Shown here in pieces: positions 1-64,000 of a DNA stretch of 64,000 nt. Origin of the DNA: Lepidodermella squamata (taxonomy: Eukaryota; Animalia; Gastrotricha); assembly GCA_047495785.1 (NCBI GenBank), contig JBLDXI010000003.1, positions 3,162,001-3,226,000 on the forward strand. Reading direction: 5' to 3'. Made by a program: the position numbers and the translations under genes. The notes under the pieces were generated by a model, which worked only from the letters and a program-made list of their open reading frames with translations, did not search any database and had not been told where the DNA came from. Positions within the stretch are counted from its first letter, which is position 1, and every line of letters starts with the position of its first letter.

Positions 1-1167
1 TGATCTGCCGACCAATGAGCACAGGTAAGGTTCTCTACCAAATTTCTAGGGTCTAAAATATATTAAGGGCTAGTGTAGAAGATGGAAATGTTGCCGAAAG
101 GGGGATATAGGTAAGGGTCTCCCCTTATATCGCTCAAGTTTCCGCAGGGGCCAGGGAAAAAATCATAAGGGTCCCCCCTGTGGTTAGGCTTCGAGCCCGA
201 GGGCTCGAAGCAGGGACAATCCCCCCCCGTCCCCCCACCATCTTCGGCACTGTTAAGGGCGCCCTAAATTATATCAAAAAATTATATAAAAGGATCAATG
301 TCGAGTTCCTAGACAGTTGATATCGGAAAAATCCCTGATTTTTTCGTAAAATCGATACTTGTAATCGATATCGGCCCTGCTGGCTGACACTCATATCGAT
401 AAGAACGCGAAACATCGAGATCTATCGGTTGGGAATGATAAAAAATGACATTTTAGTAAAGACATGAAACGTTTACGTTGGGGAAATTTAGAGCTGGAAC
501 CCTAATTTTGGGGTGGGCACACCCGCATTTCAACCTTCTTTTTCTACAATTCAGAGTTCCAAATCATTGGCTTTGGGGTTTCTATTTATCATTTAAATCT
601 CACTGCTTCGATTATTCGAAATCTCATTGATAGATCTTTTTGCCATCCTTCATAGGCTGCGATGCTAGCTCCGAGAGTGCAATGCCGTTGGATAAAAGCT
701 TCCCTACCAGGCTAGCATGTCAAAAGGCTATAAAATCGTTCTTCATCGTCAACATGACTGAATCTATCTTGAACTTCGACGAAGCTAACCGGCTTTGCAT
801 TCAATCATTCGGCCAGCTCGCCACGATAAAAACAGCGCAGGAACAAAACACATTGAGGGGAATGATTTCAAACTACGGCTATCCCATTCAAGGCGGCTGG
901 GTTGGGCTTAAACTGGTTGCAAATCTCCAGAAATACGGCTGGGTTGACGGGACATTTTTCGGCGACATCACGGATCGCCAATGGGGTGGAACTGATGCGG
1001 CTGACGAACCGACCAACCTTAAACCGTGTGGCGTCTACAGATTCTACCCGCCATTCAAAACATTCCCACAGGGCTACTACCTCGACGACGTAGATTGCGC
1101 CCTGCCGGGGCCGAATATCGCATTCTGCGAGACTTTTAACGCGGGTTTTAAGAATAATGAGCACTGA
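1..1167 (+). CDS. 3' end of a multi-C-type-lectin gene, tandem paralogue of 2604-14486 (exon fragment 1-24 and last exon 656-1167)
   Basis: 1-24 reads ICRPMST then G|gtaagg, matching SCRPMSA G|gtacag at 13545. The last exon starts after catag| at 656 and encodes a CTLD (CIQSFGQLATIK, GWVGL, WVDGT, EPT, C..C) closely similar to 13966-14486. The 3'UTR is also shared. Confidence 0.88.
318..430. repeat. Dispersed intronic repeat rich in ATCGAT/GATATCGG; related copies near 21668-21725 and 22886-22985
   Basis: The string tatcggaaaaatc(c/a)ctg.ttttt..aaaatcgatact.g.aatcgatatcgg recurs at about 320 and about 22890, and inverted at about 21670. Confidence 0.6.
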
Positions 1168-1611
1168 GCGAGTAACTGTTCTAAAGATTTTCCAAATGTT
1201 ATTATTATTTATTTCTCGTGTTATTCGCGAGTAAAATTTGAAGGACATTTTTTCGTTTCTTTCCATATTACCGTAATGCGGGGTAAAAGAATAGGTATTA
1301 TCTCTGATAATCCCAATTTTTCCGAGGAATATTTTAACTTTCAGCTAATACATTTTTTGTCGGTCATCAAATTGTTCTGGCTTTCCACGGCTGCCTACAC
1401 CATCAAATATATGCAGTTCGGGTTATCACAAGGTTATCACATTTGATTCAGGCTCAGTTGAACATGTGAGAAGATTCGTCATGATGATGCAGGATGCAGG
1501 ATGCCTGAAAGACGAATTTACGTCTCATGGCCAGAAAGTTTTTAGAAAAATTCACAAAATCACGAGAAGAGTAATCAAGCATGTCACCCTGTTAATGGGA
1601 TTAAAGCAATC

Positions 1612-1700
1612 CGGAGAAATTCTGTCCAACCGGGTAAAATACCGAAAATTACCGAACCAGTTACCAGCGGGGTTTAACCGGGTTTTCCTGAAATTTTTTT
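1612..1700. repeat. Dispersed repeat fragment; inverted copy near 36460-36515
   Basis: caaccgggtaaaataccgaaaat at about 1627 is the reverse complement of attttcggtattttacccggttg at about 36465. Confidence 0.55.
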
Positions 1701-2543
1701 ATTTCTTCGGTTAAATCGCAGATATTCTCAGATCGCAGATATTGAATATTCTCTCGGTAGGTTTAATTAAAAAAATTAATTGAATTTTCTACAAAAATTT
1801 CCAAATTAAAAAATAGTTGCGCAACCACGTCTGGGACACGCTATATTCTAAAGACTCTTATGCCATCGACAATATCAATATTAGGTAATGGGGCAATTTA
1901 TTGCTATTTGAAATATTTTTTGATGATTAATGGCGATGATTAACATATTTTCGTTGAATCACCAAAATCGAGTGACAAGTAAGGTTGGGGCCCTTAAGCT
2001 TCACTTCTCCACCACCAATTTTGACTCGTCAACCGCCTTATCGCGCGGATTTGCTTCGAAATCGGCCGTCATTAGCAATCAGGGCCATTTTTGTAACAAA
2101 ACACATCAAACTGCGTCGAATTTGCATCATCTGGATACGATAGACAGCGATTTAAATGAATGGCTCGGTTGATACGGCTCAGTGTCATTCAAAATTGCAT
2201 GTTCTATATTATTTTTCGTCTCGACGTTGCAATAGAATTTTGAAAAACGGACATGGGCGTTTTTCTTGGTTGTGGTTATAGTTCATTAGGTGGAAAATGA
2301 ATCTCGGTGGCCTGGCTCACGTCTAAAATTAGTGTAAATCCTGGCGTCTTTTCTACGCCCTGTTGTTTTGATTTTTTGTTCAATTTAAATCGTAAGCATT
2401 CTATCAGAAAAAACATATAGCGTGTGCCATTTTTCGATTGTAACATGACAAATCGGGCTGCTCGGTGTGAAACACGCGCCTCATCAAATGTTTTTCCACG
2501 TATTTTTCGTATCTATTGACATATTGAGATTACAAATTTCAGC

Positions 2544-2570
2544 TATAAATGAATTACGTCTGAATTCAGT
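2544..2570 (+). promoter_or_regulatory. Candidate core promoter (TATAAA plus TCAGT initiator) of the pseudo-astacin gene
   Basis: TATAAA at 2544-2549, TCAGT at 2566-2570, ATG at 2604. The spacing is slightly shorter than canonical. Confidence 0.4.
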
Positions 2571-2603
2571 AGCAATCGCGGTCCCAAATAACGTATAAAC
2601 TAG

Positions 2604-5600
2604 ATGCATTTACGCGTATTGTTCGTTATTTTATGGTTAACGAACTCTGCCGGGGTTCAGGCCATCCCTGCGGCTGCGCAACTGTGGCCAGACGTGGTGA
2701 ATTACATTGTCGATGTCGAAAAGCTTGGTAAGTTATTAGTTCCAATTTATCTCACGGTCTTACTTTCAGCGAAACCAATTTTGATACAATTTTTTTGACC
2801 CGGAATTGCGTTTTCACGCCTTCTGAAAAATCCTTTAAAACTTTGCGTGGTTTTTATTACAAGGCCTGGCAATCACATACAGTGAGGTACACTGAACAAA
2901 TCACATACGGTACAGTGAGGTTATTTCTGAATTTGACGCCGAGCTTGCCAAGTCTCGTGAACTCGAGATTTTCGGCCTGAAAAAGGATCATTGCAAGGTG
3001 TTCACGAGACTTGACAAGCTCGGTGTCAAAAAATGCGATCGTTGGCAAGACGTCAATTTTTTCACGGAAGAGAATTGATCGGTTAGTAGCTAGTAGCTCA
3101 GAAATTTCTAAGATCGAAATGTCTCAAGAACAGGTGAACAAATTGTCAATTCACGTTTCGCCCAGGTGAGATCGAATTTTCAGCTGTCAAACTGGACGGT
3201 TTGGGAGGAGTACCCTAATTCGACGCGCTGAATCCGAATCTGCAATTAAAACAGGGGGTCGACAGTTTTCGTAGGGCCGATTCACCGGTCGATTTCAGAA
3301 ATAATCAGTCTGGAGCGTAATTTTAATTTCACGAAATTATTCGAAAATGACATTTTTCGACACTTCACTTTTTGTGCCAAGTTTTGAAATTTGGTTCCGC
3401 AATACAAGACATTTTTGTTTGTTTTAAATTAATTGAAATTATATTATTTATCAAGGTGCGACTGTCTATGATAATATCAAGGCGGCTATCAACTTGTGGC
3501 AGGAAAATACCTGCATTACCTTCACAGACTTGGCTGTGCCGTTATCGAGCTTCGACCGTTCAACTCCTAACGTCATGATATTCGCGCCGGGTGTGCCGGG
3601 GTAAAAAATATTTTTTTTATCAAGAAATGGAATATGATATTTTTTATCTTCAGCTGTTTTACCAAAGTCGGTATGACCGATCCGCCATTTTACATCGTCA
3701 TGGGTCCGAGTTGCTACTATCAGGTATGATTAGTTGTTGCGAGCAGACATTTTAAATTTTTGAAAATATTTCAAGATTCCCGAGATTGCTGCTTTGATTG
3801 GACGAGCTCTTGGCTTGGTAAACATTTTAATCCAATAATTTCTTATTTTATTGATCCATTTTATTTCGCAGAACTATGAACACGTTAGAGCAGATCGTGA
3901 CCAGTACATCACAGTTAACCCAAGTGCCATAGTAGTGTAAGGTTTTTTCGACAAATCTAAACAATTTCGATTACCGGCTTTGTATTTTCAGACAGTCTCG
4001 ACCGTTATTTGACATTGACCCGACTGATAATAACTACGGCACGCCTTATGACTACGAATCGATAACTCATCCGATTTATAATTGGCAAAGCATCGATCGC
4101 ATGACTCCAACAATGAATACTAATGATATCAGACTTCTCTATAACTTGGGACAACGGCAGTTTGTCTCCTTTTTAGACTACAAGAAAATCAATCTTCATT
4201 ACAAGTGTAAAGGTATGATTTATTAAGCATCATTATACGACTACTATTTTAGGTGAGAAACCGTGTGTTCTCCGATTGGTTCATGCAAATGTGACGCAGG
4301 CGATTCAAACGAGCATTGCTCTTAAAAATCGATTGTTTTTGCCACAATCACACGCGATTTTGAGTGAATTTTCACATCGCGTGAATCGCCAGCTTCTCAT
4401 TAGTGACCGAACCAATCTCGAAATTCGCGCTGAATCCCGCCTAAAAAGTTTTCACATGAAATTCCTTACCTTAATCAGGAGTAACTTGAAGGTTTAGGAA
4501 TTACAAACCATATGTGAGGAAAGTGACTTTTTCTTCATTTTCCCACCTGATTTTGGACTGGTAGCGGAACAATGCCATTTTTTATGAAAGAGAATTGAGG
4601 AGGAGCAGGATGGGTTGTTTTTCGGGCCTAGAAAATCAGGGAAATAATATATAAATTGGAAATTTTCAGGACAAGTGGGTGCCGATGCCCAATGACAATG
4701 ATAAATTTGATTTTTCGCCTTGGTTTTATTGAAAAAGGTTGAAGGAAACCTCATATAGTACAGTTTTATTGAAACGAGCAGAAAGTATCTTCGTTTTTAA
4801 TTTTCAAGATTCGTTTGCCTGGCGACAGTTAAAGGCAGTATTATAGCTTGGGTTAAAAATTTCAAAACAGTCGGAATTCGGGTTGACCATCAGGATTAGG
4901 GAGCTTTTAAGTAACATTTCGAGAGACACAACTTTTAGCAAAAATTGGCTGAAAATCAGGAAATTTCTAAATGCTTTGTTTTGTGCTACCGATGGAAAGC
5001 TGGCCTTCCAGGCAACCAGGTGATTTAACTCTTTAGCCTTATTTCTATATGAGCGCAAGAAAACCAAAAAGGCGGATAGTAAAATTTCCAAAGTTAGCCA
5101 GCGCTACGGTAACCGAAATTTCCCCGCGTTAAGGTTTATATTTAATAAATTCAAGGGATTTAATTCAATTTAAAACGGTGGATGTATTTTCAGAGAAGAA
5201 GTGTGCTGACACCGACAGAGAATGTGTAAACAACGGCTATCAGGACCCGAAGGTGTGCAATACATGCAAATGCCCGTTTGGATTTACGGGATCTTTCTGT
5301 GAGAATTTACTCACCAGTAATTTACCTTGCGGTGGCGAGATTAAGATGACACCTTGTTCCACGTTTACCTTCACTTTGCCAACATCTCAATATAATCCTG
5401 GCTCTTGTTATTGGAACATCTCTACGGTAACAGTATTTAGCCTTTGACAAGTCGATATTCAGCAGATTTTATTCTTCGCAGACTGGCAACGGCCTGGTAC
5501 TCGCGCTTGAGGACAGGCCGGAACTAGCGGGCTACAACTCGAGTAAGATATTTGGTTTTCATAGATTTTCAAGCCAATTATTCTGTTGCCACAGATCTGT

Positions 5601-8600
5601 GCTGGAGCTTTCTCGAGATGCGAACCGATGATTTTTCGGTGCCAACGAACAAGTTAGTTTTCTCACATTTAATGCCATGAAAAATTTAACTAATTTAAAA
5701 CTAATTTTACTGATTTTACTAATGTTTACTAATCTAGAATGTGCGAGAAGACTGTTACTGCTGGGCGCATGTTTGAAACGAATAACCAGATTGCTGTTTT
5801 GGGATTCCGCCTTGACCCCACAGCCACCGATACGTCCATCAAGCGGATGGCCGGTTTTACATTCGTCCTTTACTCACCCTGTGGCGGTCCATGGGCGACT
5901 GGACTAACTCGTGAATGTCGAATAACCAGCTCGGGCTACGACTACGAAGGCAGCGCTACTACGACCGCCTCTGGGAAAGCGTGCATTTCTTGGACGCTGA
6001 TCCCTGGGCTACAGGCCATAAATTTTCCAAAAATGGACATTCTAGCATCGGCTAAGACTTGTAGAAACCCTATAAATCGCCCGAATATGTACTGCCAAAC
6101 TGATGTACCTACCAACACATCGCCGGGTTGGGAGAATTGCCAGCAGGTGCCTACATGCGGTACGTTGAATTTTACATCGTTTGAAATCGATCACGTAATA
6201 TATGTTTCAAAAATAGAGCCATGGACGAGATGCATCAGCAAAGCATCGCTGGCACTTATCGGATGTCGACAAGTCAATCGACCAGGCTGTCTTCCAACCG
6301 AAACTGAAGTGAGTCGGAAAGTGAAATGACCTTTAACCAGTGAAGAGTGGGATTTGGCGAAATGTTTGACAAGGGGAGGTTGAGATTCCGTTTTTAAGAG
6401 CAATGAAAGAGGAGTCGAATGATATCCAAACGAGGCTGTTAGCCGTAAATGCTGCTGAGACAAAAGACTGAGATAATAGGCGGAAAATTTAAATTTTAGA
6501 AAAGTTTTATACATACCTTTTTTTAGTATTATTCATTTCTATTACCACACGCTCATTCAATTTTTTGGTTCTATGCAAACGAAAATAGGGCAACAAAAAT
6601 AGAGCAAGGGCTTTAGAGCAAAACGACAAATGAGCAACTTTTATATTTAATTTTATCGCGAAAATTACGCAACGAAAAAAAGAGCAAAATGAAATTGGAG
6701 CAAAACGAAAAAAGAGCAAATTTTATTTTTACAATAAATAAGAGCTGAAATTAATTATTAAATTTGCTCTTCTGTCATAATTTGCGAAATTGGCGAAAAA
6801 GAGCAAAATGACAGAAGAGCAAATTTAATAATTAATTTCAGCTCTTATTTATTGTAAAAATAAAATTTTCTCTTTTTTCGTTTTGCTCTAATTTCATTTT
6901 GCTCTTTTCACATTTTGCTCTTTTTCTCTAATTTCGCTAATTTCGCTCTAATTTCGCTGCTCTAATGTTACAGTCATAATAATTAATTAAACTTGCTCTT
7001 TTGTCGTTTTGCTCTAATTTCGTTTAACTCTTATATCGTTGCTCTTAAGTCATTGCTTTATTTTCGTTGCTCAATTAGCATGGCACCAATTGTTTTACTG
7101 ATTGGTTTTATTCGATTTTTTTTAATTCTGAATATTCTGAAATGAGATATCTTACTAAATATTCAACAATTTGGATAGATTTATTCGGCAATATTATTAT
7201 TGGGGTTAATGTCTTTCAAGGTGGATAACATAGAGTTCTAACGCTTGGAAATTTAAAAACTGGTTCAGGGCGTAATGAAAGACAGTAATTGATAAGTCGA
7301 TTTCCTGGAAAATTCGCCAATCTCTACTTTTCACCTGTTATAACGGTCAGCTGTAATACAATTCATAATGGCTTATTTCCCGATATAGTTGACCCCTCTC
7401 GATACCAAAGCCAAACTACGCTATTACCTGAGATCAGCCGACTGCTTGGCAGGCGTTAGTAACTTCGTTGACCATTTTTTCTGATTTTTCTAAATTCCAG
7501 CTATATTCAGAGCGCACGTTGCTGCTTCGACCAAGGTAACAATAAATATTGGGCCCAGTCTGCCGAATACAGTTGCGGCGATGGCAATCTCGATGTTTGT
7601 TTCATACTTGTCACTTCCATTAAGCCAAATTAATATTATTTTCTCAGGTCGGAATTTTCAATTTGTACGGCTCTTTCGAGTCGAATTATAGAGATGCTCT
7701 AAAAGTCTGCAAACCAAATGTTAGTTCGCCACTTATTTTTCGATCACGTTCTAGCAATTTTCCCCAATTTTTCAGGTCCCTGTAAAACGCTGTATTGGTT
7801 ACGACTTGTACAATCCGACTTGCGTTCCGACTACTTCGCCGTGCCCTCCTCAATCCGTAATAAATTTTCGAAAATTGATCAACAACAAATTTTATGATTT
7901 GTTTTTTCCAATTTTTTTTATTAGGGCGTTGAAAGCACTTTTAGCAAGATTGACGGATGCACATTGGGAGTAAGTGATGACGAAGCGCTGAAATATATTG
8001 TAATATTGTTTCAAGGAGGAAGTGCGGTACTGCGCGATGAAATCGGGAGGATTCCGGTGCATTACAGACCCATGCGATCCAGAGCAGGAAACTGAAGTCT
8101 GTGGATTGTTTTACAATATGATAGCCGAATTGTGCATAATGCTACTATATTTTTAGATAGAGATCTTCACAGGTTCTCCGTACTTCGCATTCAATTACGA
8201 GCGTTGCCTCAATTACGTAAGGGTCTAAATATTTGATTCACTGAAATTGAGGATCCAGCATTAAATTTAAGCTTTCTGGCGGTCATTTCCCCAACGCAAA
8301 ATTACGGATTCGTGAAAAATATCAATAACAAAAAGTGTCAGGCTCGCTAATTGAAATTGACGCAGGTGAAACTATACGAAATAATGAGACAGGCGGGGCA
8401 TAATCGTAGAAAAAACTCGAGATTCTAAGGAAGATAACAAACTCGAAAAACTTTGGAAAATCTAGCGCGGGAGCATCAAATTTAGTGCTGGAAGCTAGAG
8501 CCCCAAAGTCGTTTATATTTATTACGTTAATTAATTCTTAATTATAATTCTTAATTTTTAAAAACCTTACTATTGTCTGGACGATTTTAAATTAGGTTGG

Positions 8601-11600
8601 CTATGTCCGCTGTATTTCGTGAGGAAGCACTAGTTGTCGGCTGGCTGAAAGAGGTCTAAATTTCTTGGAAATATCCCGATTTCCAGCTTAAATTTTTGCA
8701 AATTTAGGGTGTATCAACTTTTTTGAAAAACAGATGCCTCCATTTAGGACTTTCCTGACGAATGCAGACTGCGTAAACGCCCCGAAGCAATTCTTTGGAA
8801 TTTCATTCTCGAAGCCGATCGGTACTTGGGAAGAAGCCGCTGTATTATGCGAAGCCGCCAATGGCCAGCTGGCTACTGTCAAGAATGTATACGAGGGAAA
8901 CTGGCTCCGCGACGTCATATATGGGAAAGGCTTTGATTCAGGCTGGGTTGGATTGAAAGCTGGCGATGACATGGTTTTCAGCAAGTGGGTCGATTCATCG
9001 CCATTCGAGCCGTACGACACCCAGTGGCTGCCTGGGTTTCCATCGTTGCAGCCCGGCTTTCAGTGTGCCTACTATTTCGCCACGGACGGTACTATCGTCA
9101 TGAATAACACTCGTTGCAACGATGCGAAAATTAAAAATGCGTTTTGTGAGACTTACGGTAACTTGCAAGCGATTCCCAGCAGTGATGGAGAGCATATACG
9201 CTGTCTTAAATCAACCGATGGTTCTGTTCGTTGCGTTCCGAAAACACAAGGCTTGTTTCCTTTTTTACAGTAACGTAGGGTAACTTAACGGGTGGAACCA
9301 GGTTCTTAAGGGTTAAAATTCAGAAAATTTTGAAAATTTTGAACAAAGGTGTGGAAGATTATTTTTTATAGATCTGCTAATTTTGGCGATTTTTCAAATT
9401 CGTGGTCAGACTTTTCAGCAGTGTCATTTCAGCAAATGAGGGTCAAATCAGCAGTGACTTTTTCATCAATGACACCTTGTCAGTAGAAAACTCGGCAGAC
9501 CGTCATAATAGCAAATAGGTACCCAAAACAGCAAACGCGACAAAACAGCACATTTTTCATTTTCGACATAACAGCATCTGTAACATGGTAAGTTTTCGCT
9601 GTTTTGTCGCATTCGCTGTTCTGCAAGTTGCTGTTTTGTCGCCGTACCATTGAGGCAAAATAGTCATAATAGCAAAGTAAAATAGACACCCGTAACCCAA
9701 TACTTAGGAAAATTTAGCCTTAGCAAATACCCAAAACAGCAAACGCGGCATAACAGCAAATTTCTAACTTACGACATAACAGCAGAAACACGATGCATCT
9801 TTTACTTTTAAGTTTTCGCTGTTATGTCGCAAAATAAAAAATTTGCTGTTTTGTCGCATTCGCTGTTCTGCGCAGTTGCTGTTTTGTCGCCGTACCGAAA
9901 ATTCATAATAATCAACTTTTAGTTATTAAAGCCCAGAATGTTTTCGGAAAATATTTTCATTTTTCTTTCCCTATTGACACGTGATTTTCCGTAAGAGAAA
10001 AATTCGGGGATTAAGAATCTGAAAACCGCATATTTTTATCGTCTACCGTTATTGAGATATTCCAGTGTCAATTTGTCACGTGACCTTACCTTTTGTCACA
10101 CCTTGACGATTATCTCAAGAACGGTGATAGATAGGAAGCCGCTCTCAAAGAAAAAGTTCATCAGCGTGATGAGATCTATCTAGAAATGCATTCAGCTGGG
10201 TCATAGGGGATACTTCGCGCAAAATATCTCAATTTCGATTCCAATCTTAAATTTTTTAAATCAAAAATATGTAAACTTGACTTTTCTAAACACTGCACTC
10301 TCGACAACTAAATTTAAATACATTTTCTACCTAATTTCTCTATGATTTTGATATATCATATTGACTACTACACGGTTCAGAGTTAGTGGCCTGCGGGTCC
10401 TTCTGTATCCTCGAATCTTTTTTACTGCTTAATTCCCCTGATGAATTTATTTTTCGAAATAAAATAATAATAATAATAATAAATCGATTTTGAGGACACT
10501 TTAGTGCAGTTTGGTGACAGTCCCAAAAAACGGCTCCTAGCTCATCACCAAGCCTACGAGACACTGGTCATTTATCCGTTTTCCCCGAATTTATACGATT
10601 TCCCAGCGCGGAGATATGCCTTTTAGACACCCTGGGGTTGTAGTCACCCTACAGGATTTTTTAAAAATAGGGTAGCAGGAAAAGATGCCGTTGGGCTTTA
10701 ATGGCATATTTAATTTAAATAATCCCTGAAGACACAAGTGAGCAGTGAAATTTCAGCAGCGACAAATGAGCAAGTGACACTACGTCAATTTTTATTTAAA
10801 TTCTTTATTATTGTTAAAATTGTATTAAAAATTTTAGCAATAATAATTATGGCGACAACATGTTTTCTGTTTTATATTTCGCCTTTTCATAACCAATTAC
10901 TTATAGTCTCCAAGGTTACCTTGCCTACGATTGCCCAACAAAATTAGTTGAAACGTTTGATAATTTCCAGACTGTGCTATTGGCGAAATTCAGATGCCGA
11001 AAAAGTCTTTCCTGAAGAAATCAGACTGCGAAAATGCCGTGAAACGGTTCTACGGATTGAACGATGATATATGGGCCATCGACACCTTCGACGCAGGTAT
11101 ATAGCATACATATTATTATCAAAGCGAATGAGTTGTAATTATGACGAAATTCAAGCTAAAGCCCGATGCGAGTCTGCGGGCGGCCAGTTGGCGACAATAA
11201 AAAGCGCCGCAGAACTGGAACTGGTACGTGGCGTTATTAGTACCAATGCGTTACTCGGTTACGATTACACATCGGGCTGGATCGGCTTTAATAATGGCCG
11301 CTGGATTGACGGCACAGCCTTCACGCTTTTCGACGGTCTTATCGGGCGTGATGTGAACCGTATGTTTGCTCTTGCAGTTTAGCAATTGAAATTTTAATTT
11401 TGATTTTCTTGAAGATGACGGGAGTGTAACTAAGCCATGTGCTGCAATGACGTTTTTCGAGTCTTACTATGCGTTCCCTGGTGACTTTTACATGACCGAT
11501 ATATCGTGCACACCGGCGCCTAGTGTTTATTATGCAGCAATATGCGAGACATTTGATGCCCCTATAAATGTGAGGAATATTTTCATATTGCAAAATTTTA

Positions 11601-14486
11601 CTTGGGAATATTATTTTAGGTCACGGGTTATGTGAGGTGCGTCAACTCTCCGAATTCGTTTTTCAGTGGAGCGCGATGCGCAACTGCTGATTTGGGTAAG
11701 CTAATTAGTTTTGAATCGACGTGAATAAGTTTCTATACATACAAAACTGGATTTTAGGATGTTCGGATCCGGGCGAGAATCAAATGCCGGTTGGGGTGAC
11801 TTACGATACTATGGATGACTGCTATATGGCAGAGAAAACTTACTACGATGTTACTCCATCAGTAAACTCTGTAACATCTCTCGAGGCCGCGTCGATGCTT
11901 TGTTATGCGACCAACGGCGAACCTGCAACTTTCGAGGATGGCGGCGAGCTGTTACATCTTCGTAACTATATAGTAGCGAAAAATGTGAGCCGATTAACCG
12001 GATGGGTTGGCCTTATAAGACCGAACGGCACTTACGCTTGGATGGACGATACTGATTTCAACACCGATTTCGATTTTTGGGGTCCCTCGGAGCCCAGCGG
12101 TATTAATATTTCTATTATTTTTATTGCTATTTTGATCTTGAGGAATCTAAAATTCAGCGTGGTCAGACTATTCAGCAGTGACACTTCAGCAGTGACTTTT
12201 CACCAGTGACACCTTGTCAGTGAAAATCCATAAAAATCAAAATTTGGAAAAATTTAGGATAAATTATCAAAAATCACTGCTGACTTGTCACTGATGATTT
12301 GTCACTGCGCAAATGTCGCTGCTCAAATGTCACTGCTCATTTGACCCTCATTTGCTGAAATGTCACTGCTGAAAAGTCGCACAACCAAGATCATCAAGGG
12401 CGCAATTTTTCCAATTTGACCCTTCAACACATTCAAAATAATTTGAATTAATTTAGTAATTTATTTATCTGTTTTATTATTTTTTAATTTTTTAATTATT
12501 TTTAATCTTAATTTTTTCCTCAAGTTTTAGGTTGGACTTTGTAAATATTGGCCAGTGACACAAATATAGATTTTTATGTCTTTTATGTTTTTTTAGGTGG
12601 TCCGACTGATTTTTGTGGCTACATGCAGTATTACGACCCACCGGCGGGCGATTATTTTTTGAATGACGCGCCTTGCATGAATCCTGGCGTCTGTCGCTTA
12701 GCTCTTTGCCAAACTTTCCCGCCACCGTTCAAATCATCAGGCTCTGCCAGCAGTAACAGCAATGCTTACGGGTGGTTTCGTTGCGTGGACAAAAATACGG
12801 GATCTATCAAGTGCATGTCGGCATCTCAAGTGCAAGGTAAAAATACTCGGCAATATTCGCCACTAATGACAACTTTTGTTTCATAGCTTCTGAATGCGAC
12901 GATCCGTTGTTTAATGCCCAGGCGTTTTTGACAATCGAACACTGCAAAAATGCGGATAAGACTTTCTCCGTAGTCCGAGCGACTGAAATCGCTGCTCAAA
13001 TGAACGCTGACGTTGAGGCGATTTGTCGCTACGGCGGCGGCGAATTGGCGTCAGTCAAGTCTGCTCTCGAACTGGTACGCCTGCAGATAGCTACGAAAGA
13101 CATCAAGCTAGGCGAAGGCTTCTGGGCTGCTGGTACCAAGCGGGCTGATGGCCTTCTATACTGGCCGGATGGTACTAAAATAACCGGAGTAGAGGGACTC
13201 TGGGCGATGTTGGCGAACGGCCAACAAGAACCCAATGGTTGATTTTTTTTGCTATGAAAAATTGTTAATCTCTACTGGTCTAATTAAGGTGGATTGGGCG
13301 AGTCTTGTACTACATTTTCGAGATACCCGACCGTCCCGCCCTACCTCAGCGACATCCATTTAGGAGACGTTTCTTGTTCCTCATTGCAAAAGGGAGCAAT
13401 CTGCTCTAATTTCGTATATAAGAGGGTATGAAATAACTGGTTTGATTATAATCTAAGGAGAAACTTGTTTCTATAATGCAGAGTGGATGGATTCGGTGCC
13501 GAAATATACCTCGTCAGAGTTATAGCTGCCGACCGATGAGCGCAGGTACAGTTCTCTTGCGAATTTCAGCCATCTCAGGGTTCTAACGCTAAATTTCCCA
13601 AAGTATTGGGTTACGGGTGTCTATTTTATTTTGCTATTTTGTCGGTTTTGCCTCAATGGTACGGCGACAAAACAGCAACTTCGCAGAACAGCTAATGCGA
13701 CAAAACAGCAAATTTTTTATTTTGCGACAAAACAGCGAAAACTTACTATGTAATGCATCAAGTTTCTGCTGTTATGTCGAAATTTGAAAAATGTGCTGTT
13801 TTGTCGCGTTTGCTGTTTTGGGTACCTATTTGCTATTATGACGGTCTGCCGAATCGATTCATTGCTTCAATTATCGCGAAATATTCGAAATCGCAAATTG
13901 TCGAAACTTTTTAGCTGGAACCTGGAAAACAAGTTGAAGCTTTGACTTTTTTATCATTCATATAGGCTGTGATGACTCTGAGAGCCCAATGCCGTTGGAT
14001 AGAAGCTTTTCTACCAGGCTGGCGTGTCTAAACGCTATAAAAAATTTCTTTGTCGTCAACTCGACTGAACCTATCTTGAACTCAGACGAAGCTAACAGGC
14101 TTTGCTATCAATCATCCGGCCAGCTCGCCACGATTAAATCAGGGCAGGAACAAACCGCTTTGAGGTATCTGATTTCAGCCTACGGCGATTCCTTCCAAGG
14201 AGGCTGGGTTGGCCTTAAATTTGACGCAGTTCGCGGCAAATATGGCTGGATCGACGGAACGTTATTCGGCAGACCGGCTTTTGGCACTGATCGCCAGTGG
14301 GGTGGAACTGACACGGCCGACGAACCGTCCGACCAGAAACCGTGTGGCGTCTACCGATTCTACCCGCCATTCAAAACATTCCCACAGGGCTTCTACCTGG
14401 ACGACGTAGATTGCACCCTGCCGTGGCCGTTTTTCGCATTTTGCGAGACTTTCAACCAAGGTTTCAACCAAGGATTCGGGCATTAA
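2604..14486 (+). CDS. Secreted astacin-like pseudo-protease: EGF, CUB, kringle, 4-Cys repeats and 5 C-type lectin domains (about 30 exons; one in-frame TGA at 8620-8622)
   Basis: Phase-compatible exons at about 2604-2727, 3456-3600, 3654-3723, 3776-3817, 3871-3935, 3992-4212 (astacin: WPDVVNY, WQENTCITF, CFTKVG, EHVRADRDQYI, YDYESITH, GQRQFVSFLDYKKINLHYKC); 5194-5426 (EGF [26 protein letters not shown], start of CUB); 5482-5542, 5595-5652, 5738-6159 (kringle: YEGSATTTASGKACISW..CRNP..YC..WENC); small Cys exons 6217-8653; CTLD exons 8708-9250, 10971-11568, 11758-12836, 12888-13425, 13966-14486. Confidence 0.88.
6575..7087. repeat. Foldback/MITE-like element built of GAGCAAA/TTTGCTC units, with a long near-perfect internal hairpin
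   Basis: Arms at about 6678-6778 and 6808-6908 are reverse complements (aaagagcaaattttatttttacaataaataagagctgaaattaattattaaatttgctcttctgtcat). Flanking units point in opposite directions. Confidence 0.75.
9493..9897. mobile_element. Non-autonomous repeat made of AACAGC/GCTGTT units (about 1.7 tandem copies); inverted copy at 13588-13851; related fragment near 52016-52095
   Basis: cggcagaccgtcataatagcaaataggtacccaaaacagcaaacgcgacaaaacagc...gtcgccgtaccattgaggc matches the reverse complement of 13588-13851. Confidence 0.8.
12158..12388. mobile_element. MITE-like element of CAGCAGTGAC units in inverted arms; partial copies near 9401-9484 and 10737-10780
   Basis: cgtggtcagact.ttcagcagtg occurs at 9401 and 12158. 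The right arm carries gtcactgctg repeats ending cactgctgaaaagtcgcacaacca. Confidence 0.65.
13588..13851. mobile_element. Inverted copy of the 9493-9720 repeat, in the last intron
   Basis: Reverse-complement identity by eye over about 230-260 bp. Confidence 0.8.
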
Positions 14487-15024
14487 CAACTATTCCAAAG
14501 ATTTTCCGAATGTTATTATTTATTTTTCGTGTTATTAACGAGTAAAATTTGAAGGGCACCGTTCGCTTTGAAACTGCCAAGTTTTATTCCCATATTGAAT
14601 GGTTATCGTAGACGTTAGTCTCATCGTTGATGGGCCCGGGTCCCATATTCGAATGAAAATAGAACAATTTTTAACGTTCAAAAATTCTTCCTTAATGGAA
14701 AAATCGCCAAAATTAATTCGTTTGAATTTCGCCCGAGTTGAGAAAAATTCCTCCTGCGTAAAAAAAAGACGGAAACATCGCCGAATTGCTGAAACTTTAT
14801 TTCAAAATTAACAAATTTTCAAAACAAATATGCACTGAGCGAGTGACTGTTCTAAAGATTTTCGAATGTTATAGGGGTGTGCACAAACAGTCATTTCATT
14901 GCGCATAACACAGAAAAATTCGCACGGCTTTATTTCTGATTACGATTTCATTTTTAAACTTTCACAAACTCGAATGTTTTTGTATTTGTAGTGAACCAAT
15001 GTTGTGTAGTGGACTGAAAATTCG

Positions 15025-15095
15025 TTGAACGAGATGGGGTTCGAACCTCGGTCGCCTGTCCATCACTCAGCGATTTTTACCACTAAGACAACTAG
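15025..15095 (-). pseudogene. tRNA-derived fragment (SINE head or tRNA pseudogene)
   Basis: The minus strand reads tagttgtctTAGTGGTAAaaatcgc...gaGGTTCGAACCccatctc: A-box and B-box at tRNA spacing, but no good acceptor stem. Confidence 0.5.
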
Positions 15096-15269
15096 TTTTT
15101 TGTTCTCACTATTTCGTTCATATTTTTTCTTTGACGGGAGACTTCGAATTTTTCCAGTCAGACAAAAAACTACACGCATATTAGCTGTTTTAAGCCTCAT
15201 TTTATATCGAAAGCGTGAGCTCATTCATTGCTCGGTGACTGATTAAACGCGATCGAATCTCACTATTGT

Positions 15270-16061
15270 CCAGCTTTTATGGGAGTGGTACTTCTTGCCA
15301 CCAGATTAGGGTTTTCTGCCATGGGATTAGGGTTTTCTACCACCAAATATGAAAATCCAAAACTCGCCATCAAAATGAGGTTTCTTGCCACCAAATTGGT
15401 CTCGTCGCCACCAAAACAAGGCTTGCCACCAATTTGAGGTTTCTTGCCACCTATTTGAGGCTTTTTCCTCCAAATCAAGAATGGAATGGTATTTCTTGCC
15501 ATCATATTAGGATTTTATGCCACCAATTTGGGGTTTCCATCCTTAAATCACGAATTAATATGTCCAATAACAAAAGTAAACAATAAACAATAAGACATTT
15601 TTGGATTTTTTTATATAATTTGTAAAAGTTGAATTAACATGTTCCTCAAGCACAATTGCCCTGGCCATCGAACGGTACTTCTTAATGAAGTTTATCCATT
15701 TTAAGCTCATATTGGCGTGCTTGGCGAAATCGGCTTCTATTCAGCTTCCGAGTCACGTGGTTTTTTTCATTGTTAAGTCACGTCGGGTTTTTTGACACTT
15801 TTGTTACCGGTATTTCTCCTCCCAACGAGCAACATCCTCAGTTCAACATTTTTAGAGGCAAGAAAATCCAAATTGGTGGCAAGAAAACTCAAATTGGTGG
15901 TAAGCCTTGTTTTGGTGACGTCGAGACCAATTTGGTGGCAAGAAACCTCATTTTGATGGCGATTTTTGGATTTTCATATTTAGTGGCAGTAAACCCAAAT
16001 TTAGTGGCAGAAAGTCCAAATTTGGTGGCAGAAAGCATTTCTCCCAGCTTTTATTAAGCCT
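15270..16061. mobile_element. Foldback element with about 200-bp inverted arms of CTTGCCACCAAAT units
   Basis: About 15290-15480 is the reverse complement of about 15855-16035. The two mirror ORFs in the track (15263-15505 minus, 15770-16057 plus) translate almost identically. Confidence 0.8.
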
Positions 16062-16322
16062 GCGTCAGAGACCCCTTAAAACTTGGCTTGATACAAATAC
16101 AAAAACATTCGAGTTTGTGAATAGTAAAAAGCTTTTTTTTGTGAGTTTGTCGAACGTTTATAAAAATGCAATAGTAATGGGAAATAATGTTGTAATATAT
16201 GCAGGGGGTTCAATACTATCACGCCTGTTTGTACACACCCCTACTATTTAAGCGGGCATAACGGTACCACATTATGGGATTACATTTTAAATAGGCTTCA
16301 TGCGAACCATGCGATAAGTATT

Positions 16323-17764
16323 CACTGTAAAAAATCTCTGGCTATATAGCCGCTAATTAGCCATTCGAATTGCTTTAATTGTTTGGATAAAAACCCCCCA
16401 TAGAACCTCCTATTTAGCCCTTCAAATTAATTTACGCGTACTATTTACCCATTTGAATTTATTTTGGGTGAATAACAAGGAATGGGTAACTAAAATTTCC
16501 GTGGGCTAAATAACATTCGGTGGGTATTTAGATTCAATCGAACAATAAAATGCTATATAGCCAGCCCTCGACTGCCACTCCTCTCCTTCCTTCTTATTGT
16601 TGTTTAAAAAAATCGGATTTCGAGTCTGGGATTTTTATTACGAAGTCTCAATGCATTATAAAATCTCAACAATTAATCCAAATAGCTTTTTAACATTAAT
16701 AATAATCTTCTAGTATAGTCGAATTCAATCGAGCGAACAACGAGAATTCTCACAAAATCACACTTTGTCATTTTTTAGTCTGATTTATTTTCTGATGAAA
16801 ATGAATCGCGGCTTCCTACTCCAGGTTTCCGTTGGATGACAGCATCACAGTGCCAAATCTGATAAAATTCAGAGATTCATGCTTATGCTACAAGGATTAT
16901 TAAAACTCACAAAAAATTGCAAAGGAAATTAGAAATTAAGACAATCAGAGAGCCAACAGCCGCAACGGCAATTCCAGCCTATTATATCTGCTAGAATCAC
17001 ATGAATTTCGAAAGATACAATAGAAAATTTACCTGATTTCTGAAAATTCTGAAAATTCGCTTAAAAGTGAAACCAGCGCTGCAATTTAAGAAAGATAAAT
17101 TTTAGCTTGGAGTTTTTGTGAAGATAGAAGCGACGAAACCGGTTGATGTTATCGTTAAAACTTAAATGCAAATAATGTTGTTCAAAGACTCACTTTTACT
17201 TGACCTATCTGTCTGAAAGCAGCATCCGTCAAAGGGGCCAACAACCTGATATAAAAAAAAATGTAATTTTTTCTTTTCTTCTAGTTGTTAAATGTTAGAG
17301 GGCTTTACTTATTGTTAATAGTTAATTATAGTTAGCTGGTAATCGTTTCTTACCTGTTCAACCCATCAAACATACCTTTGTGATATCATGACCTAGTTGC
17401 AACAACGATATCTGTTATTTCCGCACGGCTAGAATGAAAATAGAAAATTCACGTGCTTGACAAATTAACAAAAAACTGTGAGTGTGTAAGTGCACGTTGT
17501 TCATTGAAAGTAAGTAAAACAATGAAATCGAGTGTTGCGTCACACTTCAGTGGACAAAGAATTCGAGAATTTTCCACGAAATTCGAATTCCCGATTTTAA
17601 TCCGAGTAATTAACTTGCTCCATGCATTTGTGAGCACTTATTAGCCTCTCCGGGGTTCTAAATAACTTTCGACTAAACAGCGCCTATAATTTCAAATTTG
17701 ATTCGACTAAATACCCAATGTGGCTAAATACCAACTGCTATATAGCCAGAGATTTTTTACAGTG
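16323..17764. mobile_element. Non-autonomous CACTG-ended (CMC/EnSpm-type) DNA transposon
   Basis: Perfect 28-bp TIRs CACTGTAAAAAATCTCTGGCTATATAGC, flanked by TT on both sides (2-bp TSD). No long ORF inside. Confidence 0.85.
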
Positions 17765-18480
17765 TTGTCAAGACTAAACGAGAATCTGAACGAGAACTCT
17801 TACATGTCTTCGAGCTCCTCAACACAATTTCAAGATCAATCAAATCCCGACCAGGTGGTTCCTAAGGATCTGAGTCACGACCAGCAGCAGCATTGCACAG
17901 ACAGCGCTCAACGCCTGACCGAAATTCAGCCTGATAGCGACATTTTCCCGTTATGCCCAATACACGTAGAAGACGGTCTAACGTGATCATAGATAAATAA
18001 AAAATATAGATCTGACACTTTAGTACTTTTATGTGTGCCGAAATGAATCATGAATCATCCCAATTTATCTCAAATGACCTGTCCTCCAGTTTCAACGGGG
18101 GAAGTAGGGCATGGAGGTCCAAACTCCAGCTCGGCGCTCATCTAATTCCAGTCAATCTTTACTCCTTTGTTGACTCATTGAACCACTTATTTCTGCATTT
18201 CTGTATTATTTTTTTAATAAATTAAAATAAATGTTCAATTATCGAAGGTCGATTCTCATCCATCGTGAAAACTCTGACACTGACGATGAGCAAATTTCCA
18301 ATAGCGAGTTGAAACTTCATGATAGTACGAAACTTCAACCCCAGTGAGACCAATTTTAATACTTGGATCTCAGATCTAAAATATTACATGGAAGTTTTAA
18401 CATAAAAGGAGCTCCCAGGCAATTGAGGATTCTCCAGAAAAAAGGTGGATAAGCGTAGAGCTGAAATTATTGCTCAAGAA

Positions 18481-18684
18481 TTTTTTTACTGAATTTTAAC
18501 AATTTTCAATTTTTTGAAGTTTCTCGGTGGTAAACACCATTACTTTTGGATAGGACATCTTAACCACATAAATGTCATTCATGCGCATGAATATAATCAC
18601 GTGTTTGTTTTTGCTATAACAAGCATAAATTAATTGTGCTTTCCACCGAGAAACTTCAAAAGATTGTTAAAATTCAGTAAAAAA
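18481..18684. mobile_element. Small MITE-like inverted repeat
   Basis: tttttactgaattttaacaat...ttgaagtttctcggtgg versus ccaccgagaaacttcaa..attgttaaaattcagtaaaaa. Confidence 0.65.
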
Positions 18685-18966
18685 TCGTTGAAGGTCGAAC
18701 TTAGACTCAAAAGAAAGCTCACGCACAGCCGCGTTTAGATCCTCCGACAATCGAAATCGAAATCGATCAAAGAAAAATCAACTTCTTTGTTTACTTTCTC
18801 ACCGAAATGTTGAGCTTTTTCATTATTTATAGCTGAACATCTACGACTGAAGCGGTGTTCCGCGCTCTTTTCTCGGCGTCTATCTCAAATTATGTCTATG
18901 GTCAAAACGATCTAACAGAACATCAGAACAGCAATATTTATTTGAAAAATAATAAATTTTCAAAAA

Positions 18967-19600
18967 TCATTGCCTATTCAAGTTTATTTGCGCAAGAAAT
19001 TTCGCGATTTTTTCTGATTTATCACCACCATCATCAGAAAATCCGACTACAGCGACCTTTTTCAGCCGAATCGCACTTTCGCTAGGACTAGCTTGAATCT
19101 TCTCGTTCAGCAGCGTCGATAACCGCCACGCGAAATTAGCACTGTTATTCGATTGACCAGCGATAATTAAAAACTCTTTTGATGTACTCGAATCGTTTAT
19201 AAATGGAAATAACGAATTTGCTAAACGGTCGCCTGTCCACCAAAACACGCCTTGATCCGGCAATTTATCCATAAAATCGCCGTCCTTATTCGAACGGGCG
19301 CTGATTAAAATCGCTGTAGAATTTTCGGCCGTAGATTTCGGCCTGAAAGCATCGAGACAATTGCCGATGAGTTCATTGCCGGTGAAAATTGTGTCAGAAC
19401 CGGCCTTGATGAGGGGCGAGATTTTTCCATTCATCGAAATAGTGTAATTCTCCTGTTCGTTATTTCGTGGAGAAATCCGCAACAAAGAGTAGGGTCCTAG
19501 GGATTTTTTTAAATAATTAAGCAAGTCATAATATTTTCAGGCTCTTACCTTGGGGGAGGGCGATGGAATTATTAGGGTCTTTCACCCAAATAAAAGCCAT
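18967..19600 (-). CDS. Hypothetical protein, two exons (19600-19549, 19496-18967)
   Basis: ATG at 19600 (MAFIWVKDPNNSIALPQ G|gtaaga) splices in phase to ccctag|GACCC into the 185-aa ORF. No confident family assignment; the 3' end is uncertain. Confidence 0.6.
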
Positions 19601-20352
19601 TTTTCGAAATAAAAAACCTATTTACAAAGTAATATTTTACCTGCTAGCTATAGGTTATACATAGTATGTTGTAGTTAAGAAAGAGAACTACGTGGTCCAG
19701 GTGGCCGGTTTTGATAAAACGTGGTATAAATAATACGCGCGAACCTCGCCGCAAGTAGAGCACTTTTATTATATATTACTATTGTGTGCTATACTACTCG
19801 GGTCTTCTGATAAGTAATAAAGTTGGCCTGATATCAGCCGTGTAATACGAGCTGCTGTGCGAATAAAACATACGCGAATCAGCGGCGTTATAATATACGT
19901 GTTATATTGCCACTCTAGGAAGATGGTGAAATACGAGTATTGATCTATGATAGGCAGATGCAGCGCCGAGCATCCTATTCTACTAGATACTTCCGCACTG
20001 GCCCGCTATACATCAACATTCAATTTGGTAAATCAAATAGAAAAATTTCGAAAACAAATAGATGGAAAACTCCGGTGATATCTACATACTTGACTTCATT
20101 TCAACATGTTCCGTCATCTTGGAGTGAGTGTTGTTGTCGTTAAATGATCGTTTAAACGACACACTCTCATCAGTGCGCAAAAAATTGAGATGACTCATCA
20201 CATCGTAAAATATCATTTTATTTTTATTTTTTTCAAAATAATCTCAGTTATTTCGGACATTGCTTTTTAAAGCTAAAGGAGATCAACAAAATTTGAAAAT
20301 AATTTAACACAATGAGCTAAAATGATAGAAAAAATCTGGTCACACCATTTTG

Positions 20353-23300
20353 CTAAGCGCAGAGAAAATCAAGAAAATTGCTATCAACAGCGAAATTATC
20401 GACTCGCAACTGCTGCGACGATTGGAAGAACCGGAAATACGAACTGCTCGTGGCAATTTGCTGCTTTAGCGTCGCCTGGTACTCAGACGACGTCACGCCA
20501 TTGCCGACACCGACGACGAAAATGCGCGTCCAAATCGACCGCAAAGCCGCCAACTCATCGCGCGTCTCCAACACCGACGACTCGCGCCGGTTCGACGTTA
20601 GAAACACAACCCGCCACGGGTTAACGTTCGGCATCGCGTTGAACACATGCCGCCGCGTCGCTTGAAACATACGCGCCAAATCGTCGTTTAACGTGTATTT
20701 AAATGAATCGTAATTAACCGACAGCCAATTTTGCCACTTTGCGACCGAGTCGTTACGTTTGAATGGGTTATTTGAAATATTAACCGCCGTCCAAATAAAT
20801 CGCCGATCCATAGCCACGCCGGTTAGGGTGACTAGACCGATAGATAGCCCGATATCGCCCGTTGAGTTTGATGCGTTTCGTACAATCGATTGCCAATTTT
20901 GCGCGAAATTTACGAGAAAATTCTCGGCGTTATCCGCGTCGGATTTTGTGAAATTTTCAGATTCCGATAAATCTGACACGAAAATCACGTTTATCGACCC
21001 TGAACAGGCGCGGCCGTTCGGTAGCGAGCACTGCGGCATCGCAGTCCAAGCCGCCTGGTCGTTGCACGTCACGCCTGGGTGACCTCGAATAACGTAGCCT
21101 TTTTCGCATTTGTACCAAATCGAGTCGCCAATAACACTCGCCGTATTCAATGGCACGGTGGTATAGGCGACGAGGCCGTTTGTAACCGGTGGTACCAGGC
21201 CGCAGGAAATTGAAAATGTTGACCTAGGTACGCAGCGCGGTTGGGTTGACCACGAGCCGTTAGTGAGGCATTCAATGCGAGTAGGGCCTTTTAGGAGGTA
21301 ACTTGAGTTGCAGGAATACGCGGCGTAACTGCCAATTACACTGTCATTGCCGTCGAAACTCTTCTCGGCTACTACACCATCGGACAACGCAGGGACACCT
21401 CCACACGTTTTCCCTGTAAAAAATTGAAGTAATAAAAGAATTTTATCATGTTTTTATGTTATAAAAATTAAAAATTAAAAAAAATTAAGGAGGAATTTTC
21501 GAAATCAGTTTAGCGAAAATTTCAATTTTCATATTTTTGAAAATTTTTGAAAATTTAGGGTTCCACCACTAAATTAGAGGGTTCAGCCCTAAATTTCGCC
21601 AAAATATGGCTTTTCGAGTTCGAAGTCTTCTTTATAGCTTCTCAAATTTGTGCTATCGCCCCTAATTAGCCGATATAGATATTCAGTATCGATTTTAAAA
21701 ATCAGTGATTTTTTATATCGATACTGCAGCCTTTCAATTTTGTTGAAGTTACTACTCGAACCCGATGGGAAAGGTCATTATTGATCAAGAATGGGAATAG
21801 TCGAAATTGCAAAAAAATCGGAACCTAAATTTCAGTGGTCAAAATCAAGATCCTTTTCAAAATTAGCCTAATTTAAATTTCAGAGACTATAGGGGCATTT
21901 ATTCGAGCGGAATACAAAAATCGCGGAATTTCGATAAATTGAAAAGAGTTTAAAATCGAAAAATTACGGTTTTGAAGTGAAATGCAGATAGGTTGATCAC
22001 TCCAACGGCCGTCTTGTTGGCAAACCACCGAATTCAATTGAGTCGCAAATCCAAACCCATCAGCACATTGGTAAGTCACATTAGTCCCAGGCTTGCTAGG
22101 GCCTCGAAAAGCCTCTGTGAAAACTCCGTTTTGAATAGCTGGCGGCGCCCCGCAACTATCGCCAATGCTGAAACGGCAATAAGGCGCCGGGGTCCAGTCG
22201 CCAGTAGCCTGGCACCGAACTGCTGTGCTACCGGCAGGTTGAAACGCTGAGCCGCATTCGTACCAAACAATGTCATTTACAACACTTGCATTGCCTTTGA
22301 ATGTTTTCATGGTGATATTAGCGTTGCTGACGACGGGCGGTTCGCCGCATCCGCCGTCTTTTTTGATGCAACTCGGCAGGTCGCTCCAGGTGCCGGTGAC
22401 CAGGCACATGACCTGGTCGCTGTCGCTCGTAATTACGTAACCAGTGTGGCAGCGGATTCGGACGTAATCTCCGGGCACGGGATTCGCGTCCAATGGGTAG
22501 GATTGCGAATAAATCACCGAATTCCCAATCGAAGGGGGAGTACTGCATTTTCCGGAGTCTAAAAAGAAAATTGAAACGAATAACAGAAATTTCAAGAAAA
22601 ATTTGAAAAATTGAAATCAAATTTTAATATTAAAAAATGCCCATAAACCAAAAATTTTACGGTCATTTTTAGGACTACAAATTTAATTTCAAGGGTTTAA
22701 AATTTAGGTTCCAGCAATAAATTAGAGCGTCTGGTTATATTATTTCTATTTTTTTCGGCATTTTCTCCACGAAACTCACTGAAGCTCTCTATAATCCTAC
22801 TATTTGTTAATTGAGCTACCTGGTACCGATAGAAAGAAATAGTAGATACCGATACCGATAGATACCGATAGTAGAAATTTTTTCACTATATCGGAAAAAT
22901 CACTGCTTTTTAAAATCGATACTGGAAATCGATATCGGCTACGTGAACTCTTATACTGATATAGATCAATCGGTTATTTCCGATAATCAAAATTTTTGGA
23001 AAATGAGAAAAACTGAAAAGCCATATTTAGAGAAAATCCAGCGTTAGAGCTTCAAATTTAGGACTGGAACCCTCAATTTAGGTGTGCACTTTGCAAGCCC
23101 ATTTTTCTATAATTTTAATTACATTGTTCGCATTTAGGCGGATTCGTCCATAAACCGCTATCAAGGCATGAAATGGTCGCATTGCCCTTGATGGTGAAAC
23201 CAGCCGTGCACGAATAGATGACGTAGTTGCCAACAGTCGGCTGAGGTCCAACGAAATTGTTGTAGATAACCCGTGAATTCGGCACAAGGGGCGGAGCATC

Positions 23301-26300
23301 GCAGTAGACGGGCTTTTTCAGGCAAACAGGCAGAACGGACCAACTGCCATCGGCGGAGCATTCCGTGAAATACGCGGTTGATTGCATTTCATAACCGGGT
23401 AGACAAGCGTAGTAAACTTTATTGCCAGGGTAGGCGAAATTTCCTTCGAATGATCTCTGAGTTATACGGCCATTTTCAATCGCAGGCGCAATGCCACAAG
23501 TCGATACTGGAAAAATTCAGAAAAATTAAAGAAATTTAAAAAATTAAAATTTTAACAATTTTTGAAAAATTCAAGTTAGAATATTTTTAAATTAAAATTT
23601 TTTTTAAATAAAAAAATTCTTACCCGGAACGCATTCTGGGCTTTCGGTCCATTTTCCATCCATAGCGCATTGAACATAGTTATTGATGCGAGATCCGCAT
23701 GATTTTACGTTGAATTTATATCCATTCACGCATTCGTAGATAACGATAGAACCAACTGGGGGCAAATCAGCGTCGAGAATTTCGTAACTCGTGAAAACAA
23801 TAGCCGCGTTTGCAACAAACGGCGCAGGTCCGCAAGACGTCAAAGAATGCGCGGCAGTAGCTTGAAAAATTTAAAATTGAGAAACAATTAAATAAAAAAA
23901 TAGGAAAAATTACAATTGTCAATGCAAGCGGGTAACGGGCTCCAAGTGCCATCTTTTTGACAGGTAATGGACGATTTTTGACCGTTAGCCATCACATAAT
24001 AATTCGAACAACGGTAGATAGCTCGATTTCCTGGCCGGGCTCTATCTGAACCCGAAAGTTCAAAATCAGCAGAAACGAGCACGCCATTGTAAATTCTCGG
24101 TGGCTGAGGGCAAGACTTCAAATCTTAAATTCGAAAAAAATTAAAAATATCTTTTTAAATTTCGAAAATTCTCACCTTCATTTCTGATGCAATCAGGAAT
24201 AACAGTCCATTTTTTATTGACGCATTTGACCTCGGTATCGCCGTCAATACTGTAACCAGCCTCACAGGCGAAAATCATGCGACTGCCCTCGACGGATACG
24301 TTGGCGAACGATTTTTCAACAATAAAACCATGGTCGATAGTCGGCGCCTTCCCGCAGGCCCCAGACCCGATTGGGGCGCAACTCGGCGGGTCGGACCAAG
24401 ACCCGTCAAACGTGCAAATAATGCGGCGAAGGCCGACGGTTTGATAGCCAGAATCGCAAGCAAATTCAGCCCAATCGCCGACTTGAGCGATCGAATTACT
24501 TCTTTTCACGATTTGCCCGTTCAAAATTGTTGGCGTAGGGCCGCAGTCAGATTTTCGAACTGTAGTTCGGCGAGATGTTGTAGCAGTTGAGGTCGAAGTC
24601 GTGGCTGTTGTAGTCGTCTGGGGTAAGGTCGCGCCTTCAGCTAGGCAGATCGGTAATGAAGACCATGACCCATCGGCTTGGCAGGTGGTTGAGTTCGAAC
24701 TCGAGACTATTCGATAGCCCTTCAGGCATCGGAAAACCATGACATCCCCCGCTTCGCTAGGCATTGATTTCGAGCTAGTGCTTGCTAATTCGCTGTTAGG
24801 GACCGACGGGACATTATCACAGGTGACCCGGATGCATTGAGGCGTTGAGCTGTCCCATTTTCCGCTCGCTAAACAGGACATTGTGCCATTTGCGTTGAGG
24901 CTTGAGTTGAATTTGAACCCGGAATCGCAGTTGTAGGAAATTTTTAGGGTATCAGTTTCGAAATCGACTATTTCACCATTCGCTACTTGCGGGGCTTTTC
25001 CACATTTCGTTTTATCAGCCTCTGTAACCAAAATTCGATTAGTAAATCGGAGATTAAAATTGAAGGGTCTAACCTTCAGAAATTAGGGTGCATGTTGGGG
25101 GCGAAGTCCAGCCCGAACTCATGCACATGGAGGCTCTTTTGTTGGTTATCGCATTGTTTTCGTTGCTTTCAGCGAAAATGTAGCCCAATGAACATTCGTA
25201 AAAAACCTGCAAAAAATTGGCAAAATTAATAAAATTGCTTTGGAAATTAATCTCTATCAAATCCAATTTGAATCGCAAATTTTGGAGCATTCAATATAAT
25301 TTCTAACTAAAATAATTAAAAAATTGATAGTGACCCTCAACTCATTCCGAATTTTCAGCCATTTTGCGAACTTTTGAGGCCCATTTTATCCTAATATTTT
25401 GCTGCCAATACCCACCTTTAATTTTATAGACCTATACCCTACACCCTTGAGCATGATAACATATGAATTTTGCCCAAATTTGTTTCCCAATCTGTTTCCT
25501 TACTTTCGTCCCATTTTAAAATCGTTTCTAATACCTATTCTATATTATTTTGCTCGAAATTATTTTCTAATCTAAGCTAACCGTAGAACCGATAGTTGTA
25601 GACAGTTCAGTATTATCGTCTTTCACGAGCACACCATTCGGTGTAAGAGGAGGCGGGCCACACGAGAAAGGGGTCGTTGTGGCCGCACCAGTTGTTGAAG
25701 CGGTTTTAGCAGTCGAAGCTTGATCAGATCCACCATTACCCGATTTCCCACCATCACTCTGCGGTCCTTTTGTAATCTCAATATTTCTATTTCCGCCGCC
25801 ACTATTGCTGTTCCCATTATTAGTGTCATCAGATTTTTTCGTGGTTTTCGGAAGCGTCGTAGTAGTAGTAGTAGTGGTCGTTGCAGTTGTAGTAGATGCT
25901 GCTGGAAAAACGTTTAAGTATTAATTTTTGCCTAATTGGTTTTTTTCATCCACTCAACACGTGAAACGTTTCAAAAACATAAACAAGAATGTCAGAAAAC
26001 GATTGGACGGCAATAAGTCACTCTCTCTCTCTCTCTCTTTACCAGAATTCGTCGAACTTCGAGTTTCGAATTTCGAACTACCCGAAGTAGTTTCGCTGGC
26101 AGGGATACTAGTAGACGTGCTAGGGTCTATAAGCACGAAACATTGACAATAAATCAATCACAGATGTCGAGATAAAAAATTAAGGAGGCATTAATATTAA
26201 TGCCGCCGGGTATCGCTTTGATCCCAGTTACCGCGTCCCTAGCAACACGCATTTTCTAGATTCTACCATCGATATGTTTAGCTTTTCGATATTTTGATAA

Positions 26301-28836
26301 GGAATATCCTTAGAATAGACGATAAGACGACAAACCTGTTCGAAGGTTATAGCTAACTGTAGGCTTTGTGCCTTGCTGGTCCCAGCAGACAGGTGGATCC
26401 AGGTTCCACTGGCCGACATCTCCGCAAATTATCCCGCTGTAATTGGTGAGTAACGTAGCGCCATTGTTGCACTGATAACGAACCATCGAGCCAGGCATGC
26501 TGACAACTTCGAACGACTTGAAAGCCACAATCGCATTTTTAACCACAGGAGCCTCACCGCAAGATTCTAAATAATTAATTTCAAAATTTAGATTCAAAGC
26601 GAAAAATCAGTAATGACTCACGTGGACACCCTGGAATTGCAGTCCATGATTCGATCATCGTACAAAGGGCAACAGCAGACCCATTCAGGGCATATCCACT
26701 GAAAAAAAGTTGTTAATTAATTAAATTTAATTAAATTAATTAAAAAAGTAAAATTCATACTTATTGCATGAATATGTGATAGTATCGCCCGGTACGCTTT
26801 TGTTTCCCTCGAATGTTTGCGAATAAATATAGCCATTGACAATTTTCGGTGCCGGGCCGCATGACCTCGATAAAATGTCCCGATTCGGCTGGCAAACCGG
26901 CGGGAAAGTCCACACGCCACCCGCCTGGCAAGCGACCGTATTTTTCCCAGCAATGTCGTAGCCTGTTTTACACGCATACGTCACCGTGTCGCCCTCTTTA
27001 GACATCGCATCGGCCGCGAAGGATCGGTCGATGATTGTTGCTGAGTTGATGACAGGTGCTGGGCCGCAGGATCCGCTGGAAAATGTCACTGTTGTAGCGG
27101 CCTGGGTTGAGGTGACTATTGTCGAGTCGCCTGGGTTACTGGGTGTCAGTGGCTGGGTGACAGCGCCGCCAGCTGGGGTTCCAACGCTCGTAATCACCGG
27201 CTGGGTCGATGTCGTAGTAGTACTAGTCGTAGTACTCGCTAAAATTGATAATTGAAAATTCGATGAAAAAAAATGAAAAATTTAATACTTGATTCTGTTG
27301 TTGTTGTTATTGAGACACATCTCGGAGTGGTGGACCAGTTAAGGGTGAGTAGACAAACAACACGATCCGGGCTGCCATCGGCGAAAGCGTAGCCGTCTTT
27401 ACAGGTGAAAGTTATCATATCACCAGCTCGGCTCATGACTGCGTACGATTTCGAAACAGCAACCGCGTTTTCAACAACAGGATACTGAACTCCGCAAGAT
27501 CCTAGGAATGAACATTCGGATTTAGAATTTCAATCAAATTTTGAAAAATTCAGCCAAATTTTAATGACGGGTCCCACATTGGTTCCGTGTTTTGAAATTT
27601 AGTTCCGCTTCAGTCATTTTGGGTTTACTAAATTCTCCACGTGATATTCTGCCTTAATTTTTGGTTAAAATTTTTATGATTATTTTTTGAAAATTTTGAA
27701 ATAAAATAAAAGGCTTATTATCGTAAATTTTGTTACGGTGAAAAAACGACTTGAAAAAAATATTTTCAAAAAAAATAATGCATCACCTAAAAAAGACCAG
27801 ATAATATTTTGAATTTTTTTTGCGATTTCAGATTTTTTGTAAATAACCCGATAATTAATTAGGTCACTTTCCAGGTTCAATTCGTTTCTATTATTCGAGC
27901 AATATGGTGAATTAAATTCCTCATAATAAGGCATAATTGTGGTAATTACCTAGGCAAAGAGGAAGCGGCGAAAATGTAGCATTCGCTTGGCACGAGACGT
28001 ACATAGACCCAGCCAGGATAAAGCCTTCCTTGCACGCGTACATGATAAAATCACCCGAGAAAAATAACCCATTCGCCGAGGATACAACAACCGTGGCATG
28101 CGGAACTTCTGGCAACGGACCACAACTGATATAAGCCTCACCTAAAATATTTAAAAAAATTAATTAAAAATTTCGAAATATTAATTAACTTACTGTCGGG
28201 TGAAATTTTTGCTAATAGCGCTGGAATTCTTGCAACAGGTTTCGCTACAATTTCAGTGCCACTTCGCAGTTCTTTGATCTGCCTGATATCGGCGAGTCCA
28301 AGGAAACCGATGTATGTTGGGTAATTTTCGGGGTCACGAATATTGCTCCGATAGGGCACGACATTATTCGCCTCGGCAATGTCGTAAAAATCGTAAAATA
28401 GCCCGAAAATATTGCCCTTTTCAGCTCGAAATGGCTTCCCGACTGAAAGCAGCGGCAGTTGGACGGTTTGCCAGGTTTTCGCCGAATTAGACGCATTGAC
28501 ATCGACCCGCATGTAGCTCAACATGCGGAACGAGCCCGGGCGACTAGCAATCGGCTCTAGCACGGCTAAATTGAAGTATTTAGCCGCCGAACTGGCGAAA
28601 TTGTTGATAAAAGTGACGGATTGAATGACGCCTGAGCACGGTGCGGTCATCCATGGGTAGATGTGGAGGAGACTGCTGGTTTCTGGGTAGAAATCCACGC
28701 TCGACTCAGGCGAGGCGACGCCAACTTTACACCCTGCACCGCCGGATCTAGAGACAGCGGCCGGTGTTGGGACGATTTGACTTGAAATTACGGGGATTAA
28801 TTGAAAAATTATCACTGCAGGTAATATAGTCATCAT
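20353..28836 (-). CDS. Secreted protein: N-terminal beta-rich domain, about 19 sushi/CCP repeats with Thr/Ser-rich linkers, C-terminal VWA domain
   Basis: Signal peptide MMTILPAVIIFQLIPVISS. Repeated CGxxPxxxNG..YxC..GY...C...GxWS..PxC across multiple exons. VWA with VIFVSDLSES (DxSxS) and IFVVGVG. No transmembrane segment seen. Confidence 0.88.
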
Positions 28837-29531
28837 GTCATCTTGGCGTTAAACTTCTAAAAATAGGGGATAAATAATAAAGACGAATTTTCTATATCGT
28901 TTTTCCTTGATGATTAAATATTATTCAGTCGCTATCTAAGCAGGTGAGTTTGTATTGTTCGCGACGCTGGCACTCGGGCAATATGACGAATAATAACATA
29001 TGTGAGCGGCATCGATTGCTTAGCTTGAAGCTTATATGATGGGTATATGCTGGCTGGTTGTTGCTAGGTGGCATCACACAACTCCTCGCAAAACAATCGC
29101 TCAATGGAATCACTAATGACGCAATTTTTGCGCGACAGCCATCACTACTCATCTAAATATTGGCGCCAAATTCAAAATAGAGGCAACCAGTCTTTATCAC
29201 TGATTCTTTTCAGAGCCTTGTGACTTGCCAAAATAAAAACACTAATTTTGGGTTTGTCATGTTATCCCACTACATAGTGGAGCAGCAACCACTAGAAACT
29301 GATTGGAATAAAATATTTTATGGAAAATTGTTCCTAAATGAAAAACAGCACACTGGTTTTTTTTTTATAAAATTCAGACACTTGAGTACGTTCATAATTT
29401 ATTTGAATTTCATTTTCATATAATGCAGCTATTATTGCAAAAATAGTCGCTTTCAAGCTCAGAATTTTCCACGAGGAGCAATATCTTTGAAAGAATTCTT
29501 AGATCACAAGTAATCATTTTAGATCATGTTC

Positions 29532-30633
29532 TCAATAGTAGTAGCCATGCTTGCCGCCCTTCTTGCCATAGCGACCATCGCGATAGCTGGCAGAGACAGA
29601 TCCGCGGAATTTGTGGGTAGCGCGTTCAGCCGAGGCGGAGGCGCGTTTGCGGCCGTACTTGGCTCCAGCCTTGCGGGCGTGGGCAGAGTCGGAGACGGAG
29701 GTCTTCTTGTTGCTGGCCTTGTACTTGCGGGAGTTGCGCGAGTCACGAGCGACGGAGGCCGAGGCGCGGCGGTGGTGGGCCTTGTTGCGCTTCGCCTTCT
29801 TCGAGGCAGCGGCGGCCGAGGCCTTCGAGTCGCGGGAAGCGTAGTCGGCAGAGTGGGCCTTGCGGGACTTCTTGCCGTGGGCCTTCTTGGCGGTCTTTTT
29901 GCGGGTGGCAGTGGTGGCAGCGCCGTCAGAGTCGTAGGCACCGAAGTTCTTGGCACCGGATTCGTAGCTGAACTTGTTGACCTTGTTGTGGCCCTTGTCG
30001 GTGAAGGTCTTCTTCTTGAACTCGATCTCTTCACCCTTCTTGTCGCGGGCCTGGTCCTTGGTGAAAGCAGCCTTGCGCTTGTGGTCGGCACGGCCGTGCT
30101 TCTTGTTGCGGCTGTGTTTCTGGGCAGCGGCGGCGGCGCCAGAATCTTTGTAGGCGTTGGCGTGCTGGGCGAAGGCAGCCGAGCCGCTGTGGCGCTGCTT
30201 GCGATTGCGGCGCTTGCTGCCGGCCTTGGACTTCTTCTGGTCGTAGGCGGAGTCACGCTTGCCAGCAGATTCGTAGTTAGCCGAGGCGCGTTCGGCGCTG
30301 GCCGATCGTTCCTTGATCAGCTTGCGCTTGTCGCTGGTCTTCTTGTTGTGGGAAGCATCGGCCGAGGCGTAGTCGACGGCACCGTTCTCTTGCTCAGCAG
30401 AGGCCGACTTGCGGTCGTAGGTGTCGCGTTGGTCGACCGAGGCGGAGAAAGAGGCACGGCGGCCACCCTTGTGACCACCATATCCCTTGCCGTGGCCGCC
30501 CTCCTTCTGGTTGAAGGTAGCAGAGCTGAGAGCTATTAAAAAGGCACGGCAATAATTAAATGGCTGATTACGAACTGAAGCTCTTACCGGCGCAGCCCAA
30601 AGCGATGATTGCCAAAACCAAGACAGTTCGCAT
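29532..30633 (-). CDS. Secreted Lys/Arg/Ala/Ser-rich low-complexity protein, about 348 aa (exons 30633-30588 and 30532-29532); missing from the ORF track
   Basis: MRTVLVLAIIALGCA G|gtaaga...taatag|CTCTCAGC continues uninterrupted as ALSSATFNQKEGGHGKGYGGHKGGRRASFSAS...GRYGKKGGKHGYYY-TGA. Strong GCC/AAG/CGC codon bias. Confidence 0.9.
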
Positions 30634-30781
30634 CGTAAATAAAACCGATAAAATTTCTAAAATTCAAGAAATGTTTTAAACTTCAATAACTTTCATTTTC
30701 CGCCCAAGAAGGCTAAATAAATTATATTTTCATTTTTTGATAACGTGTTGGGCTCATCTCAACTTTTCATCACAGATACGC

Positions 30782-31459
30782 TTAATGCCAGAAAAAGCCA
30801 TTGCGACGGCCGTAGAAGTCGCCGGACGAGGACGAGCCGCTGTAGAAACCGCGATGACCGAAGCGACCGTAGCCGTAGCCATGGCGACCACGGCCGTAGA
30901 ATCCACGACGACCGTGACGGCCGTATCCGAAACCGCGGCGACCGAAGCGACCACCGTGGCGACGGCCATAGAAACCGCGTCCGTGGCGACGGCCGCGGAA
31001 GGAACCAGACAGGGACGAGCGGGAGCCACGGCGGCCGATGAAGTGGCCACGGCGACCACGGTTGTCACCAGCACTGGCCGAGGCGGAGTTCTTGTTGACG
31101 GAGGCCGAGGCGTAGTTGCCACCACGACGGCGACCGAAGAAGCCGCGACGGCCACGGTTGTTGCCGGCAGCAGCCGAGGCGGAGCGGCGGTTGACGGAGG
31201 CAGAGGCGAAGTTGCCGCGACGACCCTTGTGGCCGAAGAAGCGACCACCGCGACGGTTGTCACCGGCCGAGGCGGAGGCCGAGCGCTTGTTCACCGAGGC
31301 GGAAACATTGTTGCCACCACGTCCACGCTTGCCAAGGTTCGCCGAGGTGGCGACTAAAAATTATTGAAAAAATGCAAATTTTCGAAAGGATTATCATCGT
31401 TTCAGGATATTACCGATGCAGAAGAGGGCGACAACAGCTACAACCAAAATAGCGCGCAT
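30782..31459 (-). CDS. Secreted Gly/Arg/aromatic-rich repetitive protein, about 205 aa (exons 31459-31414 and 31353-30782)
   Basis: MRAILVVAVVALFCI G|gtaata...ttttag|TCGCC joins the 170-aa ORF frame. Three units of about 31 aa (SASVNxxSASAxAGxNRxRG.FFG..RG) are followed by a G/R/H/F/Y tail. Confidence 0.9.
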
Positions 31460-31510
31460 GATTAGTTTTGAGCTAATGTATTCACTTGATAAATTGAGAA
31501 TTATCGAAGG

Positions 31511-31549
31511 ACTGATGATTTCAAAACCTTCGAAGTGCCCCTTTAAAAA
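31511..31549 (-). promoter_or_regulatory. Candidate core promoter (TTTAAA plus TCAGT initiator) upstream of the cationic gene pair
   Basis: On the minus strand, TTTTTAAAGG lies about 30 nt upstream of TCAGT (31515-31511); ATG at 31459. Confidence 0.45.
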
Positions 31550-31887
31550 CCATTCGAATGGGATTGTTGTGAAATCCCGCCGCTAGTTGAAACGTGCGTC
31601 GTTTCAAGATCGCGAGCATGTTTACGTTCATGCTGAGCGCAATTTCAGACTTCATTGTTTTTTCGCTGAAAACAAATTATTCGCACGCGCGGGCAATTAG
31701 AAGCACGCCACACCCGTTCATGAAAAAACAATAAGTTTTTCAACCTGGAATAGTGAATTTTCATATCTCCTAAAAGTTAGAAAAGAACCAATAATTCGAT
31801 TCAGAAAGACTGGAAAATTTATTTTGCTCTCAATAATATTGGGTTCAACGGAATTTCATGAAAATATCTCTGGAATCCAAGTCAATA

Positions 31888-34784
31888 TCACGAGTCCAAT
31901 GGAATGACTTGAGATCCGCCGGGTAGACGTTCAAAATCCGGAAATTCATGCGCTCCATCCGCCATATCAGCATCCGTCTGGTTCGAGCCCAGCTGAATTA
32001 GATAATTATACAAATCAATCGGCAACTTCGCGCCCCGTTTCAGCAAAACCTCCGCAGTCTCAAGGTGATCAGTGGTTTGGAAACAAAAACACAGCGCAGA
32101 TAGCGCGGTTGGTTCGTCGCCACTTCGAGCTGAAATATCGGCGCCTTTTTCCAGCAAGTACTCAACAACCCGGGTCGACCCGGACGAGGCGGCTTCCATC
32201 AAAGGCGTCCGATCCCGATAACCTCGGCAATTTACGTCGAATCGCGCGGTTTCGACTAAATAACGGACGAAAGGTAGTTGGTTCGATTGAGCAGCCCAGT
32301 GGAGTAAGTTTCTCCCATCATCGGTCGTCGCCTCAATAGATTTCGGGTCTCTCTTCAATAAGATATCTAAAATATCCAGATTTCCGGATCTACACGCGTA
32401 GTGAACTGCTGTAAAGCCGTTGTAGCTTTCGTTAGTTCGAGTGCGAATATTAGCGCCTTTTTCCAAGAGGTAGTCAATCGCATCTTTCTGCCCGCCGCCT
32501 GCAGCGTACATCAACGGCGTCGCGTCCGAACGACCCTGAGTGTCGACATTTTGCCCGTATTTTTCGATGAGGAGTTTCAGAACTTCGATTTCGCCAGATC
32601 TAGCGGCGTAGCGAAGAGCGACATCGCCAACTCCGTCTCGAGCTTCGATTAGGTTCGCATCCCGGGCAATTAAGGCTTCGATTACGGCCACGTGACCTCG
32701 ATCGGCCGCCATGTGGATTGCCATTCGTTTACATCTTTCCACCAAATAATTCCAGCTCCTATACAAAAATTGGAAAAAATTATTCAAAATTATTTAAAAT
32801 TAAAATTTTAAAATTGAAAATTGAAAATGAATTAAAAATTTAGATCAAATATTACTATTAATATTAACTAAAAATTCAATTTTAAAAAGAGTTAAAAAAT
32901 TCAGGAAAAAATAGAAATGCATTCTCGTTTTAAATTTTCCGAATTCAATTTTTTCTCAAATTTTCTAAAAATAAAAGAAATTCTTATCGCATCGAACCTA
33001 GCAGATATATCGGCGCCTTTTGACATGAGGTATTCGACTACACGGACATGTCCCTTCGATGCCGCTATCATCAAAGCCGTTCTCGCCCCGTCATCGCCCT
33101 GCCGTTCATCCACATTCATTCCAAACTCTTCAATCAGCCGTTTGACAACGCCTAGATGACCGATTTCCGCCGCCATTCGTAACGCTCGCATGTGGTCGAT
33201 CTCGCCGGGTAGTAACGATGAGCCACTGATCGCCATTATATAATCCATCGAATCGAAGTCGCTGTTATGAAATGCCTCGTTAAAGCCCAACATGCCAGAT
33301 GAGGAGATCGTGCTTCCAGGGTACGACCGGCAATTCATAAAAGGGCAAAGAACTTCGAGCACATCGATTGGTGTTAAATTTTCGCCAAAAATAATCCGTT
33401 TCAGCGAGGCAAACAGAGGCAAACGACTGAAATCGGCCGCTATTTGCAGCAAATTCCTCATTTCGTTTTCGTTCAACCGCGGCAGGAGAAGATGAACAAT
33501 TTGGGAATGACCGAAAATTGCGGCGACTTGGGCGATTTCGAACGTGATTTTCGCGCCTTTTTCCATCAGATAATGCACCACTTCTAACCTGCCAGCCATT
33601 GCAGCGAGAAATAGAGGTGTCCGCTGTTCGAAACCAGCTTGATCAATATCGATCTCAAACTTTTCAATAAGAAATTGAAGAATTTCTAGGTGGCCGAATG
33701 CGGCTGAATAGTGGATAGGCGAATAACCATCCATGTCAGTTACGTCTTTCAGCGAGCCATCGTGCTCTAACAAGAGTTTGACCTCATTTAAATGACCATA
33801 TTTCGCGGCGGCGTGAATGGCAGTAAAGCCACGATCGTCCGACCCACTAATTAAATGTGGGTCAGCGCCGTGTTTTAGAAGACACGTAATCGCATCGCTT
33901 CTACCGTCTCTTGCAGCCAAAATAAGGGCAGATCGATGATTGTAACCAGGCAAATCGATAATTTCTCGGCCAAATCGTGAAATTAGCAGTTCGATGACGT
34001 GAACTTGGCCGGACATCGCGGTAAAATGAAATGCTGTGTTATCCTGATAGCCCTTGTCATAGGCTAGACTGGAATCCAGGGTTAGAAGAAGCTCGAGTAA
34101 AATCACATCGCCTGTTTCAGCGGCAGCGTGAAATGCCAGCATCTCGATGTCCGACGCAACAGCTTCACCGTTTTCATCCTCCAAGGCAGCTCGAACTCGA
34201 TGAATCGCTGCGAGTTATAATTAACAAAAATTTAAGAAAAATCCAATAAAAAATTCATACCTAATTCGGGCCGAAGTTTGTTGCTCGTTGCCTTAGACAC
34301 GAATGAGTCCATTTTTTCAAGCCTCTGTCGATATCGCCGAATTTCACTCCTCGACGTTGGCAACTGCCGAGACATCCAATGACAGCCGGCATATCTCGAT
34401 TGAGCGCTGGCTGGCTGATCTCTCGAAATTTGAAGCTTCCTAGCGTCGTAGACCCTAGCTTCATCTTTTTGCCATTCAACATGAGCATAATATTGAGCCT
34501 TATAAGTTTCATCATCTTCACCAGCGGCTTCCTCACTCTCGGTAGAACCAGTTAAATCCTGGTGATGAATGCCACATCGCAAAATGTACCAGGCTAGATG
34601 TTCGGTTGGATCAGAGCAATTTTCGTCGAGTTTCAAGAATCCTAAAAATTTCCGAAAAATTATTGTTTTCATTTTATTAAAATTATTTACCTAGATTATC
34701 AGGAGGGAATACGTTAACGATGTGAGACTTAATTTTGCTGTTCACATTGTCGATTTCTTGCTGATCGTCCTCAATTTGATGCAT
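31888..34784 (-). CDS. Ankyrin-repeat protein (about 17-18 repeats), about 4 exons
   Basis: ATG at 34784 (MHQIEDDQQEID..). Repeated TAxHxAA..G / TPLMxAA..G..VVxYLLEKGA in the 427-aa and 299-aa ORFs. Confidence 0.88.
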
Positions 34785-36739
34785 TTTCCCGAGGTTTTAA
34801 GTTGATTTTTGCACTTCACCTCTCTCTCACCAGAAAAGAGGATTGTATCTCCTTTTCATCAGTCTAATAGCAGTGCGGCGGCTGCTTTTGCATCTCACTT
34901 GAAAGGCCCTTGCATGGTGGTAAATGGTGGCAAAAATTTAGCTCTATTGAACTTTTTTACAGATGCTTATGCATATTACGTTCAAGTCCGTATAGACATA
35001 GCGCGTTCTTTTTCGCGCTAATATTTTCACGTCATTATTATTTATTAATTGAACGCACGGCAGTGCAAAAGGTGCGCCAAAAAAAATTATGGATTACCAA
35101 TATTACACCGCAATTTAATTCCTGAAGAAATTGTTCCGGGATTACTCATCTTGGTGCACCATGGACATTGGTGCCAAATAATAAAAAGCAATTTGATAAG
35201 GAAATATTTTACGGTATTTACTTTTCAGCGGCCTTATCTCGGCTCCTGATCCATTCACTCGCACTCGAAAATGGAAAATACCGAGCAATTAAACGGCATT
35301 TGGAACCATTTGCTACTTGTAATAAAATTGAACATCGACTCGGAAAATTTATATTTTTTTACTATTTTATTTTCGGTGGCAAAAACAATTATTCTTAGAA
35401 TTATTCATTAATATTCGGCCAGTTTTATTGCCAAGATATATGAGGCCGGAATGCCAAGCATAAATTATTAGCCGGCCATGGTCCTGCCAGTGGACAATGC
35501 CTTCTCACGCCTCGCGCCTTTTTATCGTGCTGTCGGCAACATTTTGTGCGCATAATAATTGATTTACCTGTAAATAAACATGCGACGCTAATTTCAGGCG
35601 CCTCGAGAAATAATGCCGCTTTCAGGCTTTGGGTCTCATCAAAGTACGGTTATAATGAAATTGTGGACGTGCATTCATCCTGCCTCATCAGGTGTGAATC
35701 AACACACATTATTCGGCACTTATTTGTCATGTTTCTTGCGAGTACCACTTTTCAAGATGCAGTAGCTAGCGCTTATTATGACGCTTTTTGATGAATCTAC
35801 GTTATTTGTCATGCAGTTTATCGTATAAGAATCTTACCTGTAATCATATACCTATTTTTTACTCGCGAGATAACACGTGTATTCCGGTTAGATACAGGAT
35901 CTTTCTTGGATAGCCTAGATATTTTGCGCCTGGATTATAGCCAAACGTTACCCCGCGGCTGGAAATATTTTGCCGGAAAAGCCAACCTTCTCTACCCGAA
36001 AAATATGTGAAATCTACTCCGAAATTGCGTCAACAAATAATTAGCTATAAATCAGTCAAAGCTCTTGAATATTATTAAAATATTCTCTGAATTTTATTCA
36101 TAATTTAATAATAATTTTAATAATTTTATATTATTTTTATTACAACAACCTAATATAGTGCCGCTTATTTCTATGAGGGTACCATTTGTCATTCCTGTCC
36201 ATTTATTTACCTGCGAATTTCGTGCTTAATTTTCGTGTAATTGATGCCGGGCAATTTATTTTCTTAAATTTGCATTATTTTACAGCGTTTCCAATGAGTT
36301 CTGCAACCATTTTTTAATTTTACAAATTTGTATAGGAAATGCATCAAATTTTTTGAAATTAAACCTACAGGGAGCATCTTCCCCTCTTTATCCGCGATTT
36401 CACCGAAATAATAGAAAAATTTACCGGAGAAAACTGGGAAACCTCGATGGTTACTGAATCGGGGATTTTCGGTATTTTACCCGGTTGAATCGTATTTCTC
36501 CCGATTTTTAATCCCATTGACAAGTGCCTTATGTCATTTTGAATTTTTCTAAATGGCTTCGTCGCTCATTTTAGAGTTTCTGAACCCTTTTCTGAGCATG
36601 TTCTTTCTTACTTATGAGCCATGCTGTTTATGCATTAGTGGCTTGAAAATTCTCCACGCGTCGACACCACTTAAATTCATAAACTTTCAATTATTATAAC
36701 GTTTTAATAATAGATGTTTTATCAAAGCTCTGTAGCCGT

Positions 36740-37665
36740 ATGAGCTCGATTTTCTCTCCCCTTCTAACGGTGATTTGGCTGATCGGCCTGGATTTTAAGG
36801 TGGCAACTGCTGTTGGTCTATGCTACGCCTGCACTCCGAATCCAGAATCTGGCGAGCGATGTGATATTCCTTACCAATTCTCAGTTTTATCATGCCCCGA
36901 AGATCAAAATTATGCCTGTTTCACTGCTCATACAGAGTAAGTAAAATTTAGTAGATAAAATTTTTATTTCACTTAAATTTCCTAATTTTTCAGCGAAAAT
37001 TCACTTGTTCGAGGATGCACCGAAGCTGCCAGATGCGAGATGTTCCCGCAACTCGAAACCGGCGAGTGTTGTTTTTCAGATTTTTGCAACTTGAAACATA
37101 CTTTCAAAACAAAAAGAAAGTGAGGAAATTATTCATTTATTCTTCATTCTCGATATTTAATTGTTTCGATTCCAGCTTTTACCTGGTCGCTTTCATTCAA
37201 TTCGGCTTCCCACTGCTGAACATAACTATATCAATAACAATTTTACTGCTGACGACTTGCCGCGGGAAAACTCGGCCCTCCGTGTTCTCAAGACGCAAAA
37301 ATTACGTCATAAATCTGACACCAGATTTGCCGGTGAAAGCGAGTTTTAACGTAGCTGAAAATGTCATTTACGTTCGACCCCAAACGCCGGTTAATCGACC
37401 CCGGCAGCACAAACGATCGCCTCCGCTCAAATTTCAACTTCTGCCATCGACTTCGACAGCGTATCGAACGGCGCCGAAAGCTTTGTCTGAACAAATTTCA
37501 TCAGCTTCCTCGTCACCTGATGTGGATCCCTTGCTATTAGAAGAGCAATCATCGAAGAGGCCTGAGAGTCGAGCTCAACATAATCAAAGACGGCGGCATG
37601 ACTCTTATCGGCAAAGCTTCTCGCCCAACTCCTGCACCTCAGATTTCAAAATAACAGAAGCTTGA
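36740..37665 (+). CDS. Single-pass membrane protein: 10-Cys three-finger (Ly6/uPAR or activin-receptor-type) ectodomain and non-kinase tail (exons 36740-36936, 36994-37119, 37176-37665)
   Basis: Signal peptide; LCYAC..C..C..CFT..VRGC..C..CCFSDFCN; hydrophobic FYLVAFIQFGFPLLNITISITILLLTTC; Ser/Pro/Arg-rich tail. Splice phases are compatible. Confidence 0.82.
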
Positions 37666-37683
37666 GTTGCCCTGATATTATAA

Positions 37684-37697
37684 TTTATTTCAATAAA
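37684..37697. terminator. Back-to-back polyadenylation signals for convergent genes
   Basis: TTTATT (AATAAA on minus) at 37684-37689 and AATAAA at 37692-37697, within the 36 bp between the two stop codons. Confidence 0.6.
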
Positions 37698-37701
37698 ATA
37701 A

Positions 37702-38453
37702 TCACAACAGTTTTTTCAATTTTTCGAGATTAACATTGAAGTCATGCTCCTCCTTAATCACCTTTCGAATTCTTTCACTTCGCCGGGTTGTTCGCGTGAT
37801 TGGTCGAGTTCGGCCACATTCCTTCAATTCAGGGTAAGATTCTTCTTCTTCCTCAGATGATGACGACGACGACGATGAGTCGATGATAAATTTAACGTGA
37901 CGCTTTTTCCGAGATCGTTTCGGTTTCGGACGTTTTGGCCGTTTTCGGCGGCGGTTGCGATGAACCGTAGGGAAAACCATACGCCCGCCAGGTTTTCTGC
38001 GGCTCCGAGAGGACCTTTCGCGGGCTCTCGACCGCCGAGGCACCCGACTGTCGCCTAAATCTTGAACAACTGTCACAACATCAGTTATAGATTCGGCATC
38101 AGGCTCGGCGAGGTAAAACACTGGTTCTGGGAGGGGCTCGGCTGAATCGAAGGCCGAGGTTGGGAAATCATTTGATCGAAGGTTGAATCGAGCCATCATT
38201 GCTGCCAGAAATTATACAATGTTTCATAAAATTAAAATTTCCAGCTCTTACAGGTTAATAATTGGTCGATATAACTATCATTGCTGATAACTTCAGGTAA
38301 TTCTTCATCGCAAGAGCTGATTGTCATGGAGCGTTCGGCCTTGAGTCGTTTAATATCCGATACAAGGTATTCAGTCCAAAAGTTGTTTAAAACTTGGAAA
38401 GCTTCACATGGTAAGCTGTCTTCGCCTTGAACTGTTTCATTCACAGAACTCAT
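37702..38453 (-). CDS. Hypothetical, probably nuclear protein with a basic tract and poly-Ser/Glu (two coding exons)
   Basis: The 38453 ORF splices (ACC T|gtaaga...gcag|CA ATG ATG) in frame into the 165-aa ORF containing RRRKRPKRPKPKRSRKKR and SSSSSSSSEEEEE. Confidence 0.65.
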
Positions 38454-38720
38454 TATAGCGCAATTGCCAATTTAAAATCTCGCGCAAGTGATTCCATTTA
38501 ACGTCAATTTAACTTTATCGTGCTCTAAAAGAGTGCACGCCTTTCGCACACTTCGAGCGGCACGGATGTTTCCAACTTCAATAGTTTCTGCGCCTGATGT
38601 TTATGTGGAAACAGGGAAAGGGGAAAAGATCTTTTAGTGGTCACTTTCTTACCTGCTGAACAAAGGTGTGCCTAAGCACCGAGAGAAGCAATCTGAATCT
38701 GCAAAAAATGGAAAAAGGGA

Positions 38721-38792
38721 AGGTCCCATCGAGATTTGAACTCGAGTCGCAGGATTCAGAGTCCTGAGTGCTTACCGCTACACCATGGGACC
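38721..38792 (-). tRNA. trnQ-CTG: tRNA-Gln (anticodon CTG)
   Basis: GGTCCCATGGTGTAGCGGTAAGCACTCAGGACTCTGAATCCTGCGACTCGAGTTCAAATCTCGATGGGACCT: 7-bp acceptor stem, CAGGA/TCCTG anticodon stem, TTCAAAT T-loop, and an oligo-T Pol III terminator just downstream. Confidence 0.96.
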
Positions 38793-38960
38793 GACAAGGT
38801 TCCAAGCTTCGCTCATCTTAAATCAATGTATTCTTTGAACAACAATCCACTTCCATTCTTTTTCACATTCATGAACGAATCTGAACCAATCCATAGGTAT
38901 TAGCATCCACATAAACTTGTTCTTCAATGACATTTTTAGGGGTACGTTAGGTAACGGAGC

Positions 38961-39151
38961 AAGAATCAATCTCATCTAAAAGGCTGAGATTACTTGGGGG
39001 GATGATCGAATTTGTTGGCATAATCAGGAGTCTTTCTCAATTCATAGAGTTCGATCTAAGGTTAGGGACCTTTTAGAATTCCAATTTCATGTTTTTGCCA
39101 GCAAGTTTGATCATCCCAAGTAATCTCAGCCTTTTAGATGACATTGATTCT
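38961..39151. mobile_element. Small MITE-like inverted repeat
   Basis: aagaatcaatctcatctaaaaggctgagattacttggg versus cccaagtaatctcagccttttagatgacattgattctt. Confidence 0.7.
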
Positions 39152-39900
39152 TACTCAGTTTGAAAAGCAGAATATTTAGATGGCAAAATCCGAATTTTAC
39201 GTAACCGGGAAGCCTTTCAAGTACGAATATCGATCGTTTATTGTTTGATTTTGGCTATTTTTATTTCCAAGATGCTCTTATCGATCAATTCGCCAGGAAT
39301 CAAGGTAACGGACCAAGAATCGGGGGAATATGTATAGGTATTTACCAGTATGAACTTCAGTGTGTTAGTCCGATGCAAATTTAATTAGACTCGATTCAAA
39401 GGTAACTCCACACGGAGAAGTGCCTCCAAGACACCTCTTTACCATTCAAAACCATCTGGAATTGGACTTTCCGAGACTTACCAATCTAAGTGGAACATTC
39501 TTGGCTTTAAGTAAGCGTCATTTTCATTCCTTGTTCGAGAATGTACCTCACGAGTACACCTCAAGAAAATCACCGATTTCCGCCTCCGAAAATCACCGAT
39601 CGATGTGTGAATTGAATTCGGTAATAATGAAATCGATAAACCAGAACTGCAGGAGTCCGGCGACCGGTGGGTGATAATTTTCTCGAATTTTATCATCAAA
39701 AGCTGTTCAGGTAAAGAAGTCTGGACAAATTGTGTTGTCGTTTAGTTCAGGTTATTTTTCCTTTCACTATGCGTTGAGAGTAATTGAAATTGTTGATGCG
39801 AATCCGTGACTAATGATTGCAAAACTCACGAAAGAAAGGTGGCATCGAAGTCCCACTTATACAGTAATTGATTTAATCAAAAAATTGCGAGGGGGTAGTC

Positions 39901-42600
39901 TCATCGCAAAGCTTCACGGTTCGTCACAAAGTAACCGTATCTCTGAAACAGCTTTGGCGCAAATACAACAATCAAGTTGATTAGTGCCATCCACATTGTG
40001 CTGATGGACAGGACGTAGTAGAACATCTCCGTTTTTGTGTAAAAAATTGCGTTCAATGCTATTAATGGCAATGCTGAGAGGAGGGTGCCTCGGTAGGCGC
40101 GGATCACTTCTCGGAGATCACTAACGACCGTCCCCCTTCCCTAAATGAATAATCAAATAGTGAATAGGTTATGACTAATAGATAAGATGAGTTATACCTG
40201 CTTCAGCTTGCTCATAACGTAAACCGCCCTAACTATTATGCAGAAATGAAGGACATACATTGCTCCAATGAGTATCAGGCCTCTTGTTGAGTTCACTTTT
40301 TTGCAGGCGAACCACAATCGAAGGGTGACACAGTCACTGCTATCGACAATCGTCTCAGTTTCCACTGTCGTTACCGCAGGATTAATCTGAACCCAAGTGA
40401 ATACTAAGAATCCGAAAATGACAGAGACAACAACGGATCCAATAAAAGCCAATCTGAAGCAGGCTGCGATTGCGTTTTCACCGATTTTGAAGCGGCCTCT
40501 AGGGAAGATCCTCTTATTCCGCTCAATTGAGTTTTGCATGACGTAGGCGAGCTCAACCTTGGCGTAGAAAGCATGCCATATGAAAGTTTTACCGACGAAA
40601 AGTAAGATGTAGGCCATTGAGCAGGTGTCACCTAAATTGTAAGCTACGCCATGTGGAAGGCAAAAGACATGGCTTAGCATAACGATGTTTCCAGTTAGGA
40701 TCAAATTATTGAGCGTAGGTGCCGACAGCCAGATTTTCCTGTTCTCCTTTTTCGATCTGAACCGCTGGAGAACCAGAAAGACTAATGACGCTGCGCATAA
40801 TACGGCGGCTACTCCTGTCACGGAAAAGGCACGTCTTAAAACCCAATTAGGTAGATGAGAAAACAACTACCTTTCAACGCGATTAACAACTGGAGGCGAC
40901 GAAATGTTGGAATGAAATGTTTAATTAGCTTAATTCCGTCTTTAGGCGGCCGCCCATCCGCCGTAAGCCAGGAGATGTTGCCGAAATTAGCAGAGACTTT
41001 GAGAACCGAATTGTTGACGGATGGATCATATAGCGCGACAGGAACCAATTGAATCGATGAATTACCGTCAAACCTTCCTTGGAAAATCCCGATGGGAGCA
41101 AGACCCCGAATGTTGTCGTCGGATTCTTCCTCGAATCCATAATCACCTTGAAGGCCTGATAGGTTCACGTCATAGAGGCTTTGACGCTGTATTTGGAGTA
41201 TCTGGTCTCCGTGGGAGCGAAACCTTTCCCCGGACATGACCCAGTCTGAAAGTGTCTCGTTACCTAAAGAAAATATCTTCGTAAAGGTTTGAGCTTGGGT
41301 GTGGAAAAATTACGGGTATTTAACAGCGCTTCAGTGGAGTTGAGCCAATAAGCAGCGAATAACGCCATGTCATACAGCCTGTATCGAGCTTTCCAATGGA
41401 AGTGAGATTCGGGGTCTAGCACTGCAGCACGTAGTTCATCGTCCAAAGCTTGACTTGAAAGACCGGTAGAATCTTCCGCGTACCCGAAAAGACTGGCCTT
41501 GGATGTATCGCCGAAGAAAAATGTGCATTGTAGCACCTTCAAACAAAAGTTAACTTTCGTCCAATATACTTATACAATATACTAATTACCTGTATCAGCA
41601 TCTCCTCCGAGCACCAAGAGTAACGCGTGGAGTCATTGGCGTTGAAAACGAAAGGCATCTGAATCAAAATCACCCTCGACGGGCCGTAAAGATTGAAGCG
41701 ATGAAACCAGCACGCCACCAAAGCTGGGGTGTTGCTGTTAACGACAATAATTCGTGGATCGATGCTGGCCAAATCTTCAACAGCCGACGCGATCTGGCTT
41801 TCCTCTGACGGCTGGCCGGAGATGAACGGAATTTTGAATATACCCGTCATTGTCATACTCTTGTTTTCCATTCGAGACAACATATCTGTTTCCAGCTATA
41901 AATGGTTTTCAAATAATAAAAAGGAAAATTTCAAGGCGGTATTACTCTATTGAAGTAAGGCGTAATTTCGGAAATCACTGATAACTTTTTCCACCCGTTG
42001 GAATAGCAAAATTCGACCAATGTTGCGTATTGCAGTGCTGGGGCGGCATGAGTGACATAAAATGATTGATACTTGACCCTATCCATTTGAAAATCCGGAG
42101 CGATTGTTAGGGTAGTGGCTCCGGTTACGTTGTAATGGTGGATTATTTGACCGGTGTAGATGTGGCCGGAACAGAAGGGGCCAAGGAGCAATGGAAACCT
42201 CGGCATTGAGCTGTCATCTTCGTTCAACCTAGAGACGATTTCACTCACCGTTACTGCACGAGTACACTAAAAGCAAACGGTTGTGTAAAAGGCATTAAGG
42301 ACAGGAATTTATTACCCTGTCATCGAAGGCTTCAATGAATATTTCGTATTCAGGCAATAGGTTATGCATAGCTCGAATTCGGTCCAAGGCTATCTTCATC
42401 GCGGCAACTCCGGTAGCTTTAAAAGGCAGCAAAGGACCAGCATAGTTTATCGACATCATGATAGTTATGTTTTTTGGTCGTTGATTGCTCTCGTTTCGAG
42501 ACGCCGTTATGAAGGGCGGTAGCGGATCATCTAACAGCATCTGTTTGCTCCAGATGGAAGTTGAGAAAAAACAGAATGTTGCTAGGGAAGCTAATCTCAT
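39901..42600 (-). CDS. Divergent class C GPCR, GABA-B-receptor-like (Venus flytrap plus 7TM)
   Basis: Signal peptide; AAMKIALDRI..LLPEYEI; LLLGPFCS; GWKKLSVI; DPRIIVV; YDM; LSGLQGDYGF. Seven hydrophobic segments with SAPTLNNLILTG (TM2), C..YILLFVG..FYAK (TM3) and IVVFAPK (TM7). No cysteine-rich domain. C-terminus uncertain. Confidence 0.85.
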
Positions 42601-42954
42601 ACTGAAGCGTTCCTTCAGCAGTTAGTCCAAGTTAAAAGCTGTGGGCTTAATCAACTGAGTAAACTTCAAATATCAATCGCGTGCTGATGACTTCAGGGCA
42701 ATTACATCAATTTAATTGAAGTAACCTGACGTTTGCCGCAGACTGTTTAAGGTTTAAAAAGTGATCCATAAAATTCTCGTTCCAATACTTGATCAAAATA
42801 TAGGTATATTTAATCCTGATGTTGATTATTCAATCGTGAAGATACAACGAAAATTTTATTAATAATTAAAGAATGCAGGATTCAATCATTCCACAGCTTG
42901 CTGTCACAAAAAAGGGGTATCAAATTTCGTCCAATGATCCAATTGGGTGACGTC

Positions 42955-45574
42955 TCATGACAACCCAAGAATGACGTTCGCCGCGTAGTAATGAATGACA
43001 GCTAACATCACTGCGGCGAGGATGAACGCGAAAATATCTGCGAGACGAGCAATGCTGATGCTGAAATTCTTTCCACAGCAGCAAAGATTAACTCGAGCAC
43101 GCCCAACGCCCGGTAAGTGGCAAAACGCGCAGACGATCATGTCATAGACTGTGCCTTGATTAAGAAGTGAGCTAATCATCATGAAAATAGAAATTTCGTT
43201 GTAGCTTACATCCCCCGGTGAAGAGTTGAAGCAGCAGAATGTAGTCTGATAGCAGAATTCGCTGTGAAGACTTTGGCACCTGAGCCATAACTTGGCTTTG
43301 GGCAACGGTCAAAGCCAGTAAAATAGTTACTGAAAAGGATAAGTCGATTAATTTCCCTGGTTGAACCTGAAGACTTACCAGCAAAGGTTGATCGCTCAGG
43401 AATATGAGGCGGCAACAAAAAGGCACTAATTACCATCAAAATTAGCAGCAAAGTCGGTCCAATCAAGTTGTAAGCCTTATAACAAATTTCTCATCTGTGA
43501 TAGAGGAAATATTGCAACTTACGACATAATCAGGCTTGCGAGTGAATCCGAGGAAGAACGTCAGCGTGCTAACGTTACTTTTCATCGCAGTTGACAGAAG
43601 AAAGTCTTTTTTCGGCGTCAACTTAGGTTGGAGAATCCATTCGCTCATGTCAGAAATCGACGTGGGCTGCTCGATTTCCAGAAGTCCAAACTGAACCAAA
43701 AGGGAAGTTCTTTGCAAGGAGAACTCGAACTTGCAAACTTGTTCGTCGAAGGGAAATTTAATCTGAGGGAAAAACATTAGCCATGGTAAGGTTTGTTATC
43801 CAAAATCCAACCAGGTTCATTTCACATTTAGACCGGAAGACTCCAACTCTAGTCCAGTAGAAATTGATGACTCTGAAAGGGGTTGTAGGACGAATTACTA
43901 CTGTCAAGCTGTCTCCATAAGGATCTGCCTTCATGTAGACGTCAGACGGGGACGATCTGAACAGAACCGTTGGCATCCAAACGTCTTCCATACTTGCTAC
44001 GAAAACTCGTTCCGATGCCGATAAATCGCTAGCGGTAGACTCGGCATCACACGTATCGACATACCACTGCAGGAAGAGCGTGGCGCTGACTTTGATTGTT
44101 TCTTCAACGGCGTCGATACCGAGAAAATTGTCTACGATAAAACTTGCGTGGACCTCCGTTGGCTCGTTGTTATTAGGTGGAGCACTGATGTTAGATCCAA
44201 AGTCTTTGCAAGCCGCCATCAGGTCAGCGGCGAAGAATTTCGGGATCGCACTTTCGGCGGGTAGATCTGGGACTGGAACTTTACCAGGGACTGGTGTTGT
44301 TGTCGTATATGCAAAGGCTGTAGTCGGACGGGTTCTTCTTGCAGTTGTCGTTACAGTTGTAGGCTTAGTCGTCGTAGTGACTGTAGTCGTCGTTGGGGTA
44401 GTTGTAGTTGGAGTCGTCGTCGTAGTTTTTGTTGGAGTCGTCGTACTAGTCGTTGTCGTAGTAGGGGTAGTTGTGGTTTCAGGGGTTGTCGTCGTCGTTG
44501 TTGTGGGAGTCGTAGTCGTAGTTGTAGAAGTAGTCGTAGTCGTGGTCGAAGTGCTTGTCGAAGTTGTTGTCGCTTCAGAGAGTCCAAAAAAACTCAACGA
44601 ATTCACATGAATTCCCGCATAAAATCCTTGGGTAAAACCCCCAAGTCCAACTGTGGTTCTATTTTCGGCGATCAGCTCATTAAGGCCGTCGGTGGATACG
44701 CTCTCGAAACAAACGAAAGTCGTTGTCTCATTGCTGTCTTTTTTCGAAGCAGTTATAGATACTGTCAGCAAGTCATTGACGCTTTGAACGATTACTAGAA
44801 TGCCTTTTGAGACTTGGTCACTCGACATAGAATCGCAAGTACTATCGGCTTCGTTGAGATTACCGTCGAACACAGGAAATTCATCCGCTAATGCTTTGCT
44901 GAAAGAGGCAACAGGGCGCTGATCGTCGTACCATATTGCCATCCATGTTACAAAACCTTGGAACTGGTCTAATTTGTCATTATCTGTCAAATTGTTGCAT
45001 TTTAGGTCATTTCATTTTTTTAATTCTTCACGTACCCAAGTAAGCAGTCAGGGAATTCCTGCTAGCGACAAAGAGACCAATAGCTGGAGCTCCTCTGGGT
45101 GCTCGCCCTGCTGCTGTTTTCGATCCTGAAAATACTGCCTCAACTCGCCATGCATTGACGTTGATCGGAAGATTCTGAAAGTTCGGGAAGTAACAGTAAG
45201 AGATGGAACTAAGAATCACTCGGAGTTACATACATTTTTGCTATAAACACTTCCCTCTTGAAAAGATTCTTCAGCTGTCAGCTGAATCCTTCCACTTGGT
45301 GTTACCTGTGCTGTGCCATTGAGGATCCAGCCATCTAGATTAGACAAAATGCTTGAAAATTAGAACCTTTGATGCTATGTCTTCGCTTGCCTATTGATTT
45401 CGGATCGGTCACGTCAAACGACAGCTCTTCGTAAATTTGAATGGTCGGAAGATTCTCAGGTAGCGGCAGAAATTCAGTGTGAATTCTCAAAGGGTCGAAG
45501 TCTTCCAGAAAATGACCGCCAAATACAGCCTCAAGCGAACAAAGAAATACAGTTCCAATCAAACGCAAAATCAT
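42955..45574 (-). CDS. Cys-loop ligand-gated ion channel subunit with an N-terminal L-type-lectin-like domain and a Thr-rich mucin stalk
   Basis: The spliced frame gives signal peptide, lectin-like domain, poly-Thr/Pro, then PTEVHASF..LGIDAVEET..LFLQW..VWMPTV, Cys-loop CEMNL|IKFPFDEQVC (C-x13-C), SEWIL, TRKP, M1 (INLIGPTLLL), PER-M2, VPKSS, M3, a short loop and M4 (RLADIFAFIL). Confidence 0.88.
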
Positions 45575-45844
45575 ATTTCGAACTCGTCATTAATTGTGTC
45601 GATTCTCGCGGCTTTTAAACACATCGGCGCAACACTGGAGTACCGGAAGCGATGAAAGCCAATTTCGTACCTGTGCTATATCAGTGCTCATTTAACCAGA
45701 CTGAAATGTTTGTTCCGCCTATGCCTAGGTGCGATCGAGTTTTACTTTTGAAAAAACTGACTCATTGTTAGCCTAGTCAATTGCCCTAGACAAAGATCAT
45801 GAATCACGTGATGACAAACACAAGCATGCGAAGTTCAGTTTTTT

Positions 45845-46568
45845 TCAGTCGGCAAGTGTTTGGTCGGTTTTCTCAGATTGTGAGCTGCACATATTCCTCA
45901 TATTTCGCAGCGTTTCGTTTCGATTATCGGAGTGAATATAGAGCAGCACAGCCACCACGGAATCCCTCTCATTGTCGTAGTTATGAATTGATTTCAAATA
46001 CATTCGCAGGGGTGTTAAAATGTTCGTTTCCAAGGCGTCGCGAACAAGTCGAATGCTCTCTTCCTTGCTTCCCATATAAATCTTGACCCGGCCATTTTCC
46101 ATCGATCCGTGGTAGTCCCATCGATGTTTCACGGCTAGAGCGTCGGCGAATTTGAAGGCCATTTCCAGCGATTCATCTGATAAGGCCGGTTTGGAAGATA
46201 CGCTACCTTCGTGAGTTGATGATCGCTTTTCAATTTTCAGCATAAGCATCCAATTTGTGTATAACAGATTGTTGATATGAGCGGCCATTTATGAGGTTTG
46301 AAATTTCGAATGTAATTCTGAGTGCAATTTTAGCTCAGTCCAAAGAGATGGACTGGTGCGCTTTTGCCTCAATCCCATGAGCTCAATGAAAATCGAAGCC
46401 GATCATTATTATTTCATCCACGCTATCGTTGTGATGAAAAAATTCGAGCGAAAAAACAACACCTGTCCGATATTTTTCATGAAAAATTGATTGGTCAACC
46501 AGAGATCCGAAAACTAAATCAGCACTATCTGCATTTAATTTTATTTTGGTGTAAATAACAGTTGTCAT
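45845..46568 (-). CDS. Hypothetical protein; main exon within 45845-46288, upstream exon(s) uncertain
   Basis: A 147-aa ORF of globular composition, preceded by a short ORF starting MTTVIY near 46568. No family recognised. Confidence 0.45.
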
Positions 46569-46724
46569 ATTATGAGTAATCAATTTTACAAATCACATTA
46601 GTATCGTGAAAATTCAAACTGGTCTAATGAGTTGGCACCGAATCATTATTTGTATATAAATCACAACAAAGTTTTAGAAATATGAGCAAAGTGTTCACGG
46701 ATTGTTTCAGTTTTTTCGTTAATT

Positions 46725-48580
46725 TCACTCAGTTCGGCTTCGACTAAGCGATGAACTCGGAGTCTTCGGATCTAACGGTCTAGCTTCTGCCAATCCACAC
46801 ATTTCCATCAAGTTAGCCGGTTCGATATCCAAAATAATAAGAGACAATTTTCCACTGATTTGACTTGGCTGAATCTATAATCAAAAAGTGATTGAACGCG
46901 AAAAGAAAATTAGAAAATTACTTTGAAGTAAACTTTGACTTTCTCGAACAGGTAGCGCCATTTCAGTTCGCATCGCTCACTCGGCGTTTTGGCAACGAGG
47001 TCCTTAGCCGAATTTTCGAGAATTTTACGAGCCATTCGATCATTGAGTTGAAGCCAACGCAAAGTCCCGGAATCATCGGATAAATCGATCGACATTCGAT
47101 ACATCCAAACCGGCTCGATTCGGCGCGGTTCACCCCCGTCCTCATCCACCTCAACTTGAGCACCGGAGTACGTGACACGGCATCGCGAATCCGGACATTG
47201 GCGAAGTTCGTTTTCGGTATTTTCTTCAGCCACGTTCAAAAATCGGCCACAATTACCACAAGCGAGGCGGGCGAAGTCAGAAACTGGTTCGACTATCGGG
47301 AAACGAGTGATGTAACCAAACATGAAACCAGCCACCGTAATTCGCCCCATAGATTGACGCGTTAATTCGGCTGAGGTGAAAAGTGCATTCGCTGATGTCC
47401 TTTGCTGATTGAATTCATTCATCTTGGCTTGGCAGCTCAGATAAACTTGGCGAGCCTGTTCAGCATTGAACTGCTCTTTGATACTAGCAACTGCAGATAA
47501 CAATAGCATTAATCTAAGAACACAAGAAATATAATCAAGATTACTGTCAATCTCTCCGGCTTCTTCATCGTTGTTTCCGAAAACTTCTGCCGCGTCGTTT
47601 TGAACAAGGCGATTGAGACGTTCAGCATCAGGAACTGCAGGATTAGGAATCGCAATGGTGCGAACGCTCGTCTGGCCTACGAAATTCTTTCGGTATTTCT
47701 CGTCAAACTTGATTTGAATGTCCGTGAAGAAAACGACTTCATTCTTGCGCCAAGTATGAGCAAAATGAATAAGCTCAGGTTCCCAAAACGTGATGACTAA
47801 AATTTGCCGGAAATAAATTTAGAAAATGAGACAAGATAATGAAACCTACGAAAATCAGTGCAAGAGCTATCTAAAATATGGACGTCGCAGCAGCTGATGT
47901 CCCTGCCGTCTTTTCGCGACTTCAGGTGGCGTTCACTTCCGACAGATTTAACAACGGCTAACAGGTTCACGTGTTCATTCTCGATTTTACGGCCCATTCT
48001 CATGACTTGGTTCAACGTGTAAAAATCACTTGAGTCACGAACAGGTTGGCACATCAACCAGGCAAGGTTGTGAGGCCTAGGATTTGCTGCAGGGCAAATC
48101 ATGCGAATAGAGCCGGCAGACGCTGACAAGGTTAGTTCGATTAGGCTGGGTGTCGGTGGTGCGTAGCGCTCTTCTTCACCTGGAGATTTCTTAGTGACAA
48201 CGCGAGCTCCAGTTACACGAATAATATCCCCGATGTGGAAAGTGTGCGAGATTTCATCGGTATCACTCCAAACAGACAAGTTAATAAAATCTGATATGCT
48301 GTCTCGGATTGTGCAATTGAAAACACATCGGGCTGCTGATTGTTTGGCACCTGACAAAACAGTGGATGATGAAAAAAATAACGCAATAATGCCTTCAAGT
48401 ACCAAGGAAAAAAGATGGAAGTGCCTGTGGTTGCTTTTCCGGTGTGCCCCCTGCGGATGAGCCAGATAGGCAGCGAACTGAACTTTTCGCTATCACCAAC
48501 GCATCTAGAAGAAATCCTGTGCGGTGCGGGACAAGATCTTTGATCTGGCACAACTGACTGTTCGCAGAATTGAATGTCAT
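46725..48580 (-). CDS. MEIOB: Meiosis-specific OB-fold ssDNA-binding protein
   Basis: FNCTIRDSISDFINLSVW..FHIGD..EERYAPPTPS; HVNLLAVVKSVG; CGNC..C; IDLSDDSGTL..ELKWRYLFEKVKVYFK match MEIOB motifs. Exons are phase-compatible; stop at 46725-46727. Confidence 0.92.
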
Positions 48581-51500
48581 GCTGCCGTTATATCAAACTA
48601 TACTTGAATGTGACGCAAATCGCTATTATCAATAAAAAACCGTAAAAGGCCAAAAAAGTGACGCCAGAGTAAAGCGTTAACAAGTTACATGACCGTAAGA
48701 AAGAATTTTGCGTCTCATAGAAGGGGGATTAAGATTGATTGATGCAGCCGTTCAGCGTATAATTCCAACGGAATACGTGGCAACTATAAATGGAATATGA
48801 ACTGCTTTGTTTCAGAGCGCTAGAACAGTTTTGGTTTGCTGGCACTTGACAGTCACTAAACGATGAACAATGAACTTTGAGTTGAACTTTCACATATGGG
48901 AGATAAAGCTTACAGGCTACTCGATCCTCGGCCGATGAGATGCTTGGCTTGTGCCAAGAGCCCTGCCGCAGAGTCAGCCCAGCACCTGCCCTGTCCAAGC
49001 CCTGCCGCGAGAGTGAGAACACGCGATTTGAAAAATCCCGCCAAGTTCACGTCGGTGAAAGTCGCAGAAAAAAGTGTGATATTGAAAAATATATAATTTA
49101 GGGATTATTGATCAATCGAAACAAATCCATGTTAAAAACCCTCGAACCTATTGATTTGACCTTGACATTATTGGCGGGGTATTTGAATTTTTTTGGCGCG
49201 ATCGATTTTCATCATCGAACCCTCAACGCATTGCCAACGCTGATCGTCGATTGTTGCCTGCTTTTTGTCATCTCTAATCTCCCAGTCATTTTTCGGTTAA
49301 GTTGTCCTCAATTTTTTTTAGCGGCAGTTTTTCGCTTGGCTTCAATGGCTTGGGTGTCTTGGATCATTCTCCATTCCAATTTTTTCGCATTTTGCATTGA
49401 TGGCGATGTTGATGACGTGCTGAGTTCCAGGCATTCTACCAGAGCCTGTCTCCGTTAGGGAGTTTCTCGGAGATGCTCAAGTACCCTGCATTTAATCCCG
49501 AATTAGAACGTCATTACTCCGTGTAAAAAATTTAATACTTTGGTTTCGGATTGCAGATTGAGGAACTTGATTCTTGATTGTGCTTAGCGAAATTGCACGG
49601 GGCCGTCATGCACAGCCTATTTGGCTCCTCCTTATCGAATTGACTATTACAGGTGAATTTCTTCGCCATGTCTATTACGTGTTGCATTTCGAATTATCGA
49701 ATTTTGAAGTCTCAATGTGCAATTGTCACTTCTCCCTTTTTCCACTCTAATTATGTATTATGCAACTGAGTTAATGTTGTTGTATGTTTTTAGATAGGTA
49801 TGATGCATTAGCTCTCCAATCTCATGTTTTGCTATTTGGCATTGCGCTATAACCTTGGATCGCGACTTGGATTGATCACCTGACGAGTTTCGCGTGATCA
49901 AGCTCAGCTTTCATAATGCGTGGGGTGGATCGTAACATCATTGGAATTGAAATTAAAATTTCGACGTCGCGCCAGTTTGTAGAGAAGGAAATTCGTTGAC
50001 ATGGCTTAACCATGACTTATTACCTTTGAAGTTTGTTCAGGCTGTCAGTGGTTAGTGTTGAGCGCCACACGACAGTTGAATGGAATCGGTGCGAGAGGTG
50101 GCGGTAATCCTTGTTTACTAGATGGCGATTAACGGTTTTAACTGGCTGCTAAACGTCAACACACGTTGTTGATTGTTTTGCACCTGTTCATCGTTGATCT
50201 AGCTATTGAATATTCTATCTAATCCTATTATCATTTCTTTGATATTGGATGTGCATGATACCTTTTGTGCTGTTTCACTTTTTTCGATTCCTCCCGTTCA
50301 ACGAATTCCGTGGGAAGTCCTTGGCAGGTATACTCCGACGCGACACTCACGCGTGACCTTGCGATATATTTGTTATTCCATTGTCGCCCTTGTGATTCAA
50401 GCGTGCAATGTCCCGTGCTCATCCTTTCATTACAATTTCGCAGGGTGCGAGGACGCATTCTTGCGCGCTGTGTTGTTGCAATTAAAACCACGTCCTAACT
50501 CTTTTCAAACAGTCATCGCCACACGTCGGTGAGACGTCGCTCACGGGCATGTTTCTCTTTCAGGCAACAGGCTGGGTAACAAGCACCCCAATGTGCTCAG
50601 CCGAGCATGTGCCATGTTATTTCCTTCTTGAAGTGTGAATGCTTGTCTCATAAAGGACTCGCTATTGCTTTGTTGTTGTTGTTGATATTACACAAATTTC
50701 ACCCGTAGCAGGTAGTAACGATCCCCAGCACGTGGCTAATGAGAGAGATAACTTGGCACGCATTTCACGCTGCAATGGGCTCTTCCTTGTTATTAACACT
50801 ATTGGCGAGGCTAGGCACGTCTTGGTCGCCTGTTTGTTTTGATTAGACCGGTCAACTGGCTTGTGTTAAAGAGAGACCGGGAGCGCGCTTCGGCCTCCCG
50901 CGCCGCGCATGCTCTTCACGGCATTGTTGCTACGGCGGCGGCGGCTCGAATACTCGACGGGATTCGGCGGCGGAACATTATCACAGCATTACCACATGTT
51001 AAATAAATGTCGCGGTGTAAGCGTAGAGCTTACCTAGTTGGTTATATTTATATCAGCATCATTTACGCGATGCGCGTACATGTGTATTAAATATCAGGTG
51101 TGTACCGCATTATTATACACTACTGTTTATACCTATCTATCTATCCATCTGTGTATAAGGTGTGTATAGCTCGCGCTGTTGAGCCAATTCACAGCCTATC
51201 GCTACCGAGGCTGTCTTTTATTACGATGTCGCCGTTGTTGCCCATCACTCGGCTGCAGAGCCTTCTCCTTTTAAATACTATGTTAAACCAACAACATTCC
51301 ATTTTCGCCGCTAATACTCTTCGCGGTGTCGTCCGAAACACAATTGCCAAGCCAGTCGGAAGTGTTTGCATTGGGGCCTGGTCCCCTATAGTTCACTCCT
51401 TGCGCCGGCCGCAAATAGCACACGCCTCAGGCACGAATAGTACCTGGTTATTGTTGTAATAATAACAATATTATAATGATGAAATCAACCGCACGTGTCT

Positions 51501-51705
51501 TGCGGTTTTACACGCGCCATTTCTATTTGTTCCGCTGCTAAAATGATTGCCATCTATCTATCATTTTTCGCGCTGTCAGTCACACCTGGCTGCCAAGACG
51601 AAAATAATGGCAATATCTGGCTAATTTTTCTGCATCCTAGATTTTATTCTTACATACATGAAATGATTTGATTTTACGCAATTTTACAACGATATTGTTA
51701 CAAGT

Positions 51706-54700
51706 ATGTCGACGCTTTCGATTACGCCTGTGACGAAAAAGTTGATGGCTACGTATACGGCGAACGGAAACGGAACGGCAAACGGCAATGGCCATTCGAA
51801 TGGCAATCCATTGATGCAAAATATGTCACTCGATGTTTTACAACTCGATCCTGTTGAACGAGCTGTTGTTATCATTGGCGGTGAGTCCCATTTGACAGTC
51901 TTATTCGCATTTTAATTTAAAATTTTACCTAAATTTTCCTTCGCATGTTATCTCGACAATGAAGTTTGAAAAATTTACGCAGTGTCAGTTGGGTGATTCG
52001 TTAATCAAAAGCCATGCAGACCGCCATAACAGCGAATACCCGAAACAGCGAACACGACAAAACAGCGAAAAATCTAATTTGCGACATAACAGCGATTTTA
52101 ATATAGGACATTACACAGCATTTTGGGGAGGATTTTTTGGGGAGATGTATATTTATTACTTAGATATACAAGCCCTGAGCCTCAGAGTTCAAATGACTCC
52201 GTTCTACCCTGACATTTAGTCAAGGCTGACATTATTTTCATGCAGTACGATACCTCTAATTTGAATTTTAGTGGTTATGTGCTCGATTTTAATAAACAGT
52301 GAAACGAGGTTCTCGTTTTTCGTTAAATTTGTGTGCCCAATCGTCGCCTGAATCATTGTTTTATATCGCGATTTAACATTTGTGGGTAATTAATTCAAAG
52401 ATACATAGATCGAAATTTGGTAATTCAACGATTTCTTGGGAAAACTGAGAAATTAGGTCTTCTGAGGTCTCAATTTCATGTAAGATAAAAAATAAAAAAT
52501 TGATTGTGCGTAAAAAAAATCATATTTTTATAGTAAATTGGTTTAATTTTAAGAGAACGCGGGTGAAAATTGCATTGTCCTGAAAAAGAAAATTTGAAAA
52601 AATATTGAGGCGAAATGATTCTATTTAGAATTACTGATAGGTCATTTGGCCTAGATTACTGTATGTCTACTAATTTTCGGTGGTCACTAATTTTCGGTTT
52701 TGGAGATTTCGGACCTGTACTTTTAATTTCGGTGGATTTGAATTCGGTTTGAGAGTAGCTCCTGAGAAAAAAATTCGAAATTAGTCACTTAAAAATTTGT
52801 TTCAGTGCTTCGATTTCGTGTTTTTACACGCTATGAGGAGATAATCACTGCTTTAGCAGGGTCAATATCTGCTGCTTCCAATATCCTTACTACCTAAAAT
52901 TGCAGGTAACACAATTTTGGCACATTTTACCCTACTTTACCATGATAAAGCTGTATTGTAGAAAAGAACTATAAATAGGCCGAATTTATTTTCGGTGATT
53001 TTGAAAGATCAAACCGAAAATTAGTGACCACCGAAAATTAGTAGATATACAGTATAGACCAAAAGTTCAAAGAATTCCTAATTTTTGCGAAGCCTTATAC
53101 GATTTATTTTTGGGTCTTACTTTCAGCGGAACCAAATTTTGGAATTTTCAATGAGCCTAAAACCAATTTTCGAGACTTTTACAGATGTTGTGATTGACCA
53201 GCAATATTTAAAATGAATAATCCTTAAGCTTAACTTCGGTATAAGGCTCATTCTTCCCTATATAATTCATACATTGCCTTAGTTTCGTAGAAATATTCGA
53301 AAAGCGACCTTTGGCTTATCTAAAGTTAGGTTCCGCAACAGCTAAATTTGGTTCCGCTAAAATATATTCTGTTTCTTTTTATTGAACCGTCCTCACGATT
53401 CGAAAAATCGGCCCTAATCATACTGATTCAAAGAAGGGTCCAAAAATGTTGTTTTGTCCCTAAATTTTTCTAATATTTCATGGAGAGAATAAATTGTCGA
53501 GATATCTACATTTTATTTTCGATTTTGAGTTCAAAATGTTGTTGTCAATTTTTTAAGGTGGAGTTGAAAATTTTTGCGTATTGCGTGCCGCTCGTGTCGG
53601 TGTGATTTCAGCGTCGCAGTACTCGGCTAATAATAATCTAGGCAATTATCAGCGTTATTTTTCATGGAGTCAGTTGTGAGTTATTATAATATCGTCATCG
53701 CCCGACTCGACGATGAAGTTTATACAACACAGGAAAGTAAAGGTACACATGGAGTGGCATTAGCAGCAGGGCGTCGACATTTTTAGTACTGCCAGTAATA
53801 TCGGCAGTCGCGGTCTCTCAGCAGTCAAACAACATCACAGTTTTATTGCACTGACTGATACGGCGACAACGCTTTTGTGTATCGACAGCCGCCTAAAATG
53901 TTAACGCCGTTATTACCATTTATGCTTGTAGGTATACATTTAGGGCTGACGATGTTAAAATGTGGCCCGCGCGCGCGCGCTCGCTCTACAAAAGCGCGCG
54001 CAACAGTTTACGACGAGGTGGATTAATACGGCTGCTATATTAACTACATTTCTGCGCGCGTTTATTTGGGGCTTCACGCGCTTGCGAAACTCTGCTGAAC
54101 AACAATCGCTGCTGAAATGCCGCGTGCGATAGCAGCAGCACTGCACTGCTTACTCTGTGACCTTGTGATATAACGCCCGCCACCGCCAAGTTACGATACT
54201 ATGTACCTACACTTCGTTTTCGCTGTTCGTGAAAATTTGCATGGCTTTTATTACAGGCTTCCTATATATGTACAACTATACCATCTCGCGTTCGACCTCC
54301 GTTACACAAGTAATTTGCATACTAGGTTACAATAGTTACAACCCAGAAATAGTTTCCCAGGGAAAATTCGCCATCTTCCATCCTTCTTTTACTCGTTTCT
54401 TTCTTTTTTTCCTCCTGGGAATCTGCCGAAAAAATGGCTGATAATTTTAATTGAATTTATTTATTCCCAGAATCCAATCAACCTGCAAAAAAGGCATTTC
54501 ACTTAACTTTGAACCTCTAAAGTTTTCTTCTTTGCTCTAAAAATATCAAATTTCCTCGTACCAGTCTTAAATAGGAAAAAATCTGACTAGGAACGTATTT
54601 ATCGATCGAATTTACAGGTGTAAACTTAGCTTGAGTAAATACATCACTCAGTCGTAGAAAAAACGATAGAATTTTTTTACAATTTTTCTGTCTTTCACCC

Positions 54701-57700
54701 TCGAGCTGGAAACTCAGAGTGACGAAACATAATTTGCGTGTGAATTTTCTCGCCTTTTCATCTGCCTCGACGGGTTCAAACGCATTAAATAAACCTGTTG
54801 TTGATTTCTTAATTTTTCGGGATTATCCGCGCGACCTTTTGAGCGCCCGATGCAGAATTATATACGGCGGTCTAGGTTCCACCTTCATAGCTGAAACGTA
54901 TAATTTTTGCGGCGTTATTTGCACTTGAGTCGCCCATTGATGCGCATTTATCGCGCTTAGATGCCTCAGACGACGACAATATGGCGTTGTAGTTTTTTTT
55001 CTGCTGCTACCACTCACCTTCATGTATAATAAATAGTTGACATGATGCGATTACGCATCTCTAAGTAGTAGTAGCATGTCCTTTTTTTATTCAGCTTAGT
55101 CATCGTCGCCTTTTTTGCAGATTCTCTCGTAATGATATCAAATAGCTATCTATTTAACGATCGGCTATTGTTCCACGGCGAGGTGAATCAGCCACTGGGG
55201 TTACGCTAAAACCTACGCCAAAAAATAACTTTACGCTGACGCGCGATCTAATTGCCGCGGTGAATTTTTCATAATCCGGCAATATTTATTATTATTATTG
55301 TAATAATTTGCATCAAACATCATCTAGGTAGAAATCGATTATTTTCTTTCGTTTATTTCCTTCACCGTCGTAGCGAATTGCGGCACTCTCAGCTTGTAAT
55401 AACAATAATATTTCATGGCTCGATGACACGGCTCAGGAAGCTGCTTCACCTATATATAGGACACATACATACGCCCAAGTTATTATTTCCTCATTAAGGC
55501 GACGTTGTCACTATATACACTGCTCAAGTGTATAACAATAAGAGCGTTGTTTATTTTCGTTGTGCGTGTCGTTTCAACGCTGTTTACGTTATCTTCTCGT
55601 TCGTCGCAAATTTTAAGGCGGAATTTTTGAAAAAATTTCCACCTATTGTTATTATTATTATTATTATTATTATTTGCTCACATGCCATTTTGCCCTAAGG
55701 TCGCATTGTTATTAAAAAACCTCGTTTTTTTCATTATTTTTTACTCGACGTGCCGCTTCAATGCATATGTAGTAGAATTCCTTGTTTATTTTTCGCCCTC
55801 TATTAGTAATTGAGTTAGAGTTGTAGTTTCGTTGAATTGAATTTCGTAGTGCGTAAATACACCGTTCGGGCCGTTTTATCGCTGCCAAAACGTGACGGTT
55901 TGCTCGTAAATTTTGTGAGGTGGAAAACCGCATACCCACCAAATTACTTTTTTTACGATTATTATTTACTACTACCTGCCTTCGTTAACATCTGGCCTGT
56001 CTAAGCTATTACTTACACACGAGTTATTAGGAGCAGGATAAGGAAATCTTGTTACGCTCGCGTTCGCTGTGTAGCTTTTAATCGGTCACCCTCGAGTTAG
56101 TCAGCGTAATTGCCTTCTTCAACTGCGTTTTGTTGGTTATTTATGTTCGTGGTGGTAACCAGTAGTTGTAGGAGCCGGTGCACGGTTCAGTTGTTTTATA
56201 TTTGCTCACGTCTTGAGGTGTCGCGTCCAAGTGGAGCCGCTGTGAGCGAGCGTTACGGTCCATGGACTGCCTCGAATGGTCGCCGAGTTGCGGCAGCGCC
56301 ATCTTAAAAACGCAATGTCTCGCTAGACGGGACGCTTCCCCTAAACAACAAACGCTCGCTCGCATCAACTGCGACTCCACTAAATCTCGTACTAGAGTAA
56401 GAACATCGCTTTATCACTAGTCTCAATCTGTCGCCATTTTTCGTGCGATTACAATTTGTTATACATGACTTTTCGCCGTGAAGCTCTTTGTTGTGTTGTG
56501 CGGCTCAACAATCCACGACAACATTAACAATAGCGTGTGTAGCCTTATCGGTTTTTACGAGCTAAAAAACAACACTATCTGAACGAGAAGCCGCCTCCAA
56601 TTGAAATTCCCACGTATTTTACTTATCACGAAGAATTCCTGTGATACCGCTTCACACCCAATTTCCGTGCTAATTTTCAAGTCGCTCTGTTCCAATTCGC
56701 CTTGGTACTACTATCATGATATCGTAACGTATTAATTTTTTATTTCGATTTCCTTATCTTTTAGAATATCGTTATCAAAATATATCATTTCCCTAGAAAT
56801 ACTTCGTTTACCGTTCCCTTGAATTATCGCTAAAATTTATTGCTTTCGTCCCACTTAATTTTCAGGATTTTATTATTACCTTCCTGCTCTATCGAGCATC
56901 GATACGAAATTCTGCTTGATCCATTTCTTTTAGATGTGACAAGTGACGATTCTTAGATAAGTATTTAATAGGTGGCATAAGTACTTATAGTTTCAGTACT
57001 ACTTTTAGGAAAAAGCTCTTATCACCCCGAAAAAGTACCGCCAATATTGACATTTATAAGCGGTCATCCTTCTACGGCTTTTATCAGGTCGTAAAAATTG
57101 GAACTTTTTCTCACGGAAATTAGGTCCAAAGCAATCAAAGTAATCTTCAAACCCACCTTTTCTTCAATTTTGAATTGAATTAATCTGACCACAGAATTCT
57201 TTGATTCAATCAAAATTAGTGTTTCATTTCTCGCCTGGCAATCGACCTTTTTTCTTATTCAAGACTTCCGCAGGAGTTGAGGTCGCCGTAATTAATGAAG
57301 GCAGCTTATAATTAGGTGTGGCTTGATAATTCTCTCGGAAGCTCGTTTTTCGATAAGGATACTTCTCGGAATAACGGTTTTTTTTATTCCCTGTTTCTCA
57401 TTAGGACTTATCTTATCCACCTCAATCTTTTCACTGATAATTTGCATCATTCAACATGTAATTTTGTCTAGCCTCGGAAATTGTTTGAAAAATATACTTA
57501 CTGTTTATTTAAAAGAACAAAAAAAGCTATAATTTATTTGCGCAAAGAAATTGATGAGCTCATCGTCGTACTATTTGGACAACGGCGTGGCGGCTCGAGG
57601 CCGGTCGTCGCCGGTTAAGCGAGCTGCTTCTTCGCTGGCTTCGTCCAGTCGAGAGCACTCGCCGTTTTTCTACGGCAGCCAGCAAAGTGGCCTGGACACA

Positions 57701-60700
57701 GCCGCCCCGCAGTGGGGCCTGGTCAGCAGCCATCCCGACTACGTGTTCGCCCACACCTCGAACGACGCCGACTTGACTCGCGCGGACTTGTTTGAAAAGA
57801 GCCGCGTCGATGGAACCCGTGAGTGCACGTAATTACTGTACATAGCGAGTCACGTGCGTGGTAAACACGTATAATATGCTACCTTGAAGAAACCGGGACA
57901 CGCAAATAGTGTTTTTGGCGCTGATAATGCGTGTCGTGTCATCATTATCCGCCTTAAAAATCCCGTTGCGTCGGGCTTTTCGGGGGTCCTGCCCGCCTAT
58001 TGTTTCAACGCGAACAATAAAATGGCCCTTAACGGCGTCGTTGTTTTCCGCCCCATGCCGGCCCAGGTTGTTCGTGAAAACAAAAAACTCTGCGCCACGA
58101 AGCCGGATCGCGACCTTATATATAGTTTGTGAAGAGGGTAGGGCTATGTAGCGATGAGTGCTTGATCCAATATTTGGTTAGAAAAACGAACCCAGCAGAG
58201 CAGCGTCGTTATCATGGTCTGCCGCCTGTTTTCGCGCGCGCGGATGTCATCAGCGAGCACGGCTTCCTCTGAAAACCTGTTCAGACGCAACCGTGATCCC
58301 GGTTTTTGTTTGCCAAGACCTGCGAGCAGCAAAACACGGCCAAGACCCGGGCGTATTTTGCTGCCCTTACGTTGTAATAAATACCAGAATGAGTGACTTC
58401 CGGACCTTTGTTCCCCGTGCCATCAAGAGATTATTATTTTAATTGTGTCTCATCATACACAGCTTGTTTTTGCCCGCCCGAGAGTACACTGATTTTATCG
58501 CGGCCCGTTACATACTAATTATAGTGCAGACAGGAAAATTACAATTATTTGTCCAACGATTTTTGGGGACATCATCGGTTTTCTAGTTTAACCTGTTTGC
58601 TAACATGGCGGCACCGTTTGCCGAAGGTTTTAAACGCCTGCAACGCGGTTCGTCCATCGACAGAGCAAGTGAGCGCAACGCAACGCAAATTCCACCTTGA
58701 TATTATTTTTTTTCAATTTTTTTTATATTTACGCGCAATTTTTTCATATATTTGTATCGACATTTTTTTCAGATGAGCGCGATGCTGTGCAGAAGAAGAC
58801 TTTTACGAAATGGGTCAATCAACATCTCGGAAAAGTCGGCCAGCAGTTGCACGATCTCGTCGATGACATGAAAGATGGCAATAATTTAATTACTCTACTC
58901 GAAGTTTTAACCGGGCAATTTTTTGTACGTTTTTGAATTACATTTTTTATTGATTTTTTTGACCGATTTTCAATTTTTAGGATCGCGAACGTGGTCGAAC
59001 AACGATTCATCGAATTCAAAACGTTCAACGGGTTTTAGAATTTTTACGGAAGAAGAAAGGGGTTTGCAAAATTTATTGTAATATTTAGCCGAAAATACAA
59101 CAATTTTTCTGATTTTTTTTAGATAAAAATTGTTAATTTACGGCCTGAAGATATCGTCGATGGAAACCAGAAGCTTGTACTCGGTCTTATTTGGACCATT
59201 ATATTACACTTTCAGGTTTGCCGGTCGTCTTTTTACCTGATCAATATTCGCATTCATTTTAGAGCGGCTTATTCATTTTTATGGTCTCGATGCAACACAG
59301 ATTTAGGCTATTACTTGCGGATTATAAGTGAACAAATTACGCTGCTGCTGACATCGACGGTGTTACCAAGAAAAAGTACATAATATTATTAGAAAATAAT
59401 TAAAAACGCGTGTTAGCTATATTAAATTCCGTTTGAATATATACTCGACCTTTCAAGTTTTTTTCACCACCGCCGTAACGTGAGCTTTTCTTAATATTAA
59501 GATTAATATCAATGCCAAGGTGTTATTTGTGAAGGGAAGAAATAGACGCTATCTTAGACACCTCTTTTTCTGCGTCAAATCTCATCATCTCGTCGCTGCT
59601 CTTCATTCTGTTTATTTTTTATCGGCCGGACCAATTTTGCGCCGTCAATAGGCCCTCGTCGGAAATTCAATTAACCGAGTCATTTTTCTTCTTGGTGCAC
59701 ACTTTTTTGTTAAGGTAGATTTTTCTGCAATTATGAAACACGTTCTCCAGTGCATGTTTGATCCGCCTTAATGGCGCGCGCGTCCGTGACATTTATCCGC
59801 CTTAACGCCGCTACAGAAACTTCTTTCGGCAGGTGTGAGAAATGCTCGCGAGTTGTTTGTCTCTATAATATAGCAATTTTTAGCGCTTATTTGCTGGGAG
59901 ATTTTTTCTTCGGCGTCGTCGCGTATAATTTTGAATGTTAACTATAAACATCGTCGAGTTATATGGCGGCTGTCATCCATTGTAGTCCATCTCCGCCTTG
60001 ATTGCGATGATATATTAATAGTTTGCCATTGTTGTTGACCCTGGTTATGGGGGCTGGTTGCGATGTTCCTGCGTCGTTTATGCGCCAAAGTGAGCATTTA
60101 TTTCGTAATATATCTCGCGCGAAGGCATTACCGCACCATCGTCGTTCTGCATACCTAACGACGATAGAGATAGATAGATGGATGGATGGCTCAAACAACA
60201 TCAACAGCAAAAGTCAACGTTGCGCGTGGTGGGCCAAAATCGGCCCGCCGTTTTATTTGATCTACTATACGTTTCGCCGCGAGGGTTGTGCGCTAGGGAT
60301 GTTGTAGTTGTTGCTGCTTGGTACCTAACTGCCTACTCTCGATGAGGTCGAGCATGTCAACACGAGGCGAAACTCGGCCGCAAAATCTCGCCAGCGCTCG
60401 AAATATGCGCGCGCGCACGCTTTGTACATGACCTAGAAACGTATTATGCAGCCGCTGACGTTGACTTTTGTGTTTGTGCGCTGTTGTGTTTGGCCGTCCG
60501 TCTTTGAATAACGACGACGAAACAAGACGCCCCTTTTACCTGCCTGCCTGCCTTGTTGCCCATATTATAGCCGGTCATAAAACCGCCGCGGCTATTGTTG
60601 CGCGTAACTCTTCCTTTGTTCGCAGATCGTTTTAACATCTCTCTTGTTCCATCATTCAACTAGCAATTAATTAGTAGGTAATTGCTCGTGTTAACTTTAT

Positions 60701-61434
60701 TTGTCACTTGAACTCACACTGATAACTCCTTATCAGGGGTTTTACCTCTCAATTTTCAATTTCTCTCCATTTTTCAAGCAAAATTCTAGGAAAAGCAACG
60801 TTTGATCCCAGTTTGATGCGATTTATTACTAGGCAATTAGCCTAGAGTTTCATTAAGGTGGAATTTTTAATTTATTTCCTTTAGGTAGTAAATCTTGCTA
60901 ATAGCAAGTGGAAGGTGGACGTTTAAGGTGGAATTTTCAATCCATTTATTTGAAGAAATTTGATCTATCTTTGATCTCATGAAAGCAATTTGATCAAAAT
61001 TTGATCCTAACGTATTATCAAAAAATCCTAATTCATTTTGAATCGCATCAACAAGTTCAAACTTGCTTTGTTTTCTTTTATTATCGTTTTTATTAAAGCG
61101 TAAATAATTTTTTCAATTGAACCAGCTATTACATAAATTGAGGAAAGATATTCGCATGTATAAATTTTACGTATACCCGGCCGAGTCGCCTGAAGCGGCC
61201 GAAGCCGAGGCGCTGGCTTCATCTACGACGCCGTCGCCGGGTCGCTCGTCGTCTTCGATTTTAAATCAGAGCAGCCCAAATGACGGCATACCGACGGTTT
61301 CATGCGTCGCGATTGGCTCGCGACTTTTTATCGTTATTAAAGCGACCGGCGAGGCGTCGACCAGCCAGGATAGCGGGCACGAAGAAGACGAGGTCGACTC
61401 GCTGCGACATCAACAACAAGCGATTGATCAACAG
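51706..61434 (+). CDS. shot: 5' part of a spectraplakin (shot/VAB-10/dystonin/MACF1 family): alternative first exons and CH1 domain; continues beyond the window
   Basis: Exon 51706-51880 ends [12 protein letters not shown]. Alternative exon 57554-57818 starts MSSSSYY. Common exons 58773-58925 ([30 protein letters not shown]), 58981-59061 and 59123-59215 ([21 protein letters not shown]). A further phase-0 exon lies at about 61126-61434. Confidence 0.88.
52659..53052. mobile_element. Tc1/mariner/pogo-type MITE
   Basis: About 42-bp TIRs CTGTAT(G/A)TCTACTAATTTTCGGTGGTCACTAATTTTCGGTTT with one mismatch, flanked by TA on both sides. Confidence 0.88.
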
Positions 61435-64000
61435 GTAAGAGAGATGACTATGACCAGCTTTTTAGCCGTCGTCTACGAGACTTGAAGACTTCAAAACGAG
61501 CGCGTCACTTGCGCGCTTTGTTAACAATTTTATTAAGTCGGATCGTGTTACGGCGCTTTCGCATGCGATTTCGCAGTTGACATGACACGCGCGCCACTTG
61601 ATGCTAGGACGCGTTTTGTTTTCATGAAGATAATGAACAACGTTACATCACACTTTCTTCTCTTAATCTACTACTACCAGTCGACTCTTTCATTGAACTT
61701 GATATAGTTGTCCTTTTATAGCTATATAGATATAGAAGGTATCTTTCGGTACAATTTTTATCTTTTTATAGGCGGTACTTTTTCCTGTAATTACAGGATC
61801 GTTTAATTGCAGTAGATAGTAACGCGTAATTTTTTCCCAGAGTCGATTTTTTTCCACGTCTAATTGCTTTTATTGTCTATTAACTTTTATTGGCGCGCAT
61901 TCAGCCGAAAAAAATGGCTAATGTGCGCGTACCTATTTTTTCATTGCCAAACACGCGTCGACAAAACGGTCAACTTACCTTAGCGCATGCCAGGTCGCGT
62001 GCTGTAGTAATTGGGGAAACAATAATCGAGTTTTTGCCGTAAAAATGTTTGCTATAATACATGCAAGTAGGCAGGTATATTTGAGCAAGCAAAGCCGGGC
62101 CTGTCTGCGTATATATCATAGCCCGTTTTGTATTTATAACAATTACTCATCGTCGTATTTGTTGTTTTTCGGGCCCGAAAAGGTCACTACTCTACTTCAC
62201 TCACACACCGGTGCTAATTGCGGGTTTCTGCGTGCGTTGTACCTTAGAAGGGATAGGCTCCTCCTCATCCTTTTCGTTGTGTTTATCCGAGGCGGCGTTG
62301 TCATTTCGACCTCCCTATATGTACCGGTCTCTTGTTTACCCGGCGGCTGCTCTCTTGATACCTACGATAGATTGTCAACATCTTACTGCTACCACCACCA
62401 CCACAGAGTGATTACCGGCATAGCTGTTGGTGGTGACGATGCGCGCCTCATCCCGCCCAACACCCACGCCAGCTGTAGTTTTATTGTAAAAATAATACAA
62501 TTATTATATAACACGTCGGAATTCCTCTCCTGTTTTTTATCGCCTCGACAGATGTTTTCATTAAAAATATCTTTACAGCACAACATAGTATTATTACTAT
62601 AGCCTTTATCTTTACGAATAATAATTGAGTAAGGGTCGAACAATTCGGCCGAATTTTCACCGCGCGTTATTGATACCTCATGGCCAATTAAGGTGCGAAA
62701 AGAGCTGTTGTAGCGAGTTGGTAATAATTAATATGGGGTAACATGTGGTGGTGGTGTAGAATTCATCATCACACATACCACCGGCCGACGCGTCCCGCGA
62801 TTATTATTATTATTTTTAACTACCCCACCCACCGACGTTTCTCATTCATTCTAATTGAAACCGCGCCGCAGGTACTTATTTTTCGGCTCAATCATCGATT
62901 AAGATGGTATATCGTTTACTCGTTTGTTAAGGCGGGTTTTTACATACATCATTAAAAGCAGGCAGACAGATTTATTGCTGTTTTAAGAGGCAATCATAAT
63001 AATAATCGAGCGAGAGAGAGAGTCTATAGGTAGAATAGGAAGAGACCATTGTTTTAACCGGTGAAAACGTGTTAGCGCCGTATTGAGGAGGGGAAGGCCG
63101 CAATTTCTCCCCGCTATTATTCACTCTCATGTATCGCCTCTTCCGTCTTGGAACCAAACCCATTATAATTGTGTAGATGTAAGTATATAGTGTAGTCGTT
63201 CGTAGTAGGGCTATAACGCTTTAACATTCGCGCACTTTTATAAGGAACACTGGGGCGATCGATTTTTGAGCGTGTGCGTAAAGTCTGGCTGCCCCCGAGT
63301 GTGTATATACAGTATATTTCTACACACATATATATATACGCGCGTTATATATTATATTTATTCTCAGCAGCAGTGTAGGATGCATGGCTTTTGGGCTCAT
63401 CAATATAATATATTACTTCGTGCTACATTTACTATAGGAAATGTGTGTCGAAAAGGAAATCGTAAAGGGCTACACATATGTGACATGTTTGTGTGAATCA
63501 TGCGAAAATTACTCGCGTTATGGCTCCTCTGCGCACACGCGTGTGTGCAGGCCCAAAGATGACCATGTATATTCTGTCCTTATGAGGGTCCCCTCCTATA
63601 TATATTATACACTATGTTTATCCGGCACGCGCCCCTTATTTTAATACCCCCTCCCATCGCGTTGAGCAATCACTTCTTCGATTCGATTCCTTGTGGTCCA
63701 CTCATTTGGTCATAGGCCCCTAAAATTAGCCTCCATCACTTGTTGTTGTTCTGTCGTAATTTGTATGCCAGTCTCATTTCGAGATCATTCGCTAGTCAGT
63801 ATCATAATTATTTGCTATGCTTGGCAGAAATTTGTTGAGCACAGCTGTCTAATAACTACATCACATGCCTTTACATTCGTGTGTAAATCGGTCAGAAAAT
63901 ATGTAGAGATACGGATGAGATCACTTTTTCGCTACCGCTCGTCACGGCCGTTTAATAGACACGACTTTATTAGTAATTATTTCGTTTTTAATACCCTGGC

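What the first reader, a model, noticed from the sequence alone, without database searches (positions are those of the whole stretch)
2604..4212. Astacin domain with all zinc ligands, the catalytic Glu, the Met-turn and the propeptide removed
Seen: HExxHxxGxxHE reads ALIGRALGL|NYE (H>A, E>L, H>R, H>Y). SxMHY reads SITHP. The domain starts right after the signal peptide with no pro-segment. The scaffold (four Cys, EHxRxDRD, YDY, GQR, IN..Y.C) is intact. Established: astacins need three His, the Glu and the Met-turn, and are made as zymogens. Inference: this targeted loss with a preserved fold points to a selected pseudo-enzyme (binding, decoy or scaffold role) rather than random decay.
Basis: partly seen in the sequence, partly recalled or inferred. 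Interest (0 to 1): 0.78.

Follow-up and report, generated by a model that had tools for sequence, protein, structure and literature searches.

The report
Secreted zinc-less astacin pseudo-protease gene
This is an intact animal gene for a secreted protein that keeps the shape-defining parts of an astacin zinc protease but has lost every residue needed to hold zinc or cut, so it probably binds rather than cleaves; I found no description of such dead astacins in the papers I could search.

Summary
Six GT-AG exons at 2604-4212 (+) splice in frame into a signal peptide followed directly by an astacin (M12A) domain. HExxHxxGxxH reads ALIGRALGLNY and SxMHY reads SITHP. The four Cys, EHxRxDRD, YDY and GQR are kept.

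The gene continues through five more exons (EGF, CUB, kringle, Cys-rich tail) to a stop at 6329, giving 517 aa. A frame-compatible splice could instead add a C-type lectin exon at 8734-9273.

The loss is targeted. Of 35 columns conserved in 15 active astacins, 0 of 6 catalytic ones are kept against 27 of 29 others (Fisher p = 1.7e-5). The six dead codons differ from any functional codon by at least 9 bases. Under neutral drift, an open frame with intact splice sites survives in under 1% of trials at 5% divergence. No alternative HExxH exon exists in the window.

No close relatives, RNA data or dN/dS could be obtained. Unrelated dead astacins exist in Hydractinia, Hypsibius and Parastrongyloides proteins.

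Unchecked scan notes report further pseudo-astacin loci in this genome, including one about 10 kb before the window start. So the scan has noted this kind of gene before on other DNA.

Best reading: a selected, non-catalytic binding module.

The parts
2604..2727 (+). Exon 1: ATG, signal peptide (aa 1-20) and the N-terminus of the astacin domain (QLWPD...); no prosegment
   Evidence: An in-frame TAG lies directly upstream of the ATG. The donor is G|gtaagt. W28 aligns with the conserved Trp of mature astacins.
3456..3600 (+). Exon 2: upper subdomain of the astacin domain, with conserved Cys61 (ENTCITF)
   Evidence: Pfam Astacin profile positions 22-42, E 0.025; alignment.
3654..3723 (+). Exon 3: strands carrying conserved Cys91 and Cys110
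3776..3817 (+). Exon 4: degenerate active-site helix IPEIAALIGRALGL (His1 to A, Glu to L, His2 to R; the Gly of HExxHxxG is kept)
   Evidence: It is 57% identical to the same stretch of the active astacin P0016, so it is the true helix exon.
3872..3936 (+). Exon 5: NYEHVRADRD (His3 to Y; family-specific Glu and RxDRD kept)
   Evidence: Pfam Astacin profile positions 94-112.
3992..4212 (+). Exon 6: lower subdomain with PYDYESITHP (Met-turn M to T, zinc Tyr to P), GQR, and the last Cys (YKCK)
   Evidence: Pfam Astacin E 2.6e-12, profile positions 129-189; PDB 3vtg and 3lqb alignments.
5194..5426 (+). Exon 7: EGF-like module and the start of the CUB domain (CGGEI...)
   Evidence: Aligns with the EGF-CUB region of active astacins P0020 and P0016; that region of P0020 is Pfam CUB, residues 341-448.
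5482..5542 (+). Exon 8: CUB, continued
   Evidence: In-frame GT-AG model; alignment with P0020.
5595..5652 (+). Exon 9: CUB, continued
5738..6159 (+). Exon 10: end of CUB plus a kringle domain
   Evidence: Pfam Kringle E 2.7e-7, 31.2 bits, just under the 34.3-bit cut-off; plasminogen 4a5t E 9.2e-12.
6217..6329 (+). Exon 11: short Cys-rich tail and TGA stop. It holds an internal strong donor after 6308 (GAA|GTGAGT).
   Evidence: No Pfam match.
8734..9273 (+). Possible extra 3' exon encoding a C-type lectin domain. Its phase-0 acceptor (acag|ATG) fits the phase-0 donor at 6308. Unproven.
   Evidence: Pfam Lectin_C E 7.5e-8. The joined frame stays open and gives 690 aa. It has no signal peptide of its own.

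Best explanation
The locus is an intact, selectively maintained gene for a secreted pseudo-astacin. Its order is signal peptide, zinc-less astacin-fold domain, EGF, CUB, kringle and a Cys-rich tail, perhaps followed by a C-type lectin domain. Shown: the domain is a true astacin homologue; its three zinc His, general-base Glu, Met-turn Met and zinc Tyr are all replaced; and there is no prosegment. Inferred: it cannot bind the catalytic zinc or hydrolyse peptides, so it needs no zymogen latency. Signal-peptide removal alone would leave a mature-like N-terminus, and the family-specific Glu that normally anchors that terminus is kept. Most likely mechanism: the disulfide-braced astacin scaffold, with its now metal-free cleft, acts as a constitutively open protein- or peptide-binding surface. 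It would work together with the CUB, kringle and possibly lectin modules as an extracellular recognition, adhesion or scaffold protein. The Arg in place of the second His may fill the empty metal site; this is speculation.
For: The gene model has 11 in-frame exons, all GT-AG, giving 517 aa. Astacin homology is supported. Targeted loss: 0 of 6 catalytic columns kept against 27 of 29 other conserved columns, p = 1.7e-5. The six dead codons differ from functional codons by at least 9 bases, and neutral drift at 5% or more would almost always break the frame or a splice site. No alternative HExxH exon exists. EGF-CUB is supported, the kringle, and the lectin exon and its phase compatibility. Other dead astacins are joined to binding or signalling modules: a Hydractinia protein with two SUEL lectin domains and a Hypsibius receptor tyrosine kinase with three dead astacin domains. 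Among the differences seen in the DNA run X1, 6 of 12 exonic ones are synonymous, where about a quarter is expected by chance.
Against: There is no RNA evidence of expression or of the splice pattern. No paralogue or orthologue sequence could be fetched, so dN/dS is untested. The fold was not modelled. The X1 differences are few, mix alleles with paralogues, and are not significant. The binding role rests on analogy, not on any test. The 3' end of the gene (stop at 6329 or lectin exon) is unresolved.
Confidence: 0.7

Rival explanations
1. The protein is a decoy or regulator of active astacins. The dead domain keeps substrate- or inhibitor-binding exosites. It would compete with the genome's active astacins for substrates, or soak up their inhibitors, and so tune proteolysis rather than act as a general recognition molecule.
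For: The scaffold and cleft-lining positions other than the catalytic ones are kept. The EGF-CUB modules that guide substrate choice in active astacins are retained and align with those of active relatives. Scan notes report active astacin clusters in the same genome (unchecked).
Against: No partner or inhibitor has been identified. The added kringle and possible lectin exon point to other ligands. This reading cannot be separated from the main one with sequence alone.
Confidence: 0.15
2. It is a young or unexpressed pseudogene. A duplicated astacin lost function and is decaying, and the open frame is luck.
For: No RNA run holds the locus. Two long introns carry hairpin-type insertions. Half of the listed exonic differences in X1 change the amino acid.
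Against: There are no stops, no frameshifts and 20 of 20 canonical splice sites over 1554 coding bases. The losses are confined to the catalytic set (p = 1.7e-5). There are at least 9 base changes in the six dead codons, while the simulated survival of frame and splice sites is 0.8% at 5% divergence.
Confidence: 0.07
3. It is still an enzyme. The domain would use other residues or another metal site for hydrolysis or a different reaction.
For: Some pseudoenzymes have migrated catalytic residues (the abstract of PMC10211241, seen). His131, His175 and Glu130 remain near the former site.
Against: All three His ligands, the Tyr ligand and the general base are gone together. Their replacements (A, L, R, Y, T, P) offer no obvious metal-binding triad. 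The loss of the prosegment fits a protein that needs no latency.
Confidence: 0.04
4. It is a gene-model artefact. The true transcript would use other exons that restore a working active site or a prosegment.
For: The model is by eye, without cDNA. The 3' end is ambiguous.
Against: No HE..H occurs in any + frame of 2000-6500 and no HExxHxxG-like string in any of the six frames of the 64-kb window. Exon 4 is clearly the homologous helix exon. The signal peptide and the mature N-terminus lie in one exon.
Confidence: 0.03

Closest known systems
Active astacins with EGF-CUB C-terminal modules (for example nematode NAS subgroup III-V type; nearest hits P0016 and P0020)
   Same: Same catalytic-domain family (PF01400), same four Cys, same EHxRxDRD, PYDY and GQR motifs, and the same EGF-then-CUB order after the domain. 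C. elegans subgroup III astacins have one EGF and one CUB (PMC2824743).
   Different: All zinc ligands, the general base and the Met-turn Met are replaced. There is no prosegment. A kringle follows the CUB domain. Identity to P0016 is only 30-62% per exon.
ADAM-family pseudopeptidases (ADAM2, 7, 11, 18, 22, 23, 29, 32; C. elegans unc-71), reviewed in PMC11266112
   Same: They are metzincin-clan extracellular proteins with a degenerate HExxHxxGxxH. They act through protein-protein binding instead of catalysis.
   Different: They belong to a different family (M12B, not M12A). According to that review they typically keep the Met-turn and have a prodomain. Here both are gone.
Other zinc-less astacin homologues in public protein sets: Hydractinia symbiolongicarpus XP_057307810.1 (P0027), Hypsibius exemplaris OQV24185.1 (P0007), Parastrongyloides trichosuri A0A0N4Z5H7 (P0002)
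   Same: They are PF01400 domains with the zinc motif and the Met-turn Met-Tyr degenerate while RxDRD, PYDY and the Cys are kept. P0027 even reads SITHP. They are fused to binding or signalling modules: SUEL lectins, a tyrosine kinase, and CUB.
   Different: They are distant (at most 45% identity over exon 6) and carry different replacement residues and different architectures. The tree needs at least two separate losses. The grouping of this gene with the Parastrongyloides domains is flagged as possible long-branch attraction.

Membership tests
Astacin family (MEROPS M12A, Pfam PF01400) | Sequence homology to the astacin catalytic domain over its full length | tested here: met
   Exons 2, 5 and 6 hit PF01400 collinearly on profile positions 22-42, 94-112 and 129-189. 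Exon 6 scores 47.3 bits against a cut-off of 22.5. The spliced domain scores 93 bits against the active astacin P0016 in a local phmmer search.
Astacin family (MEROPS M12A, Pfam PF01400) | Zinc-binding consensus HExxHxxGxxH (three His ligands plus the general-base Glu) | tested here: not met
   It reads ALIGRALGLNY. Only the Gly is kept.
Astacin family (MEROPS M12A, Pfam PF01400) | Family-specific Glu and the RxDRD motif (ExxRxDRD) | tested here: met
   EHVRADRD is present at residues 130-137.
Astacin family (MEROPS M12A, Pfam PF01400) | Met-turn SxMHY with the zinc-binding Tyr | tested here: not met
   It reads SITHP: M is replaced by T and Y by P.
Astacin family (MEROPS M12A, Pfam PF01400) | Two conserved disulfides (four Cys) | tested here: met
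   C61, C91, C110 and C221 fall on the four Cys columns conserved in active astacins. The disulfide bonds themselves are inferred.
Astacin family (MEROPS M12A, Pfam PF01400) | Signal peptide followed by a latency prosegment (aspartate switch) | tested here: not met
   A signal peptide is present by inspection. Only seven residues separate its predicted cleavage site from the conserved Trp of the mature domain, all within exon 1. No signal-peptide predictor was available.
Astacin family (MEROPS M12A, Pfam PF01400) | Zinc content and peptidase activity | not testable with these tools
   This needs recombinant protein. Sequence predicts neither.
Pseudoenzyme (selected inactive enzyme homologue) | Catalytic residues lost while the fold-defining residues are kept | tested here: met
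   0 of 6 catalytic columns kept against 27 of 29 other conserved columns, Fisher p = 1.7e-5.
Pseudoenzyme (selected inactive enzyme homologue) | Purifying selection on the gene (dN/dS below 1, conservation in relatives) | tested here: inconclusive
   The evidence is indirect only: an intact 11-exon frame against simulated neutral drift, and 6 synonymous to 6 non-synonymous differences in X1 contigs. No relatives could be fetched.
Pseudoenzyme (selected inactive enzyme homologue) | Expression as RNA and protein | not testable with these tools
   No RNA run holds the locus; the single listed holder is a DNA-like contig set.

The most novel reading that the evidence does not exclude
This gene is one member of a lineage-specific, expanded family of secreted zinc-less astacins joined to EGF-CUB-kringle modules, sometimes with a C-type lectin. 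Scan notes list several more loci in this genome. The astacin fold would have been re-used as a diversifying extracellular recognition or adhesion domain in a little-studied animal phylum, probably Gastrotricha. A 2023 astacin survey retrieved no astacin sequences from that phylum (PMC9848320).
Probability: 0.35. Interest if true: 0.65.

Novelty: new variant of a known kind. Interest (0 to 1): 0.45.

Why it matters
Pseudo-proteases are well documented for ADAMs and carboxypeptidases. The pseudopeptidase review (PMC11266112) lists no astacin, and the 2023 astacin review (PMC9848320) never uses the word 'inactive'. Here the whole catalytic apparatus and the zymogen prosegment were removed together while the scaffold was kept. 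This gives a clean natural example of an astacin fold re-used without catalysis. The tardigrade, cnidarian and nematode cases found on the way suggest this has happened more than once. If the family in this genome is as large as the scan's notes suggest, it is a testable case of a protease fold turned into a binding-domain family.

Tried and rejected
- **Close relatives.** The exhaustive phmmer search with exon 6 found nothing above 48% identity. Word searches with exon 6, with the exon 10-11 ORF, and with an alignment of the exon pieces to P0016 were blank or returned only P0016. The alignment for that last search was partly misaligned, so its blank is weak. Two metagenome scans were blank.
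- **Expression.** The run search listed no RNA holder.
- **Laying contigs of run X1.** The assembly is fragmented, with mixed alleles and paralogues. Only 40 of 181 differences were printed, so the 6:6 synonymous to non-synonymous count is not a proper test.
- **Paralogues in the window.** tblastn of the model found none.
- **Structure prediction.** I did not run it, because the spliced protein has no reference and long sequences may not be typed.
- **Common origin of dead astacins.** The tree is unresolved, and the grouping with Parastrongyloides is flagged as long-branch attraction.
- **Organism identity.** I did not test it here. 'Gastrotrich, probably Lepidodermella squamata' comes from scan notes. 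The window's G+C of about 41% fits the 43% published for that genome (PMC11660948), but this proves nothing.

Full report
**Observation.** The stretch 2604-4212 on the + strand holds six exons: 2604-2727, 3456-3600, 3654-3723, 3776-3817, 3872-3936 and 3992-4212. Each intron is bounded by GT and AG, and the exons join in frame into 222 codons. The product starts with a typical signal peptide (residues 1-20, ending AGVQA) and then runs straight into an astacin domain.

Pfam Astacin (PF01400) matches the exon translations in collinear order:
- exon 2 on profile positions 22-42;
- exon 5 on positions 94-112;
- exon 6 on positions 129-189, with E 2.6e-12 and 47.3 bits against a cut-off of 22.5.

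Solved hatching enzymes and meprin align over exon 6. The active-site helix and the following exon read AALIGRALGL|NYEHVRADRD, and the Met-turn reads PYDYESITHP.

An in-frame TAG lies directly before the ATG. The signal peptide and the conserved Trp of the mature N-terminus (QLWPD) are seven residues apart in the same exon. A prosegment therefore cannot be hidden in an intron.

**The whole gene.** It ends at a TGA stop, giving 517 residues with no stop or frameshift.
- The part after the astacin domain aligns with the EGF-CUB region of active astacins P0020 and P0016. That region of P0020 is Pfam CUB.
- Exon 10 ends in a kringle: Pfam E 2.7e-7, and plasminogen 4a5t E 9.2e-12.
- Exon 11 is a short Cys-rich tail. 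It contains a strong internal donor (GAA|GTGAGT after 6308, phase 0). This donor fits the phase-0 acceptor of a C-type lectin exon at 8734-9273 (Pfam Lectin_C, E 7.5e-8). The joined frame stays open and gives 690 residues.

Without cDNA I cannot choose between the two 3' ends.

**Is the loss targeted?** I aligned the domain with 15 astacin domains that keep HExxHxxGxxH and with four other dead ones. Thirty-five columns are conserved in at least 80% of the active set. The six known catalytic or metal positions are the three His, the Glu, the Met-turn Met and the Tyr, as defined in PMC9848320. All six are replaced here. Twenty-seven of the other 29 conserved columns are kept, including the four Cys, the Gly of the helix, R-DRD, PYDY-S-H, the Gly of GQR and the C-terminal D...Y..C. 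Fisher's exact test gives p = 1.7e-5.

The six dead codons are GCT, TTG, CGA, TAT, ACT and CCG. They differ from any His, Glu, His, His, Met, Tyr codon set by at least 9 bases out of 18, so the loss is not a few recent hits. In a substitutions-only simulation, the 517-codon frame and the 40 splice-site bases stay intact in 36% of trials at 1% divergence, 0.8% at 5% and none at 10%. Together these results argue for a gene kept by selection after, or while, the active site was dismantled.

**Can splicing restore an enzyme?** No HE..H occurs in any + frame between 2000 and 6500. No H[ED]xxHxxG, SxMHY or second RxDRD occurs in any of the six frames of the 64-kb window. Exon 4 is 57% identical to the helix of P0016 and differs at exactly the two His and the Glu, so it is the homologous exon. 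The third His, the Met and the Tyr sit in exons 5 and 6.

**Relatives.** An exhaustive phmmer search with exon 6 against 1.84 billion cluster representatives found 29 hits, none above 48% identity. Word searches and two metagenome scans found no closer relative. The window holds no paralogue.

The closest full-domain match is an active astacin from an ENA assembly (P0016, 93 bits). Several hits are themselves zinc-less astacins:
- a Hydractinia 'nematocyst expressed protein 6-like' with two SUEL lectin domains, which also reads SITHP;
- a Hypsibius receptor tyrosine kinase, annotated 'Kit', with three dead astacin domains in front of the kinase;
- a Parastrongyloides protein with two dead domains, each followed by an EGF-like stretch, and a C-terminal CUB.

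Their replacement residues differ, and the tree needs at least two separate losses. The grouping of this gene with the Parastrongyloides domains is flagged as possible long-branch attraction.

**Expression and polymorphism.** No RNA run holds the locus; one run of unrecorded type, most likely DNA, does. Its contigs are fragmented and mix near-identical pieces with pieces 85-95% alike. Of the 12 listed differences that fall in exons, 6 are synonymous, where about a quarter would be expected by chance. The sample is small, only partly printed and of mixed origin, so I treat it only as weakly consistent with constraint.

**Context from the scan.** These are unchecked leads.
- Notes place another zinc-less astacin about 10 kb before the window start (s1-431074).
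- Further notes describe pseudo-astacin loci with EGF-CUB-kringle, and in one case C-type lectin, on other pieces of this genome (s1-404918, s1-410323, s1-404931, s1-393967).
- Other agents think the animal is a gastrotrich, probably Lepidodermella squamata.

I could test only one related point. The lectin exons at 640-1167 and 13989-14486 have no signal peptide and carry a phase-1 acceptor that fits the phase-1 donor type of the kringle exon. This agrees with lectin exons being 3' ends of such genes. The 2023 astacin review retrieved no astacins from Gastrotricha and lists kringle and C-type lectin among domains found with astacins.

**Literature.** The pseudopeptidase review lists ADAM, M13, M14 and other cases but no astacin. 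The astacin review does not use the word 'inactive'. The C. elegans family paper does not describe naturally dead members. My searches found no paper on zinc-less astacins. From memory, MEROPS flags non-peptidase homologues in M12A, so their existence in databases is not new. Their description and function appear to be.

**Mechanism.** Shown: homology, loss of all catalytic and metal residues, absence of a prosegment, an intact multi-exon gene, and the EGF-CUB-kringle modules. Inferred: the protein is secreted, does not bind catalytic zinc and does not cut. Its astacin scaffold would serve as an always-open binding surface beside CUB, kringle and perhaps lectin modules, in recognition, adhesion or matrix scaffolding. 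A decoy or regulator role toward active astacins is the main alternative mechanism. A decaying pseudogene, a cryptic enzyme and a mis-modelled gene are each unlikely, for the reasons given under the rivals.

**Verdict.** The gene is a new variant of a known kind: a metzincin pseudo-protease, here in the astacin family, with the Met-turn and prosegment also lost. Interest is moderate. It would rise if the family-wide pattern and expression are confirmed.

Noticed in passing
window 640-1167 and 13989-14486 (+): Two closely similar C-type lectin exons. Neither has a signal peptide. Each is preceded by the same acceptor context (atag|GC TGY GAT...), which is phase 1 and matches the phase-1 donor type of the kringle exon. 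They look like 3' exons of paralogous multi-domain genes. The one at 640 may belong to the pseudo-astacin noted about 10 kb before the window start.
   Followed up: partly
window 6678-6908: A near-perfect palindrome (101-nt arms, 98% complementary, 29 nt apart) built of GAGCAAA-rich units. It lies about 350 nt after the stop at 6329 and looks like a foldback or MITE-like element. It would lie inside the intron if the gene splices on to the lectin exon.
   Followed up: partly
window 2932-3030 (intron 1) and 4288-4401 (intron 6): The two long introns (728 and 981 nt, against 51-84 nt for the other eight) carry hairpin-forming inverted repeats: 31-nt arms at 94% and 25-nt arms at 80%. Contigs of run X1 differ here by skips, which suggests insertion polymorphism.
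   Followed up: partly
P0007 (Hypsibius exemplaris OQV24185.1): This tardigrade protein, annotated as a Kit receptor tyrosine kinase, has three zinc-less astacin domains in front of the kinase. A pseudo-protease ectodomain on a receptor kinase may deserve its own look.
   Followed up: partly
P0027 (Hydractinia symbiolongicarpus XP_057307810.1): This cnidarian 'nematocyst expressed protein 6-like' protein has a degenerate zinc site (HYIMLTLGFMH), the same SITHP string as this gene, and two SUEL lectin domains.
   Followed up: partly
window 2594-2606: The ATG is directly preceded by ...aaactag. This gives both an in-frame stop and an AG that could serve as a trans-splice acceptor, if this animal uses spliced leaders as other scan notes claim.
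   Followed up: no
window 20353-27197 (-) and 31888-34184 (-): Long ORFs that by eye look rich in sushi/CCP repeats with a vWA-like part, and a gene that by eye looks ankyrin-repeat-rich, lie downstream. Together with four lectin-like exons (the one at 11721 gave no Pfam match), the neighbourhood is dominated by extracellular binding modules.
   Followed up: no

Follow-up and report, generated by a model that had tools for sequence, protein, structure and literature searches.

A transcribed gastrotrich gene encodes a predicted Cys-loop cation channel subunit with a candidate lectin-like head on a mucin-like stalk

Published descriptions give animal Cys-loop receptors a fixed layout, in which a signal peptide is followed by the ligand-binding domain and four helices (PMC549065). 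N-terminal domains ahead of this core have been stated to be absent from the eukaryotic relatives and to be confined to prokaryotic members (PMC9897478). Among prokaryotic pentameric channels, DeCLIC and others with PBP-I, Cache or MCP-N fusions carry one or more additional domains, beta-rich in that group, which separate the signal peptide from the outer domain (PMC9897478, PMC549065). These channels come from bacteria or archaea and have no Cys-loop cysteines, and in DeCLIC the lobes pack directly on the outer domain without an intervening mucin stalk. The L-type lectins ERGIC-53, VIP36 and VIPL (Pfam PF03388) are cargo receptors of the ER and Golgi, and mannose binding by ERGIC-53 requires Asp121 and Asn156, which bind sugar and Ca (PMC3912170). 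They have a coiled-coil stalk and one transmembrane (TM) helix, unlike the channel described here. Heads on O-glycosylated Ser/Thr stalks are found in yeast Wsc1 and Mid2 and in platelet GPIb-alpha, which are force sensors. In these proteins a stiff rod, glycosylated and rich in Ser/Thr, keeps a binding head off the membrane and can carry tension, but they signal via one TM helix or via a juxtamembrane domain and not via an ion channel, so that any likeness to the present gene is one of design only.

In the present study we describe a gene from the gastrotrich Lepidodermella squamata, located in a 64,000-nucleotide stretch of genomic DNA (hereafter the window, to which all positions refer). 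In the encoded protein the signal peptide is followed by a head of ~260 aa at the N-terminal side, then by a Thr/Pro stalk of 94 aa and finally by a complete Cys-loop channel subunit. It resembles the DeCLIC-type channels in having additional sequence between signal peptide and outer domain, but the gene is spliced and eukaryotic, the Cys-loop is present, the stalk separates head from channel, and the head has no sequence relation to their N-terminal domains. No described animal family with a head-stalk-channel architecture was found in the literature searched, and the published denial of eukaryotic N-terminal domains (PMC9897478) agrees with this.

The coding region lies on the minus strand (45574-42955) and comprises eight exons (2253 nt, 750 aa), from an ATG at 45574 to a TGA stop codon at 42955-42957. 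The preliminary description had placed both limits exactly, and every peptide string that it quoted is present in the spliced minus-strand frame. In-frame stops are found 5 codons upstream of the ATG. Exon 1 (45574-45391) carries the start codon, the signal peptide (aa 1-19, 45518-45574), recognized as a hydrophobic N-terminus, and the first ~42 aa of the head. Exon 2 (45334-45234) encodes head aa 62-95 (GWILNGTAQ... SVYSKN), and exon 3 (45174-45036) head aa 96-141 (AWRVEAVF..., GAPAIGLFV). The 1172-nt exon 4 (44983-43812) holds the C-terminal half of the head (aa 143-278), the whole stalk (aa 279-372), and the helix and strands of the outer domain that precede the first Cys-loop cysteine. The outer domain continues after intron 4 in exon 5 (43762-43523), and the gene model is completed by exons 6 (43475-43379), 7 (43329-43210) and 8 (43154-42955), the last ending with the stop codon. 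The introns are short, with lengths of 56, 59, 52, 49, 47, 49 and 55 nt for introns 1 to 7. No paralogues of the gene were found within the 64-kb window.

Five of the seven introns were confirmed by RNA contigs of a sequencing run, X1: the joints of introns 3, 4 and 7 were observed directly, and those of introns 1 and 2 via loose contig ends. The joint between exons 1 and 2 (45391 to 45334) was derived from loose ends at 45337 and 45391 and checked against the sequence; intron 1 (45390-45335, 56 nt) was assigned as GC-AG because this is the sole placement giving a known splice-site class. A 32-nt GT-AG version of this intron was ruled out by the RNA loose ends. The joint between exons 2 and 3 is shown by the RNA loose end GGAAGATT. 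At intron 3 an RNA contig runs from 44983 to 45036 with 52 nt skipped, and the head exons are thus spliced onto exon 4. Intron 4 (43763-43811), whose joint was also seen in RNA, splits the Cys-loop. Intron 7 (43209-43155, 55 nt) has its RNA joint at 43153 to 43209, which excluded two other readings of the GGGGG run before M3, namely a 38-nt intron and a frameshift. Introns 5 and 6, for which there was no clean RNA joint, were placed by GT-AG sites, reading frame and motif continuity only. The X1 contigs cover 42822-45596 and nothing on the flanks, showing that transcription is confined to the gene. A probable polyadenylation signal, AATAAA, is located ~95 nt past the stop codon (42855-42860, minus strand). 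RNA coverage was observed to fade in the 42822-42932 bin, which holds this hexamer.

The fusion of head and channel had been proposed from the DNA alone, with the argument that much of it lies in a single exon, and both statements stood. Exon 4 by itself carries the C-terminal half of the head, the stalk and most of the channel outer domain, and the fusion is therefore not a misjoin. This exon has continuous RNA depth and sits in a single open reading frame (43758-44990). A run of 410 codons free of stops far exceeds what is expected by chance in DNA of 42% GC. Since the X1 contigs are short, none of them shows head and channel together on a single RNA molecule.

The channel half was recognized from several features. 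Its outer domain, of the ligand-binding type (aa 373-612, 43523-44291, minus strand, spanning intron 4), was scored exon by exon against Pfam Neur_chan_LBD (PF02931) and gave collinear matches of 20.5 bits for the exon-4 part (profile positions 17-100) and 13.9 bits for exon 5 (132-146), each alone below the gathering score of 26. The best phmmer matches in the PDB were likewise collinear, to the Torpedo nicotinic acetylcholine receptor (nAChR) delta chain (16-133) and to the gamma/delta chains (134-212), and GLIC was also matched. A word-based homologue search with the outer domain, covering proteins of 225-717 aa, gave no matches, and single-sequence AlphaFold modelling of its exon-4 part reached a pLDDT of 36.4. 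The Cys-loop (C528-C542, 43733-43826, minus strand) has 13 residues with an FPFDEQ core between its cysteines, which flank EMNLIKFPFDEQV. The transmembrane domain (aa 613-750, 42958-43475, minus strand) shows four hydropathy peaks, at about 613-639, 642-662, 669-694 and 722-750, corresponding to helices M1 to M4. It includes an Arg-Lys-Pro before M1, a Pro in M1 and a P-E-R before M2; within M2, Thr is found at 6', Leu at 9' and Val at 13'. The short exon pieces searched gave no match to Pfam Neur_chan_memb. The collinear Pfam and PDB matches, the Cys-loop and the four TM helices together uphold the earlier reading of a complete Cys-loop subunit.

Among described families, the channel half is closest to the cation-selective nAChR family, especially its non-alpha gamma and delta chains. 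It shares with them the signal peptide, an outer beta-sandwich with an N-terminal helix, the 13-residue Cys-loop with FPFD, the Arg before M1, the M1 Pro, the four TM helices, the Glu-Arg before M2 and the three M2 residues named above. Glu-Arg just before M2 is a cation-channel motif (PMC549065), from which the channel is predicted to be of the cation type. The subunit differs from the nAChR family in the ~350 additional residues (head and stalk) ahead of its outer domain and in an M3-M4 loop of only ~20-25 aa, with Cys709-711 inside, compared to 70 to >150 in theirs; the metazoan-type long intracellular domain is absent. A long M3-M4 loop is usual in animal members and is not required for membership of the superfamily. 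The sequence is also very divergent, as seen from the blank word-based search and the individually sub-gathering Pfam matches. Finally, the outer domain has no Trp at the aligned position after the Cys-loop and no loop-C Cys pair before the last strand. The same absences are found in the Torpedo gamma and delta chains with which it aligns. Because these hallmarks of an alpha-type agonist site are missing, the protein probably does not act as a classical transmitter-binding subunit.

The N-terminal head (aa 20-278, 44574-45517, minus strand, with introns 1-3 inside) contains two cysteines (191 and 233) and three N-glycosylation sequons, and is net acidic. The preliminary description had assigned it to the L-type lectins. 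This assignment gained a match of exon 2 (33 aa) to Pfam PF03388 Lectin_leg-like (E 0.1, 12.4 bits, against a gathering score of 24), covering positions 24-53 of the 230 in the profile, whereas the other head pieces were blank in Pfam and the PDB, and the lectin identity of the head is putative. The exon 2 match is the only one of a head piece to a lectin-family profile and reaches about half the gathering score, far under the family threshold. It lies at the expected profile position, and the 184 residues from the match to the stalk compare with 177 profile positions left; the domain length of ~230 aa is also that of ERGIC-53, VIP36 and VIPL. By eye, the order of motifs in the head is one that we take to be collinear with L-type lectins, including a Cys pair ~40 residues apart. 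The exon 3 ORF, the exon 1 piece and the exon-4 half of the head, scanned as seven tiles, gave nothing above the HMMER filters in Pfam, and sequence searches of the PDB with head pieces returned no lectin. Three head pieces submitted to the ESM Atlas scored 0.62-0.85, below the useful range, with sub-threshold leads to H-type-lectin-like or lipocalin-like structures, and a single-sequence AlphaFold model of the exon-4 half of the head alone (pLDDT 36.6) was unusable.

Relatives of the head were equally elusive. An exhaustive phmmer search with the head half as query found none among 1.84e9 protein representatives; two matches, to a Calx-beta repeat protein and a repetitive helical protein, were rejected as summed weak repeat matches. 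The word-based homologue search with the head half (proteins of 225-717 aa) gave no matches, and a metagenome scan with exon 4 found no relative. On these sequence data a lectin identity is plausible. In a by-eye alignment to ERGIC-53, the Asp position is taken by Pro125 (in GAPAIG) and the Asn position by Asp162, and the ERGIC-53 residues Asp121 and Asn156 are apparently not conserved. The earlier suggestion that the sugar-binding Asp is missing at GAPAIG thus fits the sequence, as judged from this alignment.

The stalk (aa 279-372, 44292-44573, minus strand) was delimited by composition and tandem repeats. Of its 94 residues 66 are Thr, 9 Pro and 5 Ser (80/94 T/P/S; 70% Thr), which qualifies it as a mucin-like (PTS) tract, and its DNA is built of imperfect 6-, 12-, 24- and 69-nt repeats. 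An RRTR sequence is found in its lower part (aa 357-360). A second run, X2, allowed a comparison of variation along the gene. Its library type is unrecorded, and it was treated as DNA since its contigs are unspliced through introns and extend past both gene ends. In the folded parts the fixed differences from the X2 contigs were 4 synonymous and 0 non-synonymous, and the stalk had 2 non-synonymous differences together with an in-frame insertion of 9 nt (a length polymorphism). This distribution across folded parts and stalk suggests that the domains are under constraint and that the stalk is tolerant of length changes.

Taken as a whole, we give about an even chance to the reading of an intact and transcribed gene encoding a nicotinic-receptor-like, cation-selective Cys-loop subunit whose orphan, probably lectin-like stalked head is a recognition or anchoring module. 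The head could instead have no part in sensing, with the channel opened in the ordinary way, when protons, ions or a small molecule act on the outer domain of this subunit or of a partner, and with head and stalk serving placement, such as clustering, cuticle or matrix anchoring, apical sorting or shielding. A flexible mucin stalk of 94 aa relays conformational changes poorly, a complete outer domain under constraint is present, and the best PDB matches are non-alpha nicotinic chains, which act as partner subunits. Nematode nicotinic receptors, moreover, are clustered by extracellular scaffolds. The outer domain nevertheless lacks the agonist-site hallmarks, and we consider this alternative, including its placement roles, possible but rather unlikely. 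A similarly tentative standing is given to the view that the head is a novel or other beta-rich domain that binds a protein or another non-sugar partner, its lectin-like motifs being coincidental. The lack of any relative among the 1.84e9 representatives fits this view, as does a profile match limited to 12.4 bits on 33 aa with all other pieces blank; yet that sole match falls on the very family to which the motif order had pointed, occupies the proper stretch of the profile and leaves a fitting remaining length.

Two further explanations have much less in their favour. Head and stalk might be removed after synthesis, for example at RRTR, leaving an ordinary mature channel and a head that is a pro-domain or is shed in soluble form. 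R-x-x-R is the minimal convertase motif, but here the last Arg is followed by Pro, which disfavours furin-type cleavage, and the site lies within a tract expected to be heavily O-glycosylated; such processing is very unlikely. That the locus is an artefact or a dead gene, either two genes misjoined or a decaying copy, is scarcely credible: it could appeal only to the general divergence of the sequence, with each Pfam match under its gathering score, whereas head, stalk and outer domain are continuous in one exon, exons 3 and 4 are joined in RNA, 750 codons run without a frame break and the fixed differences in the folded parts are all synonymous.

Under the favoured reading of a stalked recognition or anchoring module, the head would probably be a beta sandwich of the ConA/L-type-lectin kind from which the canonical sugar-binding Asp is lost. 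The stalk would be densely O-glycosylated and extended, and at the usual 0.25 nm per residue its length would be roughly 20 nm. Five subunits would form a cation channel with up to five heads projecting well above it, and the head would most likely link the channel with a glycoconjugate or matrix partner outside the cell. The contact or glycan sensing and the tethered mechanogating proposed in the preliminary description are hypothetical. As a flexible stalk cannot relay allosteric motions, the head could influence gating only via tension, multivalent cross-linking or folding back onto the outer domain. A bolder version, which we regard as improbable, is that the gene belongs to a family, specific to its lineage, of ionotropic surface or glycan receptors, in which lectin-fold heads carried by mucin stalks capture an external glycoconjugate (of food, a microbe, a mate, cuticle or matrix) and open the pentameric cation channel by tension or by multivalent cross-linking.

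An expressed animal subunit with a large additional head on a mucin stalk breaks the rule that N-terminal domains are restricted to prokaryotic members (PMC9897478). The gene is a concrete case for asking whether macromolecular or mechanical cues, and not small transmitters, can couple to pentameric channels, and its compact, short-loop subunit may suit structural work. If the glycan or surface-receptor reading is true, the gene would provide the first case of a sensory N-terminal domain on a eukaryotic pentameric channel, and a new gating mode for the superfamily.

The channel gene is spliced and lies on the minus strand of the window, as seen from a three-frame reading of 45700-42700 and from an ORF listing in which its largest exon appears as a 410-codon open frame (43758-44990). 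The final model comprises eight exons (45574-45391, 45334-45234, 45174-45036, 44983-43812, 43762-43523, 43475-43379, 43329-43210 and 43154-42955), and its coding length of 2253 nt gives 750 codons without a break. In-frame stops are found immediately 5' of the ATG, and an AATAAA lies ~95 nt beyond the stop codon. Introns 1 to 7 measure 56, 59, 52, 49, 47, 49 and 55 nt. Introns 2-7 are all GT-AG, and intron 1 (45335-45390) has a GC donor (GCAAGC...CTAG, the GC-AG class), which was confirmed by RNA contigs.

RNA contigs from run X1 span 42822-45596, with zero depth on either side. They skip 43763-43811, 44984-45035 and 55 nt at 43155-43209, and their loose ends, compared with the sequence letter by letter, connect 45234 to 45174 and 45334 to 45391. 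Introns 5 and 6, for which there was no clean RNA joint, were placed by splice signals, reading frame and continuity of the channel motifs. A single 331-nt X1 contig shows joints 43379<->43522 and 43299<->43439, reported as 'opposite strands'; two of the four end points match exon boundaries, the contig ending precisely on the donor sides of introns 5 and 6, and these joints (43299-43522) are probably an assembly artefact. Exon 4 alone carries the C-terminal half of the extra N-terminal domain (the head), the Thr/Pro tract (the stalk) and the ligand-binding-type outer domain of the channel as far as the first Cys-loop cysteine, which rules out a misjoin as the source of the fusion. RNA also shows the splice joining the N-terminal exons of the head to exon 4. 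The head-stalk-channel gene of the preliminary description is borne out by this one-exon fusion, the RNA-supported splicing and the unbroken frame, and an artefact or pseudogene is essentially excluded.

Introns in this gene are all 47-59 nt long and the gaps to both neighbouring genes are ~270-355 nt, indicating a very compact genome. Immediately upstream of the region of the channel gene, minus-strand exons (46910-48405) encode RPA-like OB domains and a MEIOB N-terminal OB fold (E 1e-19). The next downstream gene (41931-42600, minus strand) begins 355 nt past the channel stop with a signal-peptide-like N-terminus; it gave no Pfam match and has no coverage in run X1. Further minus-strand features are a tRNA gene (38721-38792; 64.8 bits), the sole Rfam match in the 64-kb window, and ankyrin repeats in two large exons (31888-34184; Pfam Ank_2, E 1e-43 to 1e-51). 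At 20353-27197, also on the minus strand, Sushi repeats occupy several exons and one exon has a weak hormone-receptor-domain (HRM) match; these exons may encode the ectodomain of an adhesion- or secretin-type receptor.

The protein begins with a signal peptide (aa 1-19), followed by the head (aa 20-278), which is net acidic and has cysteines at 191 and 233 and three N-glycosylation sequons. Thr accounts for 66 of the 94 residues of the stalk (aa 279-372; 44292-44573, minus strand), with 9 Pro and 5 Ser, and the underlying DNA consists of imperfect repeats of 6, 12, 24 and 69 nt. Other contigs in both runs share only ~32 nt of the stalk (44509-44540) and then diverge on either side, so near-identical Thr-coding repeats are evidently present at other loci. 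The lower stalk contains R-R-T-R followed by Pro (aa 357-360; 44328-44339, minus strand), a minimal dibasic motif of the convertase type, through which the head could be shed. The stalk is followed by a Pro-rich linker and by what is probably an N-terminal helix, leading into the outer domain, which extends to aa 612 and includes the Cys-loop (C528-C542), and four hydrophobic segments make up the transmembrane part.

Two collinear matches to Pfam Neur_chan_LBD, on separate exons, cover the outer domain: 20.5 bits (E 3.6e-4, profile 17-100) on the exon-4 part and 13.9 bits (profile 132-146) on exon 5, both below the gathering score of 26. With phmmer, the best PDB chain for the exon-4 part was Torpedo nicotinic receptor delta (residues 16-133), followed by GLIC, and for exon 5 Torpedo gamma and delta (residues 134-212), again collinear. 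The Cys-loop has 13 residues and contains FPFDEQ; Arg-Lys-Pro precedes the first transmembrane helix (M1), which has its proline, and Pro-Glu-Arg precedes M2. Glu-[Arg/Lys] before M2 is the cation-channel motif, and Ala-[Arg/Lys] the anion motif (PMC549065). On the basis of the Pfam and PDB matches, the family features and this Glu-Arg, the C-terminal 380 residues are assigned to the pentameric ligand-gated channel superfamily and, within it, to the cation type. The PDB alignments show neither the Trp a few residues past the Cys-loop nor the Cys pair before the last strand, at what we take to be the loop-B and loop-C agonist-site positions, which makes a classical principal agonist face on this subunit unlikely. 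The Torpedo gamma and delta chains likewise lack that Trp and Cys pair. The channel part belongs to the nicotinic-type Cys-loop family, within which it is divergent. Its M3-M4 loop (aa 700-720; 43030-43090, minus strand), which separates the third hydrophobic segment from the fourth by just 20-25 residues or so, is very short, nearer in length to those of bacterial channels and unusual for an animal member. Within it, three consecutive cysteines (709-711) adjoin M4, a possible palmitoylation cluster.

Identification of the head is more tentative. It is split over four exons, and profile and structure work was therefore done on pieces. An exhaustive phmmer search of 1.84 billion representatives with its 137-aa exon-4 half gave two hits; one is a Calx-beta repeat protein and the other a repetitive helical protein, and both are judged spurious, their scores being sums of 5-8 weak repeat matches. 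No relative was found in that library, nor was the window's own protein; evidently it covers neither this genome nor its close kin, and the absence of relatives therefore partly reflects sampling. Word-based searches were blank, a metagenome scan gave no homologue, sequence search of three head pieces found no lectin among PDB chains, and ESM Atlas feature searches of head pieces all fell below the useful range. Without an alignment, AlphaFold reached a pLDDT of 36.6 on the head half and 36.4 on the outer-domain piece, too low for a meaningful fold search. With Pfam, nothing passed HMMER's filters for exon 1, for exon 3 or for any of seven tiles of the exon-4 half. The sole relevant Pfam match is of exon 2 residues 2-32 to Lectin_leg-like (PF03388; E 0.1, 12.4 bits, profile 24-53 of 230), the family named in the preliminary description, at the proper place in the profile: 184 residues separate its end from the stalk, and 177 profile positions are left. 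By eye, the order of the head motifs, among them a Cys pair ~40 residues apart and a G-x-x-x-T-x-G...H-x-x-S-L-S-F ending, appears collinear with that of ERGIC-53, which serves as a lead. The head probably adopts a ConA-like fold. In the by-eye alignment, the Pro of the exon-3 motif GAPAIG stands at the position of ERGIC-53 Asp121, mutation of which abolishes binding (PMC3912170), and canonical Ca-dependent mannose binding by the head is therefore unlikely.

The library type of the second contig set, X2, is not on record, and it was read as DNA since its contigs run unspliced through introns and past both gene ends. Translated onto the model, X2 shows four fixed synonymous and no fixed non-synonymous differences in the folded parts; one X2 allele carries one synonymous change and one Ile-to-Phe in exon 3. 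The stalk differs by T339M, K327T and a 9-nt in-frame insertion behind 44385, and is thus length-polymorphic. In intron 2, one X2 allele has seven differences in 59 nt. Few as they are, these differences follow the pattern of domains under constraint, with a spacer between them that tolerates changes in length.

The layout of the protein as a whole finds a parallel only among prokaryotic members of the superfamily with N-terminal domains, such as DeCLIC with its two jelly-roll N-terminal lobes (PMC9897478). Compared with these, the present gene is eukaryotic and keeps the Cys-loop, its head is unrelated and it has a mucin stalk. Such domains are described as 'not found in eukaryotic relatives' (PMC9897478), and full-text searches of a literature with few subscription journals turned up no animal pentameric channel that bears a lectin or is extended at its N-terminus in another way. 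The preliminary interpretation is partly supported: the fusion and the novelty of the layout hold, and the head is a candidate lectin domain.

The gene is transcribed and under constraint, and its product is a channel subunit that carries an additional head on a mucin-type spacer. A channel of five subunits would display as many as five heads. O-glycosylated tracts extend ~0.25 nm per residue, and the stalks would hold the heads roughly 20 nm above the 6-nm outer domain. A spacer of this type would be unable to relay allosteric movement, which would limit the head to three modes: an anchor or recognition module in a channel gated by another cue, a force or cross-linking sensor (analogous, in design only, to yeast Wsc1 and platelet GPIb-alpha), or a tethered modulator folding back onto the outer domain. 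Pure anchoring by the head is nearly as likely as the reading we favour, and cleavage at RRTR (aa 357-360) is considered a minor alternative. Because the agonist-site hallmarks are missing, we favour a recognition or anchoring role for the head, in which gating by tension would be possible.
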